From assembly GCA_000002445.1 (NCBI GenBank), contig CP000068.1, positions 96,001 to 160,000 of the forward strand: a DNA stretch of 64,000 nucleotides, read 5' to 3'. The notes under the pieces are model-generated. The model did no database searches and was not told the DNA's origin. It saw only the letters and a program-made list of their open reading frames with translations. The position numbers were made by a program, and so were the translations under genes. Origin of the DNA: Trypanosoma brucei. Lineage: Eukaryota. Below, piece after piece: positions 1 to 64,000 of this stretch (positions within the stretch are counted from its first letter, which is position 1; the number at the start of each line of letters is the position of its first letter).

Positions 1-1652
1 GAATGTATAATTCTCAGCTGCAGAGCAATGCCAACTCCGCGTAAATATTACCGTATTTTTTTTTCCACGCAATCGCGTGTCATGTTTTCAAATAACGACT
101 CTGCTGATCGCCGTACACTGTCGTGAATCGTAAAGTGTGGTGGGCCTCTTACTGGCATAGAAGGAGGGGGCATCTACTGAATACAATGTATAGCTTTCTG
201 TACTTCTACCCGTAAGGATTTTGCGGAATTTCGTCAGGTGGAAGGGCGCGCTCAGTTGGTGGGTTTGTGACTTCCAAGTGTTCTGTCGAGCAGCAAAGAA
301 AAAATGAACGGGCCGTGATGAGGTTGTCGAAGTAAACGAAGTTCATACTATGAATTGTTTCCTTTCCAAAAAGATAGAAAAGGACGAAAACATAGAAGAT
401 GAAGGAGGATGAGACCTCATTCATGATATGTGCAACCCTTCCGCTTCTTCAGTAATTGCATGCATAGTGTGGTTCGATTAATCAAGCCGATCTGACCGTA
501 AGATTCCATACTTAACTTGGACCGTGTAGCACGGGAAAAACACAACTGACGGAGCATTTGCCATCTCTGCAGATAGGAATAAGGTGAGTGTTTGATTAAC
601 CTTCATTTGTTGCAGGCATGAGGCACTTGAGTGTATGCACCGTCGTCAAATAATTGTTGTGTCGTATTTTTCGGAGCAGAGGCTGGTCTTTTTCTGGTGG
701 AAAAAGTCACGTCCGTTAGGCATGTTGGATACGGGAAAAGACTGCTAGCACAAGATTGTTCACGGGCGTTAGACTTCACTGACCGGTTTGCTTGCAAGCT
801 CCTGGAGTGGATCGAACCGAAGTGCGCAATAATAAAAGATACTGTTAAGATGCGTTTCACATATGAACTCATCGAGTCGGTACGTTATAATCATCTGACC
901 ACATAGGTCCTCTTAAATGATGCATCGATGAGGGGTGGTCCACTTGAAAAATCGTGTTGAAGTGAAAGTTTGTTCATCCACTTCAGCTAACTGGTGTTAC
1001 TGTCAGACAAAGTCTTGCCAGTGCAAAACCTGGACAGAAAAGGAAAACTCGATGAGTATAAGCTGGTCGTGTATATCAAAGTGCATTTGCGTTGCTTGTG
1101 ACGTGGTGATTTCGATCATTGCAACAACCATCCTAGTGGCGCCACCGTTGGCGTTGCTCGTTTGTTGTGGGTCAATCGTCAGCTTCAGTTGTTGAGAACC
1201 CTCCGAAGTCGATCCTCGATCTTCTTCCTCAGACTGTCACTGCCAAGTCGCAACGGATTGGTTAATTGCTTTATTTGCAAGGAGAGGAATTTGGCAGGAC
1301 CCGGTTGGCACCGCCCACACCACTCTGGAGCATATGCTGTCTGAGTTTCGGGAGACTGAGGCAATGGGGAAGTTAAAAGTGGTTGGGATCCCACATATAT
1401 ACGTGTATGTATATCAAGCTATTAGTCCGCTTTCCTTGTTCAGTTAACCTCTCCAATGGACTCTTCCATTGAAACTCTTTTTATCGACGTTTGTCGTTCT
1501 CTTGCTGGCAGTTGTTTTTGTGGTAGCCGCTTGTTGTCATCCCAAGTTGTTTGTTTTTGTTTTGAACCAGCTCAAAGTGCCGCACATTTTTCTCTTTCGA
1601 TAGCATTAGTTTGAAAACAGTACAGAAACGAGCACGACATCCTTTCTAGCAA

Positions 1653-3116
1653 ATGCCACGAAGATTTGCCTTTGCACGCTCAGCAACCCTGTGCGTTTTC
1701 ATACTGTTGTCTCTCCTCACGGAGGCATTCCCTGAGTATGTAGGTGGGAAGATTGGACAAACACCACCCAGTGATTTCCCTCCAGGAAACGTTAGGTTCG
1801 GCATAGACGATGCGGCAATCGCCCCGGTGGTGCCCCTAATCCTCAAAACACTGAAGAGCTTCATTGGAAGTGTCACAGTCCCTGAGCAAAGGTTACACGG
1901 AGTGAGTTTGGAAACGATGCAAGTGCAAGACATAAACATTGGAAATATGTCGCTACACATGAATAGTACGAACAGGGTTGATGTATCGGTATGGAACATG
2001 ACGGCTAATGTCCCAGAAACCAACTTCAGCTACAATCTGGTGTTTGTGTCGTGCAGTGGAACGGCGAAAACCGATGTTCGCAATGCCAACGTGTCGTTTG
2101 CAATGCGTTTGTCCATCGGAGTGGGTGGCATCCTCGATGTATCGGTGGAGGACATGGCAATCCAACTTTTAGACCTGGTCATTACACCTTCACTGAATGG
2201 TTGGTGCAAGTCTATGGATTTTGTTGTTGGGACCCTTATGAATATTTTTAAGCGAAGCATAGCGGATTATCTGCAGCAGTATGTGCCGGCTATGGTCCAG
2301 CCGATCGTAAGAGCAAAGACGGTGGACATACTTCAGAAACTTCCCATCTCATTTGTGAGCCCTCCAAACATCACGGACGGACGGATGGAACTTACGCTGG
2401 CCATTCACTCTGAAATACCAATAAACCGAACGACAAAGGCGGGGATGTTTACCGAAATTGGGGGCCCGCTCCCCGAGCGGGACATTTCCATGATCTGCTC
2501 CTTTGCAGCTGCAAATAATGTACTGCGCCTTCTTCATTTATTCGGTAACCAGAGTCTTCTGAATATGACAATTCCCATTCCAGGAATATACAATTCCTCT
2601 CTCGCGGAGTCGATATACCCCGATGTGGTCGAACTTTGTCCCAACTGTCCTTTAAAGTTTGTCACTGGATGGACAGCAGCGCCGTGGCTTGAGCCCGTAA
2701 GCGACAAAGCGTTTATCACAAATGCCCAAGGCCCTACCCTTTCCATGGATATGGTAATGGATGACAACACGTCGGTAACTGTGCTTGGTGCTCATCTAAA
2801 CGCGACCGCCAACGTGACTCATCTTTCCACCGACAACAGTGGCCGTATCACCATAAAGTTGGCCTCCGTGAATGCTGCGGTGGCACTATATGCTCCGTTG
2901 GGGCGAAAAATAAATTCAACATCACTCAATACAGATGTTCAGGTCTTATTGAATGAGATCGTGGTGCCGCTTGTTAATGCGCAAACGGGAGGATTCGCAC
3001 TTCCGTTCGATGTAACAGATCTTTTGCTGAAGGTGTCAAATGCCACCATCAGTGTGGGACTTAATGCGATGGAAGCATATCCGCTTATCGGCTCATGCAT
3101 TGATCGTATATGGTGA
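1653..3116 (+). CDS. hypothetical secretory protein of 487 aa. It has a cleavable-looking N-terminal signal peptide (MPRRFAFARSATLCVFILLSLLTEAFP) and at least 15 N-x-S/T sequons. No C-terminal TM or GPI-like hydrophobic tail.
   Basis: Uninterrupted 1464 nt ORF with no competing long ORF. Hydrophobic N-terminus. Dense sequons (NMSL, NSTN, NMTA, NFSY, NVSF, NITD, NRTT, NQSL, NMTI, NSSL, NTSV, NATA, NVTH, NSTS, NATI). Function not recognised; an amphipathic beta-rich lipid-binding (BPI/TULIP-like) fold is only a guess. Confidence 0.5.
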   Translation: MPRRFAFARSATLCVFILLSLLTEAFPEYVGGKIGQTPPSDFPPGNVRFGIDDAAIAPVVPLILKTLKSFIGSVTVPEQRLHGVSLETMQVQDINIGNMSLHMNSTNRVDVSVWNMTANVPETNFSYNLVFVSCSGTAKTDVRNANVSFAMRLSIGVGGILDVSVEDMAIQLLDLVITPSLNGWCKSMDFVVGTLMNIFKRSIADYLQQYVPAMVQPIVRAKTVDILQKLPISFVSPPNITDGRMELTLAIHSEIPINRTTKAGMFTEIGGPLPERDISMICSFAAANNVLRLLHLFGNQSLLNMTIPIPGIYNSSLAESIYPDVVELCPNCPLKFVTGWTAAPWLEPVSDKAFITNAQGPTLSMDMVMDDNTSVTVLGAHLNATANVTHLSTDNSGRITIKLASVNAAVALYAPLGRKINSTSLNTDVQVLLNEIVVPLVNAQTGGFALPFDVTDLLLKVSNATISVGLNAMEAYPLIGSCIDRIW

Positions 3117-6100
3117 ATGGTTCGTTTTGTGAAATCGCATCCTTTTGGGCGAAAGAATAGCCAAGGTTGTTTACTTACCAGTGAAGGGTTAGTTATACGT
3201 GGTGTATGTGCTCATTTACTTTTATCGATCGTTTTTTGTTGTTGTTCGTTCGTTTTAATTTGTTGATTTCATTTCTAAGGGAATGTTGTTTTGCGAGGTC
3301 CAACCACAATTATGGTTACTATGCTTTTTAAATAAAGTTATCGGGGTACGCATACATACATACATGTGCGTGCGTGTGCAAAAATGGTCCTTCCCTTGGG
3401 GAAAATATCACAGGGCGCATCAGCTTCCTACGAAGGGAGGGGCACCGTCCTCGCAGGCGCGTGATTTGGGTACTATGCTTGGTTTAAGGGGGAAGATATG
3501 TGAAAGCGCGCTTGTACATATGTCTGTATGTTTAACAGCTCAGCGGAGGTCAGGAGGGAGGTTGTTGGTTGCCTTTTAAACGTAACGATAGGAAATGAAA
3601 TGCAAGGCGCACCACCCATGGGCACGGAACTCACATTCAGCAGGTTTCTTCCGACCTCCGTGTTTGTTGTCTTGTGCGCGCATGATTCCTGCAATCATAT
3701 GCGCACGGTGCCCACATTTCTGTCAGAACTGTCTTGTGACTTTCTCACACCCTATACGTCGCAGGTGTGTCCCATTAAGTGAAGTTTCTTTTATATATTT
3801 TTTTTTTTTTAAAAAGCTAAAAGTACGTTGAGATGGCAGTTACCCTCATGTATCGGCAGCAAATGCCTCAGATGTCGACGGCCACCATCACCGCGGCCAC
3901 TGAGGGAGGCATTATCGGCTACGGCACCCATCAGAGCCAAGACGGAGATATGTGTGACCACCTCTGGGGTCCCTGAAGCTCTGAAAAGCGGGAAATAAAG
4001 GGCCTCCATGGGCTGAAGGGTGACAATCGCCTCAATTTTGAGTTGCAGCAACTGTACAGAAATATCACAGTGCCGCGGGCGTCTGTCGGAAGCCAAGCGA
4101 AGGACGGTGACAAGGGCCCACAAATGGGGAAACGGTGGCGCCCACTCCCGTGTTTATGCCAAAAACAGCGACAGCAGCAGCAGCAACTGTAGCGCTGTTA
4201 TCGCTGACGAGTGGCGGACGTAACGAAAGTTACCTTTCACTTTAACAAGGGTGAAGGCGATTCATTAGAGCTTAGCTGCCGGTTTTGAACACGAGGAAAA
4301 TGTGTAGTTGGACCGACTGAACGGGTAAAGGGGCGACTGCGCTGTGTTAAGCACCTGAGGACCATTGTCTGTTTAAGGGCGTGGAGCCGTGTTCGGGAGC
4401 GCCGGGTGTGGCTATCTTAGTGGGAGTTTTCAAAAAAAAAAAAAAGAGCGTTGGTCTTGTGAAGATAGCGGGCCATGTAGAGTGCGACTTGAACGGCGAG
4501 CGCGGTGGGGAAATAGGTAGCAACTGCAAACCACGCGCGGAGCCACGTTTTGCGCCCTGTGGACCCGCCTACAATTAAGGCAGTAGCGAACGGACACGCG
4601 GAGTTACGCCTGGCACGCAAATGAGTTGTGCGGCACAAGCCTCATGAGCTGAAGCGGCGCCCCACAGAAAGAAAATGGGAGCTGAAGGAACGAGAAGTGA
4701 CCGCACCGGCGCGCAACGGAACTGCTTGAGGCACCGGTGGAGAATTCCCTTTTCAGACATTACCCCCGCGGGTTTTGCTGTGGAGGTGGAAGCGAGACGC
4801 TATTCAAAGAGGGCCGCTGCCGCCATCGGCTGCAGCACCCCCTCGTCCGTATTGAAAATGGGAACGGTGGAATCGTTTCCCAAAATGGGGTGAGCAAACT
4901 CAAGTAATTTCTTTTGTGCACCACGGCTAAAAAAAAAATGTGGGAATAGCGCAGCTTGCGTTCTGCAGACGAAGCCTCGGTAGAATTCGCCTTTGCCGCT
5001 ACACTCGGAACACGCCCAACGTAGCGGCTAGAAAGGATAGGCCGGGGTGCAATTCACCTCTTGTCTCGTTGCAAACGCAAATTTTATGCATCCACCGAAC
5101 GATTTTGCCATCTGCCAGAGTTGAGAAGGCAGCAGGCCCCCGTCCCTTCCTCGACTAAGCAAACATAAGGGCAGTATGGAATGTTACCCCTCTTGTGACG
5201 CGTTGGGACTGGCAATTCCATAAATTCCTTTTTCCCTCACCACACGAAGTAGTTCGCAACTTTTGGACCAGTAGGGTGTAATGCATTTGGGCCGCTTCCG
5301 CACCATGGATATTCGGGAAGCGCAGCTATGAACAGTTTTGCTGCGGCGCAAGTGCGGATGTCCCTCTTTAACGACGCACGACCCCAACCCACCATAAATA
5401 TCAAAACCCCGTCGATCGACAACCCCAAAGTTCTCAACATTAGGTATGAGCAACTTCCCTCAATCACCGAACGCGACAGCATCACGAGATGGAAACGTTT
5501 CGTTGTGGCACGTCTCCTTCCTTTTTGACAATTACCAAGCAACCAAACGGCCAAATGCAAGGGATAAACCGGCGACGGTTGTTGAGTGTGTCTGCCGTTA
5601 TTGTTGTTATCTTTTTTGTTCCGACCTTGCACTGAATTGAGTTGTGTGGCAAAGCTCCCTCCGGCACTCTCCTGCACATTTGCGGCTCCTAAGACTTAGA
5701 AGCCCCATTAAGGGAAGGGGAAAACTCCAGAGACTGTTCAGTGGAAATGAAGGCGCTCCTCTTCCTTTCATCGAGGTGTGATTGAGGAAAATATTGGTTT
5801 CAGGAGTTATAACTTTCTGGTGGGTTTAAAAACTGCACCATTTTCCCAGTGATGTCAATGCTACACTTTCCAGAGAGTATCAACTCCCGCCCCATCTAAA
5901 GGAGAAAAGAAAAAAGAAGGGCACAAGCGCCTCCGTTGCGTTTGTGATGGTGTGTAAAATTCCAGGGGCCCATTTTATTAACTCATGTGGAGTCGATTCA
6001 AATTCAATAGTTCCCCATTTTCGCTAAGGCATCGGAGCCCTACCCGAATATTCTCAGGCAATTTCACTTGGGAGAGGAATGACTTTAGATCAAACAATTC

Positions 6101-8474
6101 CACCGACTGGTCATGGAGAGTATTTAAATACTGGGAAAAGTGACCCAATGGGAAATATGCCTCATAATCATCCCTGCTCTTTTTAGCCTTTGGTCATGCA
6201 ATAAACCAACGCCCTCTTACAATTCTATGTTTCCTCAATCACAAAGAGTGGCACACAACCCATCCTGTCATATGTCTCTTTGAAACTGTGCTAATGATAC
6301 GCGGCTGCTTCATTATTTGGGCATCCTTTTCTACAATGGGCAATTCAGATTTCCCTGTTTGATACTTTCTCTCTTTCCACATCATCTGTGCTATTCATAA
6401 TGCTCCAAACCTCATCAAATCGCTTACTCGCTGCTTGCATCATCCTCTGTCGTATCCACGAAAAGGAAATCATTCTCACATTCATTTCCTATTGGAGAGG
6501 TGAAGTCTTTTCCTCATCCCGTGAGGTCACCTTTGTTTTCCCTTGTGAGTGTCAAGGAATGCTGTGCCATCGATAATTTGGAAAGGTATTCCCTGTTATA
6601 AATCTCGTCTTCCCTCACACTGAGGCTGCACATTCCTCCCAATTGTATCTTACATCAAAGACAACAAAAAGAATCGACTTGCTTACGGAAGCTGTCACAC
6701 ATCTGAGATACCACACTGTGCTTCGTTGGAGTTCCATTGTGTAGATGTGCTTTCCCAATTGTATTAATAATATGTTGTCAATGTCGTGCTTCCATTGCAA
6801 CTACTGCCGCTGCGCGTGTCAGAAGTGATCTTCTCTTTATGGGATGTTCTATCATTACGTATGGTCTTTTCAGTATGGTGTCATTTTCCGCTTTGTGGTA
6901 ATGGCTATGAACTTCTTCCCCTTTCCTCCAGAGGTTCCTCCCTATGACTTTTCTCACACTGGTAATATCCTTTTCCCAGTTGATAATTATGCATCGTGCG
7001 ACTCTGTGGGTATCGCTTTTGAATTTCTTTGGAAGGTTCCCTCCAAAAAAATTCCACTATTGAGGCTTGCTTTTCGTATGAGTGTGGTATAACATTTTCC
7101 TTTTTTGGGAGCTGTATAATTTCTTTTCCTCCAATGCTGGCTAATTCAGTCCATTGATATTGCAACTGGATACCACTCTGGACGGAGCTTCCCGCAAGAT
7201 ATTATCGAATCCCCATTACAACATGTGTTGTGTTTGTTTGATGGGTTCATCTGTTACCGCATTGTAAAGACGGACCCAAAAACAACATCCGCGTCGGTGT
7301 GTCCAATAGAAATGATGGAAGAGCTCTCCTGTACTGAAATGGCAATGCTTTTTGCGAGTCGTAAACTTACAACAACAAATAAAAGTGCAGTTACATCCTA
7401 TGCTGGCATGCGGTAACGATTTTCCGCCAATGCATAAAAACTCCACATGACGAATTCCCTATTGCCCACATGTTTTAGTCCTCAGTCACACTCACTTTGC
7501 TATTCTATTGGCTCCTAAAACCAATGCCATGATGTACGGATGGCTTTGTGTGTGGTAACTGCAATAATGATAATAATAACTCCTTTCACCAATGAGTATA
7601 TTTTTTGGTTGTAAAAGTGCTCTTGGTGTCACTCCATTTTTCTTTTTTTTAATCCTCAGCTACTGAGGGGCTGTTGTATTTTTTATTAAAGAGTGATGCA
7701 CCGTTTTATTCCCCATCCCTTTTAGGTGACTTCCTCCTGCACAGTTTTTAATTTTTCATTGTAGAATGTTTCTCAAGGTGTTTCCTTTGTGAAGCTTTGG
7801 TCATGCTATTATTAAAGACCACTCAACTCCCTGCTTTCGGGACCTGCTGTTGCATTTATTCCCCTTTAGTTGCTGCAAATTTGTTTATTTGACAAATTGT
7901 ACTGCAATACTTCACTTGAACATATGTGTAACAACGTGTCTCGTTGCTTTGTAAAAATTCAAAAAGAACACATCAGGTGATATTCTTCTGTTCCTACTTC
8001 GTACATTCACATCTCTTCCCGTCAGTTCGGAAACTCCCACACAAACTCACCACTCTGTGAAGATTTGTAGTTTCCGTTAGTGATGGACGTACTCAAGTGG
8101 ACATGTTTGGCGCCTAAAAACTTACTTTCGAAGTTTACACTTTCTTGCAGACAGCTTCAGTCCGAGAGCAAAATGATAGTTAAACATCAACACAAAACGT
8201 AAATCCAAACTCCCATTGACGAGAGCCTTTAAAATAAATACAAAAATGTTCACCCTGCACGTTACGCCCGAAAGTACCTTATAAAAATAACATTAAGCAA
8301 GCATCAACAATTTGAATGGAGCCACAAGGACAATTAATGGCGTATAATATTTCCACTAAACCTTGCGTGGAAACCGTTAAATTGCATCAAGCACCTAATT
8401 TCAATTCCAGTTCCAAAATCATACACACATGTATCTATGTCTGTTCCTTCGTGTTCGGGCACCTGTGATAGTGT
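3117..8474. terminator. convergent strand-switch region between the + gene at 1653-3116 and the - ISG75 array. Putative Pol II termination zone.
   Basis: Gene orientation converges here. No credible ORFs. Contains the 390 bp dispersed element and GC-rich non-coding islands. Confidence 0.45.
5568..5960 (-). repeat. dispersed element of about 390 bp, copy 1, inside the left convergent strand-switch region
   Basis: Reverse complement of 31920-32310 at about 95% identity, read directly (for example …GGCGACGGTTGTTGAGTGTGTCTGCCGTTATTGTTGTTATC… and …GGGAAGGGGAAAACTCCAGAGACTGTTCAG…). Confidence 0.8.
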
Positions 8475-10043
8475 TTAAATATCACTGTCGAAACCTGCTG
8501 CGGTCTTCGTATTTTTGCTTTTAGCATTAGCCTCCTCTATGTTTATATCATCCTTCACCTCAGCCTTCCTACGGCCCCTAATAACAAAGAACACAAGCAA
8601 CCCAAGCAACAGCAAAAGCAAAGGAATTAAAAATATTAACACTTTCGTTGTCCCAATCCAGCCACTCTTGGCCTCGCTGCCCTCATCATCATGGTCAGCG
8701 TTTACGTCGTCCTCTTCACCACTTTCTTTCGACTCCTCTTTCAATTCCTCAGCCAATTTTTCTACATCCTTCTTCAGTTTCTCTTCAGATTCCTCGGCGC
8801 CCTCCTTGTCCCACCGCGCAACTTCTGCATCTTCGGTGGCTTTGACGCGCTCCTCCTCCGCTTCCTCAAATGCCTTTCTCGAATCTTTCACCTGCTTTTC
8901 TGCAGCCTTTTCAGTTGCCTCAGCTTCCTCAACAGCCTCCAGCAACATCTTTTTCTTTTCTTCACTCACCGGCTGACCCGCCTCCTTTGCCTTCTCAGCC
9001 TTCTCAGCTTCCAAGCGCCTGGCCTCCGCCTGTTCCTCAGCAGCCACTCGTCTCGCCTCAGCCTCCTCCAAAGCCTTTCTCGCTTCCTCAGCAGCCTTCT
9101 CAGCAGCCTGGCGTTTCGCCTCCTCCTCCGCCGCCCGCGCCTCTGCTGCTTTTTTCCATTCCAGATACTGTGCAAGAGACTCCCTTCCAATCTGTTGAAA
9201 TCTCTGAGCATAGTGAGTCACCCCCAAGGAATTGCGGACTAGAGTTTCAAGTTTGAGTATCGCATACCTTGCTGCATCGTAGTCCCACCGCCAACTTTCA
9301 AGCAGCGTGCATGGTTTATCGGAGGAGGACGCACTTCTTGACGAATGGCCGCTGCTGCACTCAACAGCATCCCTTGCATCAGCCTTGGGCTTTGCTCGAT
9401 TCCATGCCTCGACTGCCCCCTCCATGTTGGAGAAGGTCACATCAGTTTTTGCAGCCGGAATAGACTTGTACTCGCAATATATAACGTATGCGCGAGCGTC
9501 ATCATGTCCAAAATTTCGATGATAGTCATGTTTATACGCACTGGGATCGCAGTTTGCGTTAGCCATATGGTCAAACGAATCACGGATTGCTTCCTTGTTT
9601 ATACAGTGCCATTTTAGCAACTCCTTGAGAACTTTGCTCGAGTTCGCTGCAGCCCTCTTCGCCTTCTCCCATGCCTCCTCAACGCTCCTTTTCGTTCGGT
9701 TCGCTACACGTTGGACACCACGCATCTGATCCAACATCTTTTGTCCCAGCGCCGCCCTCATATCATCATGCTCTGACACTTTCTGAAAAATTTCTCTCGC
9801 GACCTTCAAATATTTCCAGGATTGCCTCTCTAGAAAGTCTGCTCTATCAGCAACACCGTCAAGCAACTTTTTCATGGTACACAGTGTCAACACAGCTTCA
9901 CCATCAAGTTTCCGCCCATTTATTGTTACATACTGCTTATATGCGACAGGTAAGTTGCTTGCCTTGGACACATCGAGCGCACATATGCCGCAGAGGAGAA
10001 ATACTGTTGCAGTAGTGCGTAATGTAACAGGCATCGTTGACAT
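8475..10043 (-). CDS. ISG75: invariant surface glycoprotein ISG75 family, copy A (subtype 1), 522 aa type-I membrane protein
   Basis: Signal peptide MSTMPVTLRTTATVFLLCGICALDV; ectodomain with conserved Cys and the motif FSNMEGAVEAWNRAKPK; EEA/KRQAAEKAAEEARK coiled coil; TM LIFLIPLLLLLLGLLVFFVI; short K-rich tail RGRRKAEVKDDINIEEANAKSKNTKTAAGFDSDI. Size matches the ISG75 of roughly 523 aa I recall. Near-identical over its C-terminal half to the five other copies in the window. Confidence 0.85.
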   Translation of the reverse strand: MSTMPVTLRTTATVFLLCGICALDVSKASNLPVAYKQYVTINGRKLDGEAVLTLCTMKKLLDGVADRADFLERQSWKYLKVAREIFQKVSEHDDMRAALGQKMLDQMRGVQRVANRTKRSVEEAWEKAKRAAANSSKVLKELLKWHCINKEAIRDSFDHMANANCDPSAYKHDYHRNFGHDDARAYVIYCEYKSIPAAKTDVTFSNMEGAVEAWNRAKPKADARDAVECSSGHSSRSASSSDKPCTLLESWRWDYDAARYAILKLETLVRNSLGVTHYAQRFQQIGRESLAQYLEWKKAAEARAAEEEAKRQAAEKAAEEARKALEEAEARRVAAEEQAEARRLEAEKAEKAKEAGQPVSEEKKKMLLEAVEEAEATEKAAEKQVKDSRKAFEEAEEERVKATEDAEVARWDKEGAEESEEKLKKDVEKLAEELKEESKESGEEDDVNADHDDEGSEAKSGWIGTTKVLIFLIPLLLLLLGLLVFFVIRGRRKAEVKDDINIEEANAKSKNTKTAAGFDSDI

Positions 10044-10633
10044 CCGTTAAAACTTATCTGTCACCCTCCTCTGATCACCACTTCCTCAGCTTGTCAGTCT
10101 CAACCTCACGTTACCTTGGCCGTAGAAATATGCAATCAACTACAGTCAAATATCCAAGAGAAAATAAGAAAGGGAAGGGAATCGATAGAAACGACCAAAG
10201 AGTAAAAATATGCGCGATTGAGCAAAGGAAATAATATGCGTATCCAATAGCGGATTTGTTGCAGTTCACCCGAACATGGACAACCTCCACGGCAGTCTTT
10301 CATTACACCCTTCATAGTAGCGCAAGGAATGTATGAATACCCTTAACACATGAAATAAGCAATACGTATGAAAAAAGGCATCAGCACTGGTATCCGCAGC
10401 TACCAATGCGGCCCTACCTCAAACCGGTAGTATGTGGGAAAAGGGTAATAACCTTGAGATGAGCTGCAAGGAACTGGTCAGACCGAAACATTACAAGCAA
10501 CGGTATAAAAAGCAAGAAACGAAAACATATAAAAAGCACCCTTATATCACTTATAGCAACCGATTTCAATTCCAAAATCATACACACAAATGCCTATACC
10601 TGTTCCTTCGTGTTCGGGCACCTGTGATAGTGT

Positions 10634-12205
10634 TTAAATATCACTGTCAAGACCTGCTGCGGTCTTCGTATTTTTGCTTTTAGCATTAGCTTCCCCTATG
10701 TTTATATCATCCTTCACCTCAGCCTTCCTACGGCCCCTAATAACAAAGAACACAAGCAACCCAAGCAACAGCAAAAGCAAAGGAATTAAAAATATTAACA
10801 CTTTCGTTGTCCCAATCCAGCCACTTTTGGCCTCGCTGCCCTCATCATCATGGTCAGCATTTACGTCGTCCCCTTCACCACTTTCTTTCGACTCCTCTTT
10901 CAATTCCTCAGCCAATTTTTCTACATCCTTCTTCAGTTTCTCTTCAGATTCCTCGGCGTCCTTCTTTTCCTCTTTTGCAGCCTCTGCATCTTCGGTGGCT
11001 TTGACGCGCTCCTCCTCCGCTTCCTCAAATGCCTTTCTCGAATCTTTTGCCTGCTTTTCTGCGGCCTTTTCAGTTGCCTCAGCTTCCTCAACAGCCTCCA
11101 GCAACATCTTTTTCTTTTCTTCACTCACCGGCTGACCCGCCTCCTTTGCCTTCTCAGCCTTCTCAGCTTCCAAGCGCCTGGCCTCCGCCTGTTCCTCAGC
11201 GGCCACTCGTCTCGCCTCAGCCTCCTCCAAAGCCTTTCTCGCTTCCTCAGCAGCCTTCTCAGCAGCCTGGCGTTTCGCCTCCTCCTCCGCCGCCCGCGCC
11301 TCTGCTGCTTTCCTTCTCTCCTCATGCTGTGCAAGAGACTCTTTGTAACCCTCTAGCACTTTCTTAGAGTAGTGAAAAACCCTTAAAGCTAGGGTCGCAT
11401 CCTTCTCGACCTTCGATATTAAATGTGCCGTTACTCTGTAGTTCCAAAGCCAGTTCTCCAGCACTGTGCATGGTCGTCCAGCGGGAGCTGCTTGGTGAGC
11501 GGGTGCGCCTGCTCCACATATCATAACACGAGCGGAGTACGGTTTGGGTTTTACCTGGTTCCATATTTCGAGTGCCCTCTCCATGTTGGAGAACGTCGTT
11601 TGTGTAATGACGCTGTCCACTACTTTGTAGTTGCATAAAATGCTGTATTTATGGGGATCAAGCCTCGAATGTTCATAGTAGTAGTCTCGCTTGTACGCGT
11701 TGGGTAAGCAGTTCTCATTTCGACCGTAGCCAGGAAGGACGTCATGACTCGCCGTCCTGTCAACACAATGCCACGTCAGCACTTGGTCGAGAGCTGCACT
11801 TGCATTTGCCGCCGCTGCCTTAGCCCGCTCTCCTGTGCCCCCCATGTACTTGATTATGCCATTGCCCAGCGATTTCATGTACTGTATTTCCCGAAGCTTA
11901 TTTGAAGGGAATGATAACTCCATTCCCTTGTCATCCGATATTTTACGAAAATTCGCATTCGCATTGTTGACATACATATACGCCTGCTGTTCAAACATGT
12001 CAACCCTGGAGTTCACGCCGTCAAGCATCTTCTTCATTTCGCACAGTGTCGTAGCCCCTTGTCCATCAAGTTGCCGAGCACCTGCTGTTACATATTGTTT
12101 TTGTGCAACAGAGAGCTCCTCCGCCCAAGTCACATCGAGCGCACATATGCCGCAGAGGAGAAATACTGTTGCAGTAGTGCGTAATGTAACAGGCATCGTT
12201 GACAT
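10634..12205 (-). CDS. ISG75: ISG75 family, copy B (subtype 2), 523 aa
   Basis: Same signal peptide, coiled coil, TM and tail as copy A. The ectodomain is of a second type (DVTWAEELSVAQKQYV..., ALEIWNQVKPKP, PCTVLENWLWNY). One tandem unit of about 2.16 kb. Confidence 0.85.
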   Translation of the reverse strand: MSTMPVTLRTTATVFLLCGICALDVTWAEELSVAQKQYVTAGARQLDGQGATTLCEMKKMLDGVNSRVDMFEQQAYMYVNNANANFRKISDDKGMELSFPSNKLREIQYMKSLGNGIIKYMGGTGERAKAAAANASAALDQVLTWHCVDRTASHDVLPGYGRNENCLPNAYKRDYYYEHSRLDPHKYSILCNYKVVDSVITQTTFSNMERALEIWNQVKPKPYSARVMICGAGAPAHQAAPAGRPCTVLENWLWNYRVTAHLISKVEKDATLALRVFHYSKKVLEGYKESLAQHEERRKAAEARAAEEEAKRQAAEKAAEEARKALEEAEARRVAAEEQAEARRLEAEKAEKAKEAGQPVSEEKKKMLLEAVEEAEATEKAAEKQAKDSRKAFEEAEEERVKATEDAEAAKEEKKDAEESEEKLKKDVEKLAEELKEESKESGEGDDVNADHDDEGSEAKSGWIGTTKVLIFLIPLLLLLLGLLVFFVIRGRRKAEVKDDINIGEANAKSKNTKTAAGLDSDI

Positions 12206-12801
12206 CCGTTAAAACTTATCTGTCACCCTCCTCTGATCACCACTTCCTCAGCTTGTCAGTCTCAACCTCACGTTACCTTGGCCGTAGAAATATGCAATCA
12301 ACTACAGTCAAATATCCAAGAGAAAATAAGAAAGGGAAGGGAATCGATAGAAACGACCAAAGAGTAAAAATATGCGCAATTGAGCAAAGGAAATAATATG
12401 CGTATCCAATAGCGGATTTGTTGCAGTTCACCCGAACATGGACAACCTCCACGGCAGTCTTTCATTACACCCTTCATAGTAGCGCAAGGAATGTATGAAT
12501 ACCCTTAACACATGAAATAAGCAATACGTATGAAAAAAGGCATCAGCACTGGTATCCGCAGCTACCAATGCGGCCCTACCTCAAACCGGTAGTATGTGGG
12601 AAAAGGGTAATAACCTTGAGATGAGCTGCAAGGAACTGGTCAGACCGAAACATTACAAGCAACGGTATAAAAAGCAAGAAACGAAAACATATAAAAAGCA
12701 CCCTTATATCACTTATAGCAACCGATTTCAATTCCAGTTCCAAAATCATACACACAAATGCCTATGTCTGTTCCTTCGTGTTCGGGCACAAGAGAAGGTG
12801 G

Positions 12802-14373
12802 TTAAATATCACTGTCAAGACCTGCTGCGGTCTTCGTATTTTTGCTTTTAGCACCGCCTTCCTCTATGTTTATATCATCCTTCACCTCAGCCTTCCTACG
12901 GCCCCTAATAACAAAGAACACAAGCAACCCAAGCAACAGCAAAAGCAAAGGAATTAAAAATACTAACACTTTCGTTGTCCCAATCCAGCCACTCTTGGCC
13001 TCGCTGCCCTCATCATCATGGTCAGCATTTACGTCGTCCTCTTCACCACTTTCTTTCGACTCCTCTTTCAATTCCTCCGCCAATTTTTCTACATCCTTCT
13101 TCAGTTCCTCTTCGGACCGTCCGATGGTATCCCTGTTCTGCTTTGCAGCCTCTGCATCTTCGGTGGCTTTGACGCGCTCCTCCTCCGCTTCCTCAAATGC
13201 CTTTCTCGAATCTTTTGCCTGCTTTTCTGCAGCCTTTTCAGTTGCCTCAGCTTTCTCAACAGCCTCCAGCAACATCTTTTTCTTTTCTTCACTCACCGGC
13301 TGACCCGCCTCCTTTGCCTTCTCAGCCTTCTCAGCTTCCAAGCGCCTGGCCTCCGCCTGTTCCTCAGCGGCCACTCGTCTCGCCTCAGCCTCCTCAAATG
13401 CCTTTCTCGCTTCCTCAGCAGCCTTCTCAGCAGCCTGGCGTTTCGCCTCCTCCTCCGCCGCCCGCGCCTCTGCTGCTTTCCTTCTCTCCTCATGCTGTGC
13501 AAGAGACTCCTTCGAACTTTCTAGGATTTTCTCAGAGTAGCGGTATACGAATAGAGCAACATCCAAATCCCTGTGGAGCCGCGCTATCAAGTGGGTTGCC
13601 ACTTCGTAGCTCCGCATCCAGTTCTCCAGCACTGTGCATGGTCGCCCTGGTGGAGCTGCTTGGTGAACGGGTGCGCCCGCTCCACATATCATAACACGCA
13701 TATGGTACGGCTTGGGCTTTACCTGGTTCCATATTTCGAGTGCCCTCTCCATGTTGGAGAACGTCGTTTGAGTAGTGGTGCTACTGACCACTTTGTAGTT
13801 GCATAAAATGCTGTATTTATGGGGATCAAGCCTCGAATGTTCATAGTAGTAGTCTCGCTTATACGCGTTAGGTTCACAATTTGCATTTGGAGTAGAACTG
13901 TATGAGGACTCGCGACTCTCCGTCCTGTCAACACAATGCCATTTTAGCACCTCATCGAGAGCTGCGCTTGCATTTGCCGCCGCCTTTTTAGCCCTTCCTT
14001 CGGTTGCATTCATGAGATATGCGATGTCGTCAAGCCTCGTCTTCATGTACTGCATTTGCTGATGTTGATCTCCAGATAGCGATGCTGCCATTACCTTGTC
14101 ATCCGATATTTTACGAAAATTCGCATTCGCATTGTTGACATACATATAGATTTGTTGTTCAAATGTGTCAACCCTGGAGTTCACACCGTCAAGCAACTTT
14201 TTCATGGTACACAGTGTCGCCGCAGCTTCACCATCAAGTTGCCGCCCATGTGCTGTCACATACTGTTTTTGCGCAACAGAGAGCTCCTCCGCCCAAGTCA
14301 CATCGAGCGCACATATGCCGCAGAGGAGAAATACTGTTGCAGTAGTGCATAATGTAACAGGCATCGTTGACAT
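12802..14373 (-). CDS. ISG75: ISG75 family, copy C (subtype 2), 523 aa
   Basis: As copy B but with patchwise differences in the ectodomain (for example ESSYSSTPNANCEPNAYKR versus HDVLPGYGRNENCLPNAYKR). C-terminal 230 aa almost identical to the other copies. Confidence 0.85.
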   Translation of the reverse strand: MSTMPVTLCTTATVFLLCGICALDVTWAEELSVAQKQYVTAHGRQLDGEAAATLCTMKKLLDGVNSRVDTFEQQIYMYVNNANANFRKISDDKVMAASLSGDQHQQMQYMKTRLDDIAYLMNATEGRAKKAAANASAALDEVLKWHCVDRTESRESSYSSTPNANCEPNAYKRDYYYEHSRLDPHKYSILCNYKVVSSTTTQTTFSNMERALEIWNQVKPKPYHMRVMICGAGAPVHQAAPPGRPCTVLENWMRSYEVATHLIARLHRDLDVALFVYRYSEKILESSKESLAQHEERRKAAEARAAEEEAKRQAAEKAAEEARKAFEEAEARRVAAEEQAEARRLEAEKAEKAKEAGQPVSEEKKKMLLEAVEKAEATEKAAEKQAKDSRKAFEEAEEERVKATEDAEAAKQNRDTIGRSEEELKKDVEKLAEELKEESKESGEEDDVNADHDDEGSEAKSGWIGTTKVLVFLIPLLLLLLGLLVFFVIRGRRKAEVKDDINIEEGGAKSKNTKTAAGLDSDI

Positions 14374-14902
14374 CCGTTAAAACTTATCTGTCACCCTCCT
14401 CTGATCACCACTTCCTCAGCTTGTCAGTCTCAACCTCACGTTACCTTGGCCGTAGAAATATGCAATCAACTACAGTCAAATATCCAAGAGAAAATAAGAA
14501 AGGGAAGGGAATCGATAGAAACGACCAAAGAGTAAAAATATGCGCGATTGAGCAAAGGAAATAATATGCGTATCCAATAGCGGATTTGTTGCAGTTCACC
14601 CGAACATGGACAACCTCCACGGCGGTCTTTCATTACACCCTTCATAGTAGCGCAAGGAATGTATGAATACCCTTAACACATGAAATAAGCAATACGTATG
14701 AAAAAAGGCATCAGCACTGGTATCCGCAGCTACCAATGCGGCCCTACCTCAAACCGGTAGTATGTGGGAAAAGGGTTGTAGTTGTAAAGTTTTCTGTAAA
14801 ATTCCTGAAATGTGACAAAAGATTGTGAAAAGACGAAACCGGCAGCAGATGGGGGAAGGGGGAAGGGAGCGGCGTTGTCAAGTGCGACGAAGATTTTTTA
14901 CG

Positions 14903-16561
14903 CTATATTGACTGCTCCTTTTCATGCTTCACGGTGGGAGTAATGCGAGGCAACTCCACAAAGGCGTCAATGGCCGGCGTATCCTTAACCGCTCTTTCCT
15001 CGCTAAAAAGGCCGTCGTTGTGGATGTTGTGATACAACTGCATTTCTCTCCGCCCACGGATGACAAAGAAGAGAAACGACCCGAGCAGCAAGAGTAAGAT
15101 AATGAAACGCACTAATAATCGCGTGATTCTATGGTTGTCACGTTGATGGGCATCAAACACTTCATCACCTTTGTCGTATTTGCTGACTCTCGCGAGGCTC
15201 TGGTACACCTCCTTTTTCAAGTCTGCACACGATCGCAAGGTGTCCTCTGCCTCCCACTGTGCAATAATCGCCGCATCATCAGCCTTCATCATCTCTGTTT
15301 CGGCTCCTTCCAGTGCCTTCTTTGATATTTCTGCCTCTTTCTCGACTTCCCTCAACCTAGACTTTGCATCCTTCTCTGCCTGTATTTTTTTCCTGCTCTC
15401 CCCAGCCATCAGAAGGGCGGCCGCCTCAAGCTTCTCCTTGTTAGCCTTCGCCTCCTCCAGTGCCTTGCTCAATTCTTCGATTTTCGTCGTCACTTCCCGC
15501 AGTTTGCTCTCAGCTTCCCTCACGGCATCGGCATCCCGGCTCCTGGCTTCCGCATCCCTTTTAAGTAATAGCCACCTCTTTTCAACATCTTCGAAGACAT
15601 TTCTCGCCTCATTGACAACTCTACCGGCTGCCTGATGTTTCGACCTTTCCTCTACGGCACGTTCGTTTGCGGCCTTATCCTCCTCATGGACGCCCTCGGC
15701 CGACGTCCCTTCGCCCAGCGAGAGCATTTCTGCATATTTTCGGATTCTGACAGCAACGTGGGTTAAATCGTAGAGCCTCCTCATAGAATACCTTGATGCG
15801 TTGTAATCCTCTAGCCAAGATTCACGCAGCATGCATGGCACCAGCGTTTCAGTGGCTTCGTCCCTCCACTGACCGTTCCAACATTCAGATAGACGCGTTA
15901 GGTTGGGTTTGGGCTTCACAAAATTCCACTTGTCAAGTGCCCTCCCCATCGTTTCAAACGATGCAACAGTATCTCCGCTGCGGATAACCTTGTAGTCACA
16001 CAGAATACTGTTGTTCCTGCGATCATTCACGTGATAATAGTGGAACCGCTCCCTTGAAAACGCGTCAGGATCACAGTTAGCGCCAGTGCTATAATTATAA
16101 GGAGACCCTCTCATCTTTTCAACATCGATGCAGTGCCATTTAAGTATATCCGAAAGAAGTCTGCTAGCATCCAAAGCTGCCTCTTTAGTTCGCTTATAAG
16201 CCGCCTCGATGTGCTTTCTAACGGCCTCAACAAGCTCTCTGGTCATAAGTATCTCCTCCTGTTTTTTCTTCGTGAGAGATGTTCTTATGTTATCGCTAAT
16301 TGTTACATTCGAGAGTACGGTCTTCGCTTTACTCAGCTGCGACAACGCCTCACTCTCAAGGAAAAACGCCCTTTCGGAAACGAGGTCAACAATTGCTTTG
16401 ATAACACATATCGACCGTGCACCCTCACCATCAACTTTTTTTCCTCCGCTGGTGACATACGATTTCCACCATACTAGCTCCTCCGCCCAAGTCACATCGA
16501 GCGCACATATGCCGCAGAGGAGAAATACTGTTGCAGTAATGCGTAATGTAACAGGCATCAT
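14903..16561 (-). CDS. divergent ISG75-related paralog of 552 aa. It has the ISG75 signal peptide and 5' flank but a different ectodomain, coiled coil and cytoplasmic tail.
   Basis: N-terminus MMPVTLRITATVFLLCGICALDVTWAEEL is identical in style to ISG75. It retains ISG-fold hallmarks (ANCDPDAFSRE, FETMGRALDKWNFVKPKP, PCMLRESWLEDY). It has its own charged coiled coil, the TM FIILLLLLGSFLFFVIRGRR, and a longer unrelated tail (EMQLYHNIHNDGLFSEERAVKDTPAIDAFVELPRITPTVKHEKEQSI). The upstream 200 bp is shared with the ISG75 repeat unit. Confidence 0.7.
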   Translation of the reverse strand: MMPVTLRITATVFLLCGICALDVTWAEELVWWKSYVTSGGKKVDGEGARSICVIKAIVDLVSERAFFLESEALSQLSKAKTVLSNVTISDNIRTSLTKKKQEEILMTRELVEAVRKHIEAAYKRTKEAALDASRLLSDILKWHCIDVEKMRGSPYNYSTGANCDPDAFSRERFHYYHVNDRRNNSILCDYKVIRSGDTVASFETMGRALDKWNFVKPKPNLTRLSECWNGQWRDEATETLVPCMLRESWLEDYNASRYSMRRLYDLTHVAVRIRKYAEMLSLGEGTSAEGVHEEDKAANERAVEERSKHQAAGRVVNEARNVFEDVEKRWLLLKRDAEARSRDADAVREAESKLREVTTKIEELSKALEEAKANKEKLEAAALLMAGESRKKIQAEKDAKSRLREVEKEAEISKKALEGAETEMMKADDAAIIAQWEAEDTLRSCADLKKEVYQSLARVSKYDKGDEVFDAHQRDNHRITRLLVRFIILLLLLGSFLFFVIRGRREMQLYHNIHNDGLFSEERAVKDTPAIDAFVELPRITPTVKHEKEQSI

Positions 16562-17215
16562 TGGAAACCATCAAAACTTATCTGTCACCCTCCTCTGATC
16601 ACCACTTCCTCAGCTTGTCAGTCTCAACCCCACGTTACCTTGGCCGTAGAAATATGCAATCAACTACAGTCAAATATCCAAGAGAAAATAAGAAAGGGAA
16701 GGGAATCGATAGAAACGACCAAAGAGTAAAAATATGCGCGATTGAGCAAAGGAAATAATATGCGTATCCAATAGCGGATTTGTTGCAGTTCACCCGAACA
16801 TGGACAACCTCCACGGCAGTCTTTCATTACACCCCTCGTAGTAGCTGCAAACCTCGGCATGCTATGAGCCATCCGGCCACCGCAGCTCCCCTTGGTGATG
16901 GTGTTGAGTGCGTTGAGCTAAAGTGCCTTTACAAATAAAGGCCAAAGTGACCATTTCAGAAGATAGCACAAGGCCTGTCAAATCATAAAAAAGAGCAGGA
17001 GCACGGGAAATGGCTGCTGAGAAAAAAGACAAAGAGGTGTATAGATAAAAGGGGGAAGCAGCTAGATGGTGGAACGCTTTACGACTGTGGCAGCCGCAAG
17101 GGTGCAGCAAAGTCTATGATGTTTGAAAAACGGTTGCGGCACATACCACGAAGCATCAACAACAGTGCTGGGTGGCGAAACACAAAGTGACAGAGTCGCT
17201 CGCGGTTTACTGTAT

Positions 17216-17238
17216 CACACACACACACACACACACAC
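17216..17238. repeat. (CA)11 microsatellite
   Basis: Read directly from the sequence. Confidence 0.95.
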
Positions 17239-20200
17239 TGACAATGCGCGGTAGGCACGGAAGTACGTGAGTCTTGTACAACCGGTCACTCGGCCAAAAA
17301 TGCTTCCACCTCAGTGAGACACTTTGCTGTTTCCGTGTACCGATCACGGAAACGAGTTTTGCCTAGCGGACGGGGCCGCGGCAATTTTACGTTACCCACC
17401 TCTGTGACCTAACTAGTTTTGCATAACCACCACACTGAGCGGTTGAATTTTTTTTCGAAAAGGTTTCTTGATTTCTCAGTACAGCTTGCTATGGCATACC
17501 CTCCCCACAAGATAATTTTTTTTCTTCGAATTATATTCTCTGAAAATTATGGCAAACGTCGTGCTACGAAAACATACGTGCATATATGGCAAAATAAGGA
17601 TGAAAGCGAATCAATGGTAATCGACGTGGTCGCCATTTACGCACCTAAACGAAAAACAGTAGGAATATCTTTGCGCAACCTTTTTTAGAAGGTAAATAAT
17701 GGGAAACAAAAACAAAACAGCGGTGACTCAACGCCACAATCATAAAAGCTAATGATAATAATATATCGGGGTCAACAGCCCGAAGCTGCAGGCCGCAGTG
17801 AATCCCCCAATGCGGAAGGCATCCAAACATAAGCAGTAAAGTGTTGTTTACCTCCCAGTAATTTTAATCAAACCGAGCCGTCGACTAAGTATCTTACCAC
17901 GCCAAAGGCAAGACGTTTGCTGTACGGAATTCAACGAAAATAATGGGCTCCTTCACTGCTGTCTCACAACCTCCCGTATACCTCAACTTCAGGAACGTTG
18001 AAGTGCAAAACGAATGTTTAGCAAATAACCGAGGAACTAGTAAGTATCGCGTCTCTGTTTGAATCAGCTAAAAGTTTTTTTATGTGCTGCTGACGGGGAA
18101 AAAGGGAAGGAAATCAAAATCGATCCATTGCTTCATGCGCACTTGAATGTGTATAAAGATTCAGACAGGTTTACAACAATGTGTCAACGATATGCTGAAC
18201 AAGCTATTCCCTTTTTACTAACGTATATTGCTGCTGGGGGATGTTCGCTATCCAACAAGGAAGCATCCAAATTCACCGCCAGAAAGTAGTGTCTATGCTT
18301 TTGAGCGAGCAAAAACATTCAACAGTAGTGAACAAATACATGCGACCCTGCGGAACACATCACATGTCCCGCCTCCCGACGCACGAAACTAAAGGCAAAA
18401 CCATCACATGATGGTTCTTATGACCGTCTGCTACGCAACCACTCTGTATAGCAAAAGCCATGTGGGAGAAACAACCGCACATCACCGAACGTCATCGCCG
18501 AAACCGCACCCCATGCCCACGTGTCGATACATGAATTTGTGTTCTCTTCGTTAGTTTGTGGTAAGAAATCAAATGGTAATTTTTTTTCCTCCAACAAGTA
18601 GAAATTTATGGGACCTGCATAGGATTCGCAGCGCACGCTTCCTTAGCATTGTGTCTTCCCTTCCTCCTATAAGCGCTTAGAGACCCGCTAAACCAACTCG
18701 CTGAGCGACATATACAAATGCTTTGATGTGTATAGTCCAGACTAGGAAGATACGGGCCTTATGCAAACCTGCTACGGGTCAAGAAATACCGAGCAGTCAA
18801 GACGATTATGCCCCCTGGTGATGAAAGGCGGCTAGCACTAACATGTGGATCGACAGCCCAGGAGGGGGAAAGGTGTTTAACATACAGAACTCACCCCCTT
18901 TTAGGTCAGAAACGCAAAGGTCAATTGATTCAATTAGTTCCTTCCCGTAGGAAGAAACTATGTAAAGTCATTGTAATGCTGTGACGGTCCAGGGGAAAAA
19001 ATAATCTTACGAGAAAGGAGGAGGATCTACTCCTTCCGCAGTGCCTTGTGTACGTTACTTTATTGTTTCCTTTACTTCATATTAGCTTCTCTAGTGAATA
19101 CGTTGCGGTGACCATGCCAAATAAATAGTCACGCAGCTGTAAACCCACTACCTCAATCAAAAATTGGGCAAGTTAAAACGGAAACAGAAGGAAAGCAAAT
19201 AAAGCAGAGAGTAATGCAAAATTCACGACTACCCACCTTTAAAATGTTAGCAACCTAATCTGGGCTTCATCACAGCACCAACCAGCGCCGGACACAGCCT
19301 CGTTGCCATTTTGCATAAACCTCTGCAGCCAAAAAAAAAAAATCTACCGCAAATAAAACATGGAGCAGGCAACAGTGCACGACCAATGCAGCCGCACAGA
19401 AGGTCAATCTCTCTCGAAAGATAATTAGTAAAAATACTTTTTCCCACAACAATTTCACGTAGCACAAACACACGTGCGTGCGTGCGTCCAAAGAGCAAAG
19501 GAGAAATAGAAACGAACAGGTATACTTGCCGGAATCCCAAAGTAACATGGGTCCATCAATCACCCTGACGGTGCGACCGCGGCCAGACCGTTCAACGTAC
19601 CAATAGAAAGCTCCATCCAGCTTTAGGGTAACGTACAAGTTCCACTCACACTAACAAAAGGATTGCCAACCACAACAATCGCACGGTACCATAAACTCTC
19701 CCACTATTATTGTTTGTTTTTGGCTTCTTTTTTTTTTTTTACGAAGCTCACAGAGCTCACCGTGCCGACAGGAGAACAAGAGGGAACGTCTGCCTCCCAT
19801 TCCGTGCACACAACAGATAGACACGTCCCTGTTAAGGTTACCACCAGAGCTAATCCTTCACATACGTAAACCCTCCACGCCACGAAGTTAGAGTCTGCCG
19901 TATGCTCTGAGTGAGATCCCCGGATGAGTTAACCTCCATGGTAAATGGTCCCTCCCCAAGTCCCTCGAGAGACCTCACCGCGGTGTCGAGAGCCAGTATC
20001 TCTGGGAAAAGGAAGAAAATACCTACCACTCGTGCCGAATGGTTAGATGCAAACTCCTTTGGACGGGGGGGAAGAAAGAAAAAACTTACCGGCGGTCATC
20101 AACGAAAGTTTTAAAAAAAAAAAATGAAATCGTGTCCCAAGCAACGGCCATCGTCGCGGCTTCCTTAGGCGGCAGAAGCTCAGAGATTTGGAGGGAACCC

Positions 20201-20391
20201 CGTCGTCCCCACCGCCCTTCACGCACGATAAGCAATGTTACGTCCCGCACCATCCTGTAAGAAAATTACGGAAGAAGAATCCAACTCCCTTTTAAGGCGT
20301 AGAACTCCGAAACGATCAGCCTTCAATGAGAGTAGAAGCCTCCACCACGCACGCCTGCACTGAAGTCGACATCTCGGCAGCGAAGAGCCGC

Positions 20392-20392
<1 letters not shown>

Positions 20393-20447
<55 letters not shown>
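20393..20447. repeat. compound microsatellite (CA)14(TA)13 in the divergent strand-switch region
   Basis: Read directly from the sequence. Confidence 0.95.
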
Positions 20448-23400
20448 CTACTTATTCATACCGCTGCCCCCCCTGTAGTCAGGCAGGCCACGCAGTGAAT
20501 CCCGCCGCGTGATAATAAATTTTTAAGAAGTGGAAACGGGAATGTGCCAGCACCGCCTTTTTAAGGGCCACATGGTCGGGGCCGCGACTCTGTTAGCTCA
20601 TACGCTCCGACAAGCGGATTTACGCCGTCGTGCTAATACCGTTCCGGGAAGGATTGCAGTGTGACTGCGGGCTGGGGGAGGTCATGCTGGGTTGAGCGGT
20701 GGGCTACGTGTCTAGACTGTCCGTTAAAGCTGAGGAAGCTGGGGGTCGTTTGCTTCCTACCGATAAGAATGTACTGTGGCGGAACGGAGTGGCTTGGGGG
20801 AAAGTGAGGGAAGGGGGAGGTTGCCCTTTTTTTTTTTTCTTGATTTGTCAGTACGCCAGGGGGGAGGGGTGATAAAACTCTACCGGCTTCGGTTGAACTC
20901 TACAGGAGAGGGAAGTCTGAAACAAATTCTGCCCCAAGGAGCCCGCGGCACCGACGCGCACGCGCTTGTTAATTTGTAAAAAGCCAAAAGAAGAATGAAG
21001 CCACGGGGGGGGAGGGACGCCGGTGACGCAGGTAGCGACATGCGCACCTCTATGAGTAGGTGTGCAAATGCGCGAATGCGTTACCTATCTGCTCCTCTCA
21101 TCGAAACACTTGTGTCATGACTCGGGCATTTGCTTACCTTGGGGTCTTTTTGGAAGTGTTTGAAAGTACACCTTTTCTCCGCTCCTAAGTTAAGCCCCTT
21201 CCCTCCTTCAACGGGATCCACTCCAAGTTTCAACGACGGCCCGGCATGCAGGTCTGCAGGTGATAGACAGGTAAGGGGAATTAGCCCTCACAACTGTGGC
21301 AATCTGGGCGGGGTTTAACGTCCACGAAGAGAGCTGAACTAATACATCTGCGGATATATGTATCAGGGGGCGCTTTCTCCTCCTTTACTGGTGCCACGAC
21401 TCCTCTAACCATGAAAAAAAAAGGAGAAAGGATGCCAGATTTCTGCCTTGCTTGTTGAACTAGTTGACCCTCCATTTGGCTGGATTCGGGAACTGGTGGT
21501 TGAAAATATATGCGTATCTGGATATCGAAAGAGCACAGTGGAGGATGAAAAGGGGGGCTTACCCAATGTTATTTTTTTAAACTTTAACACTATTCGGATC
21601 GAAAGGCCCTTGGGGGGAGAGGGGAAATGAAATGTAGGGGAACATGGAGGGAAAGTACATGCCTGTGGGAGTTGTTTCCCCTCTGCCTGATTCTTCTCGT
21701 TGAGTGAAAAAAGATGTAGTGGTGGTCGCTCCCACTAACAGCGGGAGAGCAGCGAAGAAAAAACTTATTTTGCTCCATTTCAATACTGCGGATTAGTTGT
21801 GAGAAATATATATATTTATATATGCATTACCTATTGACAGTGCGCTGGTGAGGTGCAGGGGTGACGACATGCTCGCTGAGAGTTGAAAGTAGCGCTCCTA
21901 CAGAGAACTTCTTTCCGTAAAAGTTAAAGTGTGGGGTGGGAAAAGGGACACAAGGAAATCAGCAGCAGTACTGGGGATAAACTTGCGGGTTTAAACCTTG
22001 GCGCTGTTTCAAGCGTCTAGAGACGCTGAACGATTTGCTCGTAGTTATGCGTATTATTTTTCTCTCATATGTGAAGGGTGTATGTTGTATGCAGTTCATT
22101 CCTCAGCTACACATGATGTTGGTTTGTGGCCGCGCCTGGACACCCCCACGCTCGTATACAAGGAAAGGGAAAGGAACCAATATGCCAGCACTTAGTTTGC
22201 TGCCAATATGTTTGAGTATTTCTGCCTCTGTATCGACACGAATAAAGGGCAGTGAAATGAACGCCATACACCACTTTCAGTAACGAAATTCCTCTAAATA
22301 GGGGGAAATACGTTGGGAGAGGTAGTTGTGAGGCTATAAATTAAATATTTCTGTGTCCTCTAGTTTTTATGCATCCCTCATATACAAAGCTACGTATTGT
22401 CACCAGCCTCCATGTAGCCCATGGTATTTGCCCCCGTTTCACGTTTTTTAAAGCGTTTCTCAATGCTTCTTCTAATTTTACAAATGTGTGTCTTTGCGTG
22501 TGAGCTGTTTCGGTGAGTGGTGCATACATGGGAAGGAAAATATATTAACGTCGGGGAAATGCAATGGGTTTTTTTTTTCTTGCTATACTGTTTGCTCATT
22601 TCTCCCTCCACATAATTTGTAAATGGGCACAGTCAGCTGGAAGCTGACTCTGACTTTTTTTTGCCATTGATTCCTCGAATTACGTATGGAGGTGACACCC
22701 CATTTTGTCAAAGTATTGTACCCAGAGGCTTTTTTTGTAAACATGCACATTGCCGTGAGCCTCATATCCCGCATCACAAAGGAACAAGGGGTGGACTGTT
22801 CACTTTGCCCTCACCGTGTTCTGTGTAGTTGAACGGACACACGATACTGAAACATTGGGGATAATTATAATGATAGTGATAATAACAACGAAACGTGCTC
22901 AGAAGCCTTTTTGTATGGGAGGGCTTCTGGAATTCTGTCAAGCGCATTGACTCATATCCTCTTGGTTGGATTGCTGCCTATTCTTGTACGTTAATTTCGT
23001 GTAATGCTAACCATTCTACTGGCTGCTGTCTTGATGTTGTTGGAGCTCCAAACCTCTGCAACATCATGACCTCCTCACGTCACCTGTCTGGATCGTGGGG
23101 CAGGCTGTTACTTGCAAAAAGAATATCAACAATTCGTCACGCAACTAACGGCTGGACAAAATAAGCCAAGAAAAAACGGTAAGGGAAGGTGCGAGTTCGG
23201 GAGTGACGTATGCTGATTGTCGTGAGACAATAACGTTTCTCAGCAATTCCGGAAAGTATGAATGTTGAGGGAATTCCTTAACACACAGATGGGGATGGAA
23301 GTTGGTTTTTATTATTATTATTATCATTACTATTTTGAAGGGGGAGAAAGACGTCCACAGTGATTTTGAATACAGTGGGATACATCTCCCATGCCTACTA

Positions 23401-25423
23401 AGTTGCAGTGGGGATGGGGAAATTGAGAGAGAGTACAGAAGACGCTGACGCTGGCGATGTTAAGTGTGGTGTCACCAACTGGAAAAGATTGGGGGGTTAG
23501 AAAAACTTTCAAAATGAAACGCAGTTACACAACCGAAAAGGGTGGGAGTGAGATGAAGAGGACGTGTGGAGGCGTGCCTTTAGTTGTCGCGGATGTAGGA
23601 GCCACCGTGACTCGTAAAAAGAGATGGTACAGTTACCTGTTCACGGCATTCTTACACTTGTAAGCAGTGGTGGAGGACGCAATAGAAGTGAGGATGAATA
23701 CGCCTCAAACTGCGTTAGTTAGCTCGTACAGATCATGTATTACGGGCATATCTGACTCCCAACCCCAGCATACAAGAGAGTTTTTCTTTTTGCTGACTTC
23801 ACATATCTGTTACTGTCTGAAGTTCCAAACTGTGTTTAATAACAGATAATCTGTTGTATTGACGCTAATATTGTTGCGCTAATTTTTTTTTTTTAAATCA
23901 TGTATCCGCGAGGGAATTTGACGTGGTTTTTTTGGTGTGAAGTGAAAAGAGCACCCGCAAAGCAGGTATCGTGCACATATCATTTATCTACCTTTTGTCT
24001 TTTCAACAAAAAATTACAGGGGTCGTCTTCGTCATGATGGGCTCCCTCATCCACGCCACGTGCCCATATGGAGTTTTATTGGCTGGTTGCGCCACGTTTC
24101 ACCCAGACGAATTCGCAAAACTAAAGGCACATGGTCAGAATTTAAAAAAAAAAAGGAAGCCGTATAAAGCAACGAAAAGGGGGAAAATGTGACAGACATC
24201 GCGCATTTGTCCACTGGAATCGAGGTAAATACATATAAAGGCAGGTAACCTTCTCACGCGTCTGTTTCCCTGCACACAAGTATTTGATGTATTGGTTGGC
24301 GTTACAGTTGCTTTCGCTGCTCGCTATCTCAACCTGAGGAGTTCTTAGAAGTATATAAAGTGAGGAATATAGGGCAGGTGCGGGCTAGATGTTCTTTCCG
24401 TGCGTTCAGCCAATAATGCAGTTGTGATTATTCGTCACGCATGTTCTTTTTTATATTTTACCCTCCCCACTGCTGAGATCAGTCCCCTTCTCGTGGGCTA
24501 CCGACTTATATTCTCCTGCTGCGTATCTGTGGTCGTGCAATTCGTTGTGGCAGTGACTGTTGCGATGTCAAAGGAACGATTTCATAACCGACGCGTGAGC
24601 ACAAATCGCTTGATCTCTAATAGCTCGTGGTCTACTAGCGCAAAAAATCAAGGTATTTCGTCTCCTAAACGCGAAACTGATTTTTTTTTTCAGTGATTTG
24701 CCTGTTGTCATGAGGAACTGCGCAGCCATCTGCCCACGATGGTGGCTCCAACAGCGGGGCTCCACCAGTAAGTGATGTAGCAACCAAAGCGCCAACAGTA
24801 CGCACCGTTATCGTCCACAGGCCACTGAACGCAAGCACCACCAACAATCCATAAGAGCATCGCCCTGACGGTCGCACACCGCGCGGTAATCCTGCACTAA
24901 CAAACAATAAGGACTCCATGAAACATTTACCGGAAACAACCATTGTGACCAGAAATTACAACTGCGGATATACAACAAGAAGTTAGTGTGAAGCATATGC
25001 ACTTCTACCTCAGTCATCTCAACTTCAAAATAACCAACATATATCCGTAACTAAACAACGTATGTCTTGACACACCCAAATTTTTTTTTTTTACTATCAC
25101 CCACACGATAAATATTTCCTCGACAAACCAAGGGTTACCTTTCTTACCTTGCGCAAAATAACACTGTTACTCGGAAATTTCACATCGTCAGTCCAACCCA
25201 CCTTTTGTATTATTACAAAACATTTACAAATACTATTTCCTTTGCTCAATTGCGCATATTTTTACTCTTTGGTCGTTTCTATCGATTCCCTTCCCTTTCT
25301 TATTTTCTCTTGGATATTTGACTGTAGTTGATTGCATATTTCTACGGCCAAGGTAACGTGGGGTTGAGACTGACAAGCTGAGGAAGTGGTGATCAGAGGA
25401 GGGTGACAGATAAGTTTTAACGG

Positions 25424-26992
25424 ATGTCAACGATGCCTGTTACATTACGCACTACTGCAACAGTATTTCTCCTCTGCGGCATATGTGCGCTCGATGTGAC
25501 TCTGGCCGCAGACCTTCCACTTACAAGTAGGCAGTTCGTAACAAACGGACGTATGCTTGACGGGCGGGGTGCTTTGACACTGTGCGAAATGAAGAAGACG
25601 CTTGACGGTGTGAACTCCAGGGTTGACACATTTGAACAACAAATCCTTACGTTCGTCAACAATGCGAATGCGAATTTTCGTAAAATATCGGATGACAAGG
25701 TAATGGCAGCATCGCTCTCCGCGAGCAGGCTACAGGAAATGCAGTACATGAAATCGCTGGGCAATAGCATAATCAAGTACATGGGGGGCACAGGAGAGCG
25801 GGCTAAGGCAGCGGCGGCAAATGCAAGCGCAGCTCTCGACCAAGTGCTGACGTGGCATTGTGTTGACAGGACGGCGAGTCACGAGTCCTCATACAGTTCT
25901 ACTCCAAATGCAAATTGTGAACCTAACGCGTATAAGCGAGACTACTACTATGAACATTCGAGGCTTGATCCCCATAAATACAGCATTTTATGCAACTACA
26001 AAGTGGTCAGTAGTACCACTACTCAAACGACGTTCTCCAACATGGAGAGGGCACTCGAAATATGGAACCAGGTAAAACCCAAACCGTACTCCGCTCGTGT
26101 TATGATATGTGGAGCAGGCGCACCCGCTCACCAAGCAGCTCCCGCTGGACGACCATGCACAGTGCTGGAGAACTGGGTGCGAGACTACAGAGTAACGGCA
26201 CATTTGATAGCAAAGCTCGAGAAGGATGCGACCCTAGCTCTAAGGGTTATGCGCTACTCTGAGAAAGTGCTAGAGGGTGACAAAGAGTCTCTTGCACAGC
26301 ATGAGGAGAGAAGGAAAGCAGCAGAGGCGCGGGCGGCGGAGGAGGAGGCGAAACGCCAGGCTGCTGAGAAGGCTGCTGAGGAAGCGAGAAAGGCTTTGGA
26401 GGAGGCTGAGGCGAGACGAGTGGCCGCTGAGGAACAGGCGGAGGCCAGGCGCTTGGAAGCTGAGAAGGCTGAGAAGGCAAAGGAGGCGGGTCAGCCGGTG
26501 AGTGAAGAAAAGAAAAAGATGTTGCTGGAGGCTGTTGAGGAAGCTGAGGCAACTGAAAAGGCTGCAGAAAAGCAGGCAAAAGATTCGAGAAAGGCATTTG
26601 AGGAAGCGGAGGAGGAGCGCGTCAAAGCCACCGAAGATGCAGAGGCTGCAAAAGAGGAAAAGGAGGACGCCGGACGGTCCGAAGAGGAACTGAAGAAGAG
26701 TCTCGAAAAATTGGCGGAGGAATTGAAAGAGGAGTCGAAAGAAAGTGGTGAAGAGGACGACGTAAATGCTGACCATGATGATGAGGGCAGCGAGGCCAAA
26801 AGTGGCTGGATTGGGACAACGAAAGTGTTAATATTTTTAATTCCTTTGCTTTTGCTGTTGCTTGGGTTGCTTGTGTTCTTTGTTATTAGGGGCCGTAGGA
26901 AGGCTGAGGTGAAGGATGATATAAACATAGAGGAAGGCGGTGCTAAAAGCAAAAATACGAAGACAGCAGCAGGTCTTGACAGTGATATTTAA
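25424..26992 (+). CDS. ISG75: ISG75 family, copy E (subtype 2, mosaic of the B-type and C-type ectodomains), 522 aa
   Basis: Same domain organisation. The ectodomain mixes B-like segments (SLGNSIIKYMGGTGERAKAAAANASAALDQVLTWHCVDRTASH) and C-like segments (ESSYSSTPNANCEPNAYKR, KVMAASLS). Lies on the opposite strand from copies A-D. Confidence 0.85.
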   Translation: MSTMPVTLRTTATVFLLCGICALDVTLAADLPLTSRQFVTNGRMLDGRGALTLCEMKKTLDGVNSRVDTFEQQILTFVNNANANFRKISDDKVMAASLSASRLQEMQYMKSLGNSIIKYMGGTGERAKAAAANASAALDQVLTWHCVDRTASHESSYSSTPNANCEPNAYKRDYYYEHSRLDPHKYSILCNYKVVSSTTTQTTFSNMERALEIWNQVKPKPYSARVMICGAGAPAHQAAPAGRPCTVLENWVRDYRVTAHLIAKLEKDATLALRVMRYSEKVLEGDKESLAQHEERRKAAEARAAEEEAKRQAAEKAAEEARKALEEAEARRVAAEEQAEARRLEAEKAEKAKEAGQPVSEEKKKMLLEAVEEAEATEKAAEKQAKDSRKAFEEAEEERVKATEDAEAAKEEKEDAGRSEEELKKSLEKLAEELKEESKESGEEDDVNADHDDEGSEAKSGWIGTTKVLIFLIPLLLLLLGLLVFFVIRGRRKAEVKDDINIEEGGAKSKNTKTAAGLDSDI

Positions 26993-27444
26993 CCACCTTC
27001 TCTTGTGCCCGAACACGAAGGTACAGATATAGGCATTTGTGTGTATGATTTTGGAATTGAAATCGGTTGCTATAAGTGATATAAGGGTGCTTTTTATATG
27101 TTTTCGTTTCTTGCTTTTTATACCGTTGCTTGTAATGTTTCGGTCTGACCAGTTCCTTGCAGCTCATCTCAAGGTTATTACCCTTTTCCCACATACTACC
27201 GGTTTGAGGTAGGGCCGCATTGGTAGCTGCGGATACCAGTGCTGATGCCTTTTTTCATACGTATTGCTTATTTCATGTGTTAAGGGTATTCATACATTCC
27301 TTGCGCTACTATGAAGGGTGTAATGAAAGACTGCCGTGGAGGTTGTCCATGTTCGGGTGAACTGCAACAAATCCGCTATTGGATACGCATATTATTTCCT
27401 TTGCTCAATCGCGCATATTTTTACTCTTTGGTCGTTTCTATCGA

Positions 27445-27486
27445 TTCCCTTCCCTTTCTTATTTTCTCTTGGATATTTGACTGTAG
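27445..27486 (+). promoter_or_regulatory. polypyrimidine tract plus first downstream AG: predicted spliced-leader trans-splice acceptor for ISG75 copy F. The same motif lies upstream of every ISG75 unit, for example 25286-25327 (+) and 10156-10182 (- strand).
   Basis: TTCCCTTCCCTTTCTTATTTTCTCTT followed by ...GACTGTAG about 100 nt upstream of the ATG. This matches the kinetoplastid poly-Y/AG processing signal. Confidence 0.55.
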
Positions 27487-27582
27487 TTGATTGCATATTT
27501 CTACGGCCAAGGTAACGTGAGGTTGAGACTGACAAGCTGAGGAAGTGGTGATCAGAGGAGGGTGACAGATAAGTTTTAACGG

Positions 27583-29151
27583 ATGTCAACGATGCCTGTT
27601 ACATTACGCACTACTGCAACAGTATTTCTCCTCTGCGGCATATGTGCGCTCGATGTGTCCAAGGCAAGCAACTTACCTGTCGCATATAAGCAGTATGTAA
27701 CAATAAATGGGCGGAAACTTGACGGGCGGGGTGCTTTGACACTGTGTACCATGAAAAAGTTGCTTGACGGTGTTGCTGATAGAGCAGACTTTCTAGAGAG
27801 GCAATCCTGGAAATATTTGAAGACAGTGCAGGAAATTTTTCAGAAAGTGTCAGAGCATGATGATATGAAGGCGGCCCTTGGCGAAAAGAAGCTGCAGGAA
27901 ATGCATAATGTAATGGCCATATCAGCAACCACTGGAACGTACGTTGGTGAAGCGTGGGGAAAGGCGAAGAGGGCTGCAGCGAACTCGAGCAAAGTTCTCA
28001 AGGAGTTGCTAAAATGGCACTGTATAAACAAGGAAGCAATCCGTGATTCGTTTGACCATATGGCTAACGCAAACTGCGATCCCAGTGCGTATAAACATGA
28101 CTATCATCGAAATTTTGGACATGATGACGCTCGCGCATACGTTATATATTGCGAGTACAAGTCTATTCCGGCTGCAAAAACTGATGTGACCTTCTCCAAC
28201 ATGGAGGGGGCAGTCGAGGCATGGAATCGAGCAAAGCCCAAGGCTGATGCAAGGGATGCTGTTGAGTGCAGCAGCGGCCATTCGTCAAGAAGTGCGTCCT
28301 CCTCCGATAAACCATGCACGCTGCTTGAAAGTTGGCGGTGGGACTACGACTTGGCAGCACATTGCATTGAAAAACTTGAAAGATACACCAGAAATGCATT
28401 ACAAACAGTTCATTACGCTCAAAAATTCCTACATAAAGGAAAGGAGTCTCTTGCACAGTATCTGGAATGGAAAAAAGCAGCAGAGGCGCGGGCGGCGGAG
28501 GAGGAGGCGAAACGCCAGGCTGCTGAGAAGGCTGCTGAGGAAGCGAGAAAGGCTTTGGAGGAGGCTGAGGCGAGACGAGTGGCTGCTGAGGAACAGGCGG
28601 AGGCCAGGCGCTTGGAAGCTGAGAAGGCTGAGAAGGCAAAGGAGGCGGGTCAGCCGGTGAGTGAAGAAAAGAAAAAGATGTTGCTGGAGGCTGTTGAGGA
28701 AGCTGAGGCAACTGAAAAGGCTGCAGAAAAGCAGGTGAAAGATTCGAGAAAGGCATTTGAGGAAGCGGAGGAGGAGCGCGTCAAAGCCACCGAAGATGCA
28801 GAAGTTGCGCGGTGGGACAAGGAGGGCGCCGAGGAATCTGAAGAGGAACTGAAGAAGGATGTAGAAAAATTGGCTGAGGAATTGAAAGAGGAGTCGAAAG
28901 AAAGTGGTGAAGAGGACGACGTAAACGCTGACCATGATGATGAGGGCAGCGAGGCCAAGAGTGGCTGGATTGGGACAACGAAAGTGTTAATATTTTTAAT
29001 TCCTTTGCTTTTGCTGTTGCTTGGGTTGCTTGTGTTCTTTGTTATTAGGGGCCGTAGGAAGGCTGAGGTGAAGGATGATATAAACATAGAGGAGGCTAAT
29101 GCTAAAAGCAAAAATACGAAGACCGCAGCAGGTTTCGACAGTGATATTTAA
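27583..29151 (+). CDS. ISG75: ISG75 family, copy F (subtype 1, closest to copy A), 522 aa
   Basis: N-terminus DVSKASNLPVAYKQYVTINGRKLDG and tail ...EEANAKSKNTKTAAGFDSDI as in copy A. Patchwise differences in the mid-ectodomain. Its 3' flank (29152-29379) is the reverse complement of copy A's 3' flank (8248-8474). Confidence 0.85.
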   Translation: MSTMPVTLRTTATVFLLCGICALDVSKASNLPVAYKQYVTINGRKLDGRGALTLCTMKKLLDGVADRADFLERQSWKYLKTVQEIFQKVSEHDDMKAALGEKKLQEMHNVMAISATTGTYVGEAWGKAKRAAANSSKVLKELLKWHCINKEAIRDSFDHMANANCDPSAYKHDYHRNFGHDDARAYVIYCEYKSIPAAKTDVTFSNMEGAVEAWNRAKPKADARDAVECSSGHSSRSASSSDKPCTLLESWRWDYDLAAHCIEKLERYTRNALQTVHYAQKFLHKGKESLAQYLEWKKAAEARAAEEEAKRQAAEKAAEEARKALEEAEARRVAAEEQAEARRLEAEKAEKAKEAGQPVSEEKKKMLLEAVEEAEATEKAAEKQVKDSRKAFEEAEEERVKATEDAEVARWDKEGAEESEEELKKDVEKLAEELKEESKESGEEDDVNADHDDEGSEAKSGWIGTTKVLIFLIPLLLLLLGLLVFFVIRGRRKAEVKDDINIEEANAKSKNTKTAAGFDSDI

Positions 29152-29379
29152 ACACTATCACAGGTGCCCGAACACGAAGGAACAGACATAGGCATTTGTG
29201 TGTATGATTTTGGAACTGGAATTGAAATTAGGTGCTTGATGCAATTTAACGGTTTCCACGCAAGGTTTAGTGGAAATATTATACGCCATTAATTGTCCTT
29301 GTGGCTCCATTCAAATTGTTGATGCTTGCTTAATGTTATTTTTATAAGGTACTTTCGGGTGTAACGGTGCAGGGTGAAC

Positions 29380-32300
29380 GTTCCTTTTGGCGTTAGTTAA
29401 CTGTTCCGCCCATCCCCTCTTTTTGCTCTTCACCCTTTTTCTGTTGCTTGTGTGAATTGTTTGTGGTTACCGCAGGGAATTATTACCTTCTTTTATTGAG
29501 AGTGGTGGTTCAATGTTTGGAAAGGGACGGTTACTACTGTACGCACTTGCAATGCTGTTGTTGTTTGCTTCCTGACGTGTACGAAGGAAGGGAAGTTAGA
29601 GTTTTATGGGTAGCTTAGCTTGAGGGCGCGTGCATGCGTAAAGCTGCTTAATTTTATTCGTGTACTTTTATAAAGATGTGTATTGGTGAGGTACGTGCAA
29701 ACACGCAGTTGGCTGACTGAGTTGAATCAACTGCAATTGCATGTGTTTGGCCGGTGAGGCGCAGCACGTAAAGGGCAATAGGGACGATTAAAATGACTTG
29801 AGTACATTTGTTGGGGGTCGGTTAACAAGATGGTAACTACAGGAAAGAGCGTTTGGACGGAGTTGAATGTTCGCTTTGATGGTTCGTTATTGCTGATATT
29901 CTCCTTCAGTCCCCCGTAAGAACATTAATGGGCTAGACATATAGGGAGACAAGTATAATTGCGGATCCATGCGAATACGTAAGTACTTGCTGAATTGAGA
30001 GGGTATTGGTAAACGAATAAGTTGTGCGGCATCGTACCACCTTCATGGTTACCGCTGGTGCAGGCCGTTTCGACACTCTTTAAGGAATCAGCAACGATAT
30101 GCATTGGAGGAACGGGGTAACATGTGAATGTGAATGTGAATGAAGGAAATTGTGAGGAGCAGTTGGGTCAAACGCACGCAAATGAGGCGCCTTGAAGCGC
30201 CAAAATAAACGTTCCGCGGGGCGGATGGCCCTTTTGATGACGGTCGGAAAAGGAAAGGGATGCCCCTGGGCCCATTCCATACCCCACAAGTGCACAAGTG
30301 AGTTTGCGCTGACCGACGCCGGTGGGTTCAGTGCCTGCCGAAACCCCTGCAGCCAACCACGGCACTGAGGAAGATATTGGCAAATCGCATTTGTTGGCGT
30401 AGCCGCTGAACTCCGTGTGGTGTGGAAACCCCGATGCTTTTGCTATTGTAATTACCGCGCGGTCTCAACAGCTGGCGCATAATTGTGGGAGGGCAGGTGG
30501 CATCAGTACTGTCGCCCGCCTAAGGGCGTAGCTTGCCAACACTTAATGTGTGACGGGGGGAAATGGTGTGCATTTGGATCCCCGTAAACGAGGAAGATAA
30601 CCAAAGGCTGGGAATATGTTTCAAATGCCATTGTTAAGGCGACTTCACTCGAATGGAAGCGAGGCGACATGTGTGGGTTTAGGCGCATGAAAGGAACAAA
30701 AGAGGCGCCACCATCCGGGCGCTTGAGAGACGTAGAGAAGACGCGGGTGTTATTTGCCTCTCGAACTGTTTGGATGCCCAACGGAGTGGACGGGACGTCA
30801 TCGGTGAGACTTGATTATTTCAACGAAACCCTCCTTTACCATTGCTTGGAATTTAGTGCGAAGGCGTATGTTTTGTTCCCCGCGAATGCCGTCAAATAAA
30901 TGGGCGTATCTATTTATTTTTTTGGAGACCCCCGGGCAGCTGTTGGGGCTCAGATATCTGTGACAAAGCACACCACTAGCTGAGGAAGCAAAGAGCCCTT
31001 TGTATTACACCGTGCGAATGCGACAGAAACTGGGGGAATGTAACAATGCACTTTCGGTAGATGTACGACATTAATAGCGCCATTGGCGCGTCGCAGTTAG
31101 GAGGGGCACTGGGCAGGCAATGGAAGCGATAATTACAAACACGCGACACCATCGCATCTCAATTAAACGGCGAAATAAATGGATCAACTGATCGAATTTT
31201 GGGAAACCCACACAACGATAGCGCCATCACCACCGCACATCTATCGGGTTTGCATGTGGTTTGCAGTTCCCTCTTGTAGTGAACACACTGCATTTTCATT
31301 CGTATCGCATGCGCGAAGGAAGTTCACACACAACTCGGTGACGATTTTAAAATTGGGTTGCCTCGCCCCCTCCCTCTTCCCTCACCATCGCGACCCTTCG
31401 TCTTCCTTTTTATGCTCTTCAGAGGTTGCAATTGATGATGACAGTAAAGACACGCCTTGTCCCTTACCGAATCTCTCGTTCTCCACCTCCTGAGTTATTT
31501 TCGAAGGAACCATTCCCTGACGTGATTCTCTTCTGTTCCTAATTGGTGCTACTGAAGAAGGGTCGTTTGGTTTAGCCTTTCTATTATTCTTTTACGCAAG
31601 CTATTCCCCGCCTTGAAATTGAGTAAGGTTGCGTTTCGTTTCAGAGAGGGGAAGTAACCGCTGGCGCTGCGATGCGAGCTAACACACGTGGTACTCACAA
31701 GCTCCACTCTAAATTTAATGCATTCCATATTTTCTCCTGTAATGGTTCCTATACTCACCACCAGGGGATATCATACAAACTGAGCATAAACTTAATTGTT
31801 CCAGAACAAAACTACGAGCAACATTCGGGGATGTTAAATGTCCACTTCTCCGATACAAATGAGCGCTAGTCGTCATCAACGCCCCAACCCCATTAATGTT
31901 TGCCATTTTGTTCCACTTCACACACACACAAACGCAACGAAGGCGCTTGTGCCCTTCTTTTTTCTTTTCTCCTTTAGATGGGGCGGGAGTTGATACTCTC
32001 TGGAAAGTGTAGCATTGACATCACTGGGAAAATGGTGCAGTTTTTAAACCCACCAGAAAGTTATAACTCCTGAAACCAATATTTTCCTCAATCACACCTC
32101 GATGAAAGGAAGAGGAGCGCCTTCATTTCCGCTGAACAGTCTCTGGAGTTTTCCCCTTCCCTTAATGGGGCTTCTAAGTCTTAGGAGTCGCAAATGTGCA
32201 GGAGAGTGCCGGAGGGAGCTTTGCCACACAACTCAATTCAGTGCAAGGTCGGAACAAAAAAGATAACAACAATAACGGCAGACACACTCAACAACCGTCG

Positions 32301-33278
32301 CCGATTCGCCTGTGATAACGCACCACTTCACTGTTTCAACGAAAAGGCAGCAATCAATCACACAGCTGAGTATCCATCCATCCGCCGAAAAACACGCCGG
32401 CGTATATCTGCGTTTTTTTTTAAATGTACGTGCGGGATTCCCACCTACAAATGTATTGTGATGTGACGTGGTGGTGACTCTTGCACTACTAACCGATGAC
32501 AAACGCACAAAGCAGGTTGTTGAAAAGGCAGTGAAAAAACACATTTAACCCGCAACCATAATCCCGGTCTATGGATCAACAGCAAGTTATGTGACGGGGA
32601 ACAGTACAAGGCGTCAAATAAACATATATATATTAATGCAAGAACGAGTTAAGCAACGCAGCGAAAGTATGAGACAACCCCACACGTACACAAACACACA
32701 CACACACACACACAACTCGTGGCGGGGAAACCGTAATATTAGCGTTATTATTGCCGTTGGTGTCGATACACTCGCACGCATCCGAAGGCAAGACCGACTC
32801 GGACCTCCCTCTGTTGTGTGTTTGTCTTTTTCGTTTGTTTTCCGTTTTTTGTTGTAGCTTTTTACTTTGTACCAATCGGCTTCTTAGAAAGTCCACAAAT
32901 CAAGCATTCCCAATATTCCCCCTTCCCTTACACTCACCCATTAATAGCACACGGCTTACATACTGGGAAAGGAAAAGGAAGAAAAGTGCAAAACAAAAAA
33001 AAAGATTAAAAAATAATAGCAACTGTATTCCGATTGACGGAAGGGAGACGGAAGGGGGGGAGAAAAAAGCAACAAAGAGAGTGAAAAAAGTTAATCATGT
33101 CAGGTCCGTCTACCGGTTTGAAGCGGCTGGCGACCCCGACGCGGATACGAATATAGTTGATGTCGGAATATCGGTTTCATTGGCGGTGCAACATGCTTTC
33201 ACCTTTTTCTTGCATGGAGGGGGGGGAGGGATTATTTTCCTTTCCACATGTTGTGTTGTGTTGTGTTGTTGTTGTTTT
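29380..33278. terminator. convergent strand-switch region between the + ISG75 arm and the long - gene cluster. Putative Pol II termination zone.
   Basis: Gene orientation converges here. No credible ORFs; the 324 aa + ORF at 32751-33725 is antisense to a real gene and low-complexity. Contains the second copy of the 390 bp element. Confidence 0.45.
31920..32310 (+). repeat. dispersed element of about 390 bp, copy 2, inside the right convergent strand-switch region (inverted relative to copy 1)
   Basis: See 5568-5960. Its orientation matches that of the adjacent ISG75 arm on each side. Confidence 0.8.
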
Positions 33279-34460
33279 TCACTCCCTCAGGTAACTTGGT
33301 GCCTGTTTCCCATTGGTCTCCCCTGCGGCCACATCTTCTTTTGTTCCCGGCCGCCGCTTCCGCAAGAAAAAAATTGTGACAGCGACAATAATGAGGAAAA
33401 GGGGAACGACGGCGCACACCACGTAAATGGCAATACGTGTGCCGCTGGACAACTCGGAGGTTCCTCCTTCGGAAAGTTTATCATCATCCTCAATAACTCC
33501 GTCCTCTTTTTCCGCATCATAATCCTCACCCACTTGTTCCACTTTAAAGTCCTTACCGGGACCAGCGACGGGTTTCAGCGCGGCATCCACATGTTGCACC
33601 TGATCCTTCACTCGGTCAACGGCATTCTGCACCGCCTGACAGGCATCCACGACAGGTTTCATTGCATCAATCGCTTTTTTGTAATGCTCAATCCATCCGC
33701 TCTCATCAACGGTGCATGCAGTTGATGTGAAGTATCCGTCCATTCGACACGCGGTCTCGGCGTATTCATTACGGTGGGTGGGACTCGAAGGCTTTGGTTT
33801 AACATCATTCCACTTTTCCATGGCAGCTCCCATTCCGAGATGATCCAAACCTTTCGGTTGGCCTCTGCACTCGATTTCATAAATGCCTTCACCCACAGAT
33901 TTTGTAGACACACCCCGGCAGTTGTTGTTTTCGTTGTCACTATGCGCGTTACTGGGTTTTTTGGATATGGTCTGGCAATAACTCCTCAACACTTTTCTAA
34001 TGCCGGTGTCTTCCGATTCTCCCACTGCCTTCCTGGCGGGCTCCTTGACTTTTGATATGCCACTTTGAATAACCCCAAGTTGCTTCTCAACTTCCGTCTT
34101 GGCGCTGCCGACAACCGCTAGCGCCTCGTCAAGTTCTTTCTTTGCTTTTTCTACCGCCGCCAGGTCTTTTGATCCCTTCCCGTCTGACAGTTTCTCAAGT
34201 CCCTCGCGCTCCTTCTTTATTAAATCAGTTGCGTTATCGATGTACGTAATCTTGTGTTTCGTATGATTTACGATATTTTTTTCACCCTCCCCCACTGTAT
34301 TCGCAAGAGTGTACAAACTGCATAATATTTTCGCACTATTCGCATCGAAGTGTCCGTCTGCTGGTTGCTGGTTCTCGGCAGAGGCAAATGATACCAAAGT
34401 GAACCAAAACGGCACCAGGAGTTGAAGCGACATCTTCACACGCATGAAATACATATGCAT
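33279..34460 (-). CDS. ISG-fold (ISG65/ISG64/ISG75-superfamily-like) type-I membrane glycoprotein, 393 aa by the longest ORF. The likely true start is the M of MSLQLLVPFWFTLVSFASA at 34433.
   Basis: Signal peptide; N-glycosylation sequons; motifs AMEKWNDVKPKP and ACTVDESGWIEHY are recognisably homologous to ISG75 ALEIWNQVKPKP and PCTVLENWLWNY; C-terminal TM IAIYVVCAVVPLFLIIVAVTIFFL followed by the basic tail RKRRPGTKEDVAAGETNGKQAPSYLRE. Confidence 0.65.
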   Translation of the reverse strand: MHMYFMRVKMSLQLLVPFWFTLVSFASAENQQPADGHFDANSAKILCSLYTLANTVGEGEKNIVNHTKHKITYIDNATDLIKKEREGLEKLSDGKGSKDLAAVEKAKKELDEALAVVGSAKTEVEKQLGVIQSGISKVKEPARKAVGESEDTGIRKVLRSYCQTISKKPSNAHSDNENNNCRGVSTKSVGEGIYEIECRGQPKGLDHLGMGAAMEKWNDVKPKPSSPTHRNEYAETACRMDGYFTSTACTVDESGWIEHYKKAIDAMKPVVDACQAVQNAVDRVKDQVQHVDAALKPVAGPGKDFKVEQVGEDYDAEKEDGVIEDDDKLSEGGTSELSSGTRIAIYVVCAVVPLFLIIVAVTIFFLRKRRPGTKEDVAAGETNGKQAPSYLRE

Positions 34461-35025
34461 ATATGAATATATGAAAATATGAACTGATATACGAATATAT
34501 TACAAACGAGGAGTGTAAAATCACTTCACTCTTGCCGAATTTTTTTCTTTAAAAAAAAAAAAAAAAAAGAGTGCTCCCCACTGCAGACGCAAGAAGACAA
34601 TATCCGATACTGTAGCTATTGTGTCTATTTTGATTCCTGTGTGTATGCAAAGAAAACAAAAATGGACAGTGGGACAAAATAATTTTCAATCCCAGCAAGT
34701 TGCCTACAGAGAAGTTACGGAGCTAAAGCAAACAGCAGTGCCAATAATGACGATAACAACAATAAATGAATTCAAATAACCGCTGGATAAAAGCGTCGTA
34801 TTCGCTCAATAACACTCTTTACATTACTTCAACATGTTGCTGCGTTTGGACTGGAAGTGCACTGAGGAGGGGGAAAAAAAAAAAGAAAGTAACGCATGCA
34901 ACGACTGCATCTTTTCCTTTTCAGTATTGATAAAGGCGAGGAAACGGGAAGGAGGAAGAGGCGGTGTTCGTGAATCAGCGAAACCGAATTGAATATCAAA
35001 AACAAGAAAAAAAAATGGAGAAACG

Positions 35026-36147
35026 CTAACAATCCTCTTCTTCCTCAGCGACTGCGGAAACGGGAGCGTAAGCACTCTGCACCTTCAAGCTGTTCTTTAT
35101 GCAGCGAAATAGCAAGAAACCGAGAACCAAAAAGAGTAACGAAGCAGTCACCACAATTATGCACGTGACAATGTCCTTCGATATTATTCCGTCTATAGAC
35201 GATTTCAATGACTTCTTCTCATGGTGCTTTCCAGTCGGGGTAGAGGATCGCACCAATTCCTTCAACGCATTCTTGTGCTTTTTCAACTCCTCAGCAGCGT
35301 TATGAACACTTTTTGTTGCCTCCTCCAACTTCTTAAGTTCATGTAGGGAAGAATTATAATCTCCCGTCCATTCCTCCTCAGGCACCGTACACGGACCCTC
35401 TGAAGCATATCCGTGACTTATGCAACTCGCATTCCATTGCTTGCTCGTATGTTTAACAGCTGCAAGCCCCGGTTTTGCACCATCCCAAGCGTTTATTGCA
35501 TTCGACATGGCCTCATATGTGACGTTAGCAGCAGTCACATTATCAGAACCTCCAATACTCTTACAATCAATTTTGAAGGCACCGGCTCCAGCAGCCGCAG
35601 CAATGCCATCGTCGCAGTTATTATTCACATTATGACTCTTCTTACCTTCCTTTGCACCAGTAATTGTTGTATTGCAGTATATCGTCAGTACCTTATTCAT
35701 TCCTTTGCTCTCAGAATCCCCCACTGCCTTTTTTGCGTGTTCCACGGCTTTGCTGGAGGCGTTTGTAATAATTTCATGTTGCTTCTTCACTTCTTCATCA
35801 GCTTTTGCGCTGGCGTTCAACACCGCATCGAGATGCCTCTTTATCGCATCCCCCACCGTTGCGTTCTTTGCTTTTATGGAGTCAACTAACTTACCAACCT
35901 TCTGCCGTGTCCTGTTCAAAGCAGAGGATGTGTTCTGAATAAACTTAATCTTCTGTGCTGTGGTATTTAAAATACCATCCGCAACACTTTGCATGGATCC
36001 CGCAAGGCCATACATGATGCATAATGCCCTAGCTCCTTCTTTATTAAATCTCTTGAGAGCAGGGCGCTGGCCTTTCTCAGCCGCAGCAAATGCAACGGCA
36101 GTAATTACTGATGCCAAAATGTAGGAGTGACGCAATCTTGCGCCCAT
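35026..36147 (-). CDS. ISG-fold type-I membrane glycoprotein, 373 aa. It is a mosaic paralog of 37164-38297.
   Basis: Signal peptide MGARLRHSYILASVITAVAFAAAE; motifs AMSNAINAWDGAKPG and GPCTVPEEEWTGDYNSSLHELKKLEE resemble the ISG family; TM IVTCIIVVTASLLFLVLGFLLF with the acidic tail ...AVAEEEEDC. Many sequons in residues 61-125. Confidence 0.65.
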   Translation of the reverse strand: MGARLRHSYILASVITAVAFAAAEKGQRPALKRFNKEGARALCIMYGLAGSMQSVADGILNTTAQKIKFIQNTSSALNRTRQKVGKLVDSIKAKNATVGDAIKRHLDAVLNASAKADEEVKKQHEIITNASSKAVEHAKKAVGDSESKGMNKVLTIYCNTTITGAKEGKKSHNVNNNCDDGIAAAAGAGAFKIDCKSIGGSDNVTAANVTYEAMSNAINAWDGAKPGLAAVKHTSKQWNASCISHGYASEGPCTVPEEEWTGDYNSSLHELKKLEEATKSVHNAAEELKKHKNALKELVRSSTPTGKHHEKKSLKSSIDGIISKDIVTCIIVVTASLLFLVLGFLLFRCIKNSLKVQSAYAPVSAVAEEEEDC

Positions 36148-37163
36148 ACCTTTACTACTAGTTTCAACGACACACTAAGCCTGAAATGCAATAACCACAA
36201 CACATCCACATTCATTTTTTTTATACGTACAAATACGTACAAATATATAAACAAGGGGAAAACATTGTATAAAACAGTAATTAGGAGTAACAAAGATGCA
36301 ACCTAATGAAAGCAATGCACGAAATCAAACGATGCACCAAATGGCACTGTTGAAACACCGCTTTAATCATAAAGTCACGAACCGTATGTTTTCAGTGCAT
36401 GGTGACATGGTGAGTAGACAGGGGAACACTAAGCCAAATGAAAATTTTATGGATTACCACGACACCAACACTGGTCGCAACGGCCACGAAATGAGGAGAG
36501 GGATGCGGGGGGGAGGGGAAAAAAAAAAAAGAAAAAAGAAAAATTAGCAAAACAAAAGATAAAGGGAAGCAACGAAATGATCGAAGCTGGTTATAAGAAG
36601 GAATCCAAAAGAAATCCAACGAAAGAAAGAAATGAAACAAACCAAAACATCTGGCGTGAGTAACATGTTGTGTGAGCATGTCTGTCAGTTTACCCACTAA
36701 TATACAGTAATAAGAAAGATAACCCTCCAAATCCGCCTCAAGAACAAAATCCCTAAAGAAAGGAACGCCTCAATTCAAGTTGCGAAGACACAAAATTGTG
36801 TGAGTGTATTCACCGCACTGTAAACCCACTCCAACAAAAACAACGTAATTCTAACGAAATGACAACGAGTGGACAAAGCGTATAAAATAGGTATGAAAAT
36901 AACAGCAACTATAATCGTAAAGCATAGCAAGACCAACGCATTACGCATTACGAACCCAAGCACACTAACGACAACCTCGTCAAAACATACACATCCAACC
37001 GCTCCACCGCATCGGAAAGGAGAAAGGAGAAAGTCGGCAGACTCATGCACAGGTGACGGAAAATCTTCCGTTGCAAAGAAAAAAAATGAGAGAGAGCGAA
37101 GTCGAGCAAACGAAACACAAAAATAAACAAAAAAAGAACACAAACATTGTAACGGCACGACGA

Positions 37164-38297
37164 CTATATCATGAGTCGAGACCCTGACCTCTTGGTCCCA
37201 AAAGCGCTACCTCTGTTAAACCCGCGACGATTCATTAGCAAAAGTAATACACTAGTTGCGGGCACTATAGCCACAAAGCAAATGGCAACGGCAACAAGAT
37301 AACCAACAATGTCCGTGCCGCGATCCGAACTGTCGGGTGCCGGGACCAATGGTTCCGTAAGAGAATCATTACGATTTAAGTTGGAGGATCGCATCAGCCG
37401 CTGCACCACATCACCCGTCTGCGTTTTCATACCCTCAGCAGCGTTATGAACACTTTTTGTTGCCTCCTCCAACTTCTTAAGTTCATGTAGGGAAGAATTA
37501 TAATCTCCCGTCCATTCCTCCTCAGGCACCGTACACGGACCCTCTGAAGCATATCCGTGACTTATGCAACTCGCATTCCATTGCTTGCTCGTATGTTTAA
37601 CAGCTGCAAGCCCCGGTTTTGCACCATCCCAAGCGTTTATTGCATTCGACATGGCCTCATATGTGACGTTAGCAGCAGTCACATTATCAGAACCTCCAAT
37701 ACTCTTACAATCAATTCTGAAGGCACCGGCTCCAGCAGCCGCAGCAATGCCATCGTCGCAGTTATTATTCACATTATGACTCTTCTTACCTTCCTTTGCA
37801 CCAGTAATTGTTGTATTGCAGTATATCGTCAGTACCTTATTCATTCCTTTGCTCTCAGAATCCCCCACTGCCTTTTTTGCGTGTTCCACGGCTTTGCGGG
37901 AAGCGCCAGCAATAATTTCATGTTGCTCCTTTAGCTTTCTTTGGCCCCAGTCGAGAACTTCAAGTGCATCCTCTAGCTCCTTCTTTGCCCTGCTAAACTT
38001 TGCCGCATCTTCTATTGTCTCACCTTCCTCACGCTCCATCTGAACAACCTCCTCATGCCTAGCTTTAATCAGAACGAATGCTTCTTCAATATAAGCGATT
38101 TTATCGTGCATACTCTTTAAAATACCATCCGCAACACTTTGCATGGATCCCGCAAGGCCATACATGATGCATAATGCCCTAGCTCCTTCTTTATTAAATC
38201 TCTTGAGAGCAGGGCGCTGGCCTTTCTCAGCCGCAGCAAATGCAACGGCAGTAATTACTGATGCCAAAATGTAGGAGTGACGCAATCTTGCGCCCAT
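37164..38297 (-). CDS. ISG-fold type-I membrane protein, 377 aa. It is a mosaic paralog of 35026-36147.
   Basis: Identical to the 373 aa paralog over residues 1-60 and about 126-290, and in 150 bp of 5' flank. It has a different charged, sequon-free module at residues 61-125 and an unrelated TM (IVGYLVAVAICFVAIVPATSVLLLL) plus basic tail (MNRRGFNRGSAFGTKRSGSRLMI). Confidence 0.65.
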   Translation of the reverse strand: MGARLRHSYILASVITAVAFAAAEKGQRPALKRFNKEGARALCIMYGLAGSMQSVADGILKSMHDKIAYIEEAFVLIKARHEEVVQMEREEGETIEDAAKFSRAKKELEDALEVLDWGQRKLKEQHEIIAGASRKAVEHAKKAVGDSESKGMNKVLTIYCNTTITGAKEGKKSHNVNNNCDDGIAAAAGAGAFRIDCKSIGGSDNVTAANVTYEAMSNAINAWDGAKPGLAAVKHTSKQWNASCISHGYASEGPCTVPEEEWTGDYNSSLHELKKLEEATKSVHNAAEGMKTQTGDVVQRLMRSSNLNRNDSLTEPLVPAPDSSDRGTDIVGYLVAVAICFVAIVPATSVLLLLMNRRGFNRGSAFGTKRSGSRLMI

Positions 38298-38432
38298 ACC
38301 TTTACTACTAGTTTCAACGACACACTAAGCCTGAAATGCAATAACCACAACACATCCACATTCATTTTTTTTATACGTACAAATACGTACAAATATATAA
38401 ACAAGGGGAAAACATTGTATAAAACAGTAATT

Positions 38433-38650
38433 AGGAGTAACAAAGATGCAACAGGTCACAAGTTGAACAAAACAACACGAGCACTAACATAGACTATGCA
38501 TAAATATATATAGATAAATAAAGATAAATATATTTATGCCGAGTGTATGATGTCACGGTAAATAGAGCATGGCATGAAATAAAACTATTACACCATAATG
38601 CTACTGACCTCATACCACTCACGTAACGCTCAGGAACAAAAAAAAGGGGT
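38433..38650 (-). repeat. direct repeat of about 218 bp, copy L (3' of the trans-sialidase-like gene and 5' of the 377 aa ISG-like gene)
   Basis: Identical or nearly identical to 41491-41708 (AGGAGTAACAAAGATGCAACAGGTCACAAGTTGAACAAAACAACACGAGCACTAACATAGACTATGCATAAATATATATAGATAAATAAAG...CGCTCAGGAACAAAAAAAAGG). Confidence 0.85.
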
Positions 38651-38962
38651 TGGAACAAAAAAAGAAAATTATATGTATCGTGTCTCACATACAACAGAAC
38701 CACCTTAGATCATGTGATAAAGAGAAAAAAAAAATATAACCGTGCTCTCAGAGTGCCGGAAGCAGTCTACTGATGTCATTAACATCAGAAGAAAACCGGT
38801 AGCACCTGATATGTTATAGTTGACATCCTATTTGTAAAAATAAAATCGTTGAAACATACTCGCTTAAATTTACCGTCTTGAGTCTACCATTAAAGTTATT
38901 AAATGAAATTCATGTCTGCTCGTATTATCCTCCTCACGCTGAAATAACATGGATTATAGACC

Positions 38963-41317
38963 TCATTTCCTTACATCCAGTGTGTCATCAGTGATATCCA
39001 CAGTGTATGGGTTATATCCCGCCGGCATCTGTGGTAATCCCGCACCCGGTCGCATGGCAGCGTTTTGGGCTGCCCTCCGCTGCCGCAATACGAAGAACCC
39101 AACCAAACCAAGCACGATAAGTAACGCTGGGACCACTACAGCCGCAATCCATGCCAGGTTGCGACCACCCGATTTACCGCCTTGACCATCCCCATGATCT
39201 CCATTATCCTCATCCTCGTCTTCCAAGACAGCATCAAATGTACTTCTGTGCTTTACTGCAAGTAGCGCCTTCACATCAGCTACGCTTAGCTCATGGCTGT
39301 ACAAAAGCATGTTGAATACGGTAACACTCAGGTCGCCAGTTGCCTCACCCTTTCCGATCACTCGCTCGTTGGCTCCAACATATATCTCGTGTATCTCTGC
39401 CGACTGCGACAACGGCACAATACTGCCCTGACCATCCCCTACACGATTCCCGTCAATGTACGTATGGGCAACGCCGCCTCGCACGGTCAAGACAACCTGG
39501 TAGGTTTTCCCCTCTTCCAGAGCGAGTGTTTTGGCGCCAGCTGTCGTACCACTCAATTGGGTCCACGCCTTTTCGTCGTACCAGATACCCACGTCTGCAA
39601 TTAAGCCGGATTTGTTCCTCACGCCCACTCCAAGAAGTGGAGTGGGGTTCTTTGGTGCCTTATGGACGGCCACGCTCATCACGACTGTCAGCCCGTTGTC
39701 AATCAAATGGTACACTTTATTCTCATTTTTGCCAGATACGGGAAATACAACATGTGCGGCGCGTGTGCCCAAAGTGAAACCGGTGGTGACCCTCTTTACA
39801 GGGCCTTGTAGCGCACCATCCATGCCAAGGTATCCGTCACGCCAATGCGTGCGGTTGGCCACTTCAGACCAAAACCCAACGAGGCCCACCGTTGGGTCAA
39901 ACTTTGGCGCTGACGTGCTCTCCTCGCCCGTAGTGCCATAAAGCGCCATCACACTCCCGTCCACCTTCCTCCACAAACCCACCACTGCCTTCAGTTCATG
40001 CACACGGTCGGTGAGGTCGGTAAAGAAAATGCTTTTCAACTGGCTGAAACCCTCCTCATGCAGGGAGTACAGCCCACTCTCAGTGTGCAGGAGGGCGCTA
40101 AAAGATAACATGGATAAATGACCAGAGGAAATCGCCCCGAGGCAATGCGTCCGCTTGCTATCCGTCACCCAAAGGAGGAGCGGCCTCAATCCCGCATTCC
40201 CTGAATTGAAGAAGGCGCGGTAAGCAAATAGGATCACATCCGACCCATCCACCTTCATGTTCACGAAGTCACCTCGGTCGTCGTCATCGGAGTGATACTG
40301 GAAATTGGACAGTGCGTGCCTTTCACCCTCCGTAGCGTCAGTCCACGTCATCCCCACGTCTACGGATCGATACATCTTGTTTTTCGTCTGGTGTGCAACT
40401 ACAAGCAGCAATTCCTTCTTCCACACAAGCAGGCTGGGCTCCGTGCAATCGTCGATGTCCAGTTTAGCCGGGGTGAAGCTCCATGACTCACTCTCGTGCT
40501 TATAACGCGCAATAACGCATGTCTTAGCCCCACTCTCAGCGGACGCGACGAGAGGGAAAAGTATGGTGTCGCCCACAACAGCACCCTTTCCACCACTCTC
40601 GAAGAATTCCTTCCATGAGTGCTCCAATAGCGGCCTCTTGAACGTATCAGTCAGCGATGAAGGCTTATTCCACTTCACAACCTTGCCATCTTCCGCACCG
40701 CGGCCGCCGATAGTGCCCACGAAAAGCTTCACCTCCAAGTCGAACGCACCCTCTTGAGGTTCTACATCCTTCGCCTTGTTGCTGCTGAGTGAAAGAAGGA
40801 AAATCTTATCCTTCAGTACTATTGCCCTGGGGCCGTATTGAGCGTAGCGATGATCGGCCACCGGCTCATTCACGAAAACATTCTCAGTCTTCCATTTTTT
40901 CTCTGACATCCAACCCGCCGCCTGTGCGCTCTGGTGAGTCTCGCCAAGTGCAATAGTCTTTAGCCACACTCCGGCGTATCCGGCAGTCCACGCGTTATAT
41001 CGTGCTTCAGCGAGGGCAACAACACTCCCACCCACCGCCACGAGTGAATTACCTTCGAATAAACCGTGTTTCACATCATGACTCGAGTCACTGTGCGACA
41101 ACAAACTTTCTCTATTCCACGGTTTGAATAATTCCACCCTCCGCTTCTCAACTCCTGCAGGTTGGGAAGATGAGCCATTACTGCACACGGGGAGCAAAAG
41201 GACTGAAGCAACCAATAGTAGTAATGGTGTGTGCATCCTTTTGTAACTTTTCTCCCGTGTAGGGAAGTCATCTTTCATCCATACTCTCATGCTGGTACCT
41301 GGCTCCTGCAAATGCAC
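38963..41317 (-). CDS. trans-sialidase/sialidase-like protein (784 aa by the longest ORF). The probable start is at 41236, the M of the signal peptide MHTPLLLLVASVLLLPVCS.
   Basis: Asp-box SVDVGMTW (S-x-D-x-G-x-T-W); a beta-propeller-like N-terminal half and a C-terminal lectin-like region (LLYSHELSVADVKALLAVKH) typical of trypanosome trans-sialidases. The C-terminus has a TM helix (IAAVVVPALLIVLGLVGFFVL) followed by a 45 aa cytoplasmic tail, not a short GPI signal. Confidence 0.7.
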   Translation of the reverse strand: MHLQEPGTSMRVWMKDDFPTREKSYKRMHTPLLLLVASVLLLPVCSNGSSSQPAGVEKRRVELFKPWNRESLLSHSDSSHDVKHGLFEGNSLVAVGGSVVALAEARYNAWTAGYAGVWLKTIALGETHQSAQAAGWMSEKKWKTENVFVNEPVADHRYAQYGPRAIVLKDKIFLLSLSSNKAKDVEPQEGAFDLEVKLFVGTIGGRGAEDGKVVKWNKPSSLTDTFKRPLLEHSWKEFFESGGKGAVVGDTILFPLVASAESGAKTCVIARYKHESESWSFTPAKLDIDDCTEPSLLVWKKELLLVVAHQTKNKMYRSVDVGMTWTDATEGERHALSNFQYHSDDDDRGDFVNMKVDGSDVILFAYRAFFNSGNAGLRPLLLWVTDSKRTHCLGAISSGHLSMLSFSALLHTESGLYSLHEEGFSQLKSIFFTDLTDRVHELKAVVGLWRKVDGSVMALYGTTGEESTSAPKFDPTVGLVGFWSEVANRTHWRDGYLGMDGALQGPVKRVTTGFTLGTRAAHVVFPVSGKNENKVYHLIDNGLTVVMSVAVHKAPKNPTPLLGVGVRNKSGLIADVGIWYDEKAWTQLSGTTAGAKTLALEEGKTYQVVLTVRGGVAHTYIDGNRVGDGQGSIVPLSQSAEIHEIYVGANERVIGKGEATGDLSVTVFNMLLYSHELSVADVKALLAVKHRSTFDAVLEDEDEDNGDHGDGQGGKSGGRNLAWIAAVVVPALLIVLGLVGFFVLRQRRAAQNAAMRPGAGLPQMPAGYNPYTVDITDDTLDVRK

Positions 41318-41490
41318 GGGTTATATTCCGATAAAATTCCCCACGTTATCTTTTCACAATAATCGTCACTTGAGTCAGGCCTTCCGTCTATGAGGCGCGT
41401 TAGGCTCTGTATTATTTCACTGTAGGCGATCACTTGCTTTTCTTGTGTGAATGTCTGAATAAAAGTTAATTAAAAGCAAATGAAAATTAT

Positions 41491-41708
41491 AGGAGTAACA
41501 AAGATGCAACAGGTCACAAGTTGAACAAAACAACACGAGCACTAACATAGACTATGCATAAATATATATAGATAAATAAAGATAAATATATTTATGCCGA
41601 GTGTATGATGTCACGGTAAATAGAGCATGGCATGAAATAAAACTATTACACCATAATGCTACTGACCTCATACCACTCACGTAACGCTCAGGAACAAAAA
41701 AAAGGGAG
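41491..41708 (-). repeat. direct repeat of about 218 bp, copy R (5' flank of the trans-sialidase-like gene)
   Basis: See 38433-38650. Its first 25-40 nt also occur upstream of the 373 aa ISG-like gene (36270-36300). Confidence 0.85.
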
Positions 41709-42372
41709 CTGGAATAGAAGAGGTTAAGAAACACGCGTTGCAGTGCTCATCCCAATTCGTGTTAAAGCTACATGGGGGGAAAAAATGATATAATAAATGC
41801 AAACATGAAGAATGTCACTAACACTATTCTTGAGAGCGCTGTTGATTTTACTACTGGAAATCTTCTTCAAGAGTGGCAAGTTGATTTGCATTGATGTTTT
41901 TATACCTCCAATAACAACACCTTAAAGGTAGAACCCCTATTGTTTCCCTCCTTCGCGTCGCAGCAGAGTAACAAAAATGGTTTTGTCCATCAGACATATT
42001 ACGGAAAAAAGTGAAAGCAAATACATTCCATTTTGTTTCTTTTCAAACACAAAAAAAAAACAGATGGAAAAAAAAATACCAATACCAATATGATTCCGGA
42101 CACTTTTGCAAGTTATTGAGGTTGTCAATATCCTCATCTCGCAAAAAATTCAGGCATTCCCAAGTGTTAACCTTATGAGCCGAAATCTTCACATTATTTT
42201 TAAATAAAAAAAAATAAAAATAAAAAAAACAGCACGGACAGGGGCCCCCAACACATGTGTCCCCCACCCCCGGGCCCTCCCAGCCCTCTTTCCTTCAAAT
42301 AGAAACGACAACAAACCTCTTCACACATTCGCCTCCTTCGCAATGCTATGGAACACGAGGGGAAAAAAACAG

Positions 42373-42444
42373 CATCCGTGACAGGATTCGAACCTGCAAC
42401 CCTCTGATCCGTAGTCAGATGCTCTTCCATTGAGCCACACGGAC
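42373..42444 (-). tRNA. tRNA-Arg(ACG): tRNA-Arg, anticodon ACG, 72 nt
   Basis: Manual cloverleaf on the reverse complement: acceptor GTCCGTG/CACGGAT (G1-U72 wobble), D-arm GCTC-AATGGAA-GAGC, anticodon arm TCTGA-CTACGGA-TCAGA (U33, anticodon ACG), 5 nt variable loop, T-arm GCAGG-TTCGAAT-CCTGT, discriminator G. Confidence 0.8.
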
Positions 42445-43450
42445 GTGGCGGCGGGGCGGAAAGCACAATGAGTTGTGAGCGGAAAAAAATTCAAACCCAA
42501 AAAAATTCAAACCCAACAAAAACGGCAGCGAGCTGACAACCGATATGTTCCACACCGCGCCGCAATTCGTGCGAGCCAACCCGGATCCAAGATGATATGC
42601 GATGCTCCTTTTTTACAACGTGTCACACGCAAGTGGAGTAATATGAACAATAATATAAAAAAAGGGAGAGAGGAATGGCAAACACTCAACAGACATGATC
42701 CCACCCCACGTAAATGTGTAAACTTTTTCATTCGCCCCTATTGAAAGGGTCTATTTTGCTAATGGCAATGTTTTTTTTTTTTGCCCTTTCATTTTTAAAG
42801 GGCAGCAAAAGCACATAACCGCCAGCGATGATAGTGCCGGTGCGGAAGTCAGCGTTAAGTTACCGCCGCGCATTTCAAGTCGTATATCTGATCATTGGGC
42901 CCCCTTTGGCCAAAAGGCTACACACACACACACACGCACACCTCCGCGGCGCACCGTGACTGAGAAGGAAACGCCGTCAACTTGATGTGACTATTGCTGA
43001 GTGTTTTTCATGCGCCAAGGTGCGACTCAGTTAAACAAATAAAACTGGGCATGCATGTGTAGCATGATAACCCTACATCACACTTTTACCCCTTTTTTTT
43101 CCAATCCCCAGAAGAGCAACGAAAAGAAATGGTGGAGGGTGCATTCAGGATTTTTTTTTTAGAAAAGCGATGAATCAGTACATAGTCATATCCAACAGAA
43201 AAAGAAAAAGCAAAGAAAGAAAGAAAGAAAGAAAAAGAAAAACACTGTCACAGCATCTGTCATAACGATAGCACCAGCAGAATACTGGTGAAAATATGGA
43301 GAACTTGTGGCGCCCATACGATATTTTCGTCGCTACCCAACGCGGGCATGCACGCACTCTTTCCACATTCCTTTCTGCATTCCCTCTTCCACACCCCCGC
43401 ACCTCACACAGTTTTCAATACTACACCACCACCCACTCCTCACAACTGCC

Positions 43451-44941
43451 TTAGTTCCAATTCCGCACGATCTTTCCGTCCCAGTTCAACTTCTCCCCCT
43501 TCTGCATGGCGTAGTAGCGATGCGTCTTCCAGCGACGCCAAGGTGAACCCGACTTACCCCAATGCGGGTTTGCTTCCCAGTATTTCTCAATACGCTCCTG
43601 CAACAGCGGCGTGAAGTGGCGGGCCAAACCCTGCACGGGCCATGCCGCTGCGGTTGCCAACGCACAGATGGTTCGCCCCTCCAGTTGTTTAGACACATCG
43701 AGCATGGTTCCAACCTCTTCCATACGTGCGTTACCGTGGACGAAGCGTTGCATCATCTTTTCGAGCCATGGGCTTCCTTCACGGCATGGCGTACACTGGC
43801 CACATGACTCATGGGCATAAAACATAGATAAGCGATGGATAGCCGCGATAAGGTCGGTAGATTTATCCATCACTATCACCGCTGCGGTGCCGAGGCCTGT
43901 TTGCGCCTCCTTCAGCGCATCGAAATCCATGAGGACGTTATCACAAATGCTCTTTGGAATAAGAGGACAAGAAGAGCCACCAGGAATGACAGCGAGGAGA
44001 TTGTCCCATCCACCCCGCACGCCACCAGCATGACGCTCAATGAGGTCCCGCAAAGGAATACTCATCTCCTCCTCTACTGTACAGGGCCGGTTGACGTGAC
44101 CGCAAATGCAGAACAGTTTTACCCCAGCATTGTTGCGTCGACCAAATGAATTAAACCACGACGGGCCGCGCCGGAGGATTGTTGGTGACACGGACACGGT
44201 CTCCACATTTGTCACAGTGGTGGGACACCCATAAAGACCGACATTGGCCGGAAAAGGGGGTTTAAGACGTGGCTTTCCTGGTCCACCTTCAATGCTTGAA
44301 ATCATCGCAGTTTCCTCCCCACAGATGTACGCTCCCGCACCGCAGTAAGTGTATAAATCAAAATCGTAACCGCTTCCGCATGCATTGCGGCCCAAGTAAC
44401 CCCGCGCATACGCCTCTTTAATTGCCTGATCCACAGCCCTCCACTCATTGTAAAACTCGCCTCGTATGTAAATGTAACCGTAACGCGCCCGCATGGCAAA
44501 ACCTGCAATGAGAGCCCCCTCTACCAATTTGTGTGGTTCATGCCGCATAATCTCTCGATCCTTACACGTCCCTGGTTCCGATTCATCTCCATTAACGACG
44601 ATGTAACTTGGGCGGCCGTCAGGTTTGGATTTTGGCATGAAGGACCATTTGAGTCCCGATGGGAAACCGGCTCCGCCGCGGCCACGGAGTCCACTGGCCT
44701 TAATTTCATTTATAACCCAGTCGTGTCCCTTCAACAGCAAATCGCGGGTACGATACCAATCCCCTCGTCGCTCAGCACTATCAATATCTGTGCCAAAATC
44801 CTGATAAAGATTAACAAAAATGCGGTCCTGATCCTTCAATCCACCGTGTACCCGCTGCTCCTGCTGAGTTGGTGGTGGTTGAGAAGCTGCTGCCTGAAGC
44901 AAAGACCCCGTAGCGGAAAGAAAACCCACACGCCGGAGCAT
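43451..44941 (-). CDS. NADH dehydrogenase (ubiquinone) flavoprotein 1, the 51 kDa NuoF/NDUFV1 subunit of complex I, with a mitochondrial presequence
   Basis: Signature blocks [15 protein letters not shown] (NADH/FMN site) and [12 protein letters not shown] (4Fe-4S ligands). Overall co-linearity with NuoF. N-terminus [14 protein letters not shown] resembles a matrix-targeting peptide. Confidence 0.9.
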
Positions 44942-46106
44942 TAATAACTACACACAAGGTTCAATTTGATTACACAAACGCACACAACCACAAATGGTAA
45001 AGGATGTGAATGCCAAAGCGCCTGTTAAGTGAGGAACCTTTTAAAAAAAAAAAAACACACACAAAGAAAGAAAAACAATCCGCGGGCTACGAGCAATAAA
45101 AATTCTGAACGATTTAGTCGCTGCTATTGTTGTTCTTGTTGCTCCCTTGATGATTATAATGATGATGATAATGATGTATATACACACGCGCCCACCTAAC
45201 AGGCACACTACAACTAATTACTACGACTATTAGAAATGATATCTTCCACTACCGCTGCGACTACTGACTGTACACGAAAAAATAAAAATAAAAATAAAAA
45301 AAGAAAATCCGCTACAACCACCACCGTCTTTCCCACACTTTATTTTTTTTTCTCCTTCTCCTTTCTCGCCCTTCGCTTCCTTCTAATAAACTCGGACAAA
45401 ATGTGGAGTCGTGACTGTCTCTTCGTTCTCTTGTGTGTTTTCCTCTATTATTGTTATTATTCTTTTTTTTTTTCTCTCTTCCTTTACTTTTCTTTACTGC
45501 CCTTTGGCGTGGTTGAATCCGCTATTTCCCTAAATGTTGGTTGGGAAGACTTAAGGGCAGGCGGGAAAGAAGGAAGGAAATAGCAGAAAAAAAAAAAAAA
45601 CTCTGCTTCGTCCCGCACAACAAAACACGCGCACGCACCTAATGTAAACCTTCCACTAGTGGACGGATGTTTTTTTTTTACAAAAAAGAAAAAAAAAGTC
45701 ACATGAATAAATGAAAGAGAAAAAGTAAAAGTAAAAAAAAAAAGAGAGAGAAATAGAAACACAGAGATATGAAGCGAGAAAGTAGAGAAAACGAAAAAAA
45801 TTCATACACCATGCAGGCAAACAGCAAACAAGAAATTACCGCAGTAACATAACGGTTGGACGCAAAATACCAATCGTACACCATTATTATTATTTGGCAC
45901 TCTCTCACCCCAAAAAAAAAAAAAACAAAGGTGCCATAAACAACTCATCAAAAATAACAGGAAAAGTAGAAAATAAATAAATAAACATGGAGTGCAATGT
46001 GAAGCCACACCGCAAAGCGCCGTACAGCACGGTTTGTAGTGGGAGCAAATGTAATCATTTGGCAACAATGCAAAATGGTGAAGGGTTGATGTTTGGCAGT
46101 GGTATT

Positions 46107-46142
<36 letters not shown>

Positions 46143-46421
46143 TCAAATATGCATTTACGTACAAGAAAAATGCACACATGTCCGTGTGTGATGCTTTCCA
46201 GTGGGTGAACAATCATCAAATATGTCTACTCAAATTTTACAAGAAAAAAAATCCTGCAGATGGGCACAAATCAGGCAGCCGTGCACCTTTCCAGTAGAAT
46301 ATCATAAGGCAGCAGCAACACATGCGGTAATTAAAGATGTATTCGAAAAATAAAATAAAAATAAAATAAGCTTTATTCCCTCGCCAAACATCATCTCGCA
46401 CCATATCAAGTTGCATTTCCC

Positions 46422-46754
46422 TCATCCTCCTTCATTACCATCACTGCTATTGTTGTTGTTGTTATTATTATTATTATTAATATTATTATTGTTGTGATGA
46501 GTCCAGTTGGGGAGACACCCCGCGAGATGTTGCGCCTGGCAGCTGTGAAATTGTTCCGTAGCTTCCACACAATTTGGAGCCCAAAAACCCTCCACTTCAA
46601 TGCAACGCTGCGCAATGGCCCTCAACTCAACACATGGCGTAATTTCCTCCTGTTCTGCAAGCCGACGCTTAAAACCCTCCGGAACTTCCTCCCAAGGCAT
46701 TTGCCGGCCATTACCCACCGCATAAGTCGTACCGCCACCCTTCAATACAACCAT
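46422..46754 (-). CDS. small twin-Cx9C (CHCH-domain) protein, candidate mitochondrial intermembrane-space protein, 110 aa, with an Asn-repeat C-terminus
   Basis: Two exact C-x9-C pairs, CVELRAIAQRC and CVEATEQFHSC, embedded in helical-looking sequence (PWEEVPEGFKRRLAEQEE...). Same strand as the flanking genes. The C-terminal poly-N tail is encoded by an (ATT/GTT)n microsatellite on the + strand (46440-46492). The ORF sits in an otherwise empty 4.5 kb gap. Confidence 0.45.
   Translation of the reverse strand: MVVLKGGGTTYAVGNGRQMPWEEVPEGFKRRLAEQEEITPCVELRAIAQRCIEVEGFWAPNCVEATEQFHSCQAQHLAGCLPNWTHHNNNNINNNNNNNNNNSSDGNEGG
46440..46492. repeat. (ATT/GTT)n trinucleotide microsatellite that encodes the poly-Asn tail of the CHCH ORF on the - strand
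   Basis: TATTGTTGTTGTTGTTATTATTATTATTATTAATATTATTATTGTTGTG. Confidence 0.9.
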
Positions 46755-49421
46755 AATAACTTCTTTTATTTTTATTTTTATTTTTATTTTATTTTGCCGT
46801 TCTTCTTCTTCCTCTTCCTCCTCACAAGCACTGCCGATATGAAATTAAAAGTATCTAATTGATCAACTAATTAATTAAAATAACTAATGAACTAATGAAC
46901 TAATACGTTGGGGTTAATTGTGGTGAAATGGCCAGAATGAAACAGAGTGATGAGGGTTTAATTAATAAATAAACAAACCCAAACACCCGTACACTTCAGT
47001 TAATGAAGTTATTTCTTCCCTTCAGTCCTTTATTGGACTGAAGCCGTGTGTAACTTAATAACTTGCATATATGACACAACACACAGCAAAAAGAAAAAAA
47101 AGGAAGGAGAAAAAAAGTAAAGAAAAGTAAAGACTTGCGTTACAACACACAACAGCGCAATCATGAAGCACTCCAGCGTCAAAAAAATAAGGTGGAGTTA
47201 CAAATCTTATTTTGTAACCGTCTTTTTTTCTTTAAATAATAACAATAATAATAATTTGTTTATGTATTATTGTTGTTGTTGTTGTTTCTTTATTATTATT
47301 ATTATTTTCCTTTCCTTCATTTGACAGACCTGATACGGCCGAATTGGCTGGCCGCCGGGTGTAGAAAGTAAACCATTTTGGGACATAAACATAAAATTAA
47401 TTAATTAATTAGAAGAAGAGGAGGAGGAAAAAAAAAAAGAGGCATAACGAAAGTGACATTTACTCACTTTGCTGCTCACTCAAAATAAAACAAAACAAAA
47501 AAGAAAAGAAAAGAAAAGAGTTGGGGCACACCGCATTTCCTCATTAATAAAATATTCCTTTGGATTTGTTTTTTTTCTTTTTCTTTTCTTCTCTTCTTTT
47601 GTGTGCGCTGGCGAAGTTCCGCTGATGGGGGAGAAAAGAGAGGAAAAAAAAAAAGAGAAAAAGAAAAACAGGGATTTGTTCCCAAAGAAAAATAAATTAA
47701 ATAAACATGTGAATGGAAGGAGGGAGAAACAAAAAAAACAAATAAATAAATAATAATAATAAAAAGAAAGAAAGAGGGGCCACTGAGACAATTTGCTGCC
47801 ACAAAGAGGAATCCCTCATATCCACTCCCTTTTATTTCCTTCCATTACTAAATCTTTTTTTTTTCGCTTCGTTTCGTTTTTGTTTTTGTTTCGTTTCGTT
47901 TTTGTTGTTAAAAAAAAAAAAAAAGAGGAACGTGTCAGAAATGAGTAAATGATTTAAGGGAATCTTAAATAAATAAATGCATGGGAAATGTTGAGGATGA
48001 TTTGATACCGACGACATATCGCCCATTTATTTTTTGTTGTCGTTTGCTTTTCTTTTTCTTTTTCTTTTTTTCTTTTTTTTTTCAAGAAAAAAAAACTGCG
48101 CGCGATATTCCCTTTATTTATTCATTCATTCATTCTCACTTTAATTCGTACCTATCCGTATGATGATAATAATAATAATAATAACAACATTAATTATTAT
48201 ATTGAAATGCTATACCTTGAAATAGTAGTAGGTAATGATAATAAAATAGATTTTTTTTAAAAAATAAAAACACAACACACAACACACAACACGCCACCAA
48301 ATCATATGAAACGTAATAAAATATCAACAGCAGAAATAATAATAATGTTTGTTGCCGTTTCATATCGCATAATATATTTTACGCATGGACCTGCAGCAGG
48401 AGGTTTAAATGAGGCATTTTGGGAGATAATTCGGGCTGAAAGTCTCGAAAAAATGAAGAATAAAAAAATAGAATAAAAAAAACCGTCAAAAGGTGAGTTG
48501 TGAAGCATTGCAATGCAGCGAAGACGCAGCGATATAAATAAATATAAATATATGATAAATAAAATGATAATGATATAAACAAATCATTTTATTTTACCTT
48601 ATTTTAATATCTTCCTCTTTCCCCTCCAGTGTGCAGTTACGCATGTCCATTTTCTACCATAAACACAATAAACAACACATCTTTTATTTATTTATTTTTT
48701 TCTTTTCTTTTCTTTTCCTTTAAAATTTTTTTAAAAAAAAAAAATTATGTTTAGGCTGCAGGTCATCCCACCCACCCATTTCAAACACTAATTCGTTTTT
48801 GGTTTTGTTTTTTTTTTTAATTTTCCCTCCTCTTTATTTCCTCTGCTTGCGTTGTTAAAATCATACAACCTCTTAATTATTTTCAGCACTCTGACAAAAA
48901 CCAACAGAGGTGCGAAATAAATATTTTTCTCCCTCACGCGTCTCCTCTATTTTTTTTTTCACAAATAAAATAAAAGAAATTCATCAGGTCACTTCACCAT
49001 CTACAAATTATTAATTATTTTTCCTTTGATTTGCTTCGTTATTGACGTTACTATCACACTTTTTTTTTCTTTTTCCTTTTTGAACTACAGCCAACTGGGT
49101 TGTTCATTCTCCGAAACAAAAAAAAACAATAAAAATAAATAAAAATAAAGTGGCTAAATTATAAACAAACACTTTCACCACAATGTCACCCACTTGCAAA
49201 CTTATACTCACACACTCACAATCTCACATACACAGAAACATATAAATATATAAATATATATAATATTTCTTTTTAAAATTTCTCAGCTTCCCATTCCAGA
49301 AATGCCGGTAAACATCTCCTCCTCCTCCTCTACTTTATTCTCTTTTTTTTTCTTCTTTTTTTCTTCTTTTTTTCTTCCTTCACCACATGCACTTCTTTTT
49401 ATTATACTTTCCCCTCATCTC

Positions 49422-51164
49422 TCACATAATCTCAACAAGTTTTGTCTTCCGTGCCGCCAAAACAATACCGGACCGCTTGGAACGCCATAATGTTGCGTAA
49501 CACACAAGCGCTGATAATGTCATGGAAACACTCATCACAACACACACAAACGCATAACTCCCATTATTACGAAGTTGAATAGTTGCTTGCATGGGAGGTG
49601 CCACAAAACCACCCACCACACCTGCGAGAAATACAGCACCAAAATAAAAACCCAAATTAGGTCCATACAAATGCGTAGCGATAAGAGTTGGCATCACGGC
49701 AAACATACCCGCCATGCAGAAACCAATGATGCAAAGCAACAACGCAAAGGCAACGTAACTGCGGCCAAGGGCGAGAAGGCCACAACCGATACCACCAACA
49801 GTAGCACAGAAAACATATGCAAATTCAGCAGTAACTAATGAGGCGAGCCAACCAACAAGTACGGAACCAACAACTTGAAAGACACCATAAAAAGTGAAGA
49901 GGGTGGCGGCAACATCAGTTGGAATGGGCGGTACACCTGCATAAACAGTGCCTGGTTTACCCATAGACGAAATGTAAGGCACGGCTGCGTAAATGAGCGA
50001 GTAAAAAGCCCAACTGTATATGAACCAGCAAAGAAAGTTACCCATGAAAGGGAGAGTAAACATAGAGAGGAATAGTTCCCATGGTGTGAGCTTGTGGGTG
50101 TGGAGACTGCGTATTACCTGTGGTTCGTCTGCATCCATACTTGTATCCATATCAACATCAATAGCAGATGCAAAGGTGTTGTTCCTTTGACTTTGTTCAG
50201 TAACGTCCAAACCCTCACCATCATTCCCATTTTGCTGATTCGTGCCCACACCCCTCCCGTTAGGTGGAACCTTTGAGGTGTTGGTATGGCTGCCATTTTT
50301 CCTGCCCATTTCCCTCACGTCTTCTTTACCTTCATTGTGTCCATTATTCGCTGCTCCTTCTCCCCCCACAGTTGCCGGTTCATTACTTCTTCTGACCAAA
50401 CTTCCATTACCGGATTTATTTCCTTCCCGGGTTTCATCATCAGCGCTGCTGTCGTCTCTTTTGGGTTCACGGCGGCGAGCGGAAAGGGCGGTTGCGAGCA
50501 CTCCAATCGCACAAAATATCGACATAAGTTGAAAAGCCTTACGCCAGCCATATGCAACAACCCATTTCCCTGCTAATGGTGGAATAATGGCACTTCCAAT
50601 ACCTCCACCAGCAAAGTTAATTCCCATAGCCAGTCCCTGATAACGATTGAACCAAGAACTAGTTGCAGCAGCCCCAGGTGATAACATACATGCCGTACCA
50701 ATAGATGCAAAAAGGCAGTAAGTAAAAGTTACAACATAAATGTTCGCGGCGAGGGTTGAACTGATCCACAAACCAGTGAAGAGCAAAATGGTGGAAAGCG
50801 CCATCATGAACCGCGGCGGGAGCCGATCGACACAAAATCCTGCGAGAACACCAAAGGCAGGTGAAAGCCCCAACGAAACGGAATTTCCAAGACTAATTGC
50901 CGTTATGGAGGGAAACCCAAGTGACGGATCATTGTGCATATCCTCTGAGAAAATGGAATAACTGTTGTCAATACCATATGACATCAGTTGCATCAACAAC
51001 CCCGAAAGGGCCACGAGGTAACCGATTGGGTGGTCGGCGGGTTTACGGGTGAAACTTGGAAGCATAACTTTTTGCTTTTCTTCTTCTTTTCCGTATATAT
51101 TTAATATATATATATATATATACTTTCTGCTTATGCTCGTATTGGTATTCCGTTTCTCACCCAC
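49422..51164 (-). CDS. major facilitator superfamily-type transporter, roughly 12 TM, with a hydrophilic central loop of about 130 aa. The longest ORF is 580 aa; the likely real start is at 51065 (MLPSFTRKPADHP...).
   Basis: Alternating hydrophobic helices with Gly-rich MFS-like motifs (GINFAGGGIGSAIIPPLAG, FYFGAVFLAGVVGGFVAPP). A charged, N/G/S-rich central loop between two 6-helix halves. The first 33 codons of the longest ORF read through a (TA)n tract and are probably not coding. Confidence 0.7.
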   Translation of the reverse strand: MGEKRNTNTSISRKYIYIYILNIYGKEEEKQKVMLPSFTRKPADHPIGYLVALSGLLMQLMSYGIDNSYSIFSEDMHNDPSLGFPSITAISLGNSVSLGLSPAFGVLAGFCVDRLPPRFMMALSTILLFTGLWISSTLAANIYVVTFTYCLFASIGTACMLSPGAAATSSWFNRYQGLAMGINFAGGGIGSAIIPPLAGKWVVAYGWRKAFQLMSIFCAIGVLATALSARRREPKRDDSSADDETREGNKSGNGSLVRRSNEPATVGGEGAANNGHNEGKEDVREMGRKNGSHTNTSKVPPNGRGVGTNQQNGNDGEGLDVTEQSQRNNTFASAIDVDMDTSMDADEPQVIRSLHTHKLTPWELFLSMFTLPFMGNFLCWFIYSWAFYSLIYAAVPYISSMGKPGTVYAGVPPIPTDVAATLFTFYGVFQVVGSVLVGWLASLVTAEFAYVFCATVGGIGCGLLALGRSYVAFALLLCIIGFCMAGMFAVMPTLIATHLYGPNLGFYFGAVFLAGVVGGFVAPPMQATIQLRNNGSYAFVCVVMSVSMTLSALVCYATLWRSKRSGIVLAARKTKLVEIM

Positions 51165-53699
51165 ACTGCTTTTTTTTGTTTTATTTTGTTTTGTTTGTTC
51201 TGCTTGACTTTATTTTATTTTTTTTTATTATTATTATTTTTTTTTTTCCTTCACCCCCTTCAACTTACACTCCGCGCCTCTCTCCCTTAATTCAATGTGT
51301 AATGTTGTATCCCCGGGTTCCTTCTCGTCTTAATGTAAATTTGATGGGCACTTCGGTGTGATTTACAGATTTCAACTGAATATATAAGTGAACACGCCAC
51401 CACTTATTGAATAATACGAAACGGAAACGGCAGCGACTCCACAACAAATATGTTGCTGTCAGTAACACTTCAAGTTCTTTACTTCACTGTTTTACTAATA
51501 CGCTTGATTGATTTGTTTGTTTGTTTGTTTCGTTATTGTTATTGTTATTGCTATTCTTCACTTTGGTATGATTATCACTTGTGTAGCTCCCCTAATATTG
51601 TCCAGTTGTTTGCTTTAAAATAATATCTTACTATTCATTTTGTATTTATATTTGTGTGCATGTGTGTGTGTGTGTGTGTGTTTTTTAATTTTGAATTTGT
51701 GTAACCCACGTAATGTCAACGACAGTAGTGGAAATAAAGTTAATTTGTTTTGTTCAAAGAAAGTTAAGAAAAAAAAAATCCGAGAGGAGAGGAGAGGAGA
51801 GGAGAGGAAATTGCATGACATGAATTACAGAACACCTACTTTTGGTTTATGTTTCTCCAAGAAAGAAAGAAAAAGAAAAAAAAAGAAAATCAATCACTTT
51901 TCCCAATGAGAAAAATATTTACAATCTCTAATTTTCTCCATACGTGTCTCTTCTCTCATAATCTTCCCAATATTTATATTTATATATGCTTTCAGACAGA
52001 AAAACGGGCATTAAAATAAATACAAAATGATAAGGTGTAATAAGGAAAGATAATGAAAACGACGAGAAAGCAAAAAAAAAAAAACTTCAAAGAAAAAAAC
52101 TTAAAGAGGATAGACAAAGATAAAGATATATGCTTCCATGCCCACGCAAAAGGAAGTTTATGTGTATGAAAGGGAGAGAGAGACAAGACAAGACAAGACA
52201 AGACAAAGGAAAGAAAAGAGAAGATAAAAAGAAGATAAAAAGAAAAAAAGGAATGAAAGAAAACACTGAGACTGAGGCTTCAGAGCCTAACGGTCGGAGG
52301 AGAAGTAAATATTTTTTTTTTAAAACAAAAAAAAGGTAAAGAAGGAACGCATGACGAGATGTGCAATCACTTGCATATAAATGTTGATCATAATTATTAT
52401 CGCACATGCATGCATAAATGCATATAAATATAAATATATATATATATTTATATTTATATTATTTGTGTGACCACTACACATGACGTGGGGAGGCAAAAAA
52501 AAAAAAAAGTAGCTGTTTAAAATACAACATATGACGCGAAGAGCAAAAAGAACCATCACCAAAAACTCAAGGTTCTCACAAGAACAAATTAAAAAAAGAA
52601 AAAAGAAAAAAAGAGAAACCAACAACTATCCCTAATAGGAATATAATACTTTAGAGATGAGACGTCTCTCCCTTCTGTTTCTTCTCACTTGAACCCACAT
52701 GTGGTGCGCTTCATTTCTGATGTTAAATCACGTCATTATAAATTTTTAAAACATGTACCGCCACCATCACCAGCGCGTTTCCCTCCTCCCCCCTCCTCCT
52801 CCGTTATTTTCTTTTTTTTTTAAAAATAAATACACGCGTATCCCTTAATTATTTCCCTTAACCAAATGCATTCCCCTCATTCAAAAATCACTTATCATTT
52901 CCCCATTTTTTTCATCGGCACTTTTGGCGCTTTTGGCGTTGTTTTATTCTCTGCTTTTTTTTTTCTCTTTTCAACATTGCGGTCAGTTGATTGGTTCCGT
53001 TATTTCTTCAATGAGTCACATTCATATATATATTTTTTTTATTTTATTTTATTTTTTCTCACGCCCTCACACAACCAGACACACATCCAAGTGCGTTTAT
53101 ATATATATATATATACATGTATTTATGTATTTATATGAGCGTCTTCTTTTCTTTTCTTTTTCTTTCCTCCTTTCCGAAACATTTAATCAAATATTCGCTA
53201 CACGTTTTATCATCTCTCTTTCTCTCGTTTTCTTTCCTCTTTTTTTTTCTTTTATTTTTCCATCCTCCTCGCTTCATATTGTGCCGTACACCTCTCTAAG
53301 CAGCGTTTAAAAAAAAAAAAAAAGACGAAAAACAAAACAAAACAATCACACACATTTTTTTTTTAAAAATCATTTTTTGCGCTCGCGCTGTTTTGGCGTT
53401 TCCAAACAAACGCATGGGGTTAAATGCGCACATACGCACATACGCACGTATGTAGTCATAAGAAAAAAAAAAACACACAGAACAGCAAATTATAAATAAT
53501 AAATAACGGTAAGAAGCAACAAAAACTATTATAATAATTTTGAAAAAGAAAAATAAAAAAAAGAAAAAAAAACAATCACCTGCAAATCGAAATCTCGAAG
53601 GAAAGGGGGAAAAGGAAAGAAAGAGAGAAAGAAAACAATGCGAACACAGACACATACACGCGTGCATATGCAAATACGCAACCATGTAAGTAAATATAT

Positions 53700-53820
53700 A
53701 TAAATAAATAAATATTTATATTTATATATTTATATATATTTATATATATTTATATATTTATATATTTATATTTATATATTTATATATTTATATATATTTA
53801 TATTTATATATATATATACA
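53700..53820. repeat. AT-only minisatellite (TATATATT / TATATTTA units)
   Basis: Repeated TTTATATATATTTATATAT... periodicity over about 120 bp inside a 2.7 kb low-complexity intergenic region. Confidence 0.85.
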
Positions 53821-53850
53821 TACCATTACACCTTTGTAGGAAATACTAAC

Positions 53851-54804
53851 TCACCTCGTAATACTCCACATGAGTGGCCCGCGCCTGCAGAAGGGACAAT
53901 TGCCCAAAAGTTGTGCATCTCCAACGCATAAAATGTTTCCACAACACAAAAGCTCCACAAAACAACCTTCAGGTGGAGCCTCTAAACATACACCGCACAC
54001 ATCCTCCGATTCTCCAAAAGGTGCTGATGACTGCAGAAAAGCTGGTGGGACAAGTTGAACAGCGGGGGGCACCGATATAACCTTTTCTTTTCCGCCTCCT
54101 TGCGAAACTGTGGATGAAGCCAAAGTAGACAAGGAAGCATTTGCCGCATCTCTTTGCTCACCATCACCATCACCATCATCACTAGAATATCCTCGCCTAA
54201 GTTGGTTCCCTCCACCACCATAAACATTATTGTTATTATTATTATTATTATTGTCATTGTTGTTATTATGACTACTATTACCATTACTATTTCCCTCCCT
54301 CTGTAAGTTGGCAGCACCGACACGGTTAAGGCTTAGGCATCCGCTACCACTATGGCGCCCAGCCAAAAGAATATTTGCATTTGCCTCTGCAACACTACTG
54401 CTGAAGGGTTCAGATGAGGTGGCACTACGCTCTGCCATTTCTATTCCCCTCCGTGTGGGTGCCATTACATTTGATTCTGCTGCATATGTCACCGCTATGG
54501 TGCTTGCCGCTGGAGAATTCATTCCCGTTCCCGTTCCCGTTAATCTTCTTCTTTCTTCTGTTGTTGTTGATGGGGGTGTTGGGGATTGCAGTAGCCGGCG
54601 TTGTCCAGCAGCATGCATTACCTTAAGGAGTGTTGGTTGCGAGAGTTTTATTGCCCGCCTCCGCTTGTTGCTGTCGTTGATGTCCGTCACGTCCACGTGT
54701 TTGCTCTCTGTTAGCGTTGATTTCGAAGGCAAAAGGGAAAGCAAAAGAAGAAAAATAAAATAAAATACTGGAAATACAGAAAATACTAACAGCGAATACG
54801 TCAA
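53851..54804 (-). CDS. C-terminal RING-like (C4C4-type) zinc finger protein. The longest ORF is 317 aa; the probable start is at 54618 (MHAAGQRRLL...).
   Basis: C-terminal CGVCLEAPPEGCFVELLCCGNILCVGDAQLLGNCPFCRRGP: eight Cys in RING spacing, no His. The N-terminal 62 codons of the longest ORF (MTYSLLVFSVFPVFYFIFLLLL...) translate the polypyrimidine tract that precedes the probable splice acceptor, so they are likely spurious. Long poly-N and Gly-rich low-complexity middle. Confidence 0.55.
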   Translation of the reverse strand: MTYSLLVFSVFPVFYFIFLLLLSLLPSKSTLTESKHVDVTDINDSNKRRRAIKLSQPTLLKVMHAAGQRRLLQSPTPPSTTTEERRRLTGTGTGMNSPAASTIAVTYAAESNVMAPTRRGIEMAERSATSSEPFSSSVAEANANILLAGRHSGSGCLSLNRVGAANLQREGNSNGNSSHNNNNDNNNNNNNNNVYGGGGNQLRRGYSSDDGDGDGEQRDAANASLSTLASSTVSQGGGKEKVISVPPAVQLVPPAFLQSSAPFGESEDVCGVCLEAPPEGCFVELLCCGNILCVGDAQLLGNCPFCRRGPLMWSITR

Positions 54805-55642
54805 GTTTGTACTAGAGGCATGAAAACGGCAGAAACCGCGACTACCTTCTCCTCGGACACCTTTACACGTTTCTCATTAAGCACTGCAATTCCCTTTCCA
54901 CCACTCAACAAATAACATACAAATAACGTGACTGTTTCAATCTCACCGGATGACCTGGAAAGAAGCGCCCGCAATGGAAGTGTCTTCATGACGCCCATCA
55001 CACAACACAATCGAACTGTAAAAAAAAAAAAAGAAAAATGCGACCTAACTTTGTGTCCCTCATTTGTTCCTTTCAATATTTAATTGCATGGGGAATGTAA
55101 TTATGGGAAAGCGCGTTGCGACTGCACAAATATATATATAACAGGTTGCCGTAGCGTACCCCATTATGTAGATGTCAACGTGTCCCAATGAGCAACGCCT
55201 TAGTATTTATGTCTCCGCTACTGGCCGTCACCACCGTTGCATTTCCTCCACAACTCACCGACCGAAAGGGAAAAAAAAAAAACTGAGAACGGAAAAGACG
55301 CTTTCCGGTGCGAATAACGAAGAAAACTGTTAGGAAGGGAGCACCCACTTGGATAAAGCCAAAAAAACGATATTTGCTCTTCCCTTTCGTGCGTAACCCC
55401 TCTCCTTGAGCTATGGAACAACAATTGTGCCATGTGCCAAACGATGCTCGAAGTCACAAGTAACCGGCCATAAGTAACTGCGACGCACGGCAGCGAAAGC
55501 AATCTCCATGTGTAACTAGTAACCACAGCGCACATATATACGCATATGTGCATATATATGTTTATAAACATGTGGGCGGGTGGGTGAACCCCGTTCAAAC
55601 CATTTCACTCCCCTCCCATCAGCCTCCACTTCAGTGTAATCC

Positions 55643-58420
55643 TTATTCCTTTTCATTTTGCGGTGCTGGCTGATGTCGATTATGTTGCTGTTGTTTCTCC
55701 AAATGTTGTTTCAGCAACTTTCGTTCCCTGTTTAACACGATAAGCTCCCGCCGCTCTCGCTTCGTCATGCGATTCCGCCGTGTCTCACTCGTGCAAACCG
55801 CTGCTGAGGTTTCAGGAAAATAAAGCGAGGGTGATGACTGCACCAATGATGGAGATGCTAACGCACCTCCCGCAACCTCCAATACCCCGGGCACCGATGA
55901 GCATATTTCACCACCACCATCCTCCTTATTTTCATCCTTCCGCACATCGCACTTATTTCCTCCAGTTATTCCCCTATCCAACTGTGCTGAGTGAAACCGC
56001 TGCGACGCCACACGTTTTCGCATAAGCTTCTCTCGGTAATGCATGTACGCTTCATTATCCGGAAGTTCCGTCTGGTCCATCAACTCTCTCAAGTCAGGGA
56101 CTCCACTTGAGCCCATGCACATTTCCCGAACCGGCCTGACAGCAGGTGGGGGATGCGTCTTCACAAAGACAAGCAAACGGCGTACAATTTTTAAGGAAAC
56201 GCGCTGCGGGATATTGTATAACAACTGAAGCGAAGGGTGAGATGGAAGCTCCTCGCTGCAGTAATGTACACTACTACTTGGATACCATAACACGAGACGG
56301 CCTCCCATTACCAGAGCCTCCGCAGCAAATAACATGAGATCCAGCACAATGTCACTGACGGCGTAGGAGGTTGATGGCGTCTCAACTGCTGTGGTTTTGG
56401 CTGACCTTGCATCATCATTCATTTGATTCTCACATCCTTCATCATCGCGTCGCTCGCCACAGGTGTCTCTAGCGTTAGAAGTATTTTTCATGGAGAGTTC
56501 AGTATTCAAGTAGATTGGCGTTTCGTTCAACACCTTCCCCGTCGATTGCTGCCCACTACCATCCTCACTAATTTCACGCAGCCTGTGAGCATTTCCTCCG
56601 CTGCCTTTATTTCCCTCATCATTATGTGATGTCACCGCCACACGCCCTCGTCCCTCGTTATCACCCGTACTCATCGCCACAGTATTCGTTTGCTTCGGTG
56701 CTGCACTTTTACGTGGCTCACGTATACCGTACGGAGGATCCGTTACGATGGCGTCAAGAAACCCCTCGCACAAGCGCGCTTCACTCACGGCTGCCATGCC
56801 CAACCCGTCACTGACGTTGTTGCTTGCGTCATTGCTGCCATCACGGCTAACATCATTCGTAACATTACTGATGCATGGACCGTTGGCAGTGCTCCCAAAA
56901 CCCTCGAAATTCGCGGCAACATTTTTAAGAGAGCCGCCACGTCCCCAACCCCTCAGGCGTAGAGTCTTTTCCCATAGTGCAAAATTCATCCGCACCCGTT
57001 CTGGTGGATTCAAACCGTAAATCTTAAAATTCGTCCTAACGGTGGGACCCTCAAGTGCCTCCTCCAGTGGAACACCGGCACGTTGAAGAGCCTCCTCCCC
57101 TAAAGCTCGCACTGCTGCAGCCCGCTGTTGTCGCTGTTGTGCACTCCGCAACCCCCGTTGGGTTCCCCGCTGCATTGCCCGACCGTCAACATCACCAGCG
57201 AATGTTACGGCACCGTAGTGGGCCGCCGCCACCAAAACACCGCATGTCCCGGCGAAGGGGTCGAATACAAAACTACCACGGCGAACGCACGCAAGATGAG
57301 CCATTACAAAAGCAGGCTCAGGTGGCATAGAAGTGGTCCCAATATAAGGCCGGCACTGAAGGCTGTAGCGGGTGAGAAGACCCTGACGGGAAGATCCAAC
57401 AACAAAAGTGCCACAGAGAACCCGCTGGACGGGACCCGACGGACTCCACCCGGCCTTAGCTCCCGGTGGTGCGTTTTCCACCGCATGCTCCAAAATCAAA
57501 AAAATGTCTTCACAAGGAAGCCCGCTTTCTCTGACCTCCTCGTCCTTCTCACTTTTCTGTTTCTTACAGCCACAAGTGGCGCTAAGTGATATTCCAATAG
57601 CATCAGCCAAACGAATAGCGAGGGCGTCCTTCTCCTCAGCAGAGTAGTGGCGTCCCACCGTTTCCACACGCACAGAAACGGCATCTCTTTTGTCGGCACC
57701 ATGACCTTTGGTGTCAGCAGCGTTGATGTTGGTATCGGAGCCTCTCCTTCCCATTTCCTCCCCCTCTTTTACCTTATGCGGTATCGATACCTGACTAACT
57801 TGATACAACTGCTTCAGTAACGGGGGCCCTACCAACGAGTCGCGATTATACACACAGCGGCTACATTCCCCTACACCGTTGCACCCAGCACGTGTAGAAT
57901 AACAACTCAAAACAGTCTTATCGGTGAAGGCAATGGCGCTATCACTACCATCGTTGCCGCTCATATTGGAAGCAGGGTTGTTATCGCATTTGGCTCCACC
58001 CGAACCATGTGCAACTTTGCTGCCACCAGCACGACCATCGGCAGCGTCAGCGGCACCGCATACCCCATGAACACAGTTCTTGTGAATGTTCAACTGATCA
58101 GAAGTGTGCTCGAAAGCAGTGATGGAAACATTACGGCAGTGACTCTCACAGACGAGTAACAACCCTTCCATTGTGGCAGCCGCCGCGATGAGTTGATAAA
58201 TTGCTCTCACCAGCATGCAGCGAGCGGCTACGCCACGGACAACATCCACCGATGCGGCCTCAAAAACACAAAATAGTGAAAGTGTTGAATCTGCGTGGAG
58301 CCATGGAGGACGGTGGAGAAGTTCAATGGTCTCCCCAAGCGCTGAAGCCGCGGACTGAAGTTCAGCTACACAAAACGGTGTAAGAGTTGGGGAACAAGCA
58401 AACCAACAAAAAAATAACAT
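55643..58420 (-). CDS. TRM11: Trm11-like tRNA (guanine-N2)-methyltransferase with a Rossmann-fold SAM-MTase domain and long low-complexity insertions, 925 aa
   Basis: Motif I FVFDPFAGTCGVLVAAAHYGAVTFAGD and motif IV IVTDPPYGIREPRK (D-P-P-Y, the amino-methyltransferase signature as in Trm11/TRMT11). Distal GGRLVLWYPSS block. The N-terminal region could hold a THUMP-like domain. Confidence 0.65.
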   Translation of the reverse strand: MLFFCWFACSPTLTPFCVAELQSAASALGETIELLHRPPWLHADSTLSLFCVFEAASVDVVRGVAARCMLVRAIYQLIAAAATMEGLLLVCESHCRNVSITAFEHTSDQLNIHKNCVHGVCGAADAADGRAGGSKVAHGSGGAKCDNNPASNMSGNDGSDSAIAFTDKTVLSCYSTRAGCNGVGECSRCVYNRDSLVGPPLLKQLYQVSQVSIPHKVKEGEEMGRRGSDTNINAADTKGHGADKRDAVSVRVETVGRHYSAEEKDALAIRLADAIGISLSATCGCKKQKSEKDEEVRESGLPCEDIFLILEHAVENAPPGAKAGWSPSGPVQRVLCGTFVVGSSRQGLLTRYSLQCRPYIGTTSMPPEPAFVMAHLACVRRGSFVFDPFAGTCGVLVAAAHYGAVTFAGDVDGRAMQRGTQRGLRSAQQRQQRAAAVRALGEEALQRAGVPLEEALEGPTVRTNFKIYGLNPPERVRMNFALWEKTLRLRGWGRGGSLKNVAANFEGFGSTANGPCISNVTNDVSRDGSNDASNNVSDGLGMAAVSEARLCEGFLDAIVTDPPYGIREPRKSAAPKQTNTVAMSTGDNEGRGRVAVTSHNDEGNKGSGGNAHRLREISEDGSGQQSTGKVLNETPIYLNTELSMKNTSNARDTCGERRDDEGCENQMNDDARSAKTTAVETPSTSYAVSDIVLDLMLFAAEALVMGGRLVLWYPSSSVHYCSEELPSHPSLQLLYNIPQRVSLKIVRRLLVFVKTHPPPAVRPVREMCMGSSGVPDLRELMDQTELPDNEAYMHYREKLMRKRVASQRFHSAQLDRGITGGNKCDVRKDENKEDGGGEICSSVPGVLEVAGGALASPSLVQSSPSLYFPETSAAVCTSETRRNRMTKRERRELIVLNRERKLLKQHLEKQQQHNRHQPAPQNEKE

Positions 58421-59823
58421 TGTATGTCACCGTCATGTGATGAGCGATTGCGTATCCGCGGCTTTCCTGGTGAACACACGCTCGAGAGTTAGCGCGCGCC
58501 TCCAACTCGCTGTAGGTCGTCGGTGCCTCAGCACAGTGCAGCTCGTCTTTCTTTTTTTTTTATGAAATCCACGATACCTCCCCACAGTTCGTTTGTAAAC
58601 GATAACTTTTCTCTTTTATGTGGTTTCGCTTCACTTCCTGCTATTTCTCCTCCGCTTACACGTTTCTGCTAAGTATCACAACACTGAAACATAGAAGCAC
58701 AGTATTACAGGCAGTGTGGAAAAAAATAAGAAGCAAAGGGCTCTGTCTGAAACGACAAGTAACGCGGGGTTGGGAAGGGAATATTAAAGGGTAAACGTAT
58801 ACACCGGTATGAGTGTGTTTTGGTGTTGTGTGTTTGGACGCGGAGACAATAGCAGTGGCGAGAAGAGAAAAAAAAAAGCGATGGAAGGGGGTTTTGATAA
58901 AGTATACGCCATTCCAACACACATGCACAAAAAAGAAAAAAAATGGCGGCGCCACAGGGAAGGATGCCTGTGTGAATCTGCCTGTCTATTTGTTGCTAGT
59001 GTTTTAAGAGGATAAATAAAGGCGTCACCACTCCACGGATGGGCGTAGAAAACACGAAATAGTTTCTCCCCTCATCATTTACATGAACTTGTACATATAT
59101 CACACCAGATGCACAACAACGCAGACAAATATCTTCCCCTTTCATCCCGCACATGCTTCACACTCCCAACTCCAAAAGACTACCAATACAAGTTTTTAAC
59201 CATATCTTTCCTCTTATGCAGCTTCCCCAACACAGGCGGCAACGTACATACGTGTGCAAAATGAAGATTTAATAAAACTATCACCCTTGACTTTATTGTA
59301 CATTTGATTTTCGGACTTTCTGTCCTCTTTCGGTCTCTCCATCTTTACATTTGCCATCCCCATTGTGTTACGGACGCGCTTACCCAGCTTAGCACATCCG
59401 AGGTGTTCGGTTGATCCATGTGTAGCCATGGCCATACATCCCCTTCTGATATACCCTCAAATTTGAAAAAAAAAAAAAACCTGCTCTCCCTCTCTCCTTC
59501 TTCTCCCTATCATCAACATTTATCTTAAACAAATCATTGCCTCTAATGAATCTCTACTACTCACCACGGGTGCGTGCAGGAGGAAAATAAAAAATGGAGG
59601 TCATGATTGTTACTAGCATATCATGGAACTGCAGTTCAGCACCTTTGAAGGGATTTTCGTAGCTGCCCTTCTCACCGCGCACCGTCCAGCAGCGCAGTTA
59701 ATCTTACGGAAGCAAAGCGCAAAAAGGCCCGTCACCCAGACGCCCGCTCCAGTTGCCTCTAATCCCTTTTGTTCCTTTTCTCCATCTTTGGATGCTGCAT
59801 TGTTCTCTCTCTTCATAATTCTT

Positions 59824-62800
59824 CTATAGCTGAACTGAATACTTGTCGGTCTGCGGAGTTGGGTTGTTCTTGTACAACGCCGAAAGCCTTGGATCGTCCG
59901 CGAGCTTCTGCGCTAACTTGGCGTACCTCTCGCTTGCACGATCAATATGCTTCACGAGTAGCTCGTCTAGTGTTTTCATGCGCCATGTGGCCTCCTTGCA
60001 GTATTGGGCAAACTCCTTCGCATCCCGTGCAACTTCACCACTGGTGGTTACAGCAACTGCAGCACTTGTGCTTGCAAGGGCATTCGCAGTGATTGTGCAG
60101 GATGCACCCATGACGCTTGGTATCCCTGTAACTGCCTCCCCTAATGCACCGCCACCTGTAGCAGCAAGGGCCACAGAATCTGACATGTCCTTCTGCTCTG
60201 CAGCTCCAAGTACTCCCTGGATGCTGCACGTCTCCACCCCTGAAGCCTTCACGGTGGACTCCACACCCGCCACAGCCGCATCAACGTTGCTCTGATAGTT
60301 GGCCTGACGACGAGTGAGCTCCTCCCTTTCCTCATCCATCTGTTTTTGTATAATACGACCGCGATGGATAAGGCGCTCCTTCAACTCACGTAGGGCCTCA
60401 TCTCGTACTCGGCGGGCTTGGTCCATGGTGAGGGCAACATTCATGTAGTCACCACTGAATGTGGTGGGGAGGTCAAGCTTCGCGATGTATGGCGCAAGGT
60501 AATCGCAGCGTGCCTCCTCACGCAGAGCCTCTTCAGCAAGTCGGCGTCTACGCTCCGCTTCAGTCTCACGAGGACGGTTGCGAAGCGTGTCAAAGACGGA
60601 CACAACAGCGGGAACGCGGCGCTGTTTTTCGTTTGCCAGAGCGACACGCTTTGAGGGACAAAGTCCGGGCAGCAAATACTCTTGATTCTGCGCCTGCGAT
60701 TTCTGCTCGGCGACGGGTGTCAGTTGAGCACCAGCGAGGCCTCCCAGTTCGACCGATGACCGCTTAGCAGCTTCCGCTTCGTCAGGACCTGCAACCGGAC
60801 CCGATGGCTCACGTGTGGACTCCACAATGGCATTGCATTCCGCCAACGAGGCCCGTACACGCCCTTGACACATCGTGACCCACCACCGCAGTCGGTTGCG
60901 CTCATTACACTGTTCCATATCCGATGGGGGTGTCGCGTTTGGCATCATAACGATGATAGATGGCAACGTACCTGAAATGCTCCCTTTCGGCCCCGCCACG
61001 GCGCTGAGAAGGCATTCCTCACCAGGGTCAGTTTTGGGGTACATGCGATAGGGACGGATGATACTCCCCGGCCGGTAATGGAAATAAACCCACATTTCAC
61101 CACCCTCAGACAGCGACCCCACACTGCCAGTAGACGGACCTGCGCACACCGGTGACAATGCAGCCGACGCGACAAGCTGTGGATGCATTGTGCCTGTAGC
61201 GGCACGTGCAGCGGCTACCGCAGCAGGGCGCACAAAGACGTATTTGGCCACATCGTCGTCAGGGGGGATGGTCTCATTGCGATGATACTTCTCACTCATT
61301 CGGATGGGTTCCGCACGTTGCGTGTCATCCGCACCCCGCACGCTCCCCTTAGTAGAGGGGGAACTTCCAACTTGTTGCGAATTGGTGTGGGACAAGTTGT
61401 ATCCCATGTTGAGTGCAGCCACATTATCGAAGGTGGCACTTCGGTACCATAACCGGTCATCGCGCCCTCTGTAAAACTCCTTCACCTTGCGAAGGGCGCG
61501 ACTCTCGTAGAAAAACTCCTGTCTCCGCCACAAGCCATCGTTACGGGCATCCCAGTAAAAGGTCATAGTTCGCTGCACACCTGGCTCGTACGTAAGTAAC
61601 CGCAGCCCCCCTACTGAAGTCTGCAACATTCTGCCACGTTCGAACCACTCTTGCATCAGGCGGAAGTTACCACTTTGTACCACAACATCAACCAACGGGA
61701 TGAGCTGGCTATTGGAATTCGACACGGTCCGTTCCCTCATAAAGGCACCACTGCTAAAGCTCCGGTGCCGCACAAAACTCCGACGCTTACCCACATTCGT
61801 CTCCCGAAATTCGTCGTCTAATGCGCTCGTCACTATATTTCTCCTCAAACCCGCCCTTTGCTGAGCCCCGCTCGAGTAATCGTAATCCGTGTCGTACGGT
61901 TCTTTTCCCTCTCCCTCCGCTGCCGGAAGTGCAACTAAACCTTCACCTCCAGACGCAGCGGCAGCACCACTCCTAAAGTCACTCACACTGTTCGTCCGCC
62001 TCATGAATGCGGATGCCGTGGGGTACACCGACCGGCGGCGCAGTTTATCCGCACGATGCTCAAAAAGCAGATGTATTTGTGCCTGACTGGGATATTGCGT
62101 ATCCGGCAAATAGACCTCAAGCACACGATGGTCAGGCATTAGATACGCGGCGTAGCGAAACACATCTGCATTGACATAGCGAGTGAATTTCATACCACCT
62201 GGATAACGACTTTCATACTGGGCCCGGTTCAATGTTAATTCTTCCACCCACGAAGCACAACAAAAGTGGACCGCACGGTCTCGCGTAGTTTGCATGAGAT
62301 GCGTCAGTCCTCCTGCCAAAGTGGAAAATCCCCCGCTAAATGTGCTACCGGGATGCTGTGCTGGAGATCCCTCATCATTGTAGCGCCGCCTCATGCCTGC
62401 CGAGTTACCCAACCCTCGGCTTCCATATACTGCTGATGGGCTAGCGCTTAAAACGCCGCCTCCGCTTCCAGGAGTGGCCCCCAAGTGCACTTGGCCCCCA
62501 AGTGTACTGAGGGGAGTGCCAACGAAATTATGCGAAATGTTGCGCTCGTCCTCAACGTCCAGTTCAAAGAGAACCGCTTCCCATTGAGATGCATCCTGAA
62601 GATCAGGCACCAGTGAACTGACAGCGGCGTCGGGGGTGAGGTTGACGAAATAGTTGTCACCATTGAAAACACCCTCAACACCCGTGTAAAAGCTATCGGC
62701 GTCACCCGGCGCGATGAGGTCGCCCCGGGAAGGTTCGACGAATACGGGCTCACGTACGCTCTTGCGCCCACCAGGGAGAACAAGTACCCAACTGTGAAGC

Positions 62801-63936
62801 CGTCGAACAGGTGGGAAGTTGACTGACTCGCCTTTTGCAGGTCCCTTAACGGCGTCATCCCCCCCTATTACAGATGCGGCATCAGCATTTCCACACCTTG
62901 CCGGGTTGTTGAAAGCATTGAAGCTGGTGTTAGGACCACAAAGGGGGCTCGTAGCACCCACCACATTATTAGCCAAGGGGCTACAGAGGCTAACGCTGTT
63001 CGCGTAGCTCTCGCTGGCCCCCTGAACCCTTGATCCCGCAAAGGATGTGTTACTTCTCGTGTCTTTGTCGTCGTCCTGCTGATGGTGGTACTGGGAGTAC
63101 ATATCAATCTCATCAGCAGGGCGGAGCACCAGGCGGTCCTTTACAAGTGCTGCATACTCCGCATCAACCATGTCGCTGCCATCATCATCGGCATCAGAGT
63201 CCACATAACAGCAGTAGTCATCCGTCACGGGAGCCTTTGTATTGGCATTTTCCTCCCTTCCACCGGTGGTGCCAACCACGTTGCTGCAATACGTACTGTC
63301 TTTGTTGCTGGTCCTGCGCTTGCTTTTGCTCTTTCCGCTAGTCGAAAGCTCCCCATATTCATCTGTCCATTCCCGTTGTGAACTGTCATTCTCGCACACG
63401 GCGCGTTCAGCGTAGCCCACCACCACGTAGGCGTTGTACCCCACTCCCACAAGCAACGAAGTGAGAAGTATGCTCAACTCGAAGCAATTGCCAATCTGCC
63501 ACTGTAGCGTCGTGGCTGGGGAAACCACCACTTCAGGAAGCCTTTCCGTGTCTTCAAGTATCTCATACCGCATATACCCCGCAAGGAACCTCGCACACGA
63601 ACCCACATCAAACAATTCATCAAAGGGAAAAATGGTGGGCCGAATGAAGGTGCATATCATCTTTCGGGTGCGACACTCATTCAACGGGGCAAGAAGCTGC
63701 GGCGCACGCTTAGGAAAATACTCATGAAAGTGAGATTGGAACCTCCTAGTAGCTTTGAAGATGCTCTCCTCTGCCGGACTAATCTCCGTGTAGGAGGGGG
63801 GAAAACCCTCCTTGCGAAGCCAGTGGGTGAGACGCTCCGCTCTCGTGGCCTCATAAGGAGCTGGTGACAAGGTTGCGGGCCCGGGTACCTTCTCTTCTCC
63901 TCCTTCTTCAGCATCAGTGGGAGTCGCAGTTCCCAA
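59824..63936 (-). CDS. large conserved hypothetical protein of 1370 aa with an N-terminal transglutaminase-like (papain-fold) motif and a C-terminal coiled coil. Possibly an axonemal DRC7/CCDC135-like protein.
   Basis: WQIGNCFELSILLTSLLVGVGYNAYVVVGYA matches the transglutaminase-like core around the catalytic Cys (G-x-C-x-x-[FY]-[AS]...G-[IVY]-x-A-R-x-V-x-G). C-terminal charged heptad region (ETEAERRRRLAEEALREEA...ERLIHRGRIIQKQMDEEREELTRRQANYQ). The DRC7 assignment is only a recollection that DRC7 proteins carry such a domain. Confidence 0.5.
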   Translation of the reverse strand: MGTATPTDAEEGGEEKVPGPATLSPAPYEATRAERLTHWLRKEGFPPSYTEISPAEESIFKATRRFQSHFHEYFPKRAPQLLAPLNECRTRKMICTFIRPTIFPFDELFDVGSCARFLAGYMRYEILEDTERLPEVVVSPATTLQWQIGNCFELSILLTSLLVGVGYNAYVVVGYAERAVCENDSSQREWTDEYGELSTSGKSKSKRRTSNKDSTYCSNVVGTTGGREENANTKAPVTDDYCCYVDSDADDDGSDMVDAEYAALVKDRLVLRPADEIDMYSQYHHQQDDDKDTRSNTSFAGSRVQGASESYANSVSLCSPLANNVVGATSPLCGPNTSFNAFNNPARCGNADAASVIGGDDAVKGPAKGESVNFPPVRRLHSWVLVLPGGRKSVREPVFVEPSRGDLIAPGDADSFYTGVEGVFNGDNYFVNLTPDAAVSSLVPDLQDASQWEAVLFELDVEDERNISHNFVGTPLSTLGGQVHLGATPGSGGGVLSASPSAVYGSRGLGNSAGMRRRYNDEGSPAQHPGSTFSGGFSTLAGGLTHLMQTTRDRAVHFCCASWVEELTLNRAQYESRYPGGMKFTRYVNADVFRYAAYLMPDHRVLEVYLPDTQYPSQAQIHLLFEHRADKLRRRSVYPTASAFMRRTNSVSDFRSGAAAASGGEGLVALPAAEGEGKEPYDTDYDYSSGAQQRAGLRRNIVTSALDDEFRETNVGKRRSFVRHRSFSSGAFMRERTVSNSNSQLIPLVDVVVQSGNFRLMQEWFERGRMLQTSVGGLRLLTYEPGVQRTMTFYWDARNDGLWRRQEFFYESRALRKVKEFYRGRDDRLWYRSATFDNVAALNMGYNLSHTNSQQVGSSPSTKGSVRGADDTQRAEPIRMSEKYHRNETIPPDDDVAKYVFVRPAAVAAARAATGTMHPQLVASAALSPVCAGPSTGSVGSLSEGGEMWVYFHYRPGSIIRPYRMYPKTDPGEECLLSAVAGPKGSISGTLPSIIVMMPNATPPSDMEQCNERNRLRWWVTMCQGRVRASLAECNAIVESTREPSGPVAGPDEAEAAKRSSVELGGLAGAQLTPVAEQKSQAQNQEYLLPGLCPSKRVALANEKQRRVPAVVSVFDTLRNRPRETEAERRRRLAEEALREEARCDYLAPYIAKLDLPTTFSGDYMNVALTMDQARRVRDEALRELKERLIHRGRIIQKQMDEEREELTRRQANYQSNVDAAVAGVESTVKASGVETCSIQGVLGAAEQKDMSDSVALAATGGGALGEAVTGIPSVMGASCTITANALASTSAAVAVTTSGEVARDAKEFAQYCKEATWRMKTLDELLVKHIDRASERYAKLAQKLADDPRLSALYKNNPTPQTDKYSVQL

Positions 63937-64000
63937 ACCAACCTTTGCTGTGTTGGCGACGGCGCCGCCTCTTCCTGGTGAAGTCCCGGGGACGCTTGCG

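What the first reader, a model, noticed from the sequence alone, without database searches (positions are those of the whole stretch)
46422..46754. Candidate overlooked gene: twin-Cx9C (CHCH) mini-protein with a microsatellite-encoded poly-Asn tail, next to the complex-I NDUFV1 gene
A 110 aa ORF on the same strand as all flanking genes carries two perfectly spaced C-x9-C pairs (CVELRAIAQRC … CVEATEQFHSC) within helical-looking sequence. This is the hallmark of Mia40-imported mitochondrial intermembrane-space proteins, many of which are complex I/IV assembly factors or subunits. It lies in a 4.5 kb gap that would otherwise be gene-free. Its C-terminus runs into an (AAT/AAC)n repeat giving NNNNINNNNNNNNNN. 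Repeat length could therefore vary between alleles, or the true stop may differ.
Basis: partly seen in the sequence, partly recalled or inferred. Interest (0 to 1): 0.5.

Follow-up and report, generated by a model that had tools for sequence, protein, structure and literature searches.

The report
Known trypanosome twin-Cx9C mini-protein gene
The 110-codon ORF is a real, conserved and expressed gene for a small cysteine-stapled protein that probably sits in the mitochondrion, but it is already annotated in Trypanosoma brucei as Tb927.5.460 and was listed as a twin-Cx9C protein in 2017, so it is not an overlooked gene.

Summary
A 110-aa ORF at 46422..46754 (minus strand) has two Cx9C pairs (C41–C51, C62–C72) and a poly-Asn tail encoded by a trinucleotide repeat. 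It sits in the 4.5 kb gap between NDUFV1 and an MFS transporter gene.

The gene is not overlooked. It is 100% identical to T. brucei TREU927 XP_844720.1/Q57VW7 (Tb927.5.460). Peikert et al. 2017 listed it as a MIA-substrate-like twin-Cx9C protein and detected it with two peptides. PolyA+ mRNA tags are also published.

It belongs to a small family restricted to Euglenozoa (Trypanosoma species, unnamed metagenomic sequences of kinetoplastid type, Diplonema). The four Cys, G16 and P25 are invariant. The order MFS–CHCH–NDUFV1 is kept in T. cruzi and T. vivax but not in the unnamed metagenomic relatives, so the link to complex I is not supported by position.

AlphaFold gives a confident helix-loop-helix hairpin. 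The best remote match is Euglena complex I subunit NDUFB7 (profile E 1.7e-5; hhalign 86.6%). However, trypanosomatids have a separate canonical NDUFB7 (Tb927.9.11660).

Kinetoplastids lack Mia40, so import would depend on Erv1. The poly-Asn tail is specific to Trypanozoon and varies in length. Function is untested.

The parts
46422..46754 (-). Complete CDS (110 aa plus TGA stop) of Tb927.5.460, annotated as 'hypothetical protein, conserved' / CHCH domain-containing protein
   Evidence: ORF list. 100% identity over 100% of the length to XP_844720.1/Q57VW7. The gene ID comes from the Q57VW7 to Tb927.5.460 mapping in the PMC5436138 supplement.
46668..46754 (-). Conserved N-terminal segment (aa 1-29: MVVLKGGGTTYAVGNGRQMPWEEVPEGFK). 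Family motif: MVxxKGGGxxY...G...W-E-x-V-P-x-W-F-K
   Evidence: G16 and P25 are invariant and G8 and F28 nearly invariant in the 17-sequence alignment A3. All orthologues start at the same Met. AlphaFold predicts a low-confidence beta-hairpin here. This segment also aligns to VDWEKIPNRFK of Euglena NDUFB7.
46602..46634 (-). First Cx9C motif (C41-C51), in predicted helix 39-55
   Evidence: Both Cys are invariant in A3.
46539..46571 (-). Second Cx9C motif (C62-C72), in predicted helix 60-80
   Evidence: Both Cys are invariant in A3.
46449..46493 (-). Trinucleotide microsatellite (AAT/AAC)n encoding N88-N91, I92, N93-N102. Specific to Trypanozoon and polymorphic in length.
   Evidence: Sequence. 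TRF period-3 array. Strain variants of 110, 111 and 105 aa. The tail is absent in T. congolense, T. vivax and T. cruzi.
47062..47127 (-). Candidate trans-splicing signal: a 40-nt polypyrimidine tract (47127..47088 on the coding strand) followed by the first AG at 47063/47062, 309 nt upstream of the ATG
   Evidence: Python scan. This is a sequence-level prediction only; no mapped spliced-leader site was consulted.
43451..44941 (-). Context: downstream neighbour NDUFV1 (Tb927.5.450)
   Evidence: Pfam Complex1_51K, SLBB and NADH_4Fe-4S. Gene ID from PMC8312217.
49422..51164 (-). Context: upstream neighbour, MFS transporter
   Evidence: Pfam MFS_1, E 2.4e-35. The order MFS-CHCH-NDUFV1 is the same in T. 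cruzi and T. vivax.

Best explanation
The ORF is the already annotated T. brucei gene Tb927.5.460. It encodes a small soluble protein with three parts. The first is a conserved N-terminal segment (aa 1-29). [quoted passage not shown] The third is a disordered poly-Asn tail, found only in Trypanozoon and encoded by a slippage-prone trinucleotide repeat. Shown here: the gene is real, under purifying selection, conserved across Euglenozoa, transcribed and translated. Inferred: like other twin-Cx9C proteins, it is made in the cytosol and crosses the outer membrane. It is then trapped in the mitochondrial intermembrane space by oxidative folding, forming disulfides C41-C72 and C51-C62. In kinetoplastids this folding must rely on Erv1 (with Mic20 or another partner), not Mia40. 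Favoured but weakly supported next step: the stapled hairpin and the conserved N-terminal segment dock on the intermembrane-space face of a respiratory-chain complex as a small accessory or assembly subunit. The closest model is NDUFB7 on the distal membrane arm of complex I.
For: Identity to XP_844720.1/Q57VW7. Tb927.5.460 is listed as MIA-substrate-like with Cx9C at (41-51) and (62-72) in the PMC5436138 supplement. It was identified in procyclic whole-cell extracts with 2 unique peptides, 23.6% coverage and Q 0.0002. There were 163 polyA+ tags in procyclic mRNA, 10.6-fold enrichment in the TbZFP3 RIP, and a stumpy/slender ratio of 2.59. The exhaustive profile search found 15 hits at E<=1e-3 among 1.84 billion representatives, 14 of them small proteins with the same layout. 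In the 17-sequence alignment, which spans 24-73% identity to the query, the four Cys, G16 and P25 are invariant. Comparing T. brucei with T. cruzi, pN is 0.29 and pS is 0.78 (saturated). Synteny is kept in T. cruzi and T. vivax. In the AlphaFold model, helices 39-55 and 60-80 have pLDDT above 90. The top sequence-profile hits in the PDB are all CHCH proteins: Euglena NDUFB7 at 1.7e-5, mS37 at 4e-4, and other NDUFB7 chains at 1-2e-3. hhalign against Euglena NDUFB7 gives 86.6% probability and E 4.5e-6, and the alignment includes the pre-CHCH WExxPxxFK motif. Kinetoplastids lack Mia40 (PMC5760468 and PMC8557897).
Confidence: 0.7

Rival explanations
1. The family is an NDUFB7 paralogue specific to Euglenozoa and a so far unrecognised subunit or assembly factor of complex I.
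For: The best PDB profile hit is Euglena gracilis NDUFB7 (8iuf_B7), at E 1.7e-5. hhalign gives 86.6% probability, and the alignment extends upstream of the CHCH core (Y..G..WExxPxxFK). Pfam NDUF_B7 is the family matched by the most members, 6 of 17. The mRNA is higher in stumpy forms, as expected for a mitochondrial respiratory gene.
Against: The NDUF_B7 matches are far below significance (best E 0.0032), and the T. brucei protein has no Pfam hit at all. It lacks the RDYC-H motif seen in the aligned NDUFB7 chains. mS37 and CMC4 score only about 5-8 bits lower, so the signal may be generic to CHCH proteins. The protein is not in the MS lists of trypanosomatid complex I bands, whereas Tb927.9.11660 is. 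Position next to NDUFV1 is not kept outside Trypanosoma. I could not obtain the Tb927.9.11660 sequence to test paralogy directly.
Confidence: 0.2
2. It is the diverged Euglenozoan counterpart of another known twin-Cx9C factor, for example a complex IV assembly factor of the COA4/CMC type, or a CMC4- or mS37-like protein.
For: Individual family members give weak hits to Pfam CHCH (2.2e-4), CMC4 (3.5e-4), CX9C (8e-4) and COX17 (5.6e-3). PDB profile hits to mS37/CHCHD1 (4.4e-4) and p8MTCP1/CMC4 (3.7e-3) share the same 10-residue loop. Coa4, Cmc2 and Coa6 were reported as not retrieved in the diplonemid mitoproteome (PMC12699882), so such slots are unfilled in Euglenozoa.
Against: None of these matches reaches a curated threshold. 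Diplonema already has separately assigned mS37, NDUFB7, Cox17, Cox19, Cox23, Cmc1, Pet191 and Mdm35. Its family member DIPPA_20224 does not occur anywhere in that paper's main text, so it is not among the listed proteins. No T. brucei chain in the PDB matches the protein, so it is not in the solved mitoribosome or ATP synthase models. The N-terminus is acidic and Gly-rich and does not look like a presequence, which argues against a matrix or ribosomal fate.
Confidence: 0.2
3. The ORF is a chance open reading frame, or a non-mitochondrial protein whose Cys spacing is coincidental.
For: No direct localisation data were found. The T. brucei protein has no Pfam hit.
Against: Orthologues with invariant Cys occur from Trypanosoma to Diplonema. 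Non-synonymous change is well below saturated synonymous change. Peptides and polyA+ mRNA have been detected. The GC content is coding-like inside AT-rich flanks. The hairpin model is confident.
Confidence: 0.04

Closest known systems
Tb927.5.460 (XP_844720.1, UniProt Q57VW7), T. brucei 'hypothetical protein, conserved' / CHCH domain-containing protein
   Same: Identical sequence over all 110 residues. Same Cx9C positions as tabulated in Peikert et al. 2017.
   Different: Nothing: this is the same gene. Its function is still uncharacterised in the literature I could search.
NDUFB7 (B18) subunit of complex I, Pfam PF05676; Euglena gracilis chain 8iuf_B7
   Same: Twin Cx9C hairpin with a 9-10 residue loop. 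A similar pre-CHCH stretch (WE-x-[IV]-P-x-x-FK). Profile E 1.7e-5 and hhalign probability 86.6%.
   Different: It lacks the RDYC-H signature and an 11-residue insert before the first Cys. It falls below the Pfam threshold. Trypanosomatids have a separate 225-aa NDUFB7, Tb927.9.11660, found by MS in complex I.
mS37 / CHCHD1 / Mrp10 (mitoribosomal CHCH protein)
   Same: Cx9C-x10-Cx9C spacing, with Gly and Pro in the inter-helix loop as in yeast Mrp10. Profile E 4e-4 to 9e-3.
   Different: There is no presequence-like N-terminus. It matches no chain of any solved T. brucei structure. Diplonema has a distinct assigned mS37.
Generic twin-Cx9C substrates of the Mia40/Erv1 relay (Cox17, Cox19, Cmc1, CMC4 and others)
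   Same: Small size, two Cx9C motifs in a helix-loop-helix, and no transmembrane segment.
   Different: The host lineage has Erv1 but no Mia40 (PMC5760468 and PMC8557897). Import of this protein has not been tested.

Membership tests
Twin-Cx9C / CHCH-fold proteins | Two Cx9C motifs, each in an alpha-helix of a helix-loop-helix hairpin | tested here: met
   Motifs are at 41-51 and 62-72. AlphaFold helices 39-55 and 60-80 have pLDDT above 90.
Twin-Cx9C / CHCH-fold proteins | The four Cys are conserved among orthologues | tested here: met
   C41, C51, C62 and C72 are invariant in 17 sequences spanning 24-73% identity to the query. The fifth Cys (C80) is Arg in other Trypanozoon strains.
Twin-Cx9C / CHCH-fold proteins | Match to a curated CHCH-type HMM (PF06747, PF16860 and similar) above threshold | tested here: not met
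   The T. brucei protein gives 0 Pfam families at E<=1. Only some orthologues give weak hits: CHCH at 2.2e-4 and CX9C at 8e-4. TriTrypDB/InterPro and UniRef do label it CHCH or cysteine alpha-hairpin.
Twin-Cx9C / CHCH-fold proteins | Intermembrane-space location with two structural disulfides; abundance dependent on Erv1 | not testable with these tools
   No record was found in the stored part of the ERV1-RNAi table. It was quantified once after ATOM40 RNAi, with a ratio of 0.71, and is not in the importome.
Mia40 substrates | The organism has a Mia40/CHCHD4 receptor-oxidoreductase | tested here: not met
   Literature only: kinetoplastids lack Mia40 (PMC5760468 and PMC8557897).
NDUFB7 (PF05676) | Match to the NDUF_B7 HMM above the gathering score | tested here: not met
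   The T. brucei protein gives none. Six of 17 members match, with best E 0.0032.
NDUFB7 (PF05676) | Conserved R-D-[YM]-C-x-H signature at the first Cys | tested here: not met
   T. brucei has EITPCVE. The aligned Euglena, Chlamydomonas and 9iho chains have RDYC/RDRC.
NDUFB7 (PF05676) | Significant profile similarity to a structurally verified NDUFB7 | tested here: inconclusive
   8iuf_B7 scores E 1.7e-5 and hhalign gives 86.6%. However, mS37 and CMC4 score only a few bits less.
NDUFB7 (PF05676) | Physical presence in complex I | tested here: inconclusive
   It is absent from the complex I MS tables of PMC8312217, where Tb927.9.11660 is present. No kinetoplastid complex I structure matched in the PDB.
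mS37 / CHCHD1 | Component of the mitoribosomal small subunit | tested here: not met
   No T. brucei chain in the PDB matches the protein. A yeast mS37 fragment retrieves no kinetoplastid chain.

The most novel reading that the evidence does not exclude
Tb927.5.460 and its relatives are a CHCH family specific to Euglenozoa, derived from NDUFB7. Its conserved N-terminal segment (MVxxKGGG...WExVPxWFK) would dock it as an unrecognised accessory subunit or assembly factor on the intermembrane-space face of the unusually large kinetoplastid complex I, or of another respiratory complex.
Probability: 0.2. Interest if true: 0.35.

Novelty: already known. Interest (0 to 1): 0.12.

Why it matters
It matters little as a discovery. 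The gene has been in the T. brucei annotation since the 2005 genome and was flagged as a twin-Cx9C candidate substrate of the intermembrane-space import pathway in 2017. Three modest points remain useful. First, it is one of the uncharacterised CHCH proteins in a lineage that imports such proteins without Mia40, so it could serve as a small model substrate for the Erv1/Mic20 question. Second, its family is restricted to Euglenozoa and has a distinctive conserved N-terminal motif and a weak resemblance to NDUFB7, which gives a testable lead for the subunit inventory of the kinetoplastid respiratory chain. Third, its poly-Asn microsatellite is a simple strain-typing marker.

Tried and rejected
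1. Pfam scan of the T. brucei protein found nothing at E<=1.
2. phmmer of the single protein against the PDB gave only noise and poly-Asn linker hits.
3. Foldseek against the PDB gave no match with E<=1e-3, although CHCH proteins were among the top hits.
5. The afdb50 library was not available.
6. Searching with the Euglena NDUFB7 fragment, in the hope of retrieving the kinetoplastid NDUFB7 (Tb927.9.11660), returned only the Euglena chain itself. Paralogy with the canonical NDUFB7 therefore could not be tested.
7. Literature searches by accessions and alternative gene IDs found nothing.
8. The ID Tb927.5.460 occurs in the main text of only one paper as that gene, the TbZFP3 RIP table. The second hit was Tb927.5.4600.
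9. The TrypTag supplements held do not contain the ID.
10. The sub-mitochondrial map paper (Cell Rep 2023) and Basu et al. 2013 are not held.
11. No supplements are held for the 2026 MICOS microprotein paper.
12. I rejected the idea that adjacency to NDUFV1 implies function. Kinetoplastid gene order is not operon-like, and the adjacency is lost outside Trypanosoma.
13. I rejected TbTim15 as the identity; that protein is Tb927.2.4445 and has four Cx9C motifs.

Full report
**1. Observation**

The window carries an ATG-to-TGA ORF of 110 codons at 46422..46754 on the minus strand. It translates to MVVLKGGGTTYAVGNGRQMPWEEVPEGFKRRLAEQEEITPCVELRAIAQRCIEVEGFWAPNCVEATEQFHSCQAQHLAGCLPNWTHHNNNNINNNNNNNNNNSSDGNEGG.

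Two Cx9C motifs lie at residues 41-51 and 62-72. The tail N88-N102, interrupted by I92, is encoded by an (AAT/AAC)n repeat. TRF reports this as a period-3 array at 46462..46490 on the plus strand.

All large ORFs from 33279 to 63936 are on the minus strand. The downstream neighbour at 43451..44941 is NDUFV1 and the upstream neighbour at 49422..51164 is an MFS transporter. The gap between them is 4,480 bp.

The pattern is not a chance one. Among 168 ATG-started ORFs of at least 60 aa in the window, this is the only one with a clean twin Cx9C. Its conserved core has 53.7% GC, like NDUFV1 (53.1%), whereas the 1 kb flanks have 31-36%.

**2. Identity**

The protein is 100% identical over its full length to T. 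brucei brucei TREU927 XP_844720.1 / AAZ11161.1 / UniProt Q57VW7. NCBI names it 'hypothetical protein, conserved' and UniRef names it 'CHCH domain-containing protein'. It lies on a 1.6 Mb chromosome record.

The supplement of Peikert et al. 2017 (PMC5436138) maps Q57VW7 to Tb927.5.460 (old ID Tb05.29K2.500, 12.193 kDa). NDUFV1 is Tb927.5.450. The rest of the window fits T. brucei chromosome 5: ISG75 arrays, ISG65-like genes, a trans-sialidase and DRC7.

The gene is therefore not overlooked. Moreover, Peikert et al. listed it twice. Their Supplementary Data 9a lists it as a 'MIA substrate-like' protein found by domain search. Their Supplementary Data 9b lists it as a twin-Cx9C protein with match locations (41-51) and (62-72).

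**3. Evidence that it is expressed**

In the same study the protein was identified in procyclic whole-cell extracts with two unique peptides, 23.6% coverage and Q 0.0002. It was quantified in one replicate after ATOM40 RNAi with a ratio of 0.71. That was too little data for inclusion in the importome. It is in neither their mitochondrial nor their non-mitochondrial reference set.

A coverage of 23.6% of 110 residues is 26 residues. This would fit, for example, QMPWEEVPEGFK plus LAEQEEITPCVELR. That is my inference; the peptides themselves are not given.

PolyA+ digital-tag sequencing counted 163 tags in procyclic mRNA and 1,727 in the TbZFP3 RIP (10.6-fold). The stumpy/slender ratio was 2.59 (PMC3326296).

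On the coding strand, the nearest polypyrimidine tract upstream of the ATG is 47127..47088 (40 nt). The first AG follows at 47063/47062, 309 nt upstream of the ATG. This is a plausible trans-splice acceptor, but it is only a sequence prediction.

**4. Conservation**

A word-indexed search found orthologues in T. congolense, T. vivax and an unnamed sample.

An exhaustive profile search of 1.84 billion representatives found only 15 hits at E<=1e-3. Fourteen are small proteins of 78-132 aa with the same layout, and the last is a spurious repeat protein. Named members are T. cruzi XP_808899.1 and Diplonema papillatum DIPPA_20224. The rest are unnamed metagenomic or SRA-assembled sequences. Their loci have the one-strand gene arrangement typical of kinetoplastids.

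In the 17-sequence alignment, which spans 24-73% identity to the query, the four Cys, G16 and P25 are invariant. G8, F28 and G56 are nearly invariant. All members start at the same Met, with MV..(K/R)GGG..Y.

Between T. brucei and T. cruzi, non-synonymous difference is 0.29 per site while synonymous sites are saturated at 0.78. This indicates purifying selection on the protein.

The gene order UPF0020 methyltransferase – MFS – CHCH – NDUFV1 is the same in T. brucei, T. cruzi and T. vivax. In the unnamed metagenomic relatives and in Diplonema, the neighbours are unrelated genes. The position next to NDUFV1 is thus inherited synteny within Trypanosoma and says nothing about function.

**5. The tail**

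The poly-Asn tract is present only in Trypanozoon. T. congolense has an unrelated short tail, and T. vivax and T. cruzi end soon after the second helix.

Cluster members differ in repeat length. TREU927, and the sequence shared by T. b. gambiense DAL972 and T. equiperdum, have 110 aa. A T. b. equiperdum genome has one more Asn, giving 111 aa. An SRA-assembled variant has 105 aa, with fewer Asn and a different end.

The stop codon agrees between annotated genomes. The fifth Cys (C80) is Arg in the other strains and is not part of the motif.

**6. Structure and family**

AlphaFold2 with the family alignment gives mean pLDDT 79.9. Helices 39-55 and 60-80 have pLDDT above 90, which places each Cx9C in one arm of an antiparallel hairpin. 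The N-terminal 13 residues form a low-confidence beta-hairpin. In this fold the expected disulfides are C41-C72 and C51-C62; this rests on established knowledge of CHCH proteins.

Structure searches could not discriminate such a small fold. Sequence profiles did better.

- **PDB profile search.** Against PDB sequences, the family profile hits only CHCH proteins at the top. Euglena gracilis complex I NDUFB7 (8iuf_B7) scores E 1.7e-5. Mouse CHCHD1/mS37 scores 4.4e-4. Two other NDUFB7 chains score 1-2e-3, and p8MTCP1/CMC4 scores 3.7e-3.
- **hhalign.** Against the Euglena chain, hhalign gives 86.6% probability and E 4.5e-6. The alignment extends upstream of the CHCH core: EGVDWEKIPNRFKRR in Euglena against RQMPWEEVPEGFKRR in T. 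brucei.
- **Pfam.** Scans of all members give only sub-threshold hits. NDUF_B7 is the family matched by the most members (6 of 17, best E 0.0032). The T. brucei protein itself matches nothing.

**7. Is it NDUFB7?**

It is not the canonical one. Trypanosomatid NDUFB7 is Tb927.9.11660, whose 225-aa orthologues were found by MS in complex I bands. Diplonema likewise has a 254-aa NDUFB7, and it also has separately assigned mS37, NDUFS5, NDUFA8, Cox17, Cox19, Cox23, Cmc1, Pet191 and Mdm35. DIPPA_20224 does not occur anywhere in that paper's main text, so it is none of these.

The 97-residue Euglena chain was built from a genomic contig fragment with its full length given as 'NA' (PMC10884005 supplement). 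It probably corresponds to the long canonical protein.

The family also lacks the RDYC-H signature of the aligned NDUFB7 chains. It could be an old NDUFB7 paralogue, or the similarity could be generic to CHCH proteins. I could not obtain Tb927.9.11660 to decide.

The protein matches no chain of any solved structure. It is therefore not part of the solved T. brucei mitoribosome or ATP synthase models.

**8. Mechanism**

Shown:
- It is a real, conserved, expressed small protein with a twin-Cx9C hairpin.

Inferred from what is established for this protein class:
- It is imported post-translationally.
- It is retained in the intermembrane space by formation of two disulfides.

Kinetoplastids have Erv1 but no Mia40, and Mic20 is a candidate replacement (PMC5760468, PMC8557897 and the TbTim15 preprint).

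The strongly conserved N-terminal segment is not part of the CHCH fold and is modelled with low confidence on its own. This suggests a docking element that becomes ordered on a partner.

My favoured specific reading is a small accessory or assembly subunit on the intermembrane-space face of a respiratory complex, most like NDUFB7 on complex I. I give this about 0.2. It rests only on the weak profile similarity and on higher mRNA in stumpy forms.

**9. Verdict**

The 'CHCH mini-protein' reading is supported. 'Overlooked gene' is wrong, 'Mia40' is wrong for this lineage, and the NDUFV1 adjacency is not informative. The finding is already known, and interest is low.

Noticed in passing
window 42372..42444 (-): A tRNA-Arg(ACG) gene lies between the trans-sialidase gene and NDUFV1, inside an otherwise same-strand run of protein-coding genes.
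   Followed up: no
window 8475..16561 (-) and 25424..29151 (+): Six ISG75-type genes of about 522-552 aa (Pfam ISG65-75) form two arrays in opposite orientation: four on the minus strand and two on the plus strand. This implies a divergent strand-switch region around 16.6-25.4 kb and a convergent one around 29-33 kb.
   Followed up: partly
window 33279..38297 (-): Three tandem genes of 373-393 aa sit just upstream of a trans-sialidase gene (38963..41317). The two that were scanned give strong ISG65-75 Pfam matches (E 1e-88 to 1e-93).
   Followed up: partly
window 46346..46369 and 46764..46795: AT-rich pentamer/hexamer repeats flank the ORF in inverted orientation: (AAAAT)n downstream of the stop and (TTTTAT)n just upstream of the ATG, as read on the plus strand. 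A (CA)n(TA)n microsatellite lies at about 46108..46145. These are probably just low-complexity intergenic sequence.
   Followed up: no
P0029 (Euglena gracilis NDUFB7, PDB 8iuf chain B7): The deposited 97-residue chain has no initiator Met. It was built from a genomic contig fragment with its full length listed as NA. Diplonemid and trypanosomatid NDUFB7 are 225-254 aa, so the Euglena protein is probably longer than modelled.
   Followed up: partly
P0011, P0012 (unnamed metagenomic/SRA family members): Some relatives carry poly-Gln C-terminal tails instead of poly-Asn. Homopolymer tails therefore seem to have arisen more than once on this small protein.
   Followed up: no
P0023 (T. cruzi XP_808907.1, 158 aa): One T. 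cruzi CL Brener haplotype annotates a 158-aa version in the same 90% cluster as the 95-aa protein. This is probably an over-extended start call.
   Followed up: no
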